Of a DNA stretch of 64,000 nt, positions 1 to 64,000 are shown in pieces. A program made the translations under genes and the position numbers. This DNA comes from Takakia lepidozioides. Its lineage: Eukaryota; Plantae; Bryophyta. How positions within the stretch are numbered: the first letter of the stretch is position 1; each line of letters starts with the position of its first letter. The stretch lies in assembly GCA_030704615.1 (NCBI GenBank), contig CM060734.1, positions 11,036,001-11,100,000 on the forward strand, written 5' to 3'. The notes under the pieces are model-generated. The model was not told the origin of the DNA, ran no database searches, and saw only the letters and a program-made list of their open reading frames with translations.

Positions 1-1256
1 ATCCGGGGGGATGGACTTCGGTGGCAGATCTCAAACTATAACTTCTTGATGAGAAAGATGTATGGGTTCATCCACCTCCGTCGGTGGGTACGTGGGACCC
101 AGATGCTCCATTATTGGAGGCCGGACTGCTCTTCCGCTTCGCATCATTTCCAAAATCTAAGGGCTTCGTAGCTGTCCGCAAGGTCATTGTCATCTGCATC
201 CAAGTCGTCCTCAGGTCCTCCTTTGCAAGGATGCCGTGCTTCCGGAACCGGGACGACTGCCCATTTGGAGGCATCGATTATGCAATGTATTCGGCCACAT
301 CGGGAGACATTGTTATCTGGTACACAGATTACAGAGAAGATACTGGTTCGATTGTGGAAACATTGGTGGCTTTTGAGTATATCGTAGGCCACTACGCCTT
401 CGAGCGGGGTGACGATCTTGGTCTGAGGAGTCCGTGGCTCCTGCGCATCCTCGATTCCGATTTTCCCAGCTACGACGGTCACCCATGCAGAAGAAGGCGC
501 ACTGCTATGCTGTTGCGGTGGAACTGCTGCCACTGGACGTGGGTGGACTCCATCGGAGAGACCTATTCTCCTCAAGGAGTGCGCTCCTCTTCTCCATTGT
601 ATGGGGACATTCGCATTGGTGTGGACGACGAAAACGTGAAGATTTCCATATTCGATGGTGGTATGATTGAAGGGCAGGACATTGTGGTGAACATCACTAG
701 GGGCGGTACAACGGCTACAATCGACTTTACATGGAGGAGCCCCATGACTCATGAGCTAGTTCTGAGAGCAGTCGAAGTCCCATTGACAACGTGACTTGTA
801 TTCAGTAGGCACAGGGCTAAAGATTTGATGGCACAATCAGCACAGTAGACGTGCTTCAAATGCAATTCATGTGGATCAATAAAAACCTCATTGTGCCCTC
901 TTTTTATTCTATTCTGTGTCCATCGTTCCCAGAATGCGTCATTGCTCATTTCGTTTGGGATTGGGAGTGTGGGTGGATTTTGCAAGTGGCTGGTAGGCTG
1001 AAATGGGCCCCCATTGTACAGAGCAGTACCACCCTACCATTCGCGAAACATTGCCTTTCAATATATAATTCTAAATAACATTGCGAACCTCCTTCATCGG
1101 GAGGTCCTTCTCCCCCTATGACCGTGGCACCCTAAACCCTATTCCCGCGGACACTCATTTCCGGAAAATAGTGCTGCTCATGTTTTTTTCCACACTTACG
1201 ACTCTGCTCATGGCTCATGCCGCTCATGGCTCATGGCTCATGAAATAGCAGCCCCC
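1..1256 (-). mobile_element. Left end of Mutator-like element family 1 (MULE-1), inverted, inserted into another MULE-1 copy
   Basis: Near-identical reverse complement of 19383-20657. Ends in GCTCATG repeats plus CATGAAATAGCAGCCCC(C), then joins directly to internal transposase sequence that is uninterrupted at ~37670 on the - strand. Confidence 0.85.
231..794 (+). CDS. MULE-1 cargo gene A, ~187 aa, unknown function (MPCFRNRDDCPF...WNCCHWTW...VEVPLTT)
   Basis: Intact ORF. ATG 231 chosen because the paralog at 20958 starts at the same CAAGGATGCCGTGC context. Protein-level conservation with that paralog supports coding. Confidence 0.65.
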   Translation: MPCFRNRDDCPFGGIDYAMYSATSGDIVIWYTDYREDTGSIVETLVAFEYIVGHYAFERGDDLGLRSPWLLRILDSDFPSYDGHPCRRRRTAMLLRWNCCHWTWVDSIGETYSPQGVRSSSPLYGDIRIGVDDENVKISIFDGGMIEGQDIVVNITRGGTTATIDFTWRSPMTHELVLRAVEVPLTT

Positions 1257-2646
1257 AGGTTGAGGCCGACGCCCTTACCGCCGCAGGATTTGGATGGTGC
1301 AGCGCACTGACGTCCCCAGACAACCATTTCCGCTTCCACAGCCTCCACCACCGACCCCTGTGAGAGCAAGAACAATGGGACATGACAGCTCTAAGCATCC
1401 TACACACCGTTGGGGGAAACCGAAGAGGCGGCGACCTCCCTCAAAAGTGAACGAGACAAGGATGGGGAATGCACTTCGGATGAACTGTACAATCCAGAGC
1501 TCGACAGAAGTGCCCCCACCAGGATTCGGGCGTGTGTATCAGATGGCCACGGCGGGCTCAGCTGTTTGCAATGAGGTGTACACCATCACCATTTCAGAAT
1601 TACCCACCTGCAATTGCACCGACTTCCAGATCATGGCAAACAAGGGGGCATCATACTGCCCTTGCAAGCATTTGTACTACGTGTACCTAAAGAGACTCCG
1701 TTGTAATTCCACAACTCATCACTTCATACATGCACCAGGGTTGAGCCCCCAGGAGGTTCACACTCTTCTGAATATGGATCCAGGGGACCAGTGAGCTTGG
1801 CTTGCGGTCCCCATACAATGGTACACCCATCCTTTTCGGATAGTAGAACTGTACTGCTGCCAGTACCTCAGACTCTGGCCACAGAAAGGTCCGACATATG
1901 TCTTGCCTACCAGTAACCTGTTTTGCTCGAACTAAGATATTACTATATCGTTCACTTGTTTCCACGTGCATGTATTTTTGTATGTTGGAGGGTTCATGTT
2001 TTTCTGCTTTCCGAAAACTTGCTTTCCTCATTCGACCTCCGACAAGGAAATGCGGCGCCGCATTTCCAAGTATCGTCGTAGGTACTGGTAGAGGCGGCCT
2101 TCGCCAACACCAAACCGCTCCAAAATTTCGCACGTGCGAACCCTAATGCGGCACCTTATTTCCCAGTTCAGTTGCAAACGTTTCCCGCCGAATACCCGAA
2201 GAAGACAGAATTGTGAAGTACTGCAGACTGTATTGGTGCAGACTCCATTGGTTCAATCGCGGCAAAAAGGTCAACTTCATTCCAATGTTAAGGCATGTAA
2301 AACCGCGGAATACTCTATACAGGCCAGTATGCGACGTCCTTTTGCAGTGGTATACTGGATTTCCCGTTGCACGGTCACTTATTTCCATGAGCGGATCTAT
2401 AAAACCATGAGCGGACTTGTTACTGACGACATATCTTCGCCGCATTACATGATCTGGAACGTCCAAAAACGGCAAGGTCAAATAAAAAAACTATTATTTT
2501 AATACTTGTTTAATCTGCCGCATTTCCAAATTTGGAGGAGTCCGCTCATGAAATCCGCGTATCTTAGACTTCGGCTCACCGCTCATGCGGCTCATGCGGC
2601 TCATGGCTCATGGCTCATGGTTTCTGCTCATGAAATAGTAAACCTC
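1257..2646 (+). mobile_element. Right portion and right terminus of a MULE-1 copy
   Basis: Homologous to 36317-37670 (reverse). Ends in GCTCATG repeats plus CATGAAATAGTAAACCTC, followed by GCGGTTCT (target duplication shared with 19375-19382). Confidence 0.85.
1294..1794 (+). pseudogene. C-terminal SWIM zinc-finger part of the MULE-1 transposase
   Basis: CNCTDF-x10-CPCKH fits the SWIM CxC...CxH pattern; near-identical to 37134-37568. Confidence 0.8.
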
Positions 2647-5150
2647 GCGGTTCTTACCATTTGGGCTTAAAAACGCTCCCGCTGAGTTTCAAAGAGTCAT
2701 GGACAGGATTCTAGCAGGGGTGGAGTTTGCTCGGTGCTACATAGATGACATCATCATCTTTAGTGCTACGGTGGAGGAGCATGAGAGACACCTTCAGGGG
2801 GTATTTGAGCGCTTGAGGACGCACGGATTGAAGTTACATCCGGGCAAGTGCAAGTTTTTCCACAACCAAATTGAGTATCTGGGTCACATGATATATCCTG
2901 GAGGATTGGGGGTACAACAGACTAAGGTAGAGTCCATTGCACAGGTTCCACGCCCCACGGATGTGAGCCGAGTTCGAGCTTTCATGGGGTTAGCAAACTA
3001 TTACAGACGGTTTGTTAAGGGATTTAGTGCCATTGCAAAGGCTCTAACCAAGCTGACCAAGGTGGACCAGGAGTGGCAGTGGGAAGATGAGCAAGAACAA
3101 GCTTTTCAAGAGCTCAAGGCGAGGTTGACCTCGGCGCCCATCTTGAGACGACCTATCAGGGGCGTCCTTTTCAGCTACATACAGATTGGAGCATGCTGGG
3201 GCTTGGAGCGGTGCTCACACAGGTGGATGATGAGGGAAGAGAGTTCGTAGTGGCTTATGCTAGCCGCTCGAACAATGCTGCAGAGTCTAAGTATAGCTCA
3301 TATGAGGGAGAATGCTTAGCTGCAGTGTGGGCCGTGGCACACTTCAGGTGCTATCTATACGGCAATCTCTTCACCCTTGTCACAGATCACCAACCACTCA
3401 AGTGGTTGATGGAGTCAGACAAGCTTACGGGGAAGCTTGCACGGTGGGCACTCATCCTTCAAGAGTATGACTTTCAGGTGGTGCATCGACCGGGTTTGGT
3501 CAATCGCAATGCAGATGGGTTGAGTCGCAATCCATGCACGAGCCAGCAGGATGACACTGGAGCTCGGTGGCATGGTGAGACGGATGAGGAGATGGTGCCC
3601 GGATGGCATGCATCTGCATTTCTGTGTATCTTGGCAGCGGAAGGCCAGGTTGGACCTGCAACAGGGATGACTGTAGATCAAGTGTCTGAGGACCCGGAGG
3701 CCAGCAATGAGCAAGGTGGCGCCAAAGATATACATGAGGATTCAGTTGTGTTGGACTACCTCCGCACTGGAGACACGGCAGCCACTGTGACTGCCAAGGA
3801 GAGGGATCGGATCCTACAACGAGCCAAGAGGTTCAAGTGGGAGGGGACACACCTGCTCCGAGTGTGGGAGGATGGTCGAGTGAGGATTGTGCCTCACCCA
3901 ACACAGCGGGCACGGTTAGTGCGGCATGCCCACGAGGAGTTGGGGCATTTTCCTACTGCAGGGGCAGTATTGGTGGCGTGGTATGCACACAGAGGTGCAA
4001 AAATTTGTGGCTAGGTGCATGGTGTGTGACAGGGTGCGTGCTTCATTCAACGCCCCTACTCCACAATTGCACCCTCTTCCGATCATGGGATTGGGCTACA
4101 GGTGGAGTCTTGACTTCGCAGGGCCGTTGCCACTGACCATGCGCCACAACAAGTACGTGTTGGTGATGGTGGAGCACTTCTCCAAGTGGATTGAATTGGT
4201 TCCATTGCCTGATAAGGCTAGTGAGGGAGCTGCGTATGCATTCTTGGATTGTGTGCTTAGCCGATTCGGTGCTCCAGCTGAGGTACTCACGGACCAAGGG
4301 AGAGAGTTCTTGGGGGAGTTTCAGGCTTTGTGTGACAAGGCCTTGATAGACCACCGCACCACCTCTCGGGATCATCCTGAGGCCGATGGCTTGGCAGAGA
4401 GAGTTGTTCAGACAGTAAAGAGGGGTTTGCGCAAGTATGGCTTGCAGAAGGGACACCTAGGAGATTGGGACCTTCAGTTACCCTGGTTAGCCATGGGCTA
4501 CAGGTTCAGCAAGCAAGCATCACTTGCCTTCTTCTCACCATACTTTCTTCTCTTTGGCCGAGAGCCGGATTTGCCTACATCCATTCGCAGAGAAGCTGCT
4601 ACAGTTCTTAACCTTGACGATCCGGACGTGTGGGCACGTGCATGTGAGCAGCGTGCAGAGTTGTTCAAGAGAGTCATGCCCATGGCTTTCGAGAACCTTC
4701 CATTGCACAACACCGTGATACGTTGAGGTATGCTACCATACGTGGTGGGGGCTATCGTCCTGGGGTTTGGAGATTCAACCCTGGTGACTATGTCTATCTG
4801 CAGCAGACTGCTCCTACGACCCTGGATGTGACTGCAGGACGTGTTATTTTGAGGGTTCGAGAGGTCTTGCCCTCAGGCGTCTTGGTCTTGGAGGGTCGGG
4901 ATGGCATAACTTGGAAGGACCATGTGCGTAATTGTGCGCCATGTCACCTTCCGAATGTCGATGGCAGGATTGACCCAAACCTGGCAGTGGTATTGCAGGT
5001 TTGAGGTGCATGTTGTGTGGGTCTGCTAAAGGGGCAGCCACCATGCTGGTGTGTGATCGATGCTCTAGAGGTTGGCATATGGGGTGCTTGACTCCACCTC
5101 TTGAGATGGTTCCAGATGGGGATTGGTTATGTCCACAATGCATTGGATAG
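2647..5150 (+). pseudogene. pol: Gypsy family A pol, 3' half: RT (YIDD), RNase H, integrase, C-terminal PHD finger
   Basis: LPFGLKNAP, RCYIDDII, VAYASR..YSSYEGECLAAVWA, TDHQPL, HEELGH..CMVC, DFAGP, TDQG, DGLAER; frameshifts at ~3165, ~3950, ~4700 and ~4995. Confidence 0.93.
5007..5141 (+). other. PHD finger (C4HC3) at the integrase C-terminus
   Basis: Manual translation CMLCGSAKGAATMLVCDRCSRGWHMGCLTPPLEMVPDGDWLCPQC, stop at 5148-5150; not reported in the ORF track. Confidence 0.92.
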
Positions 5151-5409
5151 TGGGAGTGGATACAACCATGGGAGGCTAACAAGCAACGCAAGGCCCAGCT
5201 ACAGGAGACCTTGAATACACGAAGTCCTGGCTCAAGTTCACAGATTGCAAGACGGCGACTAACGATGGGGCTACTCTTGTACCCGGCCTCTTGGTCTATA
5301 GAGTTTGAGTACGATAGGGACAGTGATAGAGGACTTAGTACGGCTATGGCTATTACGTCTTGTAGCTATCTGGAGGTAGAGGGACCTATCCACCAGCTAG
5401 GGGGGCGAT

Positions 5410-5810
5410 TGTGGTAGACTACTTTATTGTGCATATATGTGTGGTGTGGTTTGGACAGCGATGTAGTTGTGTAGCGATATGTATGCGCACGACAGCTGTC
5501 AAGTTAAATAAGCACAGTGTGAAAACAGCTAGCATAAAACCAGTTATTTGTATTTAACACTTGGATTTAGGTCAAGTGTTAAATCAGGTGTCAAGTTTAG
5601 TTTGACACCTGGTCCGTCTTATCTTCACGAGAGCGGCAGTCGCGCAGCTCATCTCTCTCGAGTTGAGCCTGCGCGACCGAGCTCCTGTGTGCGTTTAGAT
5701 CTGAGTGTACTCATGATGGGAGTGTAGGTTGTTGTGGGGTGGAGTCCCCATAGCTTGGGGTGCCCCTGGCTCGACTACTGTTTTAAAGAGTGATGGTTTT
5801 GGATTTCACA
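5410..5810 (+). repeat. Probable 3' LTR of Gypsy family A (~400 bp)
   Basis: Follows the purine tract AGGGGGG (5399-5405); begins TGTG and ends CACA; its first 90 bp recur at 5859-5948. Confidence 0.65.
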
Positions 5811-5858
5811 TTGTTTCTTGTGTGGAGAGCAGTGTCATTTGTTAGCTTTCTTTTCTAT

Positions 5859-5948
5859 TGTGGTAGACTACTTTATTGTGCATATATGTGTGGTGTGGTT
5901 TGGACAGCGATGTAGTTGTGTAGCGATATGTATGCGCACGACAGCTGT
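5859..5948 (+). repeat. Truncated second copy of the family A LTR start
   Basis: Identical to 5410-5499; joins family C RT at ACAGCTGT. Confidence 0.8.
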
Positions 5949-7508
5949 TTTGCTTATATCTCGGTCGTCCATCTTAATCTGCCAAAAACCAGATTGTAAA
6001 TCCAGAGCAGAGAACCACTTGGCTTTCCCCAACTAGTTCAAAACATCCTGACTTAATGGCATAGGGTAAGAGTCCCTCCTAGTCAAGCGGTTCACCGGCC
6101 TGAAATCACCACAAAAACGCTTGGATCCATCCTTTTTTGGTGGAAGGGTAACTGGACATGACCACTCTGAACTACTTTCCCGCATCTTACCTTGTGAGAT
6201 TAAAGTCTCAATTTGTCTTTGTACCTCGTTTTCCTCCCACTCTGATAGGCGGCTGGGACGACTTCTGCAAGGGGGAAAACCTTGTGTATCAATTGTATGT
6301 TCCACCTCACTGCAATAACCCAAGTCAGCTTTGCTAAGAGCAAAACATTCCTGATTTTCTCTCAGCTCTTGCTCCAGTTCTATCCTATGTTCTGGGGCTA
6401 GCTCTGGATTGATGTGAAGTCTGGATTTCAGACTTCTCCAACGACTCTCCATTTCTTCTTCATGGCTGGGTTCCCAACTCTTTTCGTCTTCTATTTCCAC
6501 GTTGTTGTTCCCTAGTTCACCATTCCAAGCTTTCTGGTAAGCTTCCTGTATGATAGAGGCAGCCATGCTACGATGGGTCTCTTCCTGAAGGAGTTCAGAC
6601 ATCCCTTGGTCTTCAAACAAATCCTCCCCTAGGTTGACATTATCTATTATCTCCTCAACATTCTTCAAGGCTCTATCTACCTTTTCGCTCTCCTCAGATC
6701 CTCCCATCTCTTCATCTTTATCAGATTCAGAGCTGTCAGAGTCTGGAGATCCTTCCTCCGTGTCCACAAACTCTTCCTCGGGCTTTCTTTCTTCTTCCCA
6801 CAAACCTAGGTACTGTTCATCTGATGTCAGGGTCAAGACATTTCCTGCTGACGTAGTGCTTGCATACCTTACTCTGCCCTCATCCCCTCTGTGGTAGGCT
6901 GTTCTGGTGACTGCAGGCTCATTATAATTTATGGTGTGCAAAGGGAAGTGAGCAAAATCCTTTCCTGGCCCATAGCGTACACGAATCGTTTCAGCTTCGG
7001 TGTCAACTACCGCGCCAAACTTTTTGAGAAAGTCCAAGCCCAGAAGCATGTGATACGTATCCGTGTTTACCACCATAAAGGACAAGCGATTGGTTAGCTC
7101 TCCTACTTTGACCTTGATGTCCTCAAGTCTGCCCATTGCAGTCTCAAGAGCACCTGAGGCTACTCTGTAATTTACATCCTTATCAGTAACAACAGATCCC
7201 ATCAGACCAAGATCCCTGACTGTACTCGCGGATATCACAGAAAGCATGGCACCGGTGTCAATTTGGCCTAATACTTGGTAATCTCGCATTGTAATCACTA
7301 CATGAAGCACTTTAACCTTACCAGTATAAGCATACGAGATCGTGGGCTCAGCGTGTGCTGAGTACAAAGGCCTTGGAACATCCCTCACAATTTCTACACT
7401 GTGAGTTGTCTCCTTTTGTTGTACCATTGCCCTTTCCACCACTTTGACCAGCCCCTTTAATTTGTCTAACTCTCCGGGCACAGTCATGATTAGGTCCATG
7501 GGAGACAA
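5941..7508 (-). pseudogene. pol: Gypsy family C protease and RT N-terminus (truncated)
   Basis: QIDTGAMLS (aspartic protease), LLGLDFL, KKDGSKRFCGDFRPVN; after an in-frame stop, LGKAKWFSALDLQSGFWQI...SKTA. Confidence 0.88.
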
Positions 7509-7561
7509 GGATATTCTCCCCTTGTAGAAGTGGTTCGGGATTCAGGATTTAGTACCTCCTT

Positions 7562-8689
7562 CTATGCAGCTTTGAAATTGTTCTTTGGGTAGATCTCACT
7601 CTTGGTCTTGCTTGGCTGTTCACTGCTCTCACCATTCCTCTCTGGTGACTCTGTAGGCTCAACAATAGGACTCTGGACAGGGATGCGCATCCTTGGAAGT
7701 CTGACTTCATTGATACTGTTTTGTGACATCAGATTTGTCATTTCTGCGAGTACATCATCCTCATCATCATAGAACACATCTACAAAGTTAGTTCCAGGAG
7801 TTCCCATCATAGTCTGGTTGAGTTTTCTACTGCACTCACTCTCTGTATGCCCTAGTACCTTGCAAAAGTTGCATCTCACACCACACATTTCCGTGGAATG
7901 CCCAAACCGGTGACATTTGTCACACTTAGCTTGGGTTCTTCCTTCAGGACAATATGTAGCTATGTGACCTTCTTTATGACAAACGTTACAAAGGCGAACA
8001 TGAGGAGGTGTTCTAGATCCCGAGCTTTCTCCTATGACTGGTCCCCTATCAAAGTACTTTTGTAGGGTAGTGTTTAGCTGATCAAGTCTTCTGTCCACAG
8101 GGTTGACAAACACAACTGACTCATTTGTATCATCTCCTTCCAATGGCTCTAGAGGTATTTTCCCCAACTTTCCCAGGCCCCTCTCAATCTCAATGGCTGT
8201 CTCAAGTCCTTCCTCTAAATCAGAGAAGCGCCTGCCCAGCATTACTCTTGCTATTTCAGGTCTCAAACCTGCTGCAAATCTACGCCTCTGTTCCAAATCA
8301 GACGCCCCACTTCTTATAAACAACCGGTTCAACCTATCAAAGTATGTCTGAACCCTTTGTCTATTTTCCTGTTTGATGGTATCCATCCTCAGCCTGATTT
8401 CTGCCAAGTCAATGACACCAAACTTGGCTGATATGGCTGCCCTGAAATCTTCCCAGTTGTCTGGTCTAGGGTTTTGTTTACGGTACCATTCATCAGCCTT
8501 GGCTCTCAGGTTGAGCCTTGCTACCTTGAAGGTTTTATCCTCATTTAAATCTCTGACATCTGCCTCCATCTGAATCCTTTCCAGCCAGTCATTCACATCT
8601 TCACTATTCCTACCATGATAAGGCACATCTATGCTAGTTGGACTGGTCATTCTTCTACTCTCTAGTCTGAGTTCAAACTGGTTTAACAC
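7562..8689 (-). CDS. gag: Gypsy family C Gag with three CCHC zinc knuckles
   Basis: Retrotransposon gag-like core (DWLERI, AKADEWY, F..GLRPEI) plus CNVCHKEGHIATYC, CDKCHRFGHSTEMC and CNFCKVLGHTESEC. Confidence 0.88.
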   Translation of the reverse strand: MLNQFELRLESRRMTSPTSIDVPYHGRNSEDVNDWLERIQMEADVRDLNEDKTFKVARLNLRAKADEWYRKQNPRPDNWEDFRAAISAKFGVIDLAEIRLRMDTIKQENRQRVQTYFDRLNRLFIRSGASDLEQRRRFAAGLRPEIARVMLGRRFSDLEEGLETAIEIERGLGKLGKIPLEPLEGDDTNESVVFVNPVDRRLDQLNTTLQKYFDRGPVIGESSGSRTPPHVRLCNVCHKEGHIATYCPEGRTQAKCDKCHRFGHSTEMCGVRCNFCKVLGHTESECSRKLNQTMMGTPGTNFVDVFYDDEDDVLAEMTNLMSQNSINEVRLPRMRIPVQSPIVEPTESPERNGESSEQPSKTKSEIYPKNNFKAA

Positions 8690-9089
8690 CTAATTCTGAT
8701 TCTAATTTCCCTGAAACACCCTTAATGCTGACCTCTATACCACTCCCACTGTCCATTTTGCAACATCTCTACTCTACCTCCCCATGTCACTTCTCGTGAC
8801 ATGGTATTTATCTTCTCCCACCTTCCTAACTCTCTTATCCAAAGTACTATGGTTGTTCTTCCACCAGCATGTATCACTCTAAGACATAAATCACCATCAG
8901 CTATTCTCCAAGCAGGGTTGAAGAAGTACAAACAAGGGTCTGCGTAGGCATTTGGTGAGCGTCGGCTGAAGCAAATCAGCAAATCTCCAATGCTTGGTTC
9001 ATCAGGAATCAGTGTATGGTCTCTGCCTGCCATCAAACCATCCAACACAAATCAAGATCCCTAGCTAGTAGATATCATGATTTAACGAA

Positions 9090-9101
9090 GCTCTGATACC
9101 A
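9090..9101 (-). promoter_or_regulatory. Primer-binding site for tRNA-iMet (family C)
   Basis: TGGTATCAGAGC on the - strand, between LTR and gag. Confidence 0.9.
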
Positions 9102-9797
9102 AAAGAAGGGGCGTGAATCCCCTTCTGGGTGATTCTAATCTGTACTCCTCCCCAGTTGAAGTCAAAGCAAAAGGAAGGAACGTTCTAGTGATCCAACCAT
9201 CTTCACATGGCTGTGGGTTTCCCTTAGTTCGTTCGTGATCAGAGTTCATGCAATCCTCATCCACGCCACAGCGGAAGAGAAGACATGGATGGGGAGTTTT
9301 CGAATTGTTCTTGCTCTTGGTTCTACTTTTATACAACAGCCTTGCCCTATGATCACAGCGCCAACAGTGCTGCCATGATCTTTTCTGTGATGCAACCACC
9401 CTATGACAGCGCTAAACACGACCCTTAATGTGAAGCTCCCTTGAGCAGTGACACGTCGGAAGCCCCCTTTGTAATGGTGACACAGATTTAGAGGGAGGCA
9501 GCTCAGATCTGCCATGAACTGCAGGGCCACTGGTCTCTTTCAGGGTTCATGTTTTCTTCATCTCATCTCCCCAAATTGGCCATCCCCCATCAACCCCTTT
9601 TACTGAGCAGCTCTCTCCCTTCCCAAATCCTTTTCTCTCTCTCTCTAATCTTGGTCTACAGGTTCCTCACTTCTTCAACAACAGCATATCTACCATGCAA
9701 TGCGATGCACAACTCAGCCAGGCATCCAGTGCACCCAGCCTTGAAATCATCCTCGGTCACACAAGGCATAACCATCCCATTCATCAGTCTCTCTCTA

Positions 9798-9849
<52 letters not shown>

Positions 9850-11349
9850 GCCAATGACCAACCCTTCACACTACCTTTTTCCAAAAGAAGCCATTGCCCA
9901 AACAACTCTCAGCCTTTCTACAGGTTTCAACCAAATACCCCAACAACCCTCTTTTCCCTTCAACTGTGAACCTCAGTTGTTCATACCCTGAGACCATGCT
10001 GGAAATTAGTTCCAAAACCAAATCAGTGTCGGTGTTGCTTCCCCATCCACATTATCCTTTCTCTGTTTTCAACAGTTCTAACTAACCCTCACTGGTGTTT
10101 TCAATCAGCCAAGCTAGGTCTACATTGGTTCCAGTGTATCAATACCCACGGCAGCATTGTGTGCAGGTTCATAACACTAAAACAAAGAACAAGAATGAAG
10201 ACAAACAGTGACCATTCTGATTCAGTGACAAGCAGTCTCTCCCCCCACTCATTTCTCCTACTGACACTATAACATCAGGTGCATCCATCATTTCCCTATC
10301 CTGGTTTGAAGTCCAGAGTCTCCATTCCATTTCCAAAACCTTTTTCCTCCATCACATATCTCTACCTCCTTCTCCTCTACCAAGAGCCAGTCCTAAATCC
10401 ACACCAAAACGATTTCTAAGTCACCACTCCCCAAAAACCGAAGCCCACAGTCTACGAACTTATCTGTTTTATCCTCCAGCGAAGCGGTGGATCTGCCTGC
10501 CAAGATGGCACCTCACCATCGCCTGTCAGCAGCCACTTCAACCTATTCTCCTTGTCTTGATTCCAGTATTTATCATGCCATGATGGCTCCTCTTCATCCT
10601 ATGGAACATCCTGTGGCTTGCCAACTAAATACTCTATCCTTCTATGCGTGCAATTCTTCCCTAAGAATTGACATGTTCCTATAGTAAGAAGACACAAAAG
10701 CAGCTATAAGCTTTGATTACAGATAACCTGAGTTGCCATCCAGCCAGCACTTCACATGCCTCATCCCCTCCATTGATTGTGCCCACAACTCACTTCCTTG
10801 TGCTTCCGGCAGCTGGCCATTTTCCTTGCTTGCTCATCTGCCCATAACTGTTTTCTTCAAGGCAAAGGCGACAGCGGTGGTGCGCCGCTCTTCTTACATG
10901 CTCCTACTCCAGGAATTGATCATCACTACGAGAAAAGCGGCACCGCTTCCCTTTACACAGAATACCAAGCAGAAGCACTTAATGCCGCTCTCGAAACCAA
11001 GCAGAGTCCCATAGCGTAGGTACAACCTCCCAAAAACAGACGGCCTTGCCAACCCCACTGCTCGCAGCAGCTGCTAAGAGTTGCCCGTCATCTTCCTCTT
11101 CGTTTTCCTCAACCCGCGTTTCTAGGTTAAACACCTGGGATGAAAACGTTCATCCTACGGATGAAAATACGCATGGTCATGACTTAGCCATTTTTATCCT
11201 GGCAAAGCATAAGCACAGTATGCCCATGAATTACCTGTATGCAGGGATATATCCCTCCTGCAGTTGTACAACGGGCACTCCCGTTGTAGTGATGCAGGGT
11301 CTTAACGGTAAAACAAAATGTAATGTCACTCCCCTGCATTCACACTACA
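9102..11349 (-). repeat. 5' LTR of Gypsy family C (~2.2 kb)
   Basis: Starts TGTAGTGTGAATGCAGGGG on the - strand, abuts the PBS, and is homologous to 42596-44738. Confidence 0.8.
9788..9847. repeat. (CT)n microsatellite inside LTR-C
   Basis: Direct reading; a shorter (GA)n lies at the equivalent site ~44027-44046. Confidence 0.95.
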
Positions 11350-11494
11350 GTTCCTTCTCATCTCTCCAAGCCTCATCATCTTCAGGCATATCACTGCCAT
11401 CTTCATTATCATCATCTTCCTCAACTACTGGAGGTAATAGTTTGGCTTTGCTTCTTGTTACTATCATTGTACTTACTTCTGGTACAACACATGG
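11350..11494 (-). pseudogene. gag: Inverted fragment of family B gag (target of the family C insertion)
   Basis: Reverse-complement match to 13360-13510. Confidence 0.75.
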
Positions 11495-14400
11495 CATCAA
11501 GATCAAAAAGTGCTTCACCTATACCGGAAGAACTAGAGTTGGATGCCACTCCTTCTGTTTCTTTGCAAGAAAGATTAAGGGAATTGGTACGGAAGAAGAT
11601 CATCACGAGGTGAAAGATCTGAGGTACATCCTTGGATAAGACTTGACAGAAATCTTTGATAAGAGTGGCATGGACCCAAAAGCAGGAACTCCAGTTTCTG
11701 AAGCAGAAGATGAAGAAGGAGAAGAGGATGTGGCAGAGCCAACGGAGAGTTCAGACTCTCCAACACCATTACAGTTGAGTTACAGAGTGAAGAAGAAACC
11801 CAAGGGCTGAACTTGGAGGATGAAAACAGAGAGAAGAATTAGAAGAGGAAGGAATATAAGAAGTAGACCAACAGCTGAGGTTGAGACTACAACCAGGACT
11901 CCCAACCCCGTTGGACCTGGATCAAGTGGAGCACTTGGATCACAGGCCAACGAAGGTGTCGCTCAGGGGGATCAGGCGGGCTGCCTGGATCTGGCTCTGG
12001 GGGGACGGGAGTGTGGGAGTAGTGCAACTGAAGCTGGAATACTGTTAATATGTGGGACCAGAAGCAAGGATGCTCAAGCCACCACTGGTGGAAGATCCAC
12101 CACAAAACAACAGGTCCAGAAACGCAGAAATACCAAGCACCACAAGGGTGCCAGCACCTGTCAGTGGGCAGAAGGTAGGGCCACAGATGCGTTACAACCA
12201 ACACGGGCAAAACCCCCTTTCCAATATATTCCAGGAAAAGGGGATCCCGATGTACACATTAGCCAATTTGAGCACATGTGTATAGTGAACAATGAGAATG
12301 GCGATGATGCCAAGATGATACTGTTTCCTTGTTCACTTATCAAAAAAGCAATTGAATGGTATGCAAGATTCCCTGATAATCATTTCCTACCTGGAATGGC
12401 TTGAATACAGCATTTCGAAATAGGTTCAGGACAAGTAAAACTGAGGATGAAGTGTATGGAAGTTTACAACAGCTCGCAGAAGAAGCATGAAACTGTTGAA
12501 GAGTATATGGAGAAGATGAATTTAATGATGAAAAGCTGGTTGTCAGTACCAGCGCCCGGTTTTACAAAAGACTTGGTTTGTGAGTGGATTAAGACCGAGA
12601 GTTGCAAAAGAAAGTGGATATGTTACCCCATAATACAGTGGAGGAAGCATTTGAAACTGCGAACAGAATTGAGCAATTGGGAATGCTCAGGAGAGAGAAA
12701 AAGAAGATGAGGACTCTGAGGATGAGTCAGATGAAGAAGAAGAGCAAGAACTAAAAAGAAAGAGTAAGAGAAAGGAGAAGTTGAAGAGGGATAACTATGA
12801 AAAAAATTGGAAGAAATCTTGAAGAAGTATGCCACAGAGGCTGCAACACATTGGAGGAAGGGTGTATGGTGTGCAAAGTGCCAGAATGAAGGCCATACCA
12901 CCACAGAATGCCACATGAAGGAGAAACATTGTACTATCTGTAAAATGGATAACCATTCTACTGAGATTGTTACTACAACAGAAGGACAGCTGCAAGAGAA
13001 CCTAGGCAAGTAAGGGTGCATCAGGTGCAGCCCAGCCAAGAAGAAATAATGATCAGGACCACTATGGTAGGTCTGGTGGTTATAACAATGGCATGGAAGG
13101 AGAGGTAATTCAAGAGGAATTACCAAGGAAATTCCAGAGGCAACTATCAGGGTAATCCAAGGGGGAATTACCAGCCCGGGAATCAGGATTATAGAAATAA
13201 TCCAAGAACAGACCAAGGCGAGGACCCAATGGTGAGAGCTATGTTACTATTGTAATCAGCCAGGACATCGCAAGGCAGCCTGTTCATTCTGGATAAGACA
13301 CCAGAATGAGATGAGAGCTCCTGTGAATGAGGGCCCAGTGGTGGCAGCTCACATGGTTAGGCCATGTGTTGTACCGGAAGTAAGTACAATGATAGTAACA
13401 AGAAGTAAAGCCAAACTAATACCTCCAGCAGAAGAGGAAGAAGATGAGACTGGAAGTGGCAATGATATGCCTGAAGATGAAGAGACTTGGAAAGATGAGA
13501 AGGAACTGCACAAGGAAGTGGCAGATACTATAAGGGAAATGCAAAAGAGTACTGATATTCCTGTGGCAGATTCCTCTGATTCGGATGGAGAAAAAGAAGG
13601 GAGTGAGGAAGAAAGGAAAAAAAAGATGCAGTCATGAAGAGACTTTGGCTGCAGTAATATGTCAGACCAAAGCAGAAATTACCATTGGACAGTAATTAGC
13701 TGTGGCACCTTATTGTAGCACAGGCTTGGGTTGTTGTTTTTGTATGACAGGCAATCAATCGAATTGCCCAAAGAGACAGGGAACACAGACCTAAACAGCA
13801 AGGTGACCAGTTATAATTGAAGCCGGAAGGGCGAGAACCAGTCATGGACTTTGATGATCTATGTCAGTATTGTCCCCTAGAATTGATGAATTGCACAGCA
13901 CAGCACACACTGATGGTACTGATAGATGGTGGTTCTGGTGAGTATAACTATCAGTGACAGACACCATAGGCAAGAAGCTTGGTCTAAGGAACATGAAACC
14001 AGCCCCCATTACAAGTAACAATGGCAGATCAAAGAAGTGTACAGCCATTGGGATTAATAAGAGGAGTAGATCAGATACAGAAATGATCTTTATGATCACA
14101 GTAACTGTATTAAAAATGGATGAAGGTCATGGAGGCTTACTCCTTATTATGGGACGTCCGTGGCTGGATGAAACAGGCCAGGGTATTCCATGACTAGAAT
14201 TCTCAGTTACTAACTGTGCATAATGGGATGCACGAGATACAAAATTACCACAAAGAAATCTAGTAGATTACCTGCACAGAAGACCTCGAGGAGTCAGAGA
14301 GTATGACTGGAGAGGAGGATCTGGATGAGGAGCAGGAAGCTACCCTATTTGCTGCACCACCAGAATGGGAGCAGGTTGCGGAGATGCGGCTGGAAAGCCT

Positions 14401-17400
14401 AAGTTGTTTAAGAGGTATCTGCTGTGGTGTAGTGTCGGCAACACCAATTGAAGAGGAAACCAGCAGTTACCCACCACATTTCTATGAAGAAAGGAGGAGA
14501 GAAGTGAAATCCTAGAAGAAACCAGCCGCTGTGAGCTTAAAGGATGAAGTGGTGACTGGTTGGACAATCACAGCTGATGAGCAGGTGAGAGAAGTAATGT
14601 GGGAACTCAGAGAGGAACCGAGAATGGTGAAGTAGGAGCTGATTTGGAGCCGGAATTCTTCGAAGAAGCTAAAAGCTTGTTCATCCAATACAGATGTATT
14701 TGCTTGGAGCTATGAGGATCTAAAAGGGATACCACCTGAAGTCTGTCAGCATAAGATTGAACTGGAACCAGGGGTCGTACCAATCAAGCAGGCGAGGTAT
14801 AGAATGAATCCAACTACGCACAAAAGGTTGGAGAAGAGATAAAGAGTTGGCTGAGGCTAAAGTTTATATACCCAATAGAGTATACAACTTGTTGTCACCC
14901 ATTGTTATAGTTCCAAGAAGAATGGCAAGCTAAGAGTATGTGTAACTATAAGAGGCTGAATGCTTGTACGAAGAAGAAGATCCTTTCCCTTTGCCATTCA
15001 CAGATAGCAGTATTAGACACTGTGGCAGGCCATGAGATATGTACTCATCATGGATGCTTCAGTGGTTATAATCAAGTGCAAGTGCAGAAGAAGACCAAGG
15101 GAAAACAGCTTTCATCACAGAAGGGGGGCTTATGCCATACAAAGTCATGCCCTTTGGACTTTTGTAATGCACCAGCGACCTTTCAGAGAGTGATAAGTGA
15201 ATCTTTTCATGAGTATCTGGATGATTTCATGCATGTGTTTTTGGATGATTTCAGTGTGTACAGCTCTAAGAATGAGCACTTGCATAAATTGAGGAGTTAT
15301 GCCTGGCCAGATGCAGGATGAGAGGTCTGGGCTTGAATCCAGAGAAGTAGTGTACTTTCTGTGTGTGAACTCAGGGGTGCTTCTGGGACACATTGTGTGT
15401 AAGAAGGGACTTCTTGTGGATCCCAGGAAGACAGAGTCCATTAAAGTCTCTCCACCACCAGTGAATGTTAAGAGTTTAAGGAGATTCCTTGGGCAAACCA
15501 GTTATTACAGAAGATTTCTCAAAGGTAGTGCACAAATAGCAGCACCATGAGCAAGCTTCTGAAGAAAGATGCAGTGTTTGCCTGGACAGCTGAATGTCAA
15601 CAGGCGTTTGAGGAACTTACACTATCATTTGTCACGACTAACAACAGGAGAGGGGCGCACAGGAGTGGAAGATCAGTTACCTGATGCGAGTTTATTGTAA
15701 TGGAGGTGCAAGGAAGTGCAGATGAATGGTTAGATTGGCAGTGGCCACTCAGATACTACTTGCTCATGGTCAGTGCCCACCTAGTTATGGTAAAGAGCAG
15801 AGGAAGAGAATTGCTATCAAAGCTTTACCTTATACTATGATAGGAAGCAGAATATATAAGTTAGGACCTGATGGTAGTACTAAAACGATGCTTGTACCAC
15901 CATGAAGTAAATAAAGTCTTGGAAGAAGTTCATAAAGGAGTGGGCTGGAGGTCATTTTGGAGAAGAGAGACTACCAGTAGAAAGATACTACTCGCAGGAT
16001 ACTGGTGGCCTACTTTGTTCAAAGATGTACATGAGTATTGTCAGAAGTGTGATGAATGTCAGAGGCTAGGACCTTTGCAGAGATCTGGAAGAATGGCCTT
16101 GCATCCTACAATGCCTACGGAACCATTTCAGAAATGGGGACTAGACTTTGTTGGACCAATAATCCACATCCACCAACCGAATACACGAAACACGGTACAT
16201 AATTACAGCCACTGATTATACTACAAAGTGGGTGAAGCTAAAGCTTTGAGGACAACACAGCCAAGTCCACAGCACAGGTTCCGTACGAGAACATACTACA
16301 CGATTTGGATGTCCCTTAGAATTTATCAGTGATCAAGGAAGTCACTTCATGAATGAGACCATTGAGTTGTTGACTAAAGAGTTTATGATTGTGCATAGAA
16401 AGAGTACAACATATTACCCACAGGGTAATGGGCAGGCAGAGGCTACCAACAAAATACTATGTACTATTTTGGCTAAGATAGTCAATGCAAACAGAACGGA
16501 TTGGGATACAAAGCTGCTGACAGCTTATGGTCATACAGGACTTCATATAAAGTCACCACTAAGTATATACACCATTCCAATTAGTTTATGGTATGGAAGC
16601 CTTACTTCCAGTGGAATTCCTGTTACCTACCATGAGAACGGTAGTGGGGAGAAAAGAATGGAATTGCAAGACTCCATCAGTCAGGGTCAGGAAACATGAA
16701 TTATACCATGTGGAAGAAGTATGTGTGATGCAGCTGATAATATGACAAGAATTCAGATGAAGCGAAAGGAACAGTTTGATGAAGGAAAATTAAAGACTTT
16801 TAAGACGGGGGATTTGGTTCTATGGTTGCAGAAGAAAGGAAAGATTCAAGCTTCTAAGCTCAAATCACCGTGGAAAGGACCTTATGTCATACAAAAGATG
16901 TATGATAATAACACCATGTTACAAACCATTAACAAAGAAATGCCTGGGAAGAGTGAATGCAAATAAGTTGAAGGGGTACAGTGGTATCCATGACAAACCC
17001 CTGCAGCATTGATTTGCATAAGAAACCGCAAGAACAGTCACGGGACTGCACCAGTGTTACGAACGGAGTATGGAACACTAGTTGCTAGGCCCAGCATATA
17101 CGACCAGGGTGGGCAAAACAAACGTTGACACCCCTATCACACCCGCCAAGGCGCAACACAGCCTATCACAGCCCATCACGACGTGACACAGCCAACTACA
17201 GCCCGTCACGGCGTGACACAGGCAAACACAGCCCATCACGACGTGACACAGCCAACCACAGCCCGTCACGACGTGACACAGCCAACCACAGCCCAGCAAG
17301 GCGCAACACAGCCTATAACAACATACCACAGCGTGTCACAGCCTATCACAGCTTACCCAGTGCATCACAGCCTATCACAGGGTAACACAGTATGACACAG

Positions 17401-17470
17401 CCTGTCACAGCTCAACACAACCTACTAAAGTTACACCATCCATAGAATCAGTGGCAAGTGGACACATAAT
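11495..17470 (+). mobile_element. Gypsy family B internal region, degenerate (gag, protease, RT, integrase; RNase H deleted at ~15625)
   Basis: CAKCQNEGHTTTEC knuckle, [39 protein letters not shown]; many frameshifts. Confidence 0.9.
17130..17420 (+). repeat. ~30-bp CACAGCC-rich tandem repeat in the family B 3' region
   Basis: Units like CACAGCCCATCACGACGTGACACAGCCAAC; reverse copy at 27750-28080. Confidence 0.85.
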
Positions 17471-17926
17471 AACTTCAGGAAAATGGATGACGAGAGAGAG
17501 GAAACGGAAATTACTTTAAAAATAGACACGTGGAGGTCAGGGTGCGACACACAGCAGAGAATGAAGTGCAAGGACAGGTGTCAAAAAGAAAGAGGACAAA
17601 AACGGCCGTCAAATGGGATGAAAGGCGGGCCCATTAATGAATACGGAAAAAGGGAAACGGAACGACGGGCAAGTACAGAAAAGCCGAATTCATGTCGCAT
17701 GTGTGATCCTAGTGGACTATCCAACAGGGAAAGTCCACTAAAGAAGAAAAAGTTAAAATCCAGTCACAGCAGATACAGCCAATAGAAACCAGAGAGAAAT
17801 GATCAAGAAAATGGAGGGAAAATGAGCGCAAGAGGCGCGCGTCGTTCTGAGTAACGGGCGTCTCGACAGGACAGGCCATAAATGCTATAACTTGGAAACT
17901 ATGGAGGAACTAACAGCCAGTCACAG

Positions 17927-18570
17927 CTCGAGGACGGGTCTGTTTTGGGAGATGGTGCGGATTTTGCGCTACTTGCAACTTCATCAAGCTATATCTCCAA
18001 CATACATCTTGGAGAATGTGCCACTGATGGGTGATTCTCGGGCCAGGGTGATGGCCAGTGTGCATCAAGTCCGGTCGTGGCTTGGGTCAGCAGTGTTGCT
18101 GGATGCAGCTGCAGTGGGGTCACGGGGTCATCGTCCACGACTATGGTGGACTAACTTGATGCCACCTGCACTGCTCAAGCGTGCATTTGATGGGGTGCAG
18201 CGGCCAGCACACCTCACCGTGGATGGCATTTTGGACACAGGGAGGCAGTCTCAACGTGAGACACGATGACCGTTCGCCTTTGGCAGTGGTCAACAGGGTG
18301 GGTCAACCACGAGCAGCATTACCTACACTGCTCAGCTTCCCAGGATCCCATGCTTTTCGGGATGGTGGACCTGGCCTCCTGTGGGATGCTCAGTTGCAAC
18401 AGTTAGTGGAGCCTAATGCCGACGAGCGAGAGCGGGCTATGGGGTTTTCCACTGGGACCACGGCGGTGCCTTCTCTTTCTGAGGCATCACGGCGTCAGGT
18501 GTTGGGGCAAGCAATGGATCTCAATTGCTTGACCTAGATTATCAGCTTGGCTATGGCTGAGCAACGAAGG
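17927..18570 (+). pseudogene. DNMT3-like C5-cytosine DNA methyltransferase domain (C-terminal half) of Gypsy family A
   Basis: RTGLFWEMVRIL, YILENV (motif VI), LDAAAVGSRGHRPRLWWTNL (motif VIII), DERERAMGFSTGTT (IX), RRQVLGQAMDL (X); the same order as DNMT3 catalytic domains. Motifs I-IV lost to 5' truncation. Confidence 0.87.
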
Positions 18571-18759
18571 ACCACGGGGTGTAGACATCCATGGCACACG
18601 TGGGAGGTGCTCGAGGTTCAGAGGGAGTTGACAGCCAAGGCAGCTGTGATGATGAGGTTGGGGATTCTTCTCGGGATGAGAGGTTCTCAATGATGAGATG
18701 ATGGGGCAGGATGAGGCCTTGTCATTGACTGAGCAGGAAGGGAGTACTGCTCAAAAGGT

Positions 18760-19382
18760 TGCAGCATAGCAACCACGGGACGCGTCCTCTACCTCTAAGC
18801 CCACTGGACTTAAGGTTGCAGTTACGGAGGACAATTGGGAGCGTGACATTGGACCCATTGTCACCGGAGGAGAGAGCACGTATACGGCGGTTCCTGAGGG
18901 TTTACAGGAATTGCTTTGCCTTCAGTTTGAAGGACTTGGGAGCACTGAAGGGTCAAGAGATCCGTATTGAGTTGGCCACTGACACGCCAATATTTCGGAG
19001 ACCCTATAGATACAGTGACATGGAGAGGTCTTTGATTCAGATGAGGACTCAAGATCTCTGGGGGAGGCAGGTTGGTGGAGCTCTATGGTGGAGAGTATGC
19101 TTCAGCCACAGTGATGCCAGCCAAGAAGGATGTCTATGGCAATTGGACGGAGAGACGTATGTGCGGTGATTACCGGCCTGTAAATCGTCAGACCAAGTCC
19201 GATAGGTATGCCATGCCGACACCAGAGGAGATCTTTGATGCCATTGGGCATTCCAAGGTCTTTAGCACGGGATTTACGATCCGGATATCACCAGTTGCCG
19301 ATCAAGGAGGCGGATAAGCAAAAGACGGCATTCTGGGGGATCAATGAGCACGGGAAGGATTGCCTATACCAGTGGCGGTTCT
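18760..19382 (+). pseudogene. pol: Gypsy family A RT N-terminus, interrupted by MULE-1
   Basis: PIFRRPYR, RMCGDYRPVN, YAMPTPEEIF, KTAFWG...LYQWRF; continues as LPFGLKNAP from 2647. Confidence 0.9.
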
Positions 19383-19842
19383 AGGGGCTGCTATTTCATG
19401 AGCCATGAGCCATGAGCGGCATGAGCCATGAGCAGAGTCGTAAGTGTGGAAAAAAACATGAGCAGCACTATTTTCCAGAAATGAGTGTCCGCGGGAATAG
19501 GGTTTAGGGTGCCACGGTCATAGGGGGGAGAAGGACCCTCCCGATGAAGGAGGTTCGGCAATGTTTTTTAGAATTATATTGAAAGGCAATGTTTGCGAAT
19601 GGTAGGGTGGTACTGCTCTGTACAATGGGGGCCCATTTCAGCCTACCAGCCACTTGCAAAATCCACCCACACTCCCAATCCCAAACGAAATGAGCAATGA
19701 CGCATTCTGGGAACGATGGACACAGAATAGAATAAAAGAGGGCACAATGAGGTTTTATTGATCCACATGAATTGCATTTGAAGCACGTCTACTGTGCTGA
19801 TTGTGCAATCAAATCTTTAGCCCTGTGCCTACTGAATACAAG

Positions 19843-20402
19843 TCACGTTGTCAATGGACTTCGACTGCTCTCAGAACTAGCTCATGAGTCATGGGTTCCT
19901 CCATGTAAAGTCGATTGCAGCCGTTGTACTGCCCCTAGTGATGTTCACCACAATGTCCTGCCCTTCAATCATACCACCATCGAATATGGAAATCTTCACG
20001 TTTTCGTCGTCCACACCAATGCGAATGTCCCCATACAATGGAGAAGAGGAGCGCACTCTTGAGGAGAATAGGTCTCTTCGATAGAGTCCACCCACGTCCA
20101 GTGGCAGCAGTTCCACCGCAACAGCATAGCAGTGCGCCTTCTTCTGCATGGGTGACCGTCGTAGCTGGGAAAATCGGAATCGAGGATGCGCAGGAGCCAC
20201 GGACTCCTCAGACCAAGATCGTCACCCCGCTCGAAGGCGTAGTGGCCTACGAATACTCAAAAGCCACCAATGTTTCCACAATCGAACCAGTATCTTTTGT
20301 GTAATCTGTGTACCAGATAACAATGTCTCCCGATGTGGCCGAATACATTGCATAATCGATGCCTCCAAATGGGCAGTCGTCCCGGTTCCGGAAGCACGAC
20401 AT
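19843..20402 (-). pseudogene. MULE-1 cargo gene A, frameshifted copy
   Basis: Near-identical to 231-794. Confidence 0.75.
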
Positions 20403-20957
20403 CCTTGCAAAGGAGGACCTGAGGACGACTTGGATGCAGATGACAATGACCTTGCGGACAGCTACAAAGCCCTTAGATTTTGGAAATGATGTGAAGCGGA
20501 AGAGCAGTCCGGCCTCCAATAATGGAGCATCTGGGTCCCACGTACCACCGACGGAGGTGGAACGTGTTCATCACGCCAGCGGTGGATGAACCCATACATC
20601 TTTCTCATCAACAAGTTATAGTTTGAGATCTGCCACCGAAGTCCATCCCCCCGGATGGAAATTCGGCGCCGCGTTTACATCGAAGAGGGGATGGACTTCG
20701 TCGTGTCCAGTGGCTATCGGCCCACCTGGCAGTGAGTGCCCATAGTTTGCATGGCAGGGTAGGAAACTGAAACAGCTACATTCATGAAGCAGCCAATCTT
20801 CATCGGTTCAGGATCCTGTAGGGGGGAAATTTAAATGTGCCCTGGAGTGTTTGTGAGGAATTGCAGCGTTAGCTTGAACTTTTTCCAGCCACCGCGCTGC
20901 TCCTCCTCCATCCGGGAGCTGCTGTCATTGAGCGTACTCCGCTACTCTTTTTCAAGG

Positions 20958-21545
20958 ATGCCGTGCCGCCGAAATCCAGCCGACTGCCCTTATCATGGCC
21001 ACGATTATGCTATGTTCAAACCAGAATCAGGAGACATCATGTCTGGCTCTCTGTTTTCACAGACGCTGCTGGAATCAAGCAAGAGTCTGTGCGCGCAATG
21101 GAGTATCTGGAGGGCTATTACCGCTGAGCGATGTGGATGAGGTGAGGGCGCGGTCATGCGGTCCGTGGGTCCTGAAAATTGTTGACCTCGATATACCAAG
21201 CTGGAAAGGGATGCCGGACAGATCACGCACGGCCTCGCTTTGGCGCTGGAACTGCTGCCAGTGGACCAGGGAGGACGGCACCGGGGAAAACTATATACGT
21301 GCCAGATCACTCCGCTCTTCCAGTGTATGGAGACATTCGGCTGAGTTGCGAAGACGAGTCGTACGGGCACATGAGGCCCACAGTGACCTTGTCAATGTAT
21401 GATGGTGGTATCATTGATGGACATGACATTGTCGTCGGCTCCAGCAAGGGCAGCAGAACGACCGAATTGCAGTTTACCTCGAGGTGCTCGCAGTGAGAGT
21501 GATGAGCTTGTTTTGAGGGGTATCGAAGTTCCGTCGACTTGGTGA
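20958..21545 (+). pseudogene. MULE-1 cargo gene B, diverged paralog of gene A in divergent orientation
   Basis: MPCRRNPADCPYHGHDYAMF, PWVLKIVD, RWNCCQWT, PVYGDIRL, YDGGIIDGHDIVV and ELVLRGIEVP align with gene A. Confidence 0.75.
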
Positions 21546-21804
21546 AGCCCATGTAGAAGGAGGAAGGGCTTAGTTTTGTCTGTGCAGTTGGTAAATGTGA
21601 GACATCGTGTCCGATCAATAAACCCATCGTACCTCACTTCTGTATGATGTGTTTTTCATTCTGTTGAATAACTGTCGGAATTGGCCCACTGTTTACAATT
21701 TGATGTCTCATTTCTACAATGTGTCTGTCCGGATGAATATAGCAGAGTAACCGGTATGTGAGTCATGTGTCAAGAATATACCAGAGTAACGCCATGTCGG
21801 ACAT

Positions 21805-22515
21805 TGAAATGCGGGGCACCGCATTAAAGGGGGACAAGGAAATGCGGTGCATCATTTCCGTCCAGGTACACGAAATACCAACACGGGTCTATAAATGGAC
21901 AGACAACGAGGTTGGCATTGCAAATGCGGCGACGCATTTCCAGCTTGGCAATGGAAACTTCTTTTGGACAAGGGAATGCGGTGCCGCATTTCCGTCCAAC
22001 ACTTCGAAAAGTGTGACATTTCCGACCAGCGCGATGGAATGCGTTACCGCATTTCCGTGAGAGGGTCTGCAAATGGACAAATTGCGATGTCCGTTCTGGA
22101 AATGCGGCGCCGCATTTCCATGTCCGTCATCGACTTTTTTTTACAATGAATGGAATGCGGTGCCAATTTTTTGCTGATGGGCCTGCAGTTTCGAACAACG
22201 ACCATCCCCAATATGGAAATGCGGCACGCATTTTCAATTGCCGCCATCTCGACCTCCTTGTTCGACCTCCTTGTTCGACCTCTGTAAGCGTGGTGGCATC
22301 CATGCAATGAGAGCGGGAGAGGCCAAAACTGGCGTTGGTGTGGACAAAGGAAATTTTGGAAATGCGGCACCGCATTTCCAATCGGCCGATTACTTTTTAC
22401 TATGCCACATTGAAATGGAAATTTAGTCCCTCCCCTGTTTTGGAAATGCGGTGCCGCATTTCAAAAAGAGGTCTTAGAGTGCAAAATTTGGAAATGCGGT
22501 GCAGCCCCATTTCTG
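21805..22515. repeat. Cluster of ~11 copies of palindrome P1 (GGAAATGCGGCGCCGCATTTCC)
   Basis: Perfect copy at ~22098; variants at ~21806, 21839, 21920, 21972, 22036, 22151, 22215, 22358, 22442 and 22490; further copies at 2046, 23813, 25070, 26278, 36764 and 36858. Confidence 0.9.
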
Positions 22516-22649
22516 ATTTTGGGAGCGTCGGGGTTTGAGCGATTGTGTGGCTGGAATGCACACTGGAGAGGGGTCACGAATGTCTGGCAGAATTTCCTTT
22601 ATATACTCTGGAAGAGAATTACATTTACAGAGACTTCATTAAAATTCTA

Positions 22650-25600
22650 TTAATCTTGAAAATCATCCGAATCCTCATCCTGTTCTAGACTGTCCTGCCC
22701 GCTCCACCCCCTCAGGCCTTTCTCATCTCCAGCGGACTGCTCGTTGGCCAGGCTTTCAAAAATCCCATCTTCCCCTTGCGGAACTGTCCATCTCACCTCC
22801 GTTGGGTCGTCTTCCTCCCTGTCTGCGTCGCTCTCATCCGCTGAATCACATATGTACTTTCGTACCCGTCTACCTGTCTGAGCTGCTGCCAAACTCTTTC
22901 CTTATCCTTCTGTCCTTCCTAGCCCTCTCCAAAATCTGCTCTACTTTACTGGGATTCTCACTTCTTCTAATCGCTGTAGTTGCGAGTTTAGCTGCATAAC
23001 TAGGAAGGGAGTAGTCCCTCACCGGGCTCGTCATGAAGTCGGCCCTCGCGCAAGAACGGGACATTCTTCCTGGCAGGAAGTGTAGGCCCTACATGTTTCG
23101 ACCCGGACCCTGCAATCCTGCACATGACAATCATCAACGAGACTAATGAGAACCACAGTCGGGAAATTCGTTTGACAAAAATGACCCAGAAGGCTTTGCA
23201 AACTTACAATGTTTGCACTCACTCGTATTCCGGGTTCTCCTCCGCATCAATGTCCATGTGTCTTCCTCGGACTCCGACGAATCCGAGGAGACTTCCGCTC
23301 TGTCGGGAGCCTTAACATTCGTTGCAGCCTTCCAGATGGGATCCCACACGGATGAATCCCTCCTCGTAGGCAAAGAGGTGCCGGTCGGAAAACCGCCCAG
23401 CCCACATTGAGGCACCTGTTACAATGCCATCCACACAACCACATGGCGCTTCAGATGTTGCGAACTACATCCTAACGAGAATTTGCAGAACAGCATAGAT
23501 CAAGATTCTGCATACCTGTCCCACAGATGAGGTCGAGCACTGTGCCCTCCACGTCTGTGCATGTCTCCATAATTGTCTGAATGAAGGCAGGGCTCCGAGT
23601 CCGTGAGTACCGCAGGGGTTCCGTTGAAGTGAGGCTATGAGGGAGAAGTTCCTTGGGAAGTTGTTGAACAGAACGTCGTAATCGAGGGGGTCGCAGTTCG
23701 GGTCAACCTTTCCTCCCTCCTTCCGGAAAGCAAAGGTGGAGTTCTCCTTCACAAAGCAGTATGCATCGAACTGCTTCGTCTGCATACACGGGGGGGGAAA
23801 CGATTAGAAACCGAATGCGGCACCGCATTTGAAAAACACCAAGCAAATGAATGGACGAGTGCCAGTGTCGTAATCACCTTCTTCCCTTCCGACCGAAGGC
23901 CCAGTGGTTGATGCAGTCCACTTCTTTTTCAGAATCGGGACGGCGCTCTTGCGGGTCCACTTCGCAATTCCTGTCTGAGTGTTTTTTTCCTCTGCTCGCC
24001 AGGACAACCACACAGCCTCTGTCGTCCAACACCATCGGGCAAGCCCGAATCCTTTCTTCCAAAAGTCCTCCGAGTACCTGTTCCAAGATGGCAAAGCTTG
24101 CAGTCCTTCCACAGGCTCTCCGTCCGGAATATCCAAGAATGATCATATCGCAAGACCACTCGGTGGCATTTCCGCCCCTCCTACAATCCTTGTCTGCACA
24201 CACCCTCTCAAAGAACGAGACCATATTCTGAAATCCTGGGGTGTCGGAAGGCTCTTCGGCAGTCGCCTTCTTCAGTGCTCTGCCCTTCAGACCCTCCATG
24301 GTCTTCATGTATGCCAACTTGGCTGCCCGTCCATCCAAAGCCGCCAGAAACTCTCATTACACACTGGACTACTGTTTCGGGAGCCACTTTCGGCCTCTTC
24401 ATTTCCACCGGCTCGAAAGGGTGCCCCCTGGGGGGTTGAAGAGTGCCTTCTTTGCCGCCAGTTCTCGTGCCTCTCGTGACAACGGTGGGCACAGGGGAGG
24501 CAGCCTGCGTTTGGGGGGGTGGGCTGGTTGCAAAGTCTCCATCGGAGTCCTCTTCCTCACCCTCTTCCTGAACAGGCTGTTTCTGCTTCTTCGTTTTGGC
24601 GGGTGTCACAACAGCTGCTTCTTGCTGGCGAGTCCTCTTCTTCGACCCCTTCTGTTGGGCCTGCACAGCTGCATCCACCGTCTTTTGTGCCATCTCAGCT
24701 GCCTTTCTGGATTCTTCCAGAGCAGCAGATTCCTTGCCGACTTTGGCCCAGCAGGGACACGTCTTTCCTTTCTCTTCTCTTCTGCCAAGGCGTGCAGATC
24801 TTTCTCAGACTCGTCCAACAATACCGCCAGACATGTCCAGGTACCACGGGCATCCAACGAGATGCGCGGGATGCCATTGTTTTTGCATCTCGGGTGTGTA
24901 GACACAGCTTGGGCCCGCCACGGTCCAAGCCATGAAGAACGGGGGCTCTTGAGCCAGGGCCCTGTCTGAAGGAGCACGTATTTCATATACCTGCAAGGCA
25001 GTCAGCATGCGTGAGCAGAAAAAGTTGAGACCAACTACTCGGCAGAGTGCCACCGAAAACATAAAATGCGAATGCGGTGCCGCATTTCCGAGAACAAACC
25101 TCGTAACCAGGCTTCGCATACAAGGGCAGCTGTGCTTCACCTGTAAACAATTCGCATTGCAGCTTTCCCCGCTCCCTCCTGATGTGTAAACTCCACGCTC
25201 CTTCTTGCTGTCTGTAGCTCTCTGGCGAAAAGGTTGTCCTTGTACGCACATCTGAAACGTGTCACGTAGTCTTCCAATGTCTGTGTTCCATCCCATTTGA
25301 CGTACAAGCCGAACGAATTTGTGTGCATTACGACTTGCTCCTTCGCATTCGACATTACCTGCGATTCCCAAATGCATTGTCACGTAGCAGTTCAGGGGAT
25401 TCATTCAAGAAAAGCAAATCTGGGGAAGTACCTTGAATTACCTGGAACCACCAAGTCATACGGTTGAGCCACACATCCACTGCAGGGTCGGAAACTTCGA
25501 GTGGAAAAGACCACATTGTCCTTATGCTCTCGGATGCATTCCAGATCGACAGCCACCGTGTCTGCCATTTCCGATCCAATGTCAGGAGCTGGAAGAGAGT

Positions 25601-27143
25601 GGCTATTGCTAGGAAGGAACTTCAGTGCATTGAAACCTCACCTTCTCTTTCGCCTCCACACATGCCGTTGAGAGGTGTGATGCAGTTTCTCCAATTGCAT
25701 GGTCGGCTGCATGGCCCGAGAATAGTGTTTTGCAATCTCGGGGATGAAGTCCTTTCCAAGTGCCGGATCTGCAATTGCCACCAGCTTCACAAGCTTTGAC
25801 TTGTATTTGGTTCTGGACTTGACACCGGCTTCCTTCAAGTGCTCAGTCAATGACTGCAACGTTTTGACCTGCCCCTCACTTTCATGAAGAAGCGTTTGGC
25901 ATGGGCCAAATCCAGCTTGATGTTTGACTGCCAACAAAAACATGCAGAAGCGTTACATTCGATTCATGTGGAAGATTACTGGAAATTGGGGAAGGATGAG
26001 CAGAGGGAAATTGGAGGACGACTTACTTCGTATATCACCTCCACCATTCCATCCATAGTGAGACGATACCATGTCCGGTCTGTTTTGCAACGGCTTTCTG
26101 AATGAGCTCGGGCTCCAGCATTTCCCGCAAACATCTGCGGATCAGTGAGACCAGTTTTCCTCACCCTGTACAGCAATGTGCCATGTGGGTATGCACGTAC
26201 GCATTCTCAGTGACCCTGCAAGGCACACTCTCCAGTTCAGTACACGGAAGCACGGAAACAAACCAGAATGGAAACCGAAATGCGGCACGGCATTTCGAAC
26301 GTGCTAGGGAGGGTATGAGTATCTTACGAGTTGAGGTCCGCCATGGCATTCTTGAGCAGGGAGGAGTCTGCCGCCTTCACCTTCAGGATGACACACTCAA
26401 CCATGTAATGCCAGCCAATGTGCTTGGCATGGTTCTGCTTGATGTACTCCCACCAGGCGAGAAGTCGGTGATTTCCCGTCCCACACAAAGAACATTTTAC
26501 CAGACATATGGCCGAAGTCTGGATCACCCTTCAGCGTCGCCTCGAATTTGTTTGCGAGTGTGCCAGTGGGTATCCCACGTTGACAATTCATCGGCAGTGG
26601 GTCCACGAGTTTCGCCGTCCTCATTCTCAATGGAAACGTAAAACGCTTGCCGATCCCAGACGGTACCCTCTCGAAATGCGAACTTGAGCTTATCCACATC
26701 TCCGGGAAGGGCCTGCCTGACGATGGGAAGGAGAGACCATGCGACAGAGTGGGATTCGAAGAAGTCGCTGGAATACCCTGCTGCCAAGAACTCTGCCAAT
26801 GCTACTGTGTGGTCTCCTCCAAACATTTTATCCGCCTGCACTTTGAAATCCTCCGGAGACATCTGTAGGTGCGGGGTAAGTGGCTGAGTAGCTGGAGCAT
26901 CCTCAACTGGAGCTGCACTCTGGGGCCTGTCTGCGGGCAATTCTGCCATTGCAGAGGCCTCCTTCCGGCCTGCTTGCTCATCGGTGGTGAGGTATTTGCT
27001 GCGAACGTTGGCGGCAGCACCCTCCTCCGGTACCAAATCGAGATCACGGTCGATCCCATTGCCTTCGCTGCAGCAGAGTCGGCCCCAAACATCTGCAGTG
27101 CGGGAAATCCTCCATAACTGAGCTTCAGCTCGTGGAAGCGGTT
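22650..27143 (-). pseudogene. Multi-exon gene: ParB/Srx-like N-terminal domain plus beta-class N6A/N4C DNA methyltransferase-like domain
   Basis: FVWDGNHRLLAW (~26490-26450, across a 1-bp shift); CDMIILDIPDG...PSWN...ARWCLDDRGCVVVL (motif IV-like, 24150-24000); RSPAFIQTIMETCTDVEGTVLDLICGT/G-ASMWAGRFSDRHLFAYEE (motif X-I-II-like, GT-AG intron 23416-23515). Confidence 0.72.
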
Positions 27144-27643
27144 NNNNNNNNNNNNNNNNNNNNNNNNNNNNNNNNNNNNNNNNNNNNNNNNNNNNNNNNN
27201 NNNNNNNNNNNNNNNNNNNNNNNNNNNNNNNNNNNNNNNNNNNNNNNNNNNNNNNNNNNNNNNNNNNNNNNNNNNNNNNNNNNNNNNNNNNNNNNNNNNN
27301 NNNNNNNNNNNNNNNNNNNNNNNNNNNNNNNNNNNNNNNNNNNNNNNNNNNNNNNNNNNNNNNNNNNNNNNNNNNNNNNNNNNNNNNNNNNNNNNNNNNN
27401 NNNNNNNNNNNNNNNNNNNNNNNNNNNNNNNNNNNNNNNNNNNNNNNNNNNNNNNNNNNNNNNNNNNNNNNNNNNNNNNNNNNNNNNNNNNNNNNNNNNN
27501 NNNNNNNNNNNNNNNNNNNNNNNNNNNNNNNNNNNNNNNNNNNNNNNNNNNNNNNNNNNNNNNNNNNNNNNNNNNNNNNNNNNNNNNNNNNNNNNNNNNN
27601 NNNNNNNNNNNNNNNNNNNNNNNNNNNNNNNNNNNNNNNNNNN
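27144..27643. other. Assembly gap (500 N)
   Basis: Run of N. Confidence 1.
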
Positions 27644-30600
27644 AGTAATTTCCGTTTCTTCTTTCCTTCTTCTCTTCCTTCACAGCCATTTTCCTGAAGT
27701 TATTATTTGTCCACTTGTCATGCTTCCAGGATCTGTAACTTTAGGATGCTGTGTTGAGCTGTGATAGGCTGTGTCATCGGTGTTACCTGTGATAGGCCTG
27801 TGATGGCACTGTGGTAGCTGTGTATAGGCTGTTGACCACGCTGTGGTAGTTTGTGAATAGGCTGTGTTGGGCGGGGCCGTGCTGGGCTGTAATAGGCCCT
27901 ATGTTGGCGCCTTGCTTGGCTGTGATAGGCTGTGTCAGTGGTCGTGTGTGCTGTGATAGGCTGTGTGTTCACGTCGTGATCGGTCGTGTAGGTTGTGGTT
28001 GCGCCTTGCTGGCTGTGATAGGCTTTGTCACGTCGTGATGGGCTTGATAGGCTGTGCTTTGCATTGATCGGCTGTGATAATTTGTCACGTGTTGTTTTGC
28101 CCACCCTGGTCATTATGCTGGGCCTAGCGACAAGTGTTCCATACTCCGTTCGTAACACTCTACTGGTGCAGCCGTGACTGCTCTTGCGGTTCACCTGCAA
28201 ATCATTGCTCGCGGGTTTTGTCATGGATACCACTGTACCCCTTCACTTATTTGCATTGACTCTTCCCAGCATTTCTTTGTTAATGGTTTGTAACATGGCG
28301 TGTTGTTATCATACATCTTTTGTATGACATAAGGTCCTTTCCACGGTGATTTAAGCTTAGAAGCTTGAATCTTTCCTTTCTTCTGCAACCCTAGAACCAA
28401 ATCCCCCCGTCTTAAAAAGTCTTTACTTGCCTTCATCACAAACTGTTCCTTTCGCTCATCTGAATTCCTGGTCATATTATCAGCTGCAATCAGCACGTCT
28501 TCTTCTTCCACATGGTATAATTCATGTTTCCTGAACCTTGATGGAGTCTTGCATTCCATTCTTTTTCCCCACTCCGTTCTCATGGTAGGTAACAGGAATT
28601 CCACTGGAAGTAAGGCTTCCATACATAAACTAATTGGAATGGTGTATACTTAGTGGTGACTTTATTAAAGTCCTGTATGACCAAAAGCTGTCAGCAGCTT
28701 TGTATCCCAACCCGTTCTGTTTGCATTGACTATCTTAGCCAAGATAGTACATAGTATTTTGTTGGTAGCCTCTGCCTGCCCATTCCCTTGGGTAATATGT
28801 TGTACTCTTTCTATGCACAATCATAAACTCTTTAGTCAACAACTCAATGGTCTCATTCATGAAGTGACTTCCTTGATCACTGATAAATTCTAAGGGACAG
28901 CCAAAATCGTGTAAGTATGTTCTGTACAGGAACCTTGCTGTGGACTTGGCTGTGTTGTCCTCAAAGCTTTAGCTTCCACCCACTTTGTAGTATAATCCAG
29001 TGGCTGTATTATGTACCTGTTTCGTGTATTCTTGGATGGGGTTAATTGGGTCCCAACAAAGTCTAGTCCCCATTTCTGAAATGGTTCCGTAGGCATTGTA
29101 GGATGCAAGGCCATCCTTCCAGATCTCTGCAAAGGTCCTAGCCTCTGACATTCACACACTTCTGACAATACTCGTGTACATCTTTGAACAAAGTAGGCCA
29201 CCAGTTCTCCTGCGAGTAGTATCTTTCTCTACTGTAGTCTCTTCTCCCAAATGACCTCCAGCCCTCCTTATGAACTTCCGCCAAAACTTTATTTACTTCA
29301 TGGTGGTACAAAGCATCGTTTTTAAGTACTCCATCAGGTCCTAACTTATACATTCTGCTTCTACCATAGTATAAGGTAAGCTTGATAGCGATTCTCTTCC
29401 TCTGCTCCTTACCATAACTAGGTGGGCACTGACCATGAGCAAGGTAGTATCTGATTGGCCACTGCCATCTAACCATTCATCTGCACTTCCTGCACCTCCA
29501 TTACAATAAACTCGCATCAGGTAACTGAATCTTCCACTCCTGTGGCGGCCTCTCCTGTTGTTTAGTCGTGACAAATGATCTGCCACAAGATGCAAACGGC
29601 CGGCTTGTAAATAACCTCGACTCAAACTCATGCAAGATTATTAACCATCTTGCTATTCTTCCGCTTATCAAGTTTGTTTACCAGGTATATCAGAGCCTGG
29701 TGATCACATAGAACATAAACTTCTTTCTTGCCCAACAGGTAATGCCTGAATTTCTTCACTGCATAGATCATTGCCAATGCTTCCTTTCCGTTGTCCTATA
29801 GTTCCTCCAGCACTGTTCATAAACCGGCTAGCATAGTACACGGTGAATCTATATTCCTGTAACATTCTGGGCTAACACCGCTCCCCACGCTTCTCCTGAT
29901 GCATCGCCATGAACATGGAATACTACATGCCAGTGAGGGTTAATCAGCACAGGTGTAGTGTGTACTGACAGTGTAAGTTCCTCAAATGCCTGTTGACATT
30001 CCGCTGTCCAGGCAAACACTGCATCTTTCTTCAGTAGTTTGCTCATGGTGCTGCTATTTGTGCATACCTTTTGACAAATCTCTTGTAATAACTGGTTTGC
30101 CCAAGGAATCTCTTTCGTAGACTTTTACATTCACTGGTGGTGGAGAGGCTTCAATGGACTCTGTCTTTCTGGGATCCACAAGGAGTCCCTTCTTACACAC
30201 AATGTGTCCCAGAAGCACCCCTGAGTTCACACAGAAAGTACACTTCTCTGGATTCAGCCCAGACCTCTCATCCTGCATCTGGCCAACATAACTCCAATTT
30301 ATGCAAGTGCTCATTCTTAGAGCTGTACACACTGAAATCATCCAAGAACACCTGCATGAAATCATCCAGATACTCATGAAAAGATTCACTTATCACCTCC
30401 TGAAAGGTCGCTGGTGCATTACAAAGTCCAAAGGGCATGACTTTGTATGCATAAGCCCCCCAGTCTGTGATGAAAGCTGTTTTCCCTTGGTCTTCTTCTG
30501 CCACTTGCACTTGATTATAACCACTGAAGCCATCCATGAATGAGTACATCTCATGGCCTGCCACAGTGTCTAATACTGCTTCTGTGAATGGCAAAGGGAA

Positions 30601-33600
30601 AGGATCTTTCTTCGTACAAGCATTCAGCTTCTTATAGTTCACACATACTCTAGTTGCCATTCTTCTTGGGAACTATAACAATGGGTGACAACCAAGTTGT
30701 ATACTCTATTGGGTAATAAACTTAGCCTCAGCCAACTTTCTTTATCTCTTCTCCAACCTTCTGTGCGTAGTTGGGATTCATTCTATACCTCGCCTGCTTG
30801 ATTGGTACTGACCCTGGTTCCAGTTCAATCTTATGCTGACAGACTTCAGGTGGTATCCCTTTTAGATCCTCATAGCTCCAAGCAAATACATCTCTGTATT
30901 TGATGAACAAGCTTTTAGCTTCTTCGAAGAATTCCGGCTCCAAATCAGCTCCTACTTTCACCATTCTCGGTTCCTCTGAGTTCCCACATTTACTTCCTCA
31001 CCTGCTCATCAGCTGTGATTGTCCAACCAGTCACCACTTCCTCCTGTAAGCTCACAGTGGCTGGTTCTTCTAGGATTTCTATTTCTCCTTTCTCTTTCTT
31101 CATAGAAATGTGATGGGTAAATGCTGGTTTCCTCTTCAGTTGGTGTTGCTGTCACTACACCACAGCAGATACCTCCTCTCAAACAACTTAGGCTTTCCAG
31201 CCGCATCTCTGCAACCTGCTCCCACTCTGGGTGTGCAGCAAATAGGGTAGCTTCCTGCTCATCTCCTCCTCCAGTCATACTCTCTGACTCCCTCGAGGTC
31301 TTTCTTGTAGCAGGTAATCTACTAGATTTCTTTGTGGTAATTTGTATCTCGTGTATCCATTATGCACGTTAGTAACTGAGAATTCCAGTCATGGAATACC
31401 CTGGCCTGTTTCAGCCACGACGTCCCAATAATAAGGAGTAAGCCTCCATGACTTCATCCATTTTTAATAACAGTTTACTGTGATCATAAAGATCATTTTC
31501 TGTATCTGTATCTTAACTCCTCTTATTAATCCCAATGGCTGACACTTCTTTGATCTGCCATTGTTATTAAATGGGCTGGTTTCATGTTTTTTGTCTTAGA
31601 CCAAGCTTCTTCCTTAAATTGGTCTGTCATGATATTTACTCCAGAACCACCATCTATCGTACAATCAGTTGTTCTGTGCTTCCAATTCTCAATTGGATTA
31701 CTGGCATAGAATCATCAAAGTCCATGACTGGTTCTCGCCCTTCTCCGGCTTCACATTATAACTGGTCACCTTGCTGTTCAGGTCTGTGTTTCTGTTTCTT
31801 GGGCAATTCGATTGATTGCTTGATACAACCCTGTGCCTACATAAGGTGCCACAGCTAATAGCTGTCCAATGGTAATTTCTGCTTTGGTCTGCATATTACT
31901 TCAGCCAAAGTCTCTTCATTACTTTGCATGTCTGCATCTTCTTTTTTCCTTTCTTCCTCACTCACCCCTTCTTTTTCTCCATCCGAATCAGAGGAATCTC
32001 TGCCACAGGAATATCAGTACTCTTTTGCATTTCCCTTATAGTATCCTGCCACTTCACTTCCTTGTGCAGTTCCTTCTCATCTTTCCAAGTCTCTTCATCT
32101 TCAGGCATATCATTGCCACTCTATCCAGTCTCATCTTCTCTCCTTCCTCTCTACTGGAGGTATTAGTTTGGCTTTACTTCTTGTTACTATCATGTACTTA
32201 CTACTTCTGGTACAACACATGGCCTACCATGTGAGCTGCCACCACTGGGCCCTCATTCACAGGAGCTCTCATCTCATTCTGGTGTCTTATCCAGAATGAA
32301 CAGGCTGCTTGCGATGTCCTGGCTGATTACAATAGTACATAGCTCTTCACCATTGGGTCCTCGCCCTTGGTCTGTTCTTGGATTATTTCTATAATCCTGA
32401 TTCCCGGGCTGGTATTCCCCCTTGGATTACCCTGATAGTTGCCTCTGGAATTTCCTTGTAATTTCCTCTCTTGAATTACCTCTCCCATCCATGCCATTGT
32501 TATAACCACCAGACCTACCATAGTGGTCCTGATCATTGTTTCTTCTTGGCTGGGGCTTGCAACCTGATGCACCCTTACTTGCCTAGGTTCTCTTGCAGCT
32601 GTCCTTCTGTTGTAGTAACAATTCTCAGTAGAATGGTTATCCATTTACGATAGTACAGTGTTTCTCTCCTTCATGTGGCATTCTGTGGTGGTATGCCTTC
32701 ATTCTGGCACTTTGCACACCATACACCCCTTCCCAATGTGTTACAGCTCTCTGTGGCATACTTCTTCAAAGATTTCCCTTCCATTTTTTTTCATAGTTAT
32801 CCCTCTTCAACTTCTCCTTTCTCTTACTCTTTCTTTTTAGTTCTTGCTCTTCTTCTTCGTCTGACTCATCCTCAGAGTCCTCATCTTCTTTTTTTCTCTC
32901 TTCTGAGCATTCCAATTGCTCAATTCTGTTCGCAGTTTCAAATGCCTCCTCCACTGTATTATGGGGTAACATATCCACTTTCTTTGTGCAACTCTGGTCT
33001 AATCCACTCACAAACCAAGTCTTCTGTAAACCGGGCGCTGGTACTACTGCAGCCAGCTTTTTCAATCATCAATTCCATCTTCTCCAATTACTCTTCAAAT
33101 AGTTCACATGCTTCTTCTGCTTCAGCTGTTGTTAAACTTCCATATACTTCATTCATCCTCAGTTTTACTTGTCCTGAACCTATTTCGAAATGCTGTATTC
33201 AAGCCATTCCAGGTTAGGAATGATTATCAGGAAATCTTGCATACAATCACTTGCTTTCTTGATAAGTGAACAAGGAAACAGTCTCATCTTGGCATCATCG
33301 CCAATTCTCATTGTTCACTATACACATGTGCTCAAATTGGCTAATGTGTACATCGGGATCCCCTTTTCCTGAATATATTGGAAAGGGTGGTTTTGCCCGT
33401 GTTGGTTGTAACGCCATCTGTGGCCCTACCTTCTGCCCACTGACAGGTGCTGGCACCCTCGCTGGTGCTGGTCCTTCTGGACCTGTTGTTTTTGTGGTGG
33501 ATCTTCCACCAAGTGGTGGCCCTTGAGCACTCCTTGCTTTCTGGCCCACGATATTCACAGTATTCCCAGCTTCAGTGCACTACTTCCCCACTCCCTGTCC

Positions 33601-33884
33601 CCCCTAGCCAGATCCAGGCAGCCCGCTGATCCCCTGAGCCGACAACCTTCCGTTGGCCTGTGATCCAGTGCTCATGCATCATGCACTCTTTTAAGAATGT
33701 TTTCTTTACAACCGTCTGGCAATTTCAAGAACCTCTGAAAGAATCGTTTGGAAAATCTTTCCTTCTCAGTTTCACAGGGAATTTGATTCACATCAAATTC
33801 TTTAATTCTCCATCCACCATGATCCCACCAGATGCCTGTCACATCTGGTATGTCATGACCCAGTTCCCCAGTATGGTTGCCAAA
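27644..33884 (-). mobile_element. Gypsy family B internal region, degenerate; long deletion of leader and gag start at ~33670
   Basis: FMDGFSGYNQ, YKVMPFGLCNAPATFQ, VFLDDF, DASGEAWGAVL and integrase motifs; PBS next to the LTR at ~33865-33884. Confidence 0.92.
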
Positions 33885-34918
33885 TGTCGAGCGGCTTTTA
33901 CTCACCCATCCCTTCGCTCTCCGAGGTGGGAACTCCAAGATAGAAGAGTTGGAAATCTCTAAGCACTTAGCCCGCTCAGAACAATCAGTCATGACCTACA
34001 GCTAGTGTACATGGGGGTGTTTCCATTTGTACTCCTTCCCCATTCATGTTAGCGAGTTACCTTACTGTCTGCAATGAAGTATCAGATTGCTTCAGAAATC
34101 TATCAGGTTCCATCCATTCATTCCACAACTTCACTCAGGTCCTTTACACAGTGTGAGTATGAAGTATGTATCAGATTAATATCTATCAAGTATCAGCTGA
34201 AGCCATGGTGTCTCTAATCTACTCTACATACAATTCTACAGCTTGTATTCATCAAGTAACAACAGATCGTCATTTCTCATACTCCGTGCTCTTTATCTTC
34301 CCCCCCTCAGAGATGTGCTCTTCCCTCTATTTCCAAGCCCTGATGCCAGAAGTTCCCCCCACCAAGAAGTGATCCCCCCCAGATGTCCCCGCTTCTCGCT
34401 TTATCTATTTAAAGCCGTTCTAACCGCTTTCCTAACTAACCGTTATCTCTATTAGTACACATTCCTTTTTCAAGATGGTCGTTCCCCACAGTCGTTCCCT
34501 GCCAATGGTAACTGTTCCCCAGCTGTGCCCGAACTGTGACTGGCTGTATCAGGCTGTGGCGGGCTGTGACTGGCTGTGTAGCACTGTGCGAAGCTGTGGC
34601 GGCTGTGTCGGGCTGTGACTGGCTGTGACGGGTTGTGTTGGCTGTGCAAAGCTGTGGCGGGCTGTGTCGGGCTGTGACTGGCTGAGACGGGCTGTGTTGG
34701 CTGTGCGAAGCTGTGGCGGCTATGTCGGGCTGTGACTGGCTTTGACGGGTTGTGTTGGCTGTGCGAAGTTGTGATGGCTGTGTCGGACTGTGTATCTTCC
34801 CCCCTAAAGCCTGTTGTTGTCACCCCTAAGGCTCCTGTTGGTCTCAGTCTGTGTAAAAATTAAGGGTACCCCCCACAGATCCCGTAAAAGCGTCTAAGTC
34901 CCAAGCAACCCTCTAACA
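33885..34918 (-). repeat. 5' LTR of Gypsy family B
   Basis: TGTTAGAGGG...GCTCGACA on the - strand, followed by TTTGGCAACCATACTGGGGA; homologous to 41292-42366. Confidence 0.9.
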
Positions 34919-36316
34919 GGGTGCTTCTGGGACACATTGTGTGTAAGAGGGACTTCTTGTGGATCCCAGAAGACAGAGCCAATTACAGCCTCACCACCCC
35001 AGTAAATGTTAAGAGTCTAAGGAGATTTCCTTGGACAAACCATTTATTACAGAAGATTTGTCAAAAGGTATGCCACAGCATAGCAACACCATTGAGCAAG
35101 CTTCTGAAGAAAGATGCAGTGTTGCATGGACAGCTGAATGTCAACAGGCTTTTGAGGAACTTACATTGTCAGTAACAACAACACCTTTGCTGATTAACCC
35201 TCACTAACATGTAGTATTTCTGTTCACTGTGATGCCTCAGGAGAAGCGTGGGAGCGGTGTTAGCCCAAAATGTTACAGGAAATATAGATTCACCTGTGTA
35301 CTATGCTAGCAGATTGACGAACAGTGCTGAAAGGAACTATAGCACAACTGAAAGAGAAGCACTGGCAATGATTTTTATGCAGTCAGAAATTCAGGCATTA
35401 CCGATTGGGAAGAAAGTTTATGTTTTATGTGGATCATCAGGCTCTGATATATCTGGGAACAAACCTTGATAAGTGGAAGGATAGCGAGGTGGTTAATAAT
35501 CTTGCACGAGTTTGAGTTCGAAGTTGTTTCAAGCCTGGCCGTTTGCATCTGTTTGCAATATCACTTGTCACGACTAACAACAGGAAGCCGCCACAGGAGT
35601 AGACGATCAATACTGATGCGAGTTTTATTTGTAATGGAGGTGCAAGGAAGTGCAAATGAATGGTTAGATTGGCAGTGGGCCAATCAGATACTACCTTACT
35701 CGTGGTCAGTGCCCACCTAGTTTATGGTAAGGAGGCAGAGGAAGAGAATCGCTATCAGGCTTTACCTTATACTATGGTAGGAGGCAGAATGTATAAGCTG
35801 GACCTGATGGACTACTTAAACGATGCCGTGTACCACCATGAAGTAATAAAGTTTTGGAGGAAGTTCATAAAAGAGTGCTGGAGGACATTTTTGGAGAAGA
35901 GACTGCCAGTAGGAAGATACTACTTGCAGGTTACTGGTGGCCTACTTTGTTCAAGGATGTACACAAGTATTGTCACAGTTGTGATGAATGTCAAAGGCTA
36001 GGACCTTTGCAGAGATCTAGAAAAATGCTTTGCATCCGACGATGCCTACTGAACCCATTCAGAAATGGGGACTAGACTTTGTTGGACCAATTAACCCACC
36101 GGCCAAGAATACAAGAACAAGTACATAATTACACCCTATTAATACTACGAAGTGGGTGGAAGCTAAAGCTTTGAGGGACAACACATCCAAGTCCACAGCA
36201 AGGTTCCTGTATGAAGAACATCTTACCGATTTGGCTGTCCTTGGAATTTATCAGTGATCAGGGAAGTCACTTCATTAATGAGACCATTGATCTATTGACT
36301 AAAGAGTTCATGATTG
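34919..36316 (+). pseudogene. pol: Family B pol fragment (RT end, RNase H, integrase); target of a family B insertion on the left and MULE-1 on the right
   Basis: [43 protein letters not shown]. Confidence 0.88.
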
Positions 36317-37133
36317 GAGGTTTACTATTTCATGACCAGAAACCATGAGCCATGAGCCATGAGCCGCATGAGCGTTGAGCCGAAGTCTAAGACACGCGGA
36401 TTTCATGAGCGGACTCTTTCAAAGTTTGGAATGCGGCAGATTAAACAAGTATTAAAATAATAAGTTTTTTAATTTGACCTTGCCGTTTTTGAAGTTCCAG
36501 ATCTTGTAATGCGGCGAAGATATGTCGTCAGTACAACTCCGCTCATGTTTTTTAGATCCCTCATGGAATGAGTGACCGTGTAACGAGAAATCCAGTAAAA
36601 CCACGGCAAAGGACGTCGCATACTGGCCTGTATAGAGTATTCCGCGGTTTTACATGCCTTAACATTGGAATGAAGCTGACCCTTTTGCCGTGACTGAACC
36701 AATAGAGTCTGCACAATTCTGTCATCTTCCAGTATTCGGCGGGAAAGTTTTGCAAGTGAACTAGGAAATGCGGTGCCGCATTAGGGTTCGCACGTGCGAA
36801 ATTTCTGGGGTTTGGTATTGGTGAATGCCGCATCTACCAGTACCTACGACGTTACTTGGAAATGCGGTGCCGCATTTCCTTGTCGGGGGTCGAATGAGGA
36901 AAGCAAAGTTTGGGAGAGCAGAAAAACAGGAACCCTCCAACACACAAAAAATACATGCACGTGGAAACACGAGTGAATGACATAGTATTATCTTAGTTCG
37001 AGCAAAACAGGTTACTGGGAGGCAAGACATAAGTCGGACCTTTCTGTGGCCAGAGTCACAGCTACTTACAGCAGTACAGTTCTACTATCCGAAAAGGATG
37101 GGCGTACCATTGTGTTGGGACCGCAAGCCAAGG

Positions 37134-38870
37134 TCACTGGTCCCCTGGATCCATATTCAGAAGAGTGTGCACCTCTTGGGGGCTCAACCCTAGTGCATGT
37201 ATGAAGTGATGAGTTGTGGAATTACACCGGAGTCTCTTTAGGTACACGTAGTACAGATGCTTGCAAGGGCAGTATGATGCCCCCTTGTTCGCCATGATCT
37301 GAAAGTCAGTGCAATTGCAGGTGGGTAATTCTGAAATGGTGATGGTGTACACCTCATTGCGAACAGCTGAGCCTGCCGTGGCCATCTGATACACACGCCC
37401 GAAGCCTGGTGGGGGCACTTCTGTCGAGCTCTGGATTGTACAGTTCATCCGAAGTGCATTCCCCATCCTTGTCTCGTTCACTTTTGAGGGAGGTCGCCGC
37501 CTCTTTGGTTTCCCCCAACGGTGTGTAGGATGCTTAGAGCTGTCGGGTCCCATTGTTCTTGCTCTCACAGGGGTCGGTGGTGGAGGCTGTGGAAGCGGAA
37601 ATGGTTGTCTGGGGACGTCAGTGCGCTACACCATCCGAAATCCTGCGGCGGTAAGGGCGTCGGCCTCAACCTGACTCAGATCGCAGTCTGGTTCCACCGG
37701 CCACACCGGGGGAGCCTCTGGCATTGTTTGTATGCCGTACAATCTTCCTGTAAAAGTAGGAGCAGGGATAGCACCATCTGGATTCCTCCTTATCATCTCT
37801 AAACAACGTTGCCGTGTATCCACTCGAATTGCGGAACACCTGCCTCGAAACGACGGCTTTGTGCAAGCAATTCTCCACTGTGACGCAGACACAGTCGTCT
37901 CCACAATGGCTTGGCCATACTGCATAACAGGGGGCGGAATCTGGGGCAAGTGAGCAGTGGGAATTTCTCGCACGGAATCCCCGCTTGAAGGCGATGGCGA
38001 TCTGGAATTTCTTGGGCTTCCACTGTTGGAAGACACATTGTGCGGCAACATGACGGGCCCTCAAGGTGCTGTCCGAATGTTCCTGTCGGATCTCCAGGAA
38101 TCCTCTTCGCACCCGGGTTCCTCTTCAATCCTCCGCCTCACAGGGCAAGTACGGACGTCCCCCTCTAGGTGCTCACCTCTGCGGTGCAGAGGCGTCCCTT
38201 TGATCTTCTCTCGTAATGTTGTCGCCCATTTCAGTGGATTCTTTGACCTCGAAGCTGTTCGTACCAACAATTCCTCCTTGTCCGGCCCAAAGCCCCATTG
38301 TTTCCCGCTCAAGAACTTGTAGTACGTGGCTTGCTGCATGATTGCTCTGTCAATGTCCTCCGTTGTGGCCGTCACTACGTCCATCAGATGTGCGGCAGAA
38401 GACGCTCGCCAGGAGGAGTGCACTGATTCTGCCATATTCGTGTTCGGCATGTCCGTGTCGGAATCCAAGCACCGCTCCTACAAGGACACAGACAATGGTG
38501 AGGAACCAATGGAAAGGTCCGTAATAGAAAGACAATTGCACGAAAATGACAGCATCATACCTCCCGCATGTACTGTCCGAACTATCGATACCGGAAATGC
38601 CACCACCCCAACCAGCTGTGCAAGGCTCCCAGATTGGTTGTCTCCACTGCACCTGACGTGTTCCACCAAGCCTCGATGATAGCAAACTTAACCTCCGCAT
38701 CATCAAATGTGGGTGCATCCTTCCACGCCGTACAAAAGACACGGTGTTCAGCCTGGAATAAGCTAGCAACAAATTTGGTAGTGTAGCCCTCTTCTTTGTA
38801 GCTTTTACTTCTGGTTACAAAGGAACCATAGAAATAAACATGCCTACAGTCCAATCCGTCTCGTTTCTCC
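37134..38870 (-). pseudogene. Mutator-like DDE transposase C-terminal half with SWIM finger
   Basis: WLGWWHFRYRQ, then after a probable intron PNTNMAESVHSSW (MULE TNNxxES.H-type catalytic Glu motif), linker, and SWIM CNC...CKH. The two N-terminal Asp regions were not found. Confidence 0.7.
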
Positions 38871-39324
38871 GCCCTCCTTTGGAAAGAAAGCAAGATTTTG
38901 CTTGCCCTCCCGCCCCAAGTTGGGCGATCCAAACATGCGAAGCACGAGCTCTGACATCTGTTGCCCACGACTCTTCGACTGCGATTGATGAGTACCGGCT
39001 TTTGGAGTGACTGATTGAGCAGTTGGAGCTGTCGAACGTCTTCACTCTGTCATCCCCAACAATTGTGAGAACCACCATCGCAATGAAAACCACCATCCCA
39101 ACCAGCATCACAACCACCATCGCAACAATCATGGAACAACAATGAAAACAAACCCAACCAATGCCTAACAATCACATGCAGAAGCAGCCTTCTCCAAAGC
39201 TGCCGGCTTTGCACACGCATTGCAAACTATCAAAGGTTCACTCAACCAGCAACTTGCAGAAATCAACATGAAAATGTAAGGACGATTTTGATAAGAGGGA
39301 AAAACAGGGTGAAATGTTTTGCAG

Positions 39325-39492
39325 GCCCTTCATCTGCCCAGACAATCTTCTCAGCTCAACATGTATTTCCTCAATTTTGGGATGCAACCTGTCATCTACA
39401 GCGAAGGTGTGCACCCTGTTGCAAATCTCAATGCAGCAACGACCTGGCTCCTTTCTAACCCCTCTGACCTTCATCATTCTCCTCACCAACTC
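39325..39492 (-). pseudogene. Captured fragment of a PLS-class PPR gene (E/E+ region)
   Basis: VRRMMKVRGVRKEPGRCCIEICNRVHTFAVDDRLHPKIEEIHVELRRLSGQMK resembles the MKxRGVKKxPGxSWIE...HP...I...L..L..QMK consensus. Confidence 0.82.
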
Positions 39493-40025
39493 CTGATTTT
39501 GCGATGCAACCATGCACTTCCAGGGCTGCCAGGCTGAAGATGCAGAAACAAACAAAACAAAGCAAAGAAGACAGCACATGTTACACAAAGCAAAAGAGGA
39601 AGGGGCTTTCCTGAGAGTGCTCGGCTTCAGTTGGTGCAGGCTGTGAGCAAGACAAGGGGATCTCCTGCTGGAGCTTCAGTTTGGCCATGCGAGACGTTGG
39701 ACGCCGCCCGAAGTACAAAGCCTTCAGTTTGCGCCGTAGCTTGGATGTGGGGTTTCTCTCAGGAGAGCCACGCCCTTCTCCACGCGGCATAAGTCCCTGT
39801 AAGATAATAAATCACCCGCAGAATGCGTGCGTATAGGCCTCGAGTGGAACTTCATCCACCCGTCACATCAGGTGTCGAAGGCGTATCCGGGAAGCAAGCG
39901 CGGAATCATTGCGGAACAGCCGGTTCAAAACTGATGGCGGAGGACATTTAATGTGCAACTACGCCCTTAAATTTCATAGGCATGGAGGTCGGCCACGGGC
40001 GCCACCTGGCCCACCCTCCCCCCGA

Positions 40026-40570
40026 GAATTCATCATTCGCCCGCTGGATGGAAAAAATGGCGCTGAATTTCCATCCAGCGAATGAACTAGGACGCAACGT
40101 GGCCCTCTCGGGGGGAGAGGCCGACACCTGGCCGATAGAGATCAGCCTTCGGAAGGAAAAACGGCACCGAATTTCCATGCGGGGCCGTTCCGATGAGGTC
40201 GTCTCGGGGGGAAAGGCCGACACTTGGACGACAGAGAACATCCCCCGGATGGAAAAACGGCGCTGAATTTCCATCCGGGGCCTATCGGATGAGGTCGTCT
40301 CGGGGGGAGAGGCCGACACCTGGCCGACAGAGAACATCCCCCGGATGGAAAAACGGCGCCGAATTTCCATCCGGGGCCTGTCGGATGAGGTCGTCTCGGG
40401 GGGAGGCCAACACCTAGCCGACAGAGATGGAAAAACGGCGCCGAATTTCCATCCGGGGCCCGTCGGATGAAGTCGTCTCGGGGGGAGAGGCCGACACTTG
40501 GCCGACAGAGAACATGCCCCGGATGGAAAAACGGCGCCGAATTTCCATCCGAGGCCCGTCGGATGAAGTC
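40026..40570. repeat. ~95-bp tandem array carrying imperfect palindrome P2 (GGATGGAAAAACGGCGCCGAATTTCCATCC), 6 copies
   Basis: Copies near 40046, 40150, 40247, 40343, 40426 and 40520. Confidence 0.9.
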
Positions 40571-41291
40571 TGTCGAGCGGCTTTTACTCACCCATCCCTT
40601 CGCTATCCGAGGTGGAAATTCCAAGATAGAAGAGTTGGATATATCTCAGCATTCAGCCCGCTCAGAACAATCAGTCATGACCTACAACTAGTGAATCATG
40701 GTTGTGCTTCCTATTTGTATTTCTTCTTGCCTTCATGTTAGCAATTTACCTTACTGTGTATATTGAAGCATCAGTTTGCTTCAGTATCTACCAGGTTCCA
40801 TTCACTCATCCATTCATTCCACAACTTCACTCATGTCTCTCTACACAGTGTGATTGTATCGAATAAGTATCAGATTATGATTTATCGGGTATCAAGCCAA
40901 TGCCTTGGTGTCTCCAATCTGCCCTACAGTATCACTACAGCTTTGCATGTAACAAGCATCTACTGTTCATCTTTCCTCCTTCACCGTGCTCTCCATCCTT
41001 GCTCCCATTCTTCCTCTCCGCCTAATCTCCTCTCATGCATGTCCAAGAAGCGCTCCCCGTGAAGTGATCCCCTACCTGGTGCTGCTCTGCCTAATCTACC
41101 TGCAAGCTGTTCCAACCGCCTAACTAACTAACTGTCACCCTTGAAGTAACACGTTCCCTCTGCAGATGTTGTTCCCACACAGTAGTTCCCTGCTAATGAT
41201 AACCGTTCCCTCCGTGCGCTGTGACGGGCTGTGCCAAACTGTGTTAGGCTGTGACTGTGCCGAGCTGTGACTGGCTGTGTAAAGTTGTGTT
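40571..41291 (-). repeat. Partial family B-type LTR inserted into the P2 array, itself interrupted
   Basis: Starts TGTCGAGCGGCTTTTACTCACCC, as at 33885; no adjacent PBS. Confidence 0.8.
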
Positions 41292-42366
41292 TGTTAGAGG
41301 GCTGCTTAGGACTTAGACGCTTTTACGGGATTTGTGGGGTACCCTTAATTTTTACACGGACTGAGACCAACAGGAGCCTTAGGGGTGACAGCAACAGGCT
41401 TTAGGGGGGGAGATACACAGCCCAACACAGCCAGTCACAGCCAACACAGCCCGTCACAGCCCGTCACAGTCCAACACAGCCAGTCGCAGCCAACACAGCC
41501 CGTCACAGTCCAACACAGCCAGTCACAGCCAGTCACAGCCAACACAGCCTGTCACAGCTTCGCACAGCCAACACAACCCGACACAGCCGCCACAGCTTCG
41601 CATAGCCCTACACAGCCCGACACAGCCAATCACAGCCGCCACAGCCTGATACAGCCAGTCACAGCTCGGCACAGCAGGGGAACAGTTACCATTGGCAGGG
41701 AACGACTGTGGGGGAACGACATCTGAAAACTGAACGTGTACTACAGAGATAATGGTTAGTGAGGGAAACGGTTAGAACAACGGGTAGGAAGATAAAGCCA
41801 GGAGCGGGGACGGGAAAGGGGATCACTTCTGGGGAATCACTTCTTGGGGATCGCTTATTGGGGGGGGGGGGACTACTTCTTGGAGGATTTCTGGCATCAC
41901 AGCTGGGAAATGAAGCGGAGAGCGCATCTCTGAGTAGAAAGAGGGAGAGCACGGAGTAGGAGGAGAACGATCTGTTGATGCTTGATGAATGCAAGCAGTA
42001 GAGTTGTAATGTAGAGCAGATTAGAGACTCCATGGCTTCAGCCTGATACTTGATAGATATTAATCTGATACATACTTCATACTCACATTGTGTCCAGAGA
42101 TCTGAGTGAAGCTGTGGAATGAATGGATGAGTTGATCGAATCCGATAGAATGCTGAAGCAATCTGATACTTAAATACCAACAGTAAGGTAACTAGCTAAC
42201 ATGAATACGGGAAGGAATACAAATAGGAAACACCCCCATGATACACTAGCTGTAGGTCATGACTGATTGTTCTGAGCGGGCTGAGTGCTTAGAGATTTCC
42301 AACTCTTCTATCTTGGAGTTCCCACCTCGGATAGCGAAGGGATGGGTGAGTAAAAGCCGCTCGACA
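41292..42366 (+). repeat. 5' LTR of Gypsy family B with internal CACAGCC repeats
   Basis: TG...CA ends, followed by PBS-like TTTGGCAACCATACTGGGGA (resembles the Athila tRNA-Asp-type PBS). Confidence 0.9.
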
Positions 42367-42595
42367 TTTGGCAACCATACTGGGGAACTGGGTCATGAAC
42401 AACCAGATGTGACAGGCATCTGGTGGGATCATGGTGGTTGGAGAATTAAAGAATTTGATGTGAATCAAATTCCTTGTGAAACTGAGAAGGAAAGATTGTC
42501 CAAACGATTCTTTCAAAGGTTCTTGGAATTGCCAGACGGTTGTAAAGAAAACATTCTTAAGAGAGTGCATGATGCTGACCCTGAGTGGGGTCTGG

Positions 42596-44738
42596 TGTAG
42601 TGTGAATGCAGGGGAGTAACATTGAAATTTTTGTTGGGCATCAAATTACGGCATTGGTGAAAAAGGGAGTGCCTGGTACTAATGTCGGGAGGGAATTACC
42701 CAGTCCTACAGGTAATTCCATGGGAACACTATGCTCTTGCTCTGCCAGGACAAAATATGGCTAAGTCATAACATGCGCATTGGAATGAATGATTTTCGTC
42801 GCGTATGTTTAACCTAGAAACTCGAGCTGAGGAAAACGAGGAGGAAGACGACGGGCAACTCTTCACAGCTGCTGCCGTAGTGTTGTCAGGCAGGCTGGCT
42901 TGGGAACTTACACCTGCGCCATGTGAATCAGCTTGCCTTAAAGCGCGACGTTAAGGGATCTGCTTGGCATTTTGTGCAAGGAGAAGCGGTGCCTCTTTCT
43001 GCGTGGTAATAATCAATTTTGAAAGCTGAGCAGGTGCTAAGAGCGGTGCACTACCGCTGCCGCCATTGTCTTGAAGAGTACAGTTATGAGGAGATGGAGC
43101 GCAGCAACAGCTGTTGGGGAATGAGAAGTGCAGGCTGGTGTGGATGCGACTCAGGTTATCTGTAATTAAGACTTGTAGTTGCCTTCTGTCTTAGAGCTGT
43201 AGGAGCACATCAATCCTTAGGGCAGAAGTACACATGTAGAAGGATAGGGTAGAGGTTGGCAAGCACAAGGATGTTGCCAGTTGATGAAGCAAGCCGTCAT
43301 GACATGATGAGAACTGGAATCAAGATGAGGAGAAGCGTTGAATATGGCTGATGACAGCGATGGTGAGGTGCCAGCTTGGCAGGCAGAACCACCGCTTCAC
43401 ACGAGTATAAAACAGATAAGTTCTAAGAGTGTTGGCTTCTCTTTTGGGCACTTAGGAATGACTTTGTGAAGTTTTTGGAACTGTCTCTTGTATCTGCTGA
43501 AGGGGACAGAAATGTGAGGAGTAGAAAAGGCCTTTGAAAATGGAATGAAGACACTGGAATTCAAACCAGGATAGGGTGGAGATGGATGCACCTGTTGTTA
43601 CACTGTCATTAGGAAAATGAGAGGGGACAAGGATATCTCACCTCAGGGTCAGAATGGTTGCTGTTGTTGTGTTCCTTTTCTTTATTTTCAGTGTCTTCAG
43701 CCAACAAAACAAGGCAGCCCTGGATGTTAAAACAGTGGAGCCAGTGTAGAACTAGCTTGGTGGATAGAGGAAAACAGGGATGGTCAGTCAGAAACGGATT
43801 TGAAGAGCTGAGAAGGGATGACGTGGATGGGGAAGAAAAGTCAATACTGTTTTGGGGTTTGGATCTGATTTCTAGAAGTGTTCTCAACATGTGAATGACT
43901 GATGTTTGCAGTTGAGGAGAAAAAGAGAGCTGTCAGGGTGTGTGATTTGAGATCTGTAGAAGGGTTGTGAAGCACCTTGGCCAAATAGGATCCACTTGGG
44001 GAAAGATAGTGCAAGGACCAGTCACTGGAGAGAGAGAGAGAGAGAAAGACTGACAGAGGGGCAGATCATGTCTTGTGTGACCAAGGTTGACTTCAATGAT
44101 GGATGCACTGGTTGCCTGGCTGGATGTGCATTGCATTGCATCATAGCCATGCTGTTGTGGAAAAAGTGAGGAATCCACACACGAAAGAAAAAGAGTGTGA
44201 GAGAAAGAAAAAGTGAAAAGGGAGAAAGGGTTGATGAGGGATGGACAAATGGAGAGGCAAGGTCAAGAAGACATGAACCCTGAATGATCAAACTAGTGGG
44301 CCTGCAGTTCATGGCAGATCTGAGCTGCCCATCCACCTAGACCATGATCTCATTACAAAAAGGGGCTTCCGACGTGTTGCTGACCAAGGGAACTGCCCAC
44401 AAGGGCAGTGTTTCATCACTGACATAGGGCTGATTGCATCACTGAATACATCGTGGCAGCATAGTTGGTGCTGTACCTGCAGGTAGAGGATGTTGTGTAA
44501 AAGGTAGAACCAAGAGTGAACAACAATTTGACTCCCCATCCATGTCTTCTCTTCCGCTGCGGCGTGGATGAGGATTGTTTGAACTCTGATCACGAAGGAG
44601 CTGAGGGAAACCCACAGCCAAGTGACGACAGTTGGACAGATTAGAAGAACGTTCCTTTCTTTTGCTCCGCTCAGGATGGAGGGAAGCACAATTAGAATTA
44701 TACAGAAGGGGATTCACGCCCCTTCTTTTCACACTACA
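42596..44738 (+). repeat. Solo LTR of family C in the family B leader
   Basis: TGTAGTGTGAA...TTCACACTACA 11-bp inverted ends; flanks CTGG/ATGG are only a near-match; homologous to 9102-11349. Confidence 0.78.
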
Positions 44739-45121
44739 ATGGAGAAAGGAGTGATAAAGATTTATCAGGTGGCCTGTAGAGGAAGAGCACGTTGGTTACC
44801 AACACTGGTTTATGTGATAGCATTGCTATCCATTAAGCGAGTAGAGTTTGAAGGCTGGGAGGAAAGAAAGGTGAATGTTTATACTCATATGCATGAAGAG
44901 CTTGTACTGGTAAAGATTGGATTCCAAAGGATATTCTATGGATCAAACTCACACCAAGAACAGCTTTCCAGACTTGTTTGCCATATGGTTATATGGTAAC
45001 AGAGACTTCTAGTATAGCCAAGGGTGCATTGAAGCTCGAAAGAAACCCAGGCATATACGAGAGATATTCCAGAACAGAGTTTTGGTTATTGCCACATTAA
45101 AAGAAATGAAAGACATGGGAC

Positions 45122-47652
45122 ATGAGTGATGAAAGAGAAGCTAGACGCCAGAGATATTCAGCAAAAAGAGAAAGCTATCTGAAAGCTAATTATCCATATC
45201 TTTGGGAGAGAGGAATAGACATAGGGGAATCATCTGGACCTCTCACACCATTAAGATCAGAGAGTACATCACCCATACCGGAAGAACTAGAGTTGGATGC
45301 CACTCCTTCTTTTTCTTTGCAAGAAAGATTAAGGGAATTGGTACGGGAAGAAGATCAATCACGAGGTGAAAGATCTGAGGTACATCCCTAGATAAAAGAT
45401 TTGACAGAAATCTTTGATAAGAGTTGGCATGGAACACCAAAAGTAGGAACTCCAGTTTCTGAAGTGGAAGGTGAAGAAGGAGGAGAGGATGTGGCAGAGC
45501 CAACGGAGAGTTCAGACTCTCCAACACCATTACAGTTGAGTTACATGAGTGAAGAAGAAACCCAAGGGCAGAACTTGGAGGATGATAATAGAGAGAATAA
45601 ATTGGAAGAGGAAGAGTATGAAGAAGTAGACCCAATAGCTGAGGTTGAGACTACAACCAGGACATCCCAACCCGTTGGACCTGGATCAAGTGGAGCACTT
45701 GGATCACAGGCCAACGAAGGTGTCAGCTTAGGGGGATCAGGCGGGCTGCCTGGATCTGGCTCTGGGGGGACAGGGAGTGTGGGAAGTAATGCAACTGGAG
45801 CTGGGAATACTGTGAATATCGTGGGGCCAGTAGCAGGGAGTGCTCAGGGGCCACCACTTGGTGGAAGATCCACCACAACTACAACAAGTCCTGAAGGACC
45901 AGCACCAGCAAGGGTGCCAGCACCTGTCAGTGGGCAGAAGGTAGGGCCACAGATGGCGTTACAACCAACACGAGCAAAACCACCTTTTCCAATATATTCA
46001 AGAAAAGGGGATCCCGATGTACACATTAGCCAATTTGAGCACATGTGTATAGTGAACAATGAGAATGGCGATGATGCCAAGATGAGACTGTTTCCGTGTT
46101 CACTTATAAAGAAAGCAGTGAATGGTATGCAAGATTCCCTGATAATCATTTCCTAACCTGGAATGGCTGAGTACAGCATTCCGAAATAGGTTCAGGACAG
46201 TAAAACTGAGGATGAAGTGTATGGAAGTTTACAACAGTTAAAGCAAAAGAAGCATGAAACTGTTGAGGAGTATATGGAAAAGATGGAATTGATGATGAAA
46301 AAGCTGGCTGCTGTACCAGCACCAGGTTTACAGAAGACTTGGTTTGTGAGTGGACTAAGACCAGAGTTGCAGAAGAAAGTGGATATGTTACCCCATAATA
46401 CAGTGGAGGAGGCATTTGAAACAGCAAACAGAATTGAGCAATTGGGAATGCTCAGGAGAGAGAAAAGGGATGATGAGGACTCTGAGGATGAGTCAGATGA
46501 AGAAGAAGAGCAAGAACTGAAAAAGAAGAGTAAGAGAAAGGAGAAGTTGAAGAGGGATAACTATGAGAAAAGATTAGAAGAAATCTTGAAGAAGTATGCC
46601 ACAGAGGCTGCAACACATTGGAGGAAGGGTGTTTGGTGTGCAAAGTGCCAGAATGAAGGCCATACCACCACTGAATGCCACATGAAGGAGAAACACTGTA
46701 CTATCTGTAAGATGGATAACCATTCTACTGAGAATTGTTACTACAACAGAAGGACAGCTGCAAGAGAACCTAGGCAAGTAAGGGTGCATCAGGTGCAGCC
46801 CCAGCCAAGAAGAAACAATGATCAGGACCACTATGGTAGGCCTGGTGGTTATAACAATGGCATGGAAGGGAGAGGTAATTCAAGAGGGAATTACCAAGGA
46901 AATTCCAGAGGCAACTATCAGGGTAATCCAAGGGGGAATTACCAGCCAGGGAATCAGGGTTGCCAGACCAAAGCAGAGATTACCATTGGACAGCTATTGG
47001 CTGTGGCACCTTATTGTAGACACGGCTGTATCAAGCAATCAATCGAATTGCCCAGGAGACAGGAAACACAGACCTGAACAGCAAGGTGACCAGTTATAAT
47101 GTGAAGCCGGAAGGGCGAGAAACAGTCATGGACTTTGATGATTCTATGCCAGTAATCCAATTGAGAATTGGAAGCACAGAACTAACTGATGTACTGATAG
47201 ATGGAGGCTCTGGAGTAAATATCATGACAGACCAATTAAGGAAGAAGCTTGGTCTAAGTAACATGAAACCAGCCCCATTTACAGTAATAATGGCAGATCA
47301 AAGAAGTGTACAGCCATTGGGATTGATAAGAGGAGTTAAGATACAGATACAGAAGATGATCTTTATGATCACAGTAACTGTGTTGAAGATGGATGAAGTC
47401 ATGGAGGCTTACTCCTTATTATTGGGACGTCCTTGGCTGAAACAGGCCAGGGTATTCCATGACTGGAATTCTCAGTTACTAACCGTGCATAATGGGATGC
47501 ACGAGATACAAATTACCACAAAGAAATCTAGTAGATTACCTGCTACGAGAAGACCTCGAGGGGTCAGAGAGTATGACTGGAGAGGAGGACTGGATGAGGA
47601 GCAGGAAGCTACTCTGTTCGCTGCACACCCAGAGTGGGAGCAGGTTGCAGAG
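45122..47652 (+). pseudogene. gag: Family B gag and aspartic protease, truncated at 47652
   Basis: DPDVHISQF, WFVSGLRPEL, two CCHC knuckles, VLIDGGSGVNIM, LLLGRPWL. Confidence 0.9.
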
Positions 47653-48625
47653 TCGCTCTCGGACGCGGATTCTATTACGAACTTCCCTACTCTGCCTTTC
47701 ACAATTCTATGTTTGGCCTCACGCCTCATTATAATTCTCTGCTCATTCCCGTATGTCAATTGCTCTAACCGAGTAGGCCTATCCTCCCTGCTGATGGCTT
47801 CTCTGGCAGCCGTGTCTGCATAGGCTGGTAGAAAAAAAGGCTTCTGGTTTCTGGCAAAGAATGGCCGATGCGATTCTGTCTCTTCCTCTACAACAAGGTC
47901 CGATTCGGGCAAGTCTCCCAGCTTCTCCTCGTCGGACGACTCTGCAAGGCTGAGTGTACGCACAAACATAGAATGAAGTACATTAGAGAATTCAAACAGG
48001 GAATCATCGGCAGGTTGCATGGTCCCTACAACCGAAACCAATACACTTACTATGGTGCAACTCACTCGAAGACAGGCATTGGGGGAAGCGGCTTCAGGCG
48101 CCCCTGCATCGAACGAATTTCCTGGACTTCCTCCTCTTCATCTTCCTCCTCCCCTTCCACGTCATCTTCTGCGTTTTTGGGATCCTCAGTCGGAGGCAAA
48201 CGCTGAAGGCCCGCCAAATTGTAATCGTACAAGGCCGTATCCCCCTCAAATGAGAACACAAATCGGTTCGACATCCTTCCCGCCCACATACAGGCACCTG
48301 CAAATTCATACGACACAACCACAACCAAACTCAAGAATGAGTCGCTTCCTCGCACAAGCAAACATACACAAACGGAAATGGTGTCAATTTTGGTGCCGCA
48401 TTCAATTAACGTTCTCACCTGTATTTGCAGTGATGTCGAGGACCCTGCCTTCAACATCCATACATGTTTCCATGAGCGTCTGGGATGAATGCATGACTCC
48501 TGGTCCTGCCATATCTCCATGGCTTGCCCGACAAATCACAAAGAATGTCCTTCTCTCCCACATGGTTGAACAGGACGTTATACTCCAGTGGATCAACTAT
48601 GGAATCAACAAGTCTTCCTGTTTCA
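47653..48625 (-). pseudogene. MULE-2 N6A/N4C methyltransferase-like gene, 3' exons
   Basis: DPLEYNVLFNH...KPWRYGRTRSHAFIQTLMETCMDVEGRVLDITANT/G-ACMWAGRMSNRFVFSFEGD (intron 48298-48418); tail LPAYADTAAREAI...KFVIESASESD is homologous to the MULE-1 gene. Confidence 0.72.
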
Positions 48626-49045
48626 CGTAATTTGAATTTCTAATGTTTCTTCACGAAGCAAAATGCCTGAAAGATAAGAGTCTGCAGAGAAGGAAATGTC
48701 CTGGAGGTTTTGCTCCTCCGCAAGCTCCAGCAGGTTCTGATCGTCGCCAAGTCGTACCACGTTGTCGTCCTCTCCTTCTGTCAGCTCAATGGGCCACCCT
48801 TCTACAGATCCAACTCCCACATCTCCAGCGGCCTCCACCGCATCCGTGTTTTTTGAAATTGACTGCAAACCCAATATCTCTGCTTCCAGTCTCCCTAGGG
48901 GTTTTACTGGCGAAGCCATGGGCTCCTTCTGCTTCCTCGACTTCCGAACTCTAGGTGGGCTTTTCTGAGGCGATATCTGAGGTGTTGAATGAGGACTCGA
49001 TGCACTTCCACCTTGCGAGCGCAGCACCCGGGCAGGAGTATCCAA
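48623..49045 (-). pseudogene. Low-complexity ORF, possibly the N-terminus of the same gene (internal deletion)
   Basis: Same strand and abuts the MTase exon; no recognisable domain. Confidence 0.3.
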
Positions 49046-49599
49046 AGTTGACTGTGTTGCTTCGCCCCCTGCGATCCCTCCCCAGCTCCCATGTCAAATA
49101 AACAGGAAAACATGAGACACTGCACGCAAAAAAAAAGGTGTAGGAATATTGCGTATGGAGTGCTTCACATCCGCAAAGCACGAATCTCTCACTGGTGGGC
49201 GATCCGAGTCTCCGGATAACGAGGTCTACATTTCATGCATGAGACGGAGCTTAAGTCGTGTCGTCGGCGGCTTCCCAAAATCCCGCGTCCTCCTTCTCTT
49301 TGCCGGAGTCACCTGACCTTCCACAAACTCTATGCTACCACTATGCCGCATAAGGAGAGGAAACGTAGGAGAATGTCACTGCAGAAGGGCAAGGAGCGAG
49401 AGAGCGAAGCGGTGGAACATGCAACCACTCTACACGAGCAAATGTGTAAGCAGCCACGTCTCCCGAAGCGTTGCCACCGTCCACCACTTTCTGCCGTATG
49501 GGTGATGAAGAGATTGTGACCCCTGACACGTTCGCACGGATGAAGTCGACTGGAACACGACGCGTGCCAGTTCCAGCCACCAGTACAAGATGGTTTATC

Positions 49600-51290
49600 C
49601 GAATTGCGGCACCAAAATACCTTCCGTTCACCGGATGTTGTTCCCGGAGCAGCCGACATTGAATGAAATATCCGCACATCATGAAACCCAACCGCCATGA
49701 AAATCCCCTGCCTATGACATTCAACAGTCAGGTCGGTACGTTTCATCAGCGGACGGATGAATTTCGGCGCCGAAATTCATCCTATTCAAGTGCTTTCGTA
49801 CACAAACTTACAAATTTCGGCGCCGCAATTCATCGCTTCCCAAGTCCTCATTCGTCATGAGCAAACCTGTCAGTGGGATATCGGAGCCGGAATTAATTCC
49901 GGAACAGTGGAAACGGCTGCACTTGGGCACATTTCATCCATATTTCGGCGCCGAAATTCATTACGAATATCTCCGTCCACACGTAGACGAGGTGAAATCA
50001 TCCATATTTCGGCGCCAAAATTCATCCAGAGCGAAGACTAAATCGGCACCATGCTATGCTTTGCCGCCATCATTGCCCCTGACGGATGCTGTCCATGCCT
50101 GTTGGACTTGCCATTTCTGGACATTTAACTATAATTTCGGCGCCGAAATTATACTTTATGTGCGGCAACGTCCCGTGCGAAAAAGACCACTTAATGGATA
50201 CTGTCGGTTTCAAATGAAAAAAACGGCTAAAATACAATTAATTTTGACAGAATGGGTTCAATATGCCGATTTCTCCATTAAATGCAGAATATTCCTGTTA
50301 TCTTCGTCGGAACGGGGTATTTCCAACGATTTACGGAAAATTATATCATCCAGAAGCAAATAGTAAGTGTCGGGTTTGGACGAATTTCGGCGCCGAAATT
50401 CATCCGTCGCATAGAAAATGTAATATTAGAGTTACTCATTGCGGACAGTAAGGATGAATTTCGGCGCCGAAATTCATCCATTTCAAAGAAAAATAAATAT
50501 TGGAGGGAGGGCATTGGATGAATTTTGGCGCCGAAATTCATTGCTGGCGAAGAAAAAAAAAATTCGGGAGGACTTCGGATGAATTTTGGCGCCGAAATTC
50601 ATTGCTGGCGAAGAAAAAAAAAAATTTCGGGAGGACTTCGGATGAATTTCGGCGCCGAAATTCATTGCTCGCGGAGAAAAAAATAAATTCGGGAGGACTT
50701 CGGATGAATTTCGGCGCCGAAATTCATTGCTCGCGAAGAAAAAGGAAAATTAGAAGGGAGGACTTGGATGAGATTCGGCGCCGAAGTTCATCTGTCGCAA
50801 AGAAAAAAAAAAAAAAAAAAAACTTCAGATGAATTTCGGCACCGAAATCCATCCGCAGGGCAGCAGAATTAGGGTCGGAAAAGGAGATGAAGAATGAATT
50901 TCGGCGCCGAAATACATCCATTCTGCCGATTCAGGATTACTGTCATTCGGATGTCGGCACCGATATCCGGACACGTGGTGAATCACGACTGTAATCAGGA
51001 ACACATTCATCTGTATTTTGGCATCCAAATTCAACCCTCATGTGCAGAAACAATTTGATGAAGAAGATGTTCATCCGAATTTCGGCACCGAAATCCATCC
51101 GTTGGATGCTTGGTCAGTTTCATGAGGTGAACAAATTACTATTTCTGTCGCCGGAATTCATCCCCTGGCTTCCAAAGTTGTTACATGACAGAGATGTTCA
51201 TCCAGATTTCGGTGCCGAAATTCATGGGAAGGCCTGATTTATTGTAGTCCAAGTGGTTGTACATTACAATTCAGGCACCAAATATCCGAT
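49600..51290. repeat. Array of ~20 copies of palindrome P3 (GGATGAATTTCGGCGCCGAAATTCATCC) at ~60-65 bp spacing
   Basis: Perfect 28-bp palindromes at 49755 and ~50452; run at ~50379, 50452, 50516, 50577, 50640, 50702, 50766, 50827 and 50892; degenerate copies on both flanks. Confidence 0.93.
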
Positions 51291-51600
51291 GTGAACTTGC
51301 TGTTGTCGTCCGTTTTTGTAACGTACGTTACATACCTTCATCTTTACGTGCACTGATCACCCATCTTGTTGGATACGGAATCCTCCAGAAAATCATTTGT
51401 GTTATTAGGTAGGACACACTCTTCTCACTGCAGGACTTCGCTGCGGAACGTACCGAGAGGTCCCGTCTTCAACATGGACTCCCGTGTTTGGGTAAACGTG
51501 TACTTCCATCCTGATTCTCTGAAAGCTAAAATACGTTCCACGAAATCCAATTCCCAGTCGTCATCCTCCTCCCACGAGAAGCTCTTCGCCCCGCATACCG

Positions 51601-52020
51601 GTGGGTGACCCCGCAGCTTGGCCCACCCATCGGTGGGGGAAACTGAAAAGACGGCGGCCACCAACAAAGGCGAACGACACTAGGATGGCCAACGCTCTTG
51701 CAATGCCCTGCATAGTGCAAGGTTGCACGGATGTTCCTCACCCCGGGATGGGGCGCATATTTCAGTTGTCAACAGCTGGGTCTGCTGCGCGCAGTGTCGT
51801 GTATACAATCACGGTTTCACAGTACCCAGCTTGCAACTGTGAGGACTTCCTTGTTATGGAATCGAAGAATGCAGCATACGTCCCCTGCAAACACCTTTAT
51901 TACATTTTTCTGAAGCGCATGAGTTGCATATCCGCAGTGGACGTCTTCATCCATGCTCCAACACTGAGTTTCAACGAGCTGCACAAGGCCCTACGGCAGG
52001 ACACTGGTCGGACTGCTTGA
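51601..52020 (+). CDS. MULE-2 SWIM zinc-finger protein or transposase C-terminus
   Basis: PTHRWGKLKRRRPP...PACNCEDF...VPCKHLYY...FIHAP; a clear protein homolog of 1294-1794 with diverged DNA. Confidence 0.78.
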   Translation: MGDPAAWPTHRWGKLKRRRPPTKANDTRMANALAMPCIVQGCTDVPHPGMGRIFQLSTAGSAARSVVYTITVSQYPACNCEDFLVMESKNAAYVPCKHLYYIFLKRMSCISAVDVFIHAPTLSFNELHKALRQDTGRTA

Positions 52021-53882
52021 CATTCCACATTCGGGAAGGAGAAAGTGACAATTATATTACATTCATCTTCTTGCACCCTATTTTTTTTGGAGGAATTATA
52101 CACTTAGTGGTGCTGCATCGCCATGGCTACATGTGAATTTTGGTGCCGCAATACATGAGAATGTGGTTTTTGGCCATGAATGGCATGCGCATGCTTTTTA
52201 TATTTTGGTTGTCTACAAACGGATCCGAGTAAAGCATACATTGTGTGGAGATTAATGGGCATTGAGGCCTATTTCAGCGCCGTTTATGGTCTATGTACTG
52301 CATAGTGCTTCCTTGTTACTGCTCTTCATTCAATTTGTAGTGATTTCGCAGCCCATCCTGGCGTTTTCGTCCACCTCTATGAGAAGACTCCAATTTGCTA
52401 CAAATACATTGTTACTGTTCTGCAAATGTGATGTCTTTACAAGATTGCTAGTTCTGTGTCCCAGTGGGAAGGGTCCTACTGCACATTCCAGCATTTGCAT
52501 ACTGCACTTTGTGCAAACAGCAATCCATACGACAAAGGACACGTCCCAGCATACTGGCAGTGAATTGCAAAAAACCTTAACAGAAGATTATCCAAGCATG
52601 TATATTCCCCATATGGCACAGGGAAGCTGCTTGATTTCTGAATGAAAATGTATGTGCCATGAGTGTCGGCGAATCAAAAGCTCATGCTGGGCTGTAAACA
52701 ACAAATCCAGCACCATCATGTAATGTAGCATAAATCAAAGGCAAGAGTCTTTAATAGAAAGTATGTGTTCTAATAAAGCTCATCTAATGCACTAATGCTC
52801 AACAGAAAGAGTTGGAAGCATAGCCAGAAAGATCAAGATATGGGGGCAGATTTGAGTCGGCTCCCTGAAGAAACAGCTTGAGTCGACTTCACTTCATCTT
52901 GCTAGGTTTCAATCAATTGCAAGCTTCATGAATCATATTACGTGAGGGCCCTCACCTGGTCCCATCACATGCAATCAAAAAACAATGAAGTTAGTGAAGA
53001 TGTGGAACCCCAGGTGAATATCAGGCCTCACGCTTGTTATCGTTGTACAACATGCGTTCAAAAGCAAGAAGAGATCAAAAGCAAAGCAAAGATAGCCCAC
53101 AACCTTAAGGGTTTGTGGAAGAGGATTCAACATAGCTCCAAGAACTCGACAATCGACAACACAACCAAGCAACGGTTTGCTGATTTCTACGAGCATTTTA
53201 TCAGGTGAAGAGACTTCCTGAAAGTTTAAAAGCGGCGCTGGATCTTAATGACCATTGAATGGATCAACAAACAATCACAACATAGGGTAGATTGTCCACC
53301 AAGGGAAGAGACAACTTCATTGAGGGAATTGAAGCTCTGTCGCCATTGCATACCCCAAGGGGGATCGAAAAGTACTGGAATCTTGCGAGAGCACTTGCAG
53401 ACTGTCATAAAGCTTCTCCATAGCCATCAAATTCACAAGATTCGTGTTTAAATGAACCCTCTGACACCATCTCTCAGCTCCAGCAGAATCAAAACGCACG
53501 AGTACCGTGCAGATTTTTAGGGTAGAGGAAGAGATAGGGCAAACCTTCGCGATTTCATCCAAATTAGATGAAAAATAGGTAATGAGATGTAAAGAACTTC
53601 CCTGATTTCATCATGATGTCATCCAGTAGGGATGGCATCCAAAATAGAGTCTGGCTTTCATTAGGGTTGGTTCTCATGACCAAAATCATCCAAAGAACTA
53701 TCAGAGAATATTCTTTAATGGAATTCATCCATTTTCATGATTACATCTAGTATGGATGAAATTAAAATATGGTGTAGACAGAATTAGTCCAAGCCTTCTT
53801 GGGTTTTGGAAAAAATACAAGCAAGTTCCTTGTATAGAGGGAGAGGGAGAGAGGGAGAGAGAGGGATCCCACCAGCCAGCCC

Positions 53883-53948
53883 CTGGTATGGCATTCCCTT
53901 ATGGGATGAGTGTGGTATGCACTCACCCCGTAAGGGAGTGCATACCAG
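53883..53948. other. ~30-bp imperfect inverted repeat with an alternative internal 12-bp hairpin
   Basis: CTGGTATGGCATTCCCTTATGGGATGAGTG / CACTCACCCCGTAAGGGAGTGCATACCAG; TGGTATGCACTC / GAGTGCATACCA. Confidence 0.8.
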
Positions 53949-54059
53949 ACCCAATCTCATAAAAGCTCTCCCTCTTCTTTGTAGTTTGTATCACTGGTTA
54001 AAAAACCAAAGAGATAAAAAATCTACAATCCCATCTCCCTAGGTCATGAAAAAAGCATG

Positions 54060-57000
54060 CTACATATGAAGAAGGTATACAATCATATATTTATGAGTGT
54101 AGAACATACCTTTCAATTTTTCAATGAGCTCTTGTAAAGGGAAGAACAGGCCAGGGAAGGAACCCTGCTCAAGGAAGCGTGTCAATATACGGGTTAGTTT
54201 TCTGGTTTTGAAGCCATTCTTCCCAAGGGTATGTACGAGCAAACAACATTCATTCCAAGCCAGATTAACACTGCTGGAAATATACAGAATTGGAAAAGCT
54301 TGTGAAATCACTATGTTGTAGGATTGATTCATTGGTCTATTGATGTACTGGGTGTAAGAGAAAGGTAAGAGTCGTCTCTTATCATACTTCTGAAATTGGA
54401 ATTCCCCGGATTCAGGGTTTAATACAGAAATCTGGACATTCATGAAGCATGCTTCCAAACCTTCGTACGGGGATCCATTCTTAGTTCTTAGTAACTTTGG
54501 CTTGATTTCCACCACATTAAGTGGGTAGATCCACCGGGGATTACTGCTGCACCTGTCTGCATCAGGATTGAGAAATAGCATTGCATTTCCAATGTTAAGC
54601 CAACATATGTCATCGATATAACGGAAAGCATGTTGAAACTTTGGCATCAATTGAAATTGACCAAGAGCAGCCAGTCTTAAGATGAACTTAAGCTTGTATG
54701 AAAGGAAATAAGTGTTACACCATAAAGGTGAACACGAGAACCCCATGAGGATACCTGAAATCTGACGCCAAACACGGTCACCCAATGCTACGAAACAATG
54801 ACACATCAGCCATTTGTGGAGCTGAAGCAGCCTGGCTTCATGAAGCTCGATCCAGGTACCTGTTTTGGGAGAAGAAGGACTCCACTTGCACTTCCCGAAG
54901 GTCCCATTCTTTGTTTGGACCCAAAGGGTATGGTGTGACCGGGGCTGATCCATAAGATGTTGCTAGAAGGCCAGTTTAATCACATGCTCAATGGCATCAC
55001 CCAAGTTATCTTCACCTGTCAAGGGAATATTTTCATAGCATTGTGTGATGTCAGCCACAAAAACATCATAGATTTTTGTAGGAAGATTTAAAGTGAAATC
55101 TGTAATGCTGTCTATAATCCAGTACATGGCAGTAGACATTTTGAAGAATTATTTGTAAGTGTCTAAACATGCTCTAGCCCATTCCTTGACTAAAGGTAAC
55201 GGGAACATGGTGGCACATGTAACGAGGCTGGCGATTTCACTGAACACGCAATTGTGGGCATTGGTAATCCACCTATATTTTTTTTAGTGTACGAAAAGTA
55301 ACAGGGATTTCAGGTATCATATCCTGCACTTCACCAAAGAGGCTTTCCAAAACAGAGTCTGGTGATGACCATACCTCATCTTGAAGACATGGTCTAAAAT
55401 CCTTACCCATTAAGCGGTGATAGACTTGGGTTCTGATGTGCTTCACACATAGAAAACAAACATTGTTGTTACCCTTATCAAGACCAGACATATACAGGTG
55501 TTTGCCAGTCTAGTTCATCACGAGCTTCTTTCATGACAAGTGGGTTTCCCCCATGATGAGAGTAGTTGAACCTTGTCATACTGGCTTTTTTCTTCAATCT
55601 GTCCCAGCAAGTATTTTTTAGCCATAGACAACATTCTTCTGCCCATGGCTCTGCATAATCAACATGCAGAATATCACATATTTAAAAAAAGGCAAGTACT
55701 ACTTCTGCAACAACATCCTTGAGCAGTGTACTTTTTTGCGGGATATGGTTCATACCAAGGCTGAAAAGCTCTCTCAGCTTGGGGTGTCTTACGATGCTCG
55801 GATCCATAGTACGCACATGTTGTATGGGGGCTGAATCAGGTAATTGAATTCAGCCAATGTATCCGTATCATAGAAGGCTTTGAGCCTCTTGGCAGTATTG
55901 CAGAGGCAAGGAGGTGACTCAATCAGATCTGTCATGAAGTTAAAGTCACGGAAAACAGAAGCATGCAGGTAGTAATCAGTGCTACTGTGCTTATGATATG
56001 TCCATCCAAACATTATTTCCTCAATCATCAGAGCCATATCAGCCTGTCCAAAAATCAGGAATGCTTCTCTTATCAAACCCTTAGGGTTTATCCACTCCAT
56101 ACCCCGGTTTGGGTACAACATGTGTACAAAACCAATAGGGGCAGGTTTTGATACATGGTTAATGAAATTCCTACCATGGGCATGTGCCTCAATCCTTCTT
56201 CCAACATTCATTTCATCTGCACAAACAGGGTAAAATAACATACCATGAGAGAGTTCTTCACAGGTCCATCCAAGAATTGAAGTCTCTCTTGTGGATTGGG
56301 GACACCTCCCCATTGCTTTGTCTAGTCTGAAAAGACTCTTGGCTGGCGATATTGACAGTGGTGCTTGAATTGGAGCCAGAACCTCCGTATGAAGTTCTGG
56401 TGAAGGCCTTTGAATTTTCAGAGTTGTGGGAGGAGCTCTGCCCACGGCCGGAACGCCCGCCTCTTTGGTAGAGGCCTCTGCCACGCACAGGGGTACCTCC
56501 TCCCCGATTGTTACCAGCCCTGCCTTGCTGTATAGGAGCTGGTCCATCCATGCGTTGTCTTTTGTAACCACTGAAGTGTGGTTTAGGGAGGCTATCTGAA
56601 AAAGTTCCAGGTTTGAGTAGCCTTTCAATGTATCTGGCACCTTAGCATCAGGATCTGCAGCAAACTCATAGGCAACCTCCATGATAATCTCTTGAGTGAT
56701 CTGATCCTGTGCCAGAACAGCGGATCGAGCTGTTTTCATCATCCACACTAAGAAATTATAATACTTGGTCTGAATAGAAGGAAATGCATCGTCAGGGACG
56801 AACACCGTAAGGTTGTTTAGCATGTACCAAACAATGTGATCGAACCATGCTACACTTCCGATGCATGCTGATGGCGCACCACCTTGTCCACAATTGCATC
56901 TGATGTATGGCCTATGCCAGTTAAACAACTGACTTTTGTGGTTCTTAGAACTTGTTGAACCAGTCGGGAAGTCATTTTTTGTCCTCAAAGTCATGTTGTC

Positions 57001-57645
57001 CCCCTTATCACACATTTTGTAGTAGAAGGTCCTCAAAGGCCATGAGACCGCAAGTGGTTCTTTTTATCCTTTGGAAGCCTTCTTTTGCATATGTTGCACA
57101 CCTGTTGCGTTCTGCAGGTGTGAGGTCATTTTACCCACATATCAATTGATATGGGAGCCATCAGATTGATGTTTGCATGCGGGTGCCACATCATGTGGTC
57201 GTTATTTGCTACCTCAAGCTCCACGGCCCTTGGAGACAACCAAGGGACGAACTGTAGGTGTTGCTCCAGCAGCCCTCTCTTGCTCCACTTGAGAGAGCTC
57301 AACCTGCTCACAGAAATCCCTTATTGCATCCTTTTCTCCTTTAGGCAGAATCATATGTCCTAGAATAGGATGGTTAGTCACTGATGGAATAAAATCTTTT
57401 TCCATGGCATTGGAAGATTTCTGTGTGGAAGCAAGCTGTTCATCATCCGGGTTTGCCAGCCTAAGTGCTTCTTCAATTGCAGCTCTTTTTTTCTCCCAAT
57501 AAGACAGTTCACTAGCATCTTGTTCCAATATCTTAGCCAATTTGGCATTGTACTCGTTGAGTCTTTCAAGGTACTTGCCACCTCTGTTTGCACAAATTCC
57601 AAGAGCTACCCAATCCTCCAGGGCTAATGTTTCAAGCAATAAAAC
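54060..57645 (-). mobile_element. Penelope-like retroelement (Naiad/Chlamys-like), frameshifted RT ORF
   Basis: PCLC...HVRTMDPSIVRHPKLRELFSLGMNH, DKGNNN (PLE DKG motif), QISGILMGFSCSP, FRYIDDI, YDKRR...ISQ. Confidence 0.78.
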
Positions 57646-59204
57646 GGGGATTGCTAGTCCGTGAGCGGCTCACGTGAGCGGGAAGATGCGTGAGCGAGAA
57701 GATGCCAATCCGTGAGCGGAAAGATGCTCACGTCAGAGGGTGTAGGGGCCCACATCTGCGGACGGTGATAACCCAGGGGACCTATTCCCATGGGAACGAG
57801 TGAAAATGTAATGCGTACTTGGATGTGAAGCTGGATGAACGTTGGATGAATGGTGGATGGATGAAAAATATTGGATGGATGGTGGATGAATGTTGGTTGG
57901 ATGTTACATGCACGATGGCTGAGAGTGGGGCGAATGATGGATGATATATGCTGGAACACTGGATGAATGACGGAGTGACAAATTTGGAATGGTAGAATTT
58001 CGGATAGTTGATGGATGGACATATGTTTTGGATGCATGAACAATTTACGTGCGTATGTGTAAAGACTGGAAGTATTGTGGACCCACACAGATTGTATGAA
58101 TGGACTTGCAAGTGAAGATGAAAAATTTTATGTCCAGAAAATGTCTTATGTAGACAATGTTGGGAAGGGAGGCACGCAGTTGACGCAAGAGAAGCAATCT
58201 CCTCACAGTTGATTCCCTAGATATTCCTAAACAGGTGGAACCAATCGAAAAATGTCTATACACTGGAACTGGTGGTAGCACCGGACTCCGATGCACTAAT
58301 GTCCATAAAGATCCTAGCCCTGTTGTCCACCTTTTCTACACGATTGAAGCAAACTAGAGGGGGAGAGTCACAGAGAGTAAACTCCTTAGCGGCAGCCTCC
58401 GCATAGCATGGCAACTGTAGGGGGGCAGGTGGGCTTGGGAAAAATTCCGGGATAGCAAAGAAAGGGATGCTTCTCCTCGTTTTTGGTGTCCTGCAAAGAT
58501 TCCCAAAGTTGCAAGACCAGTAAGCAGAAAGACAGGACCGCGGAAGGGAAATGCTTTGTGACAAAAATGAAGGTCTGAATAATGAAAAATCCGACATGTC
58601 ATCCAAAACAAACCGGACTTACGTACACTCAAAGTCGGAGTCCACGTCGAGGTCTTCATCTGGAAGTTCCCGCTCGTCGAAAACTGTTTCTTTGTGTGGG
58701 GCTGATGTTGAGCCGGAGGTGAGTTGTTGAATCTCGCATGAAAACAGCTCCGCATCCCCCTCCATGCCGAAGAAGTGTCTACTGGCGCTCTTACAGGCAT
58801 GGAATGTTGCACCTGCAAATGTAGAACGAATGGTTAAAAAACATGAATCATTACAAAATTCAAGATCATAGATACGGTAGAGCAGGAGACTTGGCAGGGC
58901 ACACCTGTTCCCAAAGACAAGTCCACCACCCGCCCCCCATGCCGGCTGCAAGTCTCCACCAGAGTCTGCATGAATGCTAGAGATTAATACCAACCACCTC
59001 TCCAAGGCACACCATTCGTCCTTTTCAAGGTCCGCCCGGAGTCCACGTAATTGTACATGACATCGTCCCCCACAGGCTCGCAGGTGGGGTCGATGTGTGC
59101 TGCAAGGTCTCTCAACTGGAACTCCGCAATACTAGGAGGGAGGGTGTCCTTTTGCATCCTCACCAAGCATAAAGCCTCGAACACCCGAGTCTGCATGCCC
59201 CCCC
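57646..59204 (+). mobile_element. MULE-3: third related element, left end, inserted into the PLE
   Basis: Terminus GGGGATTGCTAGTCCGTGAGC (15/21 to either MULE-1 end), GTGAGCG subterminal repeats, GGATG repeats at 57820-58040, then the MTase-like gene in the same orientation as in MULE-1. Confidence 0.65.
58256..59204 (-). pseudogene. MULE-3 N6A/N4C methyltransferase-like gene, 3' exons
   Basis: DDVMYNY...GVPWRGGWY*SLAFMQTLVETCSRHGGRVVDLSLGT/G-ATFHACKSASRHFFGMEGDAELF (intron 58813-58904); tail LPCYAEAAAKE...RIFMDISASES. Confidence 0.72.
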
Positions 59205-59929
59205 CACTAGAAGGAAAAACGGCTTTTTCCACGGCTCTGCCATCTCACACCTGGCACATTCCACGGCTTTTATCACGGGTCTGTACACTAAGCCAAGGTG
59301 TGGGTCTAAATATGCCCTAACTGTGGGGTGTCTGACATGTGGTCCACACCCCAGGCAAGAACGGTGTGAAAACAGCCATGAGCGTGGCAGGGGTTGGCTT
59401 AGTTTACATGGCATGTTACACACCTGTGTGAAATGGGAACATACAATTAACAAAAAACACAAGAAATGGGAACATACACAAGAAGGAGCCTGTGGCCTAC
59501 TTTTGGTGCCTTGCAAATTGCAATAAGAGGCTCCGATCTGTTGGCAAGAAGTACCCGTTGCTCCACGATTACTCCCTGTGGTACACATTGACTGGCCTTC
59601 CATGCCCTCTCGGATGAGCACGATGTCATGGTGATCATGGATCGAGGTGAGCGAGGATATACATAGTGTCATTGACATACACCGCAATGTAGATTCATGC
59701 ACTGTAGCTTCCCGCAATCGTCTCATGCATGACGTTTTTGCTTCAGTTTTCAGCGTTGGTACTTGTGACGGTGTGATGGTTTGGGGGTGAAGCAGTAGCA
59801 ATGCAGAGACTATCCACATTTCAGCCTGCGTACATTATCCTTTTGGGTTTTGCCTCAAGTTTATGTACTTAACTGGCCTCTCCTGTCAAAAACTGAGTGT
59901 CCCTGTATGACGTTCAGCTTGCCTCTTGT

Positions 59930-60870
59930 TATCTACTTCTCAGACCTTTCAACCATACTGCTTATGAATCTGTAATACTTTTGTTTCATGTGTGGTGCAA
60001 CAACTTGGTAATGGGCGGTAAAATTACAAGTGCACATGTGGTGATGTCCACATTCAGAACAAATAACAGCACATCTGGATGGTTGAAGGCATAGCGCCCA
60101 TGAGCTCCCAGCTCTAGCAAGAAAGAGTTTTATTTTCGGAAGGACCAAATAATGTGGGGGGTTGCAAATCCATGCAAAGTACACACCCATAATGTGGACT
60201 AGTAATTGGTGTCTGTAACACATAATGGTCTTTGGATTGCTCACCTCAAGCCCCCCATACAAAGTATGTATGTTTTTCAAAGAAAGGTCATCTCTACAAT
60301 TCCAACTCGCAATCATGACAAAGCGGGGTGGTACATGCAGAGGGATGAAGCACTGAATCTCACAAACATGAGAAACAGAGAGAAATCACAAAGCAAAAGA
60401 TCAACTTTGGCTATATATGAATCTGGAATCTCCATGATTCTGAATTCATGGGTTCCGAGGTGCCACATACCTTCTTGTGATTCATGAACATTCTCCTCCA
60501 CCATCACATCGCCTCTAAATTGAGCAATGATAGAAGCCTCATCCCTGTCACAGTGAGGGTTTTTAAACAAGCCAAAAAATAGAGTAACCGTGGAACGAGC
60601 CCTCTCTATGAGTAAGTCAAAGCCATCATAAATAGGGCCACATACTGTCATGTGCGGAGGAATTGAACCTGTAGCCAACTAAATGGCTCTGCCCCATGCA
60701 TGGCTCTGCCCATGTGACCTGCAAGCACACAGTCAAAAAAGTGGGGGTTTACGAACTTGCCAAATCCCAAGCATGAATAGAGGGGTCCCATTAGTGGGGA
60801 AGACATGTGAATCAGCATCCACAGTTGCAATGCCCATCAGATCCAACATGTGACTTGTTGTGCAGATTGT
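59930..60870 (-). other. Possible spliced accessory gene of the CACTA element, unknown function
   Basis: Same-strand ORFs with GT-AG-like boundaries (e.g. AAG|GTATGT at ~60470); no domain recognised. Confidence 0.25.
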
Positions 60871-61515
60871 CCCCCGACTGCACCAAACCAGAACAAACAT
60901 TATAAAGAAGTACATCCCCAACACATTGCACCCAACCCCCACAATCTGAACACAGGGAAAATAGAGAGGGGGAGGGAGGAGCAGAGGCATCAGAATTCAG
61001 TTCGTAGCTAGAGAGTAAGTAAGGCATGGATGTGGGCAGGGGGGGAGATAGTAGAGAGGTGGACTAACAACTGAAGCAACCCAAAATGCCAACATGACGC
61101 TATTGCCCTTTTACCAGGAATCATCTTCCTCGCTACTACATTCACAGGGAAAATAACCGCAACAAGTGGATGCTGCAGCACAGGATGTCCGCTGATTTGG
61201 GACTCAAAATGCGCCTCAGTGTGCCACTCAAAATGTCATATAATGCATATGTCATTTTACCAGGCCAGTGGCTGAAGCACAGGGTGTCCAGTGATTTGGA
61301 ACTGAAAATGTCACTCAGTGTGTCAGTTAAAATGTCAACATGACGCTATTGTCCTTTTACCAGATGTAGTCATCTTCATCGCTACTACTTTCACTACACT
61401 CATGGTCAGTGTTGCAATCCTCACTATCTCGGTGCCATGGTTCGTCCCTTCGTGGCGGCCTCATCATAGCAATAGTAGCCATCTCAGCTTCGGTAAGGGT
61501 CGTTGAAGGTCCAAA

Positions 61516-64000
61516 TTATGTGTTGGGATTCACATCCTCCAATGCCTCCGCCACTTGCATCCTTACACATGACTCATTCTCACCCAAGCTGACACCAGTG
61601 ACATCATGTACCACGCGCCGTGAGCGCGGCTCCTTCTGAAGTACTACTTTCCAGTTACAAACGTTGGAGGGCTCATCTGCAAAAAAAACTTGCTCGACTT
61701 GCCATGGAAATGTGAATGGTTCATCTCCCGGTGGCAACATGCGATCGAAGTCCACGAGTAGGAAACCATACTCATCCTTCTTCATGGTGCGGTTGCGACC
61801 TGTCAAGCTTGCTCTGACCCATTCACATATGAATACTACAGGAGTGACAGCACCATACTGAAGCTGTAAAATTTCACGAACAACACCGACATATTGCAGC
61901 TGGTTCATGACAGGGTTACCATCCACACCCCTTCCCGTTGACTCTTCGGCAAAAATCTGTGCAACCCCAGAGTCGAATGTGACATGGTAATCAACCACAC
62001 CTGTTTCCACCACTCTGTAGTGATTTCCGTATGCCCACATAGACCGAAATGAACGAGCAACAAACCCTGGTGGCTTACACAGATGACGAATATTTGCATC
62101 ATATGCTGCTCCTCTTGAAACAACATTTTGTACTGCCGACTGTATCCACATATGAAAAGCAGGCAAAGGCAACATGTTTTCGGGGTATGGAACGGTGCGT
62201 TGGTGTGCATTTCTCCCTTGGGTGCTGTATGTGGCTCGAAATTCGGCTCTGGCTGATTCTATGGTGGCCTTCTCAATATCATAAAGTCTGGTCATACTCA
62301 ATTCACACTTAGTCAGGACCATAGTATGTACAAAGAGGCTGAGTGAAAATTGAGAATGCGCCAATTTTGTGTCCGGAAATGGTTCCCAGAGTTAGCATGT
62401 GAAGCCAAATAAATGATGTATACTTACCTCAGAAACGGTCTCATGCACGCCGTGTTGTGAAGCACATAGTCGTGTGCACTAGCCCGAATCTCAGCCAACA
62501 GTTTCCTTGGAGTTCCAAAGCCCTCTAATACTTCTCCCGCAACACTTTCTTCTTCGTTGCAATCCCAGACCCTTCTACGAGTTCCTGGAAATGCAGCTAT
62601 GTACTCTGTGAGGAGGCCAAGAGCCTCATCAAGAGAATACCTCCTGGCCATGCAACCTTCTGGCCGGGCATAGCTCTTCACATATCCCTTCAAATTTTTC
62701 ATGTACCTCTCGATGGGGTACATCCAACGCGAACTAACAGGACCACAAACCTCCAATTCATTCACAAGGTGTAGCACAAGGTGGGTCATGAGATCGAAGA
62801 AGAGGGGGGAAACTCTTTCTCCAACAAACAAAGCGTTACAACCACATCCTCCTTCAGGGCTGGTAGTTCCTCGGGATCGACTATTTTCATGCACAATGCG
62901 CGAAATACACGAGATAGCTTCATGATTGCGAGCCTTGGACCTTTGCCCAACAAACCTCGAATGCACAAAGGTAGAACTTGTTGCATCAGTAGATGGTAGT
63001 CATGACTCTTCATGTGTGAAAGCTTGTTCTTAGCAATATGCTTCTTAAATGAAGCACCATACCCTGTCGGTGTCTTTAGAGCACCCAAAGTTGCATAGAA
63101 GGTAGTAGTTTCCTGTCGATTCAACACGTAAGGAGCCTACGGCTTCACCAACTTCCTGCCATCTCCGGGGTGGGGTTTTAACCATAAGTGAGGTTGTATG
63201 CCCTCATTCTCCATGTCCTTCCTGCTCTTTACTGTGTCCTTTTCCCCCAATATGGTGCGCAATATGTTTTCACAAATGTTTTTTTCACAGTGCATAACAT
63301 CAAGGGTATACCGTATCAACAAATCCTGAAATCATGGAACCACCATCAATATGGTATACTTTGATGGTAAAGCCAAGAGATGACATCTTAATAATGGGAA
63401 AAGGAAGAAACCAGCCTTGCATGCTGCAGACAGTATCCAGAGAGACAAAAGCCAGACATTTTCATGGAAACAACCATATTGCTGCTACATGTGCCATACA
63501 TAGGCGACTCCAAACTTGCTTCATGCAATTTGCATTAGGCTGAAATCTAAGTCGTGTGTGATGATCCTTACAACTGTATCCATGCAACTATGAAATCAGC
63601 CCTGCCAACAAACAAACAATGAAGACATACCCACCTTCCAATATGGCAGGTTCCAAAGGATCGACCTTCGCTTCATGCCATGGGATTTGGCAGGGCACAC
63701 ATTCCGGCGACGGCTGCCAAATGTTTCCATGAACCTCTCGTTTTCCTCCGCATTTTGGAGCTGATCCACAGTGGATACTTGGGGGGGGGGGGGGGGGTTG
63801 TCTGTGATCGGAGGCTCCATTGAAGTGGTTGCGATTGCGTCTATATGGATGGCCTGCTAGTAAGAATTTTCTGTGCCCCTGGTACACCATTTTGCTCAGT
63901 GCACTGGAGTGCCTGGCATCAAGATTGGGCCCGCACACGGGACAAGCCTTGTAGCCCCCAACTGCACACCCTGCTAGCATGGCATATGCAGGATAGTCAT
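61516..64000 (-). pseudogene. CACTA TnpD/Tnp2 transposase (Transposase_21, DUF4218 and DUF4216-like regions)
   Basis: GYKACPVC, YQGHRKFL, LPYWK, LDVMHCEKN, MKSHDYH, MTHLVLHL, GPVSSRWMYPIERYM, PEGCM, KDEYGF, EPF...QVFF...WKVVL; introns 63326-63634 and ~62288-62426. Confidence 0.92.

What the first reader, a model, noticed from the sequence alone, without database searches (positions are those of the whole stretch)
17927..19382. Gypsy retrotransposon encoding a DNMT3-like cytosine methyltransferase just upstream of RT
Seen: C5-MTase motifs VI, VIII, IX and X lie ~200-300 bp before the RT start on the same strand, and the shared target duplication ties this half to the pol at 2647-5150. Known: retrotransposon-borne DNMTs have been reported in dinoflagellates and charophyte algae. 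Inference: such an element exists in what appears to be a land plant and might methylate its own cDNA or insertion site. The catalytic PC motif is missing here because of truncation.
Basis: partly seen in the sequence, partly recalled or inferred. Interest (0 to 1): 0.85.

Follow-up and report, generated by a model that had tools for sequence, protein, structure and literature searches.

The report
Dead Gypsy retrotransposon copy carrying DNMT3-like methyltransferase
This stretch is a broken, 5'-truncated copy of a very abundant plant (bryophyte-type) Gypsy retrotransposon family whose polyprotein carries its own DNMT3-like cytosine DNA methyltransferase between protease and reverse transcriptase, a kind of element so far described only in an alga.

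Summary
Window 17927-18537 encodes, in two frames, the C-terminal two thirds of a C5 cytosine methyltransferase (motifs VI, VIII, IX and X). It is followed on the same strand by the N-terminal half of a Ty3/Gypsy RT (18858-19382). Pfam and PDB found nothing with the short pieces alone, but a library-wide phmmer search gave 351 hits, the best at 7e-40. These include single-ORF polyproteins with the order PR-DNMT-RT-RH-INT(-PHD).

A 94-95% identical, uninterrupted sister copy (L003) and loose ends in other runs show three things:
- This copy is cut off at 17927, just after the catalytic PC motif.
- The RT was split by a TIR transposon with an exact 8-bp target duplication (GCGGTTCT).
- The 3' half lies at 2647-5150, in permuted order.

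The family's domain is DNMT3-type. A profile search of PDB gives DNMT3A at 2e-26 against DRM at 4e-15, and all top 50 Foldseek matches are DNMT3A/B/C. Its dN/dS of 0.28 matches the rest of pol.

Named relatives are liverworts, Sphagnum, Closterium and chlorophytes. I found only Klebsormidium (KnitGypsy-Dnmt3) in the literature. This copy is dead, and the family's function (methylating its own DNA) remains inferred. The scan's first readers also noted about 8.1-kb elements of this kind (one described as DNMT between protease and RT) elsewhere in this genome.

The parts
17927..18254 (+). DNMT3-like methyltransferase, first frame: from just after motif IV through motif VI (ENV, 18012-18020) and motif VIII (HRPRLWWTNL, 18129-18158). 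The copy is truncated at 17927.
   Evidence: phmmer best E 6.7e-40. tblastn to P0034/P0160 residues 1078-1186. DNA identity 94% to L003 661-1305, starting exactly at 17927. Loose ends before 17927 in X1, X5 and X9. Motif coordinates.
18256..18537 (+). DNMT3-like methyltransferase, second frame: target-recognition region, motif IX (ERERAMGF, 18424-18447) and motif X region (LGQAMD, 18502-18519). It ends in an in-frame TAG at 18535-18537.
   Evidence: tblastn gives 71% identity to the Calypogeia protein P0003 and 48% to P0034 residues 1188-1287. Other copies carry 2 more letters at 18255.
18538..18857 (+). Linker between the methyltransferase and RT. This copy lacks about 77 bp at 18568 that other copies have.
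   Evidence: L003 1305-1382 has no counterpart in the window. There are 64 loose ends before 18568 in X1.
18858..19382 (+). N-terminal half of the Ty3/Gypsy reverse transcriptase, with two frameshifts (about 19060-19095 and about 19270).
   Evidence: tblastn to P0252 residues 1348-1515 and P0034 residues 1405-1493. Three overlapping ORF frames. Other copies carry 2 more letters at 19269.
19375..19382 (+). Left copy of the 8-bp target-site duplication GCGGTTCT made by the TIR transposon that split the RT.
   Evidence: Sequence read. Both copies map to L003 2198-2205.
19383..20656 (+). Left end of the inserted TIR DNA transposon, with CATGAGCC subterminal repeats. It is not part of the retrotransposon.
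   Evidence: Sequence read. It is 96% identical to the reverse complement of window 1-1258. Other copies of the retrotransposon run straight on past 19382.
1256..2646 (+). Right end of the TIR transposon, abutting the 3' half of the RT.
   Evidence: Sequence read. It is 91% identical to the reverse complement of 36317-37673.
2647..3154 (+). Right copy of the TSD (2647-2654) and the C-terminal half of the RT, including YIDD.
   Evidence: Pfam RVT_1 positions 149-205, E 3e-14. DNA identity 95.3% to L003 2198-4988. Translation.
3163..3606 (+). RNase H domain.
   Evidence: Pfam RT_RNaseH, E 3.6e-32. tblastn.
3727..4983 (+). Integrase (H2C2 zinc finger, catalytic core, C-terminal region), with frame changes near 3950 and 4700.
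   Evidence: Pfam rve E 1.6e-14 and Integrase_H2C2 E 6.4e-7. tblastn.
5007..5150 (+). PHD finger at the integrase C-terminus, followed by the end of the pol ORF (stop at 5148-5150).
   Evidence: Pfam PHD, E 6.2e-13. Translation. The same domain is in L003 and P0252.
5400..5948 (+). Purine-rich tract (5400-5408), then a putative 3' LTR starting with TGTGG at 5410. Its first 92 bp recur 100% identical at 5857-5948. The extent of the LTR was not determined.
   Evidence: Sequence read. Self-BLAST. L003 homology runs to 5416, where that contig ends.

Best explanation
Window 17927-19382, together with 2647-5150 (plus an LTR start at 5410), is one dead copy of a very high-copy Ty3/Gypsy LTR retrotransposon family. 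The family's polyprotein has the order (gag-)PR-DNMT-RT-RNaseH-INT-PHD.

The DNMT module is a non-permuted, DNMT3-type C5 cytosine methyltransferase.

Shown, for this copy:
- It has lost gag, PR and MTase motifs I-IV through truncation at 17927.
- It carries several frameshifts, an in-frame stop and a deletion of about 77 bp.
- Its RT was split by a TIR DNA transposon with an 8-bp target duplication, and the two halves now lie in permuted order.
- It therefore cannot make any enzyme.

Shown, for the family:
- The catalytic motifs are kept in intact ORFs.
- The domain has evolved under the same purifying selection as RT and INT.
- So it is a working part of the element and not a passenger.

Inferred, not shown here:
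- In active copies the methyltransferase is made as part of Gag-Pol.
- It travels with RT and integrase and methylates cytosines de novo on the element's own cDNA or new insertion.
- The PHD finger on the integrase reads histone H3 tails to steer integration.

The confidence given applies to the identity and anatomy. The inferred mechanism alone would rate about 0.4.
For: Homology. The frame-A piece gives 351 hits at E<=1e-3, best 6.7e-40. Hits such as P0034/P0160 (CCHC-PR-DNA_methylase-RT-RH-INT) and P0252 (PR-DNMT-RT-RH-INT-PHD, one ORF of 2358 aa) pass Pfam PF00145 above its cut-off. The window pieces are collinear with them.

Same element family. L003 is 94-95% identical in DNA and is uninterrupted: DNMT-RT-RH-INT-PHD in 5 kb. 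It holds motifs I and IV upstream of the truncation point. Loose ends at 17927 and 19382 in runs from different studies show that other copies continue there. In run X1, 29,466 contigs were laid on the stretch, so the family is highly repeated.

DNMT3 type. A profile of 30 domains searched against PDB gives DNMT3A 1.9e-26, DNMT3C 1.4e-24, DNMT3B 2.5e-24, DRM 3.8e-15 to 3e-12, HhaI 2.5e-11 and DNMT2 about 1e-7. The AlphaFold model of the Calypogeia domain has pLDDT 91.6, and the top 50 Foldseek PDB matches are all DNMT3A/B/C, with E down to 4e-19 and TM 0.80-0.85. The alignment keeps the invariant Cys of motif IV, the Glu of ENV, RxR of motif VIII and ERE of motif IX.

Selection. Window against L003 gives DNMT dN/dS 0.28 (17 synonymous and 15 non-synonymous changes, p=7e-4) and the rest of pol 0.31 (p=2e-7).

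Precedent. KnitGypsy-Dnmt3 lies in the pol ORF of a Klebsormidium Gypsy element with Ka/Ks<0.2, and retrotransposon DNMTs methylate CG de novo (PMC5890265).
Against: - The window's own fragments do not reach Pfam or PDB significance alone.
- No enzyme activity, methylome or clear RNA evidence for this family was available. The one possible RNA contig (run X7) is only guessed to be RNA.
- Motif X is GQ/GR rather than the bacterial GN. Many relatives have GWECQ instead of GWPCQ, so activity cannot be taken for granted in all of them.
- dN/dS rests on only 32 changes and is not corrected for the strong C>T/G>A bias.
- The self-methylation role is borrowed from other lineages.
- The permuted order of the two halves is not explained.
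Confidence: 0.85

Rival explanations
1. Chance adjacency. A fragment of a host DNMT3 gene happens to lie next to an unrelated Gypsy RT fragment in a transposon-rich region.
For: The region is a mosaic of nested and truncated elements. The window's pieces alone do not hit Pfam.
Against: The same DNMT-RT junction is seen in L003 (94-95% identical), L001, the Calypogeia locus L002 and continuous ORFs of more than 2000 aa. All ten mid-length hits checked carry retroelement domains or the DNMT domain only, and none carries a host-type domain such as PWWP or ADD. The DNMT and RT trees show the same A/B split.
Confidence: 0.01
2. The family's DNMT module is a catalytically inactive pseudo-enzyme, kept for DNA or chromatin binding or for polyprotein architecture, not for methylation.
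For: Motif X differs from the GN consensus, and many relatives replace the motif IV proline with Glu or Ser. No activity data exist for this family. The Klebsormidium paper also notes poorly conserved motif X.
Against: The catalytic Cys, ENV, RxR and ERE positions are invariant or nearly so across 30 diverse domains. The liverwort clade keeps GWPCQ. Animal DNMT3A/B also lack GN in motif X and are active (aligned). Purifying selection equals that on RT and INT. Retrotransposon DNMTs of another lineage were active (PMC5890265).
Confidence: 0.12
3. The enzyme is active but acts mainly in trans on host chromatin or on competing elements, for example to shape the methylation state around insertion sites or to mimic gene-body CG methylation. 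It does not act on the element's own cDNA.
For: A PHD histone reader sits on the integrase, which suggests chromatin-directed action. The family is at very high copy number, so any expressed enzyme could affect the host methylome.
Against: Nothing here separates cis from trans action. Old copies show the C>T/G>A decay expected of methylated, silenced DNA, so the elements are not protected from methylation-linked mutation.
Confidence: 0.25

Closest known systems
KnitGypsy-Dnmt3 of Klebsormidium nitens (de Mendoza et al. 2018, PMC5890265)
   Same: A non-rearranged DNMT3-type domain inside the pol ORF of a Ty3/Gypsy LTR element. Copies are under purifying selection. Motif X is poorly conserved. 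The host is a streptophyte.
   Different: The host here is a land-plant-type genome, whose nearest named relatives are liverworts and Sphagnum, and the family is at very high copy number. That paper ascribed the acquisition to the K. nitens lineage and its survey held no liverwort or Sphagnum. I could not compare sequences or domain order directly because no K. nitens sequence was on hand. A PHD finger on the integrase is not mentioned in that paper's text.
SymbioDIRS-Dnmt3 and SymbioLINE-DNMT of Symbiodinium (PMC5890265)
   Same: A retrotransposon polyprotein carrying a C5-MTase. Two alternative domain orders coexist in the DIRS elements, as they do here for types A and B.
   Different: The backbones are DIRS (tyrosine recombinase) and LINE, not Gypsy with a DDE integrase, and the host is a dinoflagellate.
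Animal DNMT3A/3B/3C and plant DNMT3 or DRM host enzymes
   Same: Best sequence-profile and structural match. The signature AHRxRxxWxNL is shared, and motifs I-X are in DNMT3 order.
   Different: There are no PWWP or ADD domains and the domain is embedded in a polyprotein. It is not circularly permuted like DRM: its N-terminal motifs align to the C-terminal part of DRM. Identity to DNMT3A is about 20%.
Chromoviruses (Ty3/Gypsy with a chromodomain at the integrase C-terminus)
   Same: A chromatin-reader module is fused to the integrase C-terminus.
EpiLTRs and DAM-LTRs (bioRxiv 10.64898/2026.05.21.726589)
   Same: LTR retrotransposons that assemble epigenetic writer and reader modules.
   Different: Those carry a prokaryote-like adenine MTase and a DNMT4-related DNMT with a chromodomain. 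Here the modules are a DNMT3-type MTase and a PHD finger, with no DAM.

Membership tests
C5 cytosine DNA methyltransferase (Pfam PF00145) | Significant match to the family HMM | tested here: inconclusive
   The window's own two pieces give no Pfam hit at E<=0.1. Close relatives pass the cut-off of 22 bits: the Calypogeia ORF with 40.6 bits, P0160 with 48.2 and P0252 with 32.5. The window piece matches those relatives at up to 6.7e-40.
C5 cytosine DNA methyltransferase (Pfam PF00145) | Catalytic motif IV (PC, nucleophilic Cys) and motif I (SAM binding, FxGxG) | tested here: not met
   Both are absent from this copy because it is truncated at 17927. They are present in the family: LLDLFGGIS and GWPC in L003, and GWPCQGHS in the Calypogeia ORF. 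The Cys is invariant in 30 domains.
C5 cytosine DNA methyltransferase (Pfam PF00145) | Motifs VI (ENV), VIII (RxR), IX and X in order | tested here: met
   They lie at 18012-18020, 18129-18158, 18424-18447 and 18502-18519 and align to the same motifs in relatives and in DNMT3A.
DNMT3 subfamily | Closer to DNMT3 than to DRM, DNMT1, DNMT2 or bacterial enzymes, with motif order not permuted | tested here: met
   Tested on the family profile and on a relative's model, not on the window fragment. DNMT3A scores 1.9e-26 against DRM 3.8e-15, HhaI 2.5e-11 and DNMT2 about 1e-7, and DNMT1 is not listed. The Foldseek top 50 are all DNMT3A/B/C. No tree with host DNMT3 sequences could be built.
Ty3/Gypsy LTR retrotransposon | pol order PR-RT-RNaseH-INT with a DDE integrase after RT | tested here: met
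   RT, RNaseH and INT are in order at 18858-19382 plus 2647-4983. PR and gag are missing from this copy but present in P0252, P0160 and the Calypogeia ORF.
Ty3/Gypsy LTR retrotransposon | Two LTRs flanked by a target-site duplication, with PBS and PPT | tested here: inconclusive
   There is only a purine tract at 5400-5408 and a TG start at 5410. The 5' LTR is absent through truncation, and an odd 92-bp exact repeat lies at 5857-5948.
KnitGypsy-Dnmt3 lineage | Sequence relatedness of the DNMT and RT to the Klebsormidium elements | not testable with these tools
   No K. nitens sequence appeared among the named hits, and none could be fetched.

The most novel reading that the evidence does not exclude
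Gypsy elements carrying a DNMT3-type methyltransferase are not a Klebsormidium oddity. They form an old, green-lineage-wide clade that reaches very high copy number in land plants (bryophytes). The clade has two deep branches that differ in where the DNMT module sits. Type A is PR-DNMT-RT, with named members in Closterium, liverworts and Sphagnum. Type B is RT-RH-DNMT-INT-PHD, with named members in Scenedesmus and Monoraphidium. DNMT and RT have co-diverged. Bryophyte genomes would then hold retrotransposon-encoded de novo methyltransferases able to influence host methylomes and to inflate counts of 'DNMT3 genes'.
Probability: 0.6. Interest if true: 0.65.

Novelty: new member of a known kind. 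Interest (0 to 1): 0.55.

Why it matters
Transposons are normally the targets of DNA methylation. An element that carries its own de novo methyltransferase together with a histone reader inverts that picture. The one published Gypsy case I found is in a charophyte alga with few copies.

Showing the same kind of element at very high copy number in a bryophyte-type genome, with relatives in Marchantia, Calypogeia, Sphagnum, Closterium and chlorophytes, has two consequences. First, the question 'what does a transposon gain from methylating DNA?' becomes testable in tractable land-plant models. Second, automatically annotated 'DNA (cytosine-5)-methyltransferase' genes in bryophyte genomes may be transposon parts.

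The window copy itself is only a fossil. Its value is as a pointer to the family.

Tried and rejected
- Pfam and PDB phmmer on the window's single ORF pieces gave nothing. I did not take this as refutation, because the pieces are short and diverged, and the library-wide search and the relatives settle the homology.
- I considered whether the minus-strand gag (7562-8689) and protease (6033-7508) are the missing 5' part of this element, inverted. I rejected this. That ORF runs on into its own RT at 6404-5943, which is only 34% identical to the family's RT, it has no DNMT, and no other DNMT-family piece lies in the window.
- I considered whether GHKC at 17874-17885 is a decayed PC motif. I rejected this. 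DNA homology to L003 starts at 17927, and other copies diverge from the window exactly there.
- A test for a single origin of architectures A and B, using an RT-RH tree with two outgroup Gypsy sequences, was uninformative. The two outgroups group together, so A+B is trivially one side of a branch.
- Naming the organism failed. Runs and names are coded, and the window's own proteins are masked. The nearest named proteins are only 62-71% identical.
- A tree with host DNMT3, DRM and Klebsormidium sequences was not possible, because no such sequences were retrievable. All the hits checked were transposon-borne.
- I found no simple model for the permuted order of the two halves (see Noticed in passing).
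Full report
WHAT IS IN THE SEQUENCE

On the + strand, an ORF in frame A (17892-18269) reads through SRTGLFWEM, ILENVPL and HRPRLWWTNL. An overlapping ORF in frame B (18181-18537) reads through PRAALPTL, ERERAMGF and LGQAMD, and ends in TAG. These correspond to C5-methyltransferase motifs VI, VIII, IX and X, in that order.

Downstream, three overlapping frames (18759-19384) carry the N-terminal half of a Gypsy-type RT.

Pfam and a PDB phmmer search with the single pieces found nothing. A phmmer search of the 125-aa frame-A piece against 1.84 billion representative proteins gave 351 hits at E<=1e-3 and 67 at E<=1e-10, the best at 6.7e-40.

WHAT THE HITS ARE

Long hits are retrotransposon polyproteins that pass Pfam DNA_methylase (PF00145) above its cut-off:
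- P0034 and P0160 have zf-CCHC, protease, DNA_methylase, RVT_1, RNase H and integrase, in that order.
- P0252 is a single 2358-aa ORF with protease, DNA_methylase, RT, RNase H, integrase and a C-terminal PHD finger.
- P0020, P0057 and P0062 have RT, RNase H, DNA_methylase, integrase and PHD.

Ten mid-length hits that might have been host enzymes carried retroelement domains or the DNMT domain only. One had a Copia-type gag.

The window pieces are collinear with the PR-DNMT-RT type:
- DNMT residues 1078-1287 of P0034 map to 17925-18543.
- RT residues 1405-1493 map to 19096-19375.
- RT residues 1496-1662 map to 2654-3154.
- RNase H follows at 3163-3606, integrase at 3727-4699, and a PHD finger at 5007-5141 (Pfam E 6e-13).

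SISTER COPIES PROVE THE ARCHITECTURE AND THE DAMAGE

The closest protein hit (P0195, 82% identity) lies on a 5-kb contig from another public run, fetched as L003. L003 is 94-95% identical in DNA to the window element and is uninterrupted:
- Window 17927-18569 matches L003 661-1305.
- Window 18568-19382 matches L003 1382-2205.
- Window 2647-5416 matches L003 2198-4988.

The 8 bases L003 2198-2205 are matched by both window ends. The window indeed has GCGGTTCT at 19375-19382 and again at 2647-2654, and the frame continues exactly (YQWRF|LPFGLKNAP).

Between the two ends lies a TIR DNA transposon. Its termini are AGGGGCTGCTATTTCATGAGCC... on one side and ...GCTCATGAAATAGTAAACCTC on the other.

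Upstream of the position matching 17927, L003 carries the rest of the MTase in the same frame. It has motif I (LLDLFGGIS) and motif IV (GWPC followed by a stop codon), and seven in-frame stops in all.

Laying contigs of four runs on 16900-20900 gave these results:
- 29,466 contigs of run X1 were laid on it, so the family is highly repeated.
- Loose ends before 17927 share one consensus in X1, X5 and X9, so other copies continue upstream.
- Loose ends behind 19382 equal window 2655 onward in X5, X7 and X9, so other copies are not interrupted.
- Other copies have 2 more letters at 18255 and at 19269, and further sequence at 18568.

The window copy is therefore truncated just after motif IV. It is frameshifted in both the MTase and the RT, carries an internal deletion and an in-frame stop, and is split by a transposon. 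It is a fossil.

RELATIVES IN NAMED ORGANISMS

A locus in the liverwort Calypogeia fissa (L002, GCA_965154635.1) has a 780-aa ORF with protease and a complete MTase. Its motifs are DLFGGIS, GWPCQGHS, ENVP, HRPRLWW, ERAMGF and LGQVMD. RT, RNase H and integrase follow it.

L001, a contig from an ENA assembly, shows DNMT-RT-RH-INT.

Other named relatives of the DNMT or the backbone are Marchantia polymorpha, Sphagnum troendelagicum and S. tenellum, Closterium NIES-53/54, Scenedesmus and Monoraphidium.

The window's organism is coded. One run that holds the stretch is labelled plant metagenome. The nearest named proteins (62-71% identity) are from liverworts and Sphagnum.

WHAT KIND OF METHYLTRANSFERASE

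A single Calypogeia domain finds DNMT3A best in PDB (4.7e-9).

A profile of 30 diverse domains (alignment A1) gives these scores against PDB:
- DNMT3A 1.9e-26, DNMT3C 1.4e-24, DNMT3B 2.5e-24
- DRM 3.8e-15 to 3e-12
- HhaI 2.5e-11
- DNMT2 about 1e-7

The match to DRM pairs the N-terminal motifs of the profile with the C-terminal part of DRM. The element's domain therefore has the ordinary order and not the rearranged one.

The AlphaFold model of the Calypogeia domain is confident (pLDDT 91.6). Its top 50 Foldseek matches in PDB are all DNMT3A, 3B or 3C (E down to 4e-19, target-normalised TM 0.80-0.85).

In A1, the motif IV Cys, the Glu of ENV, an Arg and Trp of motif VIII, and ExE-G of motif IX are invariant. 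Motif IV reads GWPCQ in the bryophyte clade and GWECQ in many others. Motif X is LGxAMD, closer to DNMT3's LGRSWS than to the bacterial GN.

IS THE MODULE SELECTED?

Between the window copy and L003, the DNMT part shows 17 synonymous and 15 non-synonymous changes (dN/dS 0.28, binomial p 7e-4). The rest of pol shows 42 and 47 (dN/dS 0.31, p 2e-7). Most of the divergence between the two lineages therefore accumulated while the MTase was constrained as strongly as RT and integrase.

Of the 131 differences, 69 are C>T or G>A going from the window to L003. This is the decay expected of methylated, silenced copies.

TWO ARCHITECTURES

Among the proteins gathered, about 34 have the DNMT between PR and RT (type A) and about 86 have it between RNase H and integrase (type B).

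A tree of 130 DNMT domains splits cleanly into these two groups (SH-aLRT 99). The Calypogeia relative of the window element sits in type A with other liverwort sequences.

An RT-RNase H tree of 74 rows shows the same split (type B support 99). The window's RT is nearest to P0252. DNMT and backbone thus co-diverged. Whether A and B go back to one DNMT-bearing ancestor could not be decided with the two outgroups available.

COMPARISON WITH WHAT IS KNOWN

De Mendoza et al. 2018 described KnitGypsy-Dnmt3 in Klebsormidium nitens. It is a non-rearranged Dnmt3 domain in the pol ORF of a Gypsy element, with Ka/Ks<0.2 and poorly conserved motif X. They ascribed it to an acquisition in the K. nitens lineage. 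They also showed that retrotransposon DNMTs can methylate CG de novo (PMC5890265).

Their survey held Physcomitrella and Selaginella but no liverwort or Sphagnum.

Later papers refer only to 'streptophytes (Gypsy-DNMT3)' (10.64898/2026.05.21.726589; PMC12344493).

Searches for land-plant, liverwort or Marchantia cases found none. So this is a known kind of element in a host group where I found no description of it.

First readers of this scan noted apparently full-length elements of the same kind (about 8.1 kb) at two other places in this genome. I did not check them.

HOW IT MOST LIKELY WORKS

Shown:
- the domain order;
- the DNMT3 type;
- conserved catalytic residues in intact relatives;
- purifying selection;
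- a PHD finger on the integrase.

Inferred: in active copies the MTase is translated within Gag-Pol, is present where cDNA is made and integrated, and methylates the element's own DNA or its insertion neighbourhood, while the PHD finger reads histone tails to guide integration.

No activity, methylome or reliable RNA evidence was available. A 2.2-kb contig in run X7 spans the MTase end and an uninterrupted RT, but that run is only guessed to be RNA.

VERDICT

This copy is dead. The family is a new host-range member of a known kind, of moderate interest.

Noticed in passing
window 1-2646, 2647-5948 and 17927-20656: The two halves of the split retrotransposon lie in permuted order. The 3' half (2647 onward) lies 14.7 kb upstream of the 5' half (17927-19382), and both are on the + strand. 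Window 1-1258 is a 96% identical inverted copy of the transposon's left end (19381-20656), and its terminus abuts an internal point of the right-end piece 1256-2646. A simple insertion cannot give this arrangement. Aberrant transposition or a large duplication is likely, but I could not resolve it.
   Followed up: partly
L004:1-18357 (ENA ERZ25067493, contig ctg159469_5x_c): An intact element (P0252, one 2358-aa ORF with PR-DNMT-RT-RH-INT-PHD) is present as a 100% identical head-to-tail concatemer with a period of 8261-8262 bp. This could be a tandem array or an assembled circular (one-LTR circle-like) molecule, which would hint at a currently active element in that sample.
   Followed up: partly
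proteins P0020, P0057, P0062, P0028 and about 80 others: A second architecture places the DNMT3-like domain between RNase H and integrase (RT-RH-DNMT-INT-PHD). Named members are the chlorophytes Scenedesmus and Monoraphidium. It forms a separate clade in both the DNMT and the RT trees.
   Followed up: yes
protein P0103: A 579-aa protein joins a Copia-type gag (Retrotran_gag_2) to a DNA_methylase domain of this same clade, so the module also occurs with a Copia gag.
   Followed up: no
alignment A1, motif IV column: Many elements read GWECQ (or GWSCE) instead of GWPCQ. The proline next to the catalytic cysteine, usually conserved in C5-MTases, is replaced, while the cysteine itself is invariant.
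   Followed up: no
window 5408-5499 and 5857-5948: A 92-bp stretch at the start of the putative 3' LTR recurs 100% identical 449 bp downstream, directly against the truncated minus-strand Gypsy RT at 5943. It could be an LTR-LTR junction, a tandem duplication or an internal LTR repeat. I did not decide which.
   Followed up: partly
window 5943-8689 (- strand): A different Gypsy element (gag 7562-8689, protease within 6033-7508, RT N-terminus 6404-5943) has no DNMT between protease and RT and is truncated within RT.
   Followed up: partly
window 17125-17400: A short tandem array gives a repetitive reading (SPSRRDTAN units) on the + strand. It lies inside another repeat family that has diverged copies at 34531-34793 and 41415-41675.
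   Followed up: no
Marchantia polymorpha and Sphagnum proteins P0213, P0222, P0190, P0172, P0181: Database entries auto-named 'DNA (cytosine-5-)-methyltransferase' or 'CCHC-type domain-containing protein' are 50-68% identical to the Calypogeia retrotransposon DNMT. They may therefore be transposon parts and not host DNMT3 genes.
   Followed up: no

Follow-up and report, generated by a model that had tools for sequence, protein, structure and literature searches.

Decayed copies of an old, intron-bearing gene with a methyltransferase-like domain in nested repeat DNA of Takakia lepidozioides

The window, i.e., the whole stretch of 64,000 nucleotides of Takakia lepidozioides DNA analyzed here (contig CM060734.1), contained three stretches, A, B, and C, that are decayed copies of one old, intron-bearing gene (Table 1). 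Each of them is a disabled pseudogene. Copy A is complete in extent but frameshifted, and copies B and C are restricted to the C-terminal third of the gene, which is whole in A and in two relatives found on public contigs (L002 and L003). As for the methyltransferase-like domain, its N-terminal half was found within the window only in A (23867-24136). Every copy is embedded in nested repeat DNA.

Table 1. Features of the three gene copies and their surroundings in the window (slashes within splice sites mark exon-intron junctions)
Feature	Coordinates	Strand	Remarks
Copy A, last conserved exon(s), LPSYAAKLA..., RVRKYICDSADESD	22653..23040	-	further frame break; stop codon 22650-22652
Copy A, exon Y, ASMWAGR...AYE and acidic tail	23223..23415	-	5' splice site GA/GTGAGT at end
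Copy A, phase-1 GT-AG intron	23416..23515	-	in last Gly codon of motif I
Copy A, exon X, motif VIII (FDAYCFVK) to motif I (VLDLICGTG)	23516..23779	-	frameshift near 23655-23659
Copy A, N-terminal half of methyltransferase-like domain	23867..24353	-	motif IV FLDIPDG, ACPMVLDDRGCVVVL; three frame breaks
Copy A, putative ParB/sulfiredoxin-like exon, KMFFVWDG / NHRLLAW	26330..26801	-	frameshift at 26472
Copy B, last conserved exon, FFLPAYADTAA...FVIESASESD	47653..47861	-	cut at 47652 by end of repeated retroelement
Copy B, exon Y, ACMWAGR...SFEGD and acidic tail	48066..48297	-	GA/GTGAGT at end
Copy B, phase-1 GT-AG intron	48298..48418	-	same motif-I codon as A
Copy B, exon X, motif I VLDITANTG	48419..48681	-	stop 48640-48642; frameshift 48483
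Copy C, last exon, ...LQLPCYAEAAA...IFMDISASES	58259..58490	-	stop codon 58256-58258
Copy C, exon Y	58623..58812	-	AC/GTAAGT at end
Copy C, phase-1 GT-AG intron	58813..58904	-	same motif-I codon as A
Copy C, exon X, motif I VVDLSLGTG	58905..59190	-	in-frame stop 58984-58986
Family-A palindrome TGGAAATGCGGC/GCCGCATTTCCA	22097..22120	.	just downstream of gene A; second copy 2046-2067
Array of 24-28 bp palindromes, 16 sites, GGATGAATTTCGGC/GCCGAAATTCATCC	49755..51219	.	between copy B and SWIM ORF, upstream of B
Small ORF with SWIM-type CxC...CxH finger	51601..52020	+	divergent from copy B; homologs 1294-1794 (+), 37134-37568 (-)
En/Spm (CACTA)-type transposase gene pieces	61519..63980	-	Transposase_21, DUF4218, DUF4216; same strand as C, upstream of it

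The sequence-only reading had proposed that the three copies are homologous as proteins but strongly diverged as DNA. Indeed, tblastx linked A (23363-23791) to B (48206-48693, minus strand; sum E 2e-23), A to C (58721-59121, minus strand; E 1e-7), and B to C (E 5e-6), and no DNA-level match among them was obtained by blastn. The phase-1 GT-AG intron that the same reading had placed in all three copies was confirmed from the sequence in each case, at the coordinates given in Table 1. This intron (100 nt in A, 121 nt in B, and 92 nt in C) reads ACAG/GT...AG/GT and splits the last Gly codon of the xGTG of motif I. It is also present in the public-contig relatives L002, L003, and L004, so that its position is kept in all six homologs. 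In addition, A, B, and C have two further introns in common, namely a phase-0 intron (cag/AC) that opens exon X at 23779, 48681, and 59190, and a phase-2 intron that closes exon Y at 23223, 48066, and 58623. The last exon, with its LPxYAxxAA motif, is conserved across the copies as well.

Family A is massively repeated, as indicated by its enormous depth in DNA runs. At about ten places, the window copy differs from most copies in these runs by an indel of 1-3 nt, and three of these places (23342, 24138, and 26472) coincide with frame breaks of the window copy. For example, exon Y of copy A shifts frame at 23342, a site with one additional base in most DNA-run copies of the family. A run guessed to be RNA yielded family A contigs that are spliced; one of them lacks 25562-25641 and roughly 25354-25436. 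No RNA contig was found across the motif-I intron, the RNA status of the runs (X9 and X10) being a guess. A gap of 500 N (27144-27643) and nested insertions account for the loss of the element ends.

The whole gene is present in L002 and L003, collinear with A. As read from these sequences, its N-terminus appears to be ParB/sulfiredoxin-like, of the DGNHR type. A middle region separates this from the C-terminal domain, which is some 250 residues long and is followed by an acidic tail and a short conserved end. A, L002, and L003 each have the ParB-like and the methyltransferase-like region collinearly within a single spliced gene. The spliced methyltransferase-like domain of L002 comprises 325 amino acids, with no stop. 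A word-indexed protein search with two pieces of copy A returned nothing, as did an Atlas search with its 159-amino-acid ORF, a frame-mixed query, and a tblastn comparison of a copy A piece with phages. Two of the five matches of an exhaustive search (P0123 and P0125) were repeat artefacts.

The N-terminal domain was assigned as ParB-like on the basis of one motif and a language-model lead, and the assignment is a putative one. A DGxHR-type motif follows a beta strand, reading KMFFVWDGNHRL(Q/L)AW in L002 and A and QMFFIWDGNHRHMAW in L003, and the language-model (Atlas) feature neighbours included ParB/sulfiredoxin, ParB_N, and DUF6551 clusters (0.89-0.95), with ParB/sulfiredoxin-like neighbours scoring 0.95-0.96. 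The intact L002 exon gave no match to PF02195 or related models in Pfam and NCBIfam, and hhalign of the ParB-like exon against six YbdM/IbrB-type proteins scored at chance level (16.3 versus 12.9 ± 2.6 for shuffles). The AlphaFold model of this exon alone was uninformative (pLDDT 43.6).

The last 250 or so residues are, as judged from profile comparison, homologous to circularly permuted beta-class (PF01555-type) N6-adenine/N4-cytosine DNA methyltransferases. When the six-sequence profile of the gene family was compared with 14 beta-class methyltransferases by hhalign, a probability of 95.6% (P 1.2e-8) and a score of 65.3 over 224 columns were obtained, versus a mean of 13.7 and a maximum of 24.8 for 100 column shuffles; the YhdJ family by itself gave a score of 34.0 (maximum of 150 shuffles, 27.5). 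Family positions 58-304 aligned with template positions 13-273, all motifs being collinear in the permuted order IV-VIII, variable region, X, and I-III, motif I lying close to the C-terminus. The earlier designation as methyltransferase-like thus holds, by profile-profile comparison only. Pfam revealed no PF01555 match above the gathering score in the exons of A, B, C, L002, and L003 or in a spliced 70-amino-acid piece of A, and no family for the gene among about 45 window ORFs and exon pieces; similarly, Pfam and NCBIfam found no family in the exons of L002, L003, and L004. PDB profile searches with exon alignments gave nothing significant (best for the N-terminal half, flavivirus NS5 methyltransferase, E 0.5), the spliced copies had no BLASTP match with YhdJ, and the AlphaFold model of the N-terminal-half exon alone was uninformative (pLDDT 40.1).

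The catalytic motif IV, (D/N/S)PP(Y/F/W), is absent. The aligned residues are DLPE in L002 and DIPD in A and L004, so that three diverged families share a D(I/L)P(D/E)G motif with an acidic residue in place of the stacking aromatic one and a single proline. Motif I reads DL/I-x-x-(G/S/N)-T-(G/R)-A versus the expected FxGxG(T/S)T; its first glycine is kept in two of the six homologs (S or N in the others) and its last in five (R in L003). The Asp after strand 1 (V-L/V-D) and the Glu ending strand 2 (F-x-x-E) are found in all six. These features suggest that the gene product is only remotely related to bacterial DNA methyltransferases and is probably inactive.

The family was clearly under purifying selection in the past, during its divergence. 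Synonymous sites have reached saturation among A, B, and C (pairwise pS 0.73-0.93, pN 0.30-0.45, and pN/pS 0.32-0.61). For the closest pair, C and L004, dN/dS amounted to 0.135 (bootstrap range 0.075-0.227) with a dS of 0.89 over 153 codons, and identity was 75-83% in the exons versus 45% in the intron. A dN/dS near 1 had been named beforehand as the outcome that would speak against selection, and the value for this pair is far from it. The description of the gene as old and selected is thereby upheld, as is its distinction from a one-off capture. Indeed, the capture of a single host fragment does not fit a methyltransferase-like gene that is old and selected and whose intron position is kept throughout, since fragments captured once are expected to drift neutrally.

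The gene could be assigned to no defined element by a transposase, by terminal repeats, or by target-site duplications, and its neighbours are either a SWIM ORF or an En/Spm-type gene. The palindromes are family-specific with a common CGGCGCCG core and occur beside families A, B, and L003, as single sites in A and with two sites upstream of the gene in L003; none were found by copy C. Two small ORFs have a SWIM finger that scored 15 bits in Pfam (gathering score, 19.6), and their Atlas neighbours were SWIM-only clusters. Copy C lies 2.3 kb downstream of the En/Spm-type transposase gene. The sequence-only reading had taken the gene as a core gene of the element lineage. Spelled out for one Mutator-like lineage, this would mean co-divergence with a SWIM-bearing transposase and a fixed layout in which gene and transposase diverge from a palindrome array. 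Copy B shows exactly this layout, and a homologous SWIM ORF lies within a few kb in family A too. However, in family A this ORF is located downstream on the same strand instead of divergently, copy C has neither SWIM ORF nor palindromes and sits behind the En/Spm-type gene, and no DDE, MULE, or Transposase_mut domain was detected by Pfam among the about 45 window ORFs scanned, the SWIM finger itself being sub-threshold. A single Mutator-like lineage is therefore unlikely; what stands of the earlier claim is the old, selected gene and not its link to a SWIM transposase.

The best explanation, which we consider probable, is that an old multi-exon passenger gene of repeated elements has left three decayed copies here, complete in A and fragmentary in B and C. 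The encoded protein would recognize the palindromes of its own element via its N-terminal domain and would then act on the DNA or chromatin of that element. Within this explanation, it is somewhat more likely than not that the methyltransferase fold serves to bind DNA or a cofactor and has no catalytic role, because motif I lacks a constant first glycine and motif IV is altered across three diverged families. That the domain would be an active N6-adenine/N4-cytosine DNA methyltransferase whose catalytic loop is unusual, and that it would mark its own element under guidance of the N-terminal domain, is doubtful. The collinear homology to PF01555-type enzymes over the full domain, the invariant Asp and Glu, and the strong purifying selection between C and L004 would agree with it, and activity on the own element has been proposed for similar algal transposon proteins (PMC12477816), while Marchantia possesses bacterial-type host 4mC enzymes (10.1101/2021.02.12.428880); against it stand the acidic residue and lone proline of motif IV, the variable first glycine and the Arg of L003 in motif I, and the lack of recognition by the Pfam model. 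An ordinary multi-copy host gene family, or its fragments in unrelated transposons (Pack-type capture), with pseudogenes in the window by chance, would account for B and C being mere fragments, each by a different kind of element, and for a gene tied to no transposase. It is nevertheless very improbable in view of the enormous depth of family A, the nested repeat DNA around all copies, the private palindromes with families A, B, and L003, and a C versus L004 dN/dS that does not indicate neutral drift. A more specific form of the passenger-gene explanation is possible, though not the expected outcome. It holds that the conserved spliced fusion of a ParB-like domain and a beta-class methyltransferase fold rebuilt to D(I/L)P(D/E)G constitutes, together with private CGGCGCCG-core palindrome arrays, a self-recognition module that would mark or shield its own element by binding or non-canonical chemistry and would move between SWIM-linked and En/Spm-linked superfamilies.

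Several known systems resemble the passenger gene. The accessory protein of Sola1-1_Ec32 from Ectocarpus, compared by description, likewise belongs to a repeated DNA element as a large passenger protein and has a ParB-like N-terminus and a bacterial-type amino-methyltransferase C-terminus, and it has been proposed to bind and modify its own element. In contrast, the domains of the present gene are invisible to Pfam, its catalytic motif reads D(I/L)P(D/E)G, its neighbours are a SWIM ORF or an En/Spm-type gene instead of Sola1, and its host is a land plant. Bacterial and phage beta-class amino-methyltransferases (E. coli YhdJ and phage L005-L012) share the permuted motif order over the 224 columns, whereas identity is 18-22%, DPPY is replaced, motif I is degenerate, and the present gene has introns, an acidic tail, and one more conserved exon at its C-terminal end. 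The flank of L006 carries Shiga toxin genes; its methylase gene alone served as template. METTL14 is an inactive methyltransferase fold and, like the DIRS1 domain, an example of a fold selected despite degenerate catalytic and cofactor motifs, as is the case here, although both belong to other methyltransferase clades and carriers, making the analogy functional only. The methyltransferase-like domain of the DIRS1 retrotransposon is an inactive fold (PMC4738411).

In red algae, Plavaka-associated genes encode PAG2 (PF01555 methylase and SET) and PAG3 (ParB-like and 2OG oxygenase), carried by giant EnSpm, Mutator, Zisupton, and Fanzor elements, with inverted-repeat arrays beside PAG3 (10.1101/2025.02.11.637652). 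PF01555-type and ParB-like domains and tandem inverted-repeat arrays next to the gene are shared with the present family, and the occurrence of PAG genes with several transposon superfamilies is echoed by the differing neighbours of A, B, and C. However, the two domains reside in two red-algal proteins and are apparently fused in one spliced gene here, where no SET or oxygenase domain was seen. Finally, Marchantia polymorpha harbours the prokaryotic-type host N4-cytosine methyltransferases MpDN4MT1a/b, encoded by a tandem pair of host genes; these enzymes have the canonical TSPPY and proven activity (10.1101/2021.02.12.428880). They too represent bacterial-type amino-methyltransferases in a bryophyte nuclear genome; by description, the present gene differs in being repeated, lying in repeat DNA, and lacking TSPPY.

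A transposon that brings along proteins for binding and modifying DNA can set epigenetic marks on itself or evade them. To our knowledge, the only well-studied plant case of such transposon proteins is VANC, the anti-silencing factor of VANDAL elements in Arabidopsis. Passenger genes combining ParB and methyltransferase domains have been noted so far in brown, red, and green algae. The same kind of gene appears here to be abundant, spliced, and long selected in a land-plant genome, beside cognate palindrome arrays and with its catalytic motif altered in a conserved way across families. This calls for caution in that neither should the domain be called an enzyme nor the carrier a Mutator element without evidence. 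With a protein, a defined candidate site of 24-28 bp, and a species with many copies, the family may offer a testable system.

Three minus-strand copies of a methyltransferase-like gene, A (22650-24200), B (47653-48625) and C (58256-59204), were found to be homologous as proteins and strongly diverged as DNA, in agreement with the sequence-only reading. Indeed, all pairs were matched by tblastx (A 23363-23791, minus strand, with B 48206-48693, minus strand, sum E 2e-23; A with C 58721-59121, minus strand, E 1e-7; B with C, E 5e-6), and blastn retrieved no DNA-level match among them. The intron that had been placed from the sequence in the last glycine of motif I, in phase 1, was exact in its coordinates and position in all three copies. 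It starts with ACAG|GT and ends with AG|GT, so that the last glycine codon of xGTG is split after its first base in A, B, and C. Two further splice sites are common to the copies, namely a phase-0 site (cag|AC; 23779, 48681, and 59190) at the start of exon X, which runs from motif VIII to motif I, and a phase-2 site (23223, 48066, and 58623) at the end of exon Y, the next exon, which includes an acidic tail in A and B. The last common exon carries an LPxYAxxAA and a (V/I)xxSAxESD motif.

Motif-I introns, palindromes, and mobile-element pieces around the gene copies (window positions, except for contig L003)
Feature	Position	Strand	Remark
Motif-I intron, copy A	23416-23515	-	GT-AG, phase 1
Motif-I intron, copy B	48298-48418	-	GT-AG, phase 1
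Motif-I intron, copy C	58813-58904	-	GT-AG, phase 1
Palindrome array	49755-51219		a single 24-28 bp palindrome present 16 times, with B on one side and a small SWIM-finger ORF on the other
Different palindrome	22097-22120		beside A
A-side palindrome, second copy	2046-2067		beside another SWIM copy
Third palindrome type	40106-40570		array of about five 96-bp units, GGATGGAAAAACGGC|GCCGAATTTCCATCC, same CGGCGCCG core
Palindromic sites, L003	89-102 and 579-592		CTCC(A/G)CGGC|GCCGCGGATG, 490 nt apart, L003 positions
En/Spm (CACTA)-type transposase gene pieces	61519-63980	-	Transposase_21, DUF4218, DUF4216; 2.3 kb upstream of C, same strand
Ty3/Gypsy-type retroelement pieces	2699-8689, 28800-36316, 42596-47652		gag, protease, RT, RNase H, integrase; nested around A, B, and C
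Two long ORFs	54060-57036	-	297 and 415 aa, no Pfam match
Tandem arrays, 10-nt period	34530-34816 and 41415-41675		CTGTGACGGG and complement, opposite orientation

Screening of 1.84 billion proteins with a profile built from the first half of exon X retrieved three true relatives, on the public contigs L002 (a metagenome scaffold of 5.1 kb), L003 (9.3 kb), and L004 (2.9 kb); two further matches were repeat artefacts and not homologs. On both L002 and L003, the whole gene is collinear with A: an exon with KMFFVWDGNHRL comes first, middle exons follow, and exons X and Y are preceded by the part coding for the N-terminal half of the methyltransferase-like domain. Splicing of the L002 domain at canonical sites gives 325 residues and no stop. 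The cag|AC site precedes exon X in all three contigs, and the position of the motif-I intron is kept in all six homologs, the split codon being G|GG in L002, A|GG (arginine there) in L003, and G|GA in L004. An extra GT-AG intron of L002 (3058-3254, AFLTM|VSQG) lies in the N-terminal part of the methyltransferase-like domain, where A is continuous, indicating intron gain or loss within the family. Protein identity among the six homologs is 35-55%, that between C and L004 being 83%. Synonymous differences among A, B, and C are saturated (proportion 0.73-0.93), the nonsynonymous proportion in the core is 0.30-0.45, and the bootstrap upper bounds of pN/pS are 0.42-0.78. The DNA of C and L004 is 75% identical (exon X, 82.5%; exon Y, 74.5%; intervening intron, 44.6%), which allowed a proper rate measurement. 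Over 153 codons, dS was 0.89 and dN 0.12, giving a dN/dS not near 1 but of 0.135 (bootstrap 0.075-0.227); the gene had rightly been considered old and selected.

No family of Pfam or NCBIfam matched any exon, and AlphaFold models of single exons were too poor to use. The alignment of the six spliced homologs was matched by hhalign to a set of 14 beta-class DNA methyltransferases, consisting of eight phage enzymes (three confirmed as PF01555) and six YhdJ-family members. Family positions 58-304 aligned with template positions 13-273 (224 columns; probability 95.6%, P 1.2e-8) with a score of 65.3, versus 13.7 +/- 2.8 (maximum 24.8) for 100 column shuffles. The motifs follow the permuted order of the beta class, with exon X leading from motif VIII (F-D/E-A-x-C-x-V-K) into motif I, so that the latter had been labelled correctly. 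The position of DPPY in beta-class enzymes is taken by DLPE in L002 and by DIPD in A and L004, and that of the first glycine of motif I by G, S, or N across the homologs; all homologs keep the aspartate before this glycine and the glutamate after strand 2. As judged from these residues, the methyltransferase fold has been kept, probably without canonical catalysis. The N-terminal part is a candidate ParB-like domain, based on a DGNHR motif, language-model neighbours (named ParB/sulfiredoxin, ParB_N, and DUF6551), and published parallels; its profile comparison with YbdM/IbrB-type proteins gave chance level.

None of the three window copies has an uninterrupted translation. Copy A contains frame shifts near 23655, at 23342, and again in upstream exons, copy B a stop (48640-48642) and a frameshift (48483), and copy C an in-frame stop (58984-58986). 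Exons X and Y and the last exon are all that B and C retain, and within the window only A (23867-24136) has sequence similar to the upstream half of the domain. As exon X of L004, a relative of C, is preceded by the corresponding exon at a distance of about 100 nt, C is either truncated or interrupted by more than 4.8 kb, which is all that the window leaves. Copy B stops at 47652, which is also the end of a retroelement with further copies in the window; one Ty3/Gypsy-type piece stops exactly there, truncating B. The 5' end of gene A is cut by a 500-N gap (27144-27643). Segment 1-2646 is 91-96% identical to two separated, reordered stretches (20656-19381, then 37673-36317), indicating that family A was rearranged or split by nested retroelement insertions. 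Family A was present at very high depth in DNA runs of one organism. At about ten best-supported indel differences among those listed, most of its copies differ by 1-3 nt from the window copy, and three of these places (23342, 24138, and 26472) coincide with frame breaks in copy A. Hence, copy A is a decayed member of family A, the common form of which probably reads on, at least at these three places. One contig of a presumed RNA run covered 25708-25642, 25561-25437, and 25353-25191, leaving out a GT-AG intron (80 nt) and a second one (about 83 nt), the latter having a counterpart at the same place in L002. Among the presumed RNA runs, no contig spanned the motif-I intron.

All perfect palindromes of the window with arms of at least 9 nt share a (T/G)CGGC|GCCG(A/C) core. 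No palindromes occur beside copy C, and no methyltransferase-like gene adjoining the third palindrome type was detected in the window. The two L003 sites precede the ParB-like exon by about 0.8-1.3 kb, and their GCGGCGCCGC core is common with family A. The 10-nt-period arrays sit inside longer inverted matching segments (33676-34918 versus 42575-41292). On the SWIM model, the SWIM ORFs scored no more than 15 bits, and no DDE transposase-like sequence was found among the window ORFs scanned. Comparison of repeated segments revealed that gene and SWIM ORF share one strand in family A, with the ORF downstream, and that both are divergent in B. The En/Spm-type pieces may represent the carrier of C; alternatively, they may have been inserted into its intron. 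Given these arrangements, the three copies have three different kinds of neighbour, which speaks against the proposed core gene of Mutator-like elements with a SWIM transposase, a role that is unproven. Just downstream of copy C, the 297-aa ORF displays reverse-transcriptase-like motifs (SP...; FRYIDDI), and this region may represent an unusual retroelement.

Comparable genes are known from other lineages. A 1104-aa protein combining ParB-like and N4C/N6A methyltransferase parts was reported on a Sola1 element in a transposon survey of Ectocarpus (PMC12477816). Similarly, passenger genes of two kinds, PF01555-SET and ParB-like-oxygenase, were described from the Bostrychia genome on EnSpm, Mutator, Zisupton, and Fanzor elements, accompanied by arrays of inverted repeats (10.1101/2025.02.11.637652), and ParB-fused adenine methylases occur in chlorophytes and chytrids (Iyer et al.; PMC4738411). 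The host 4mC enzymes of Marchantia possess the canonical TSPPY motif (10.1101/2021.02.12.428880). The literature collection that was searched contained no description of a comparable gene from repeats of land plants. The present gene is best viewed as the variant, in a land plant, of those ParB-like/amino-methyltransferase passenger genes that algal DNA transposons carry, distinguished by a conserved non-canonical catalytic motif.
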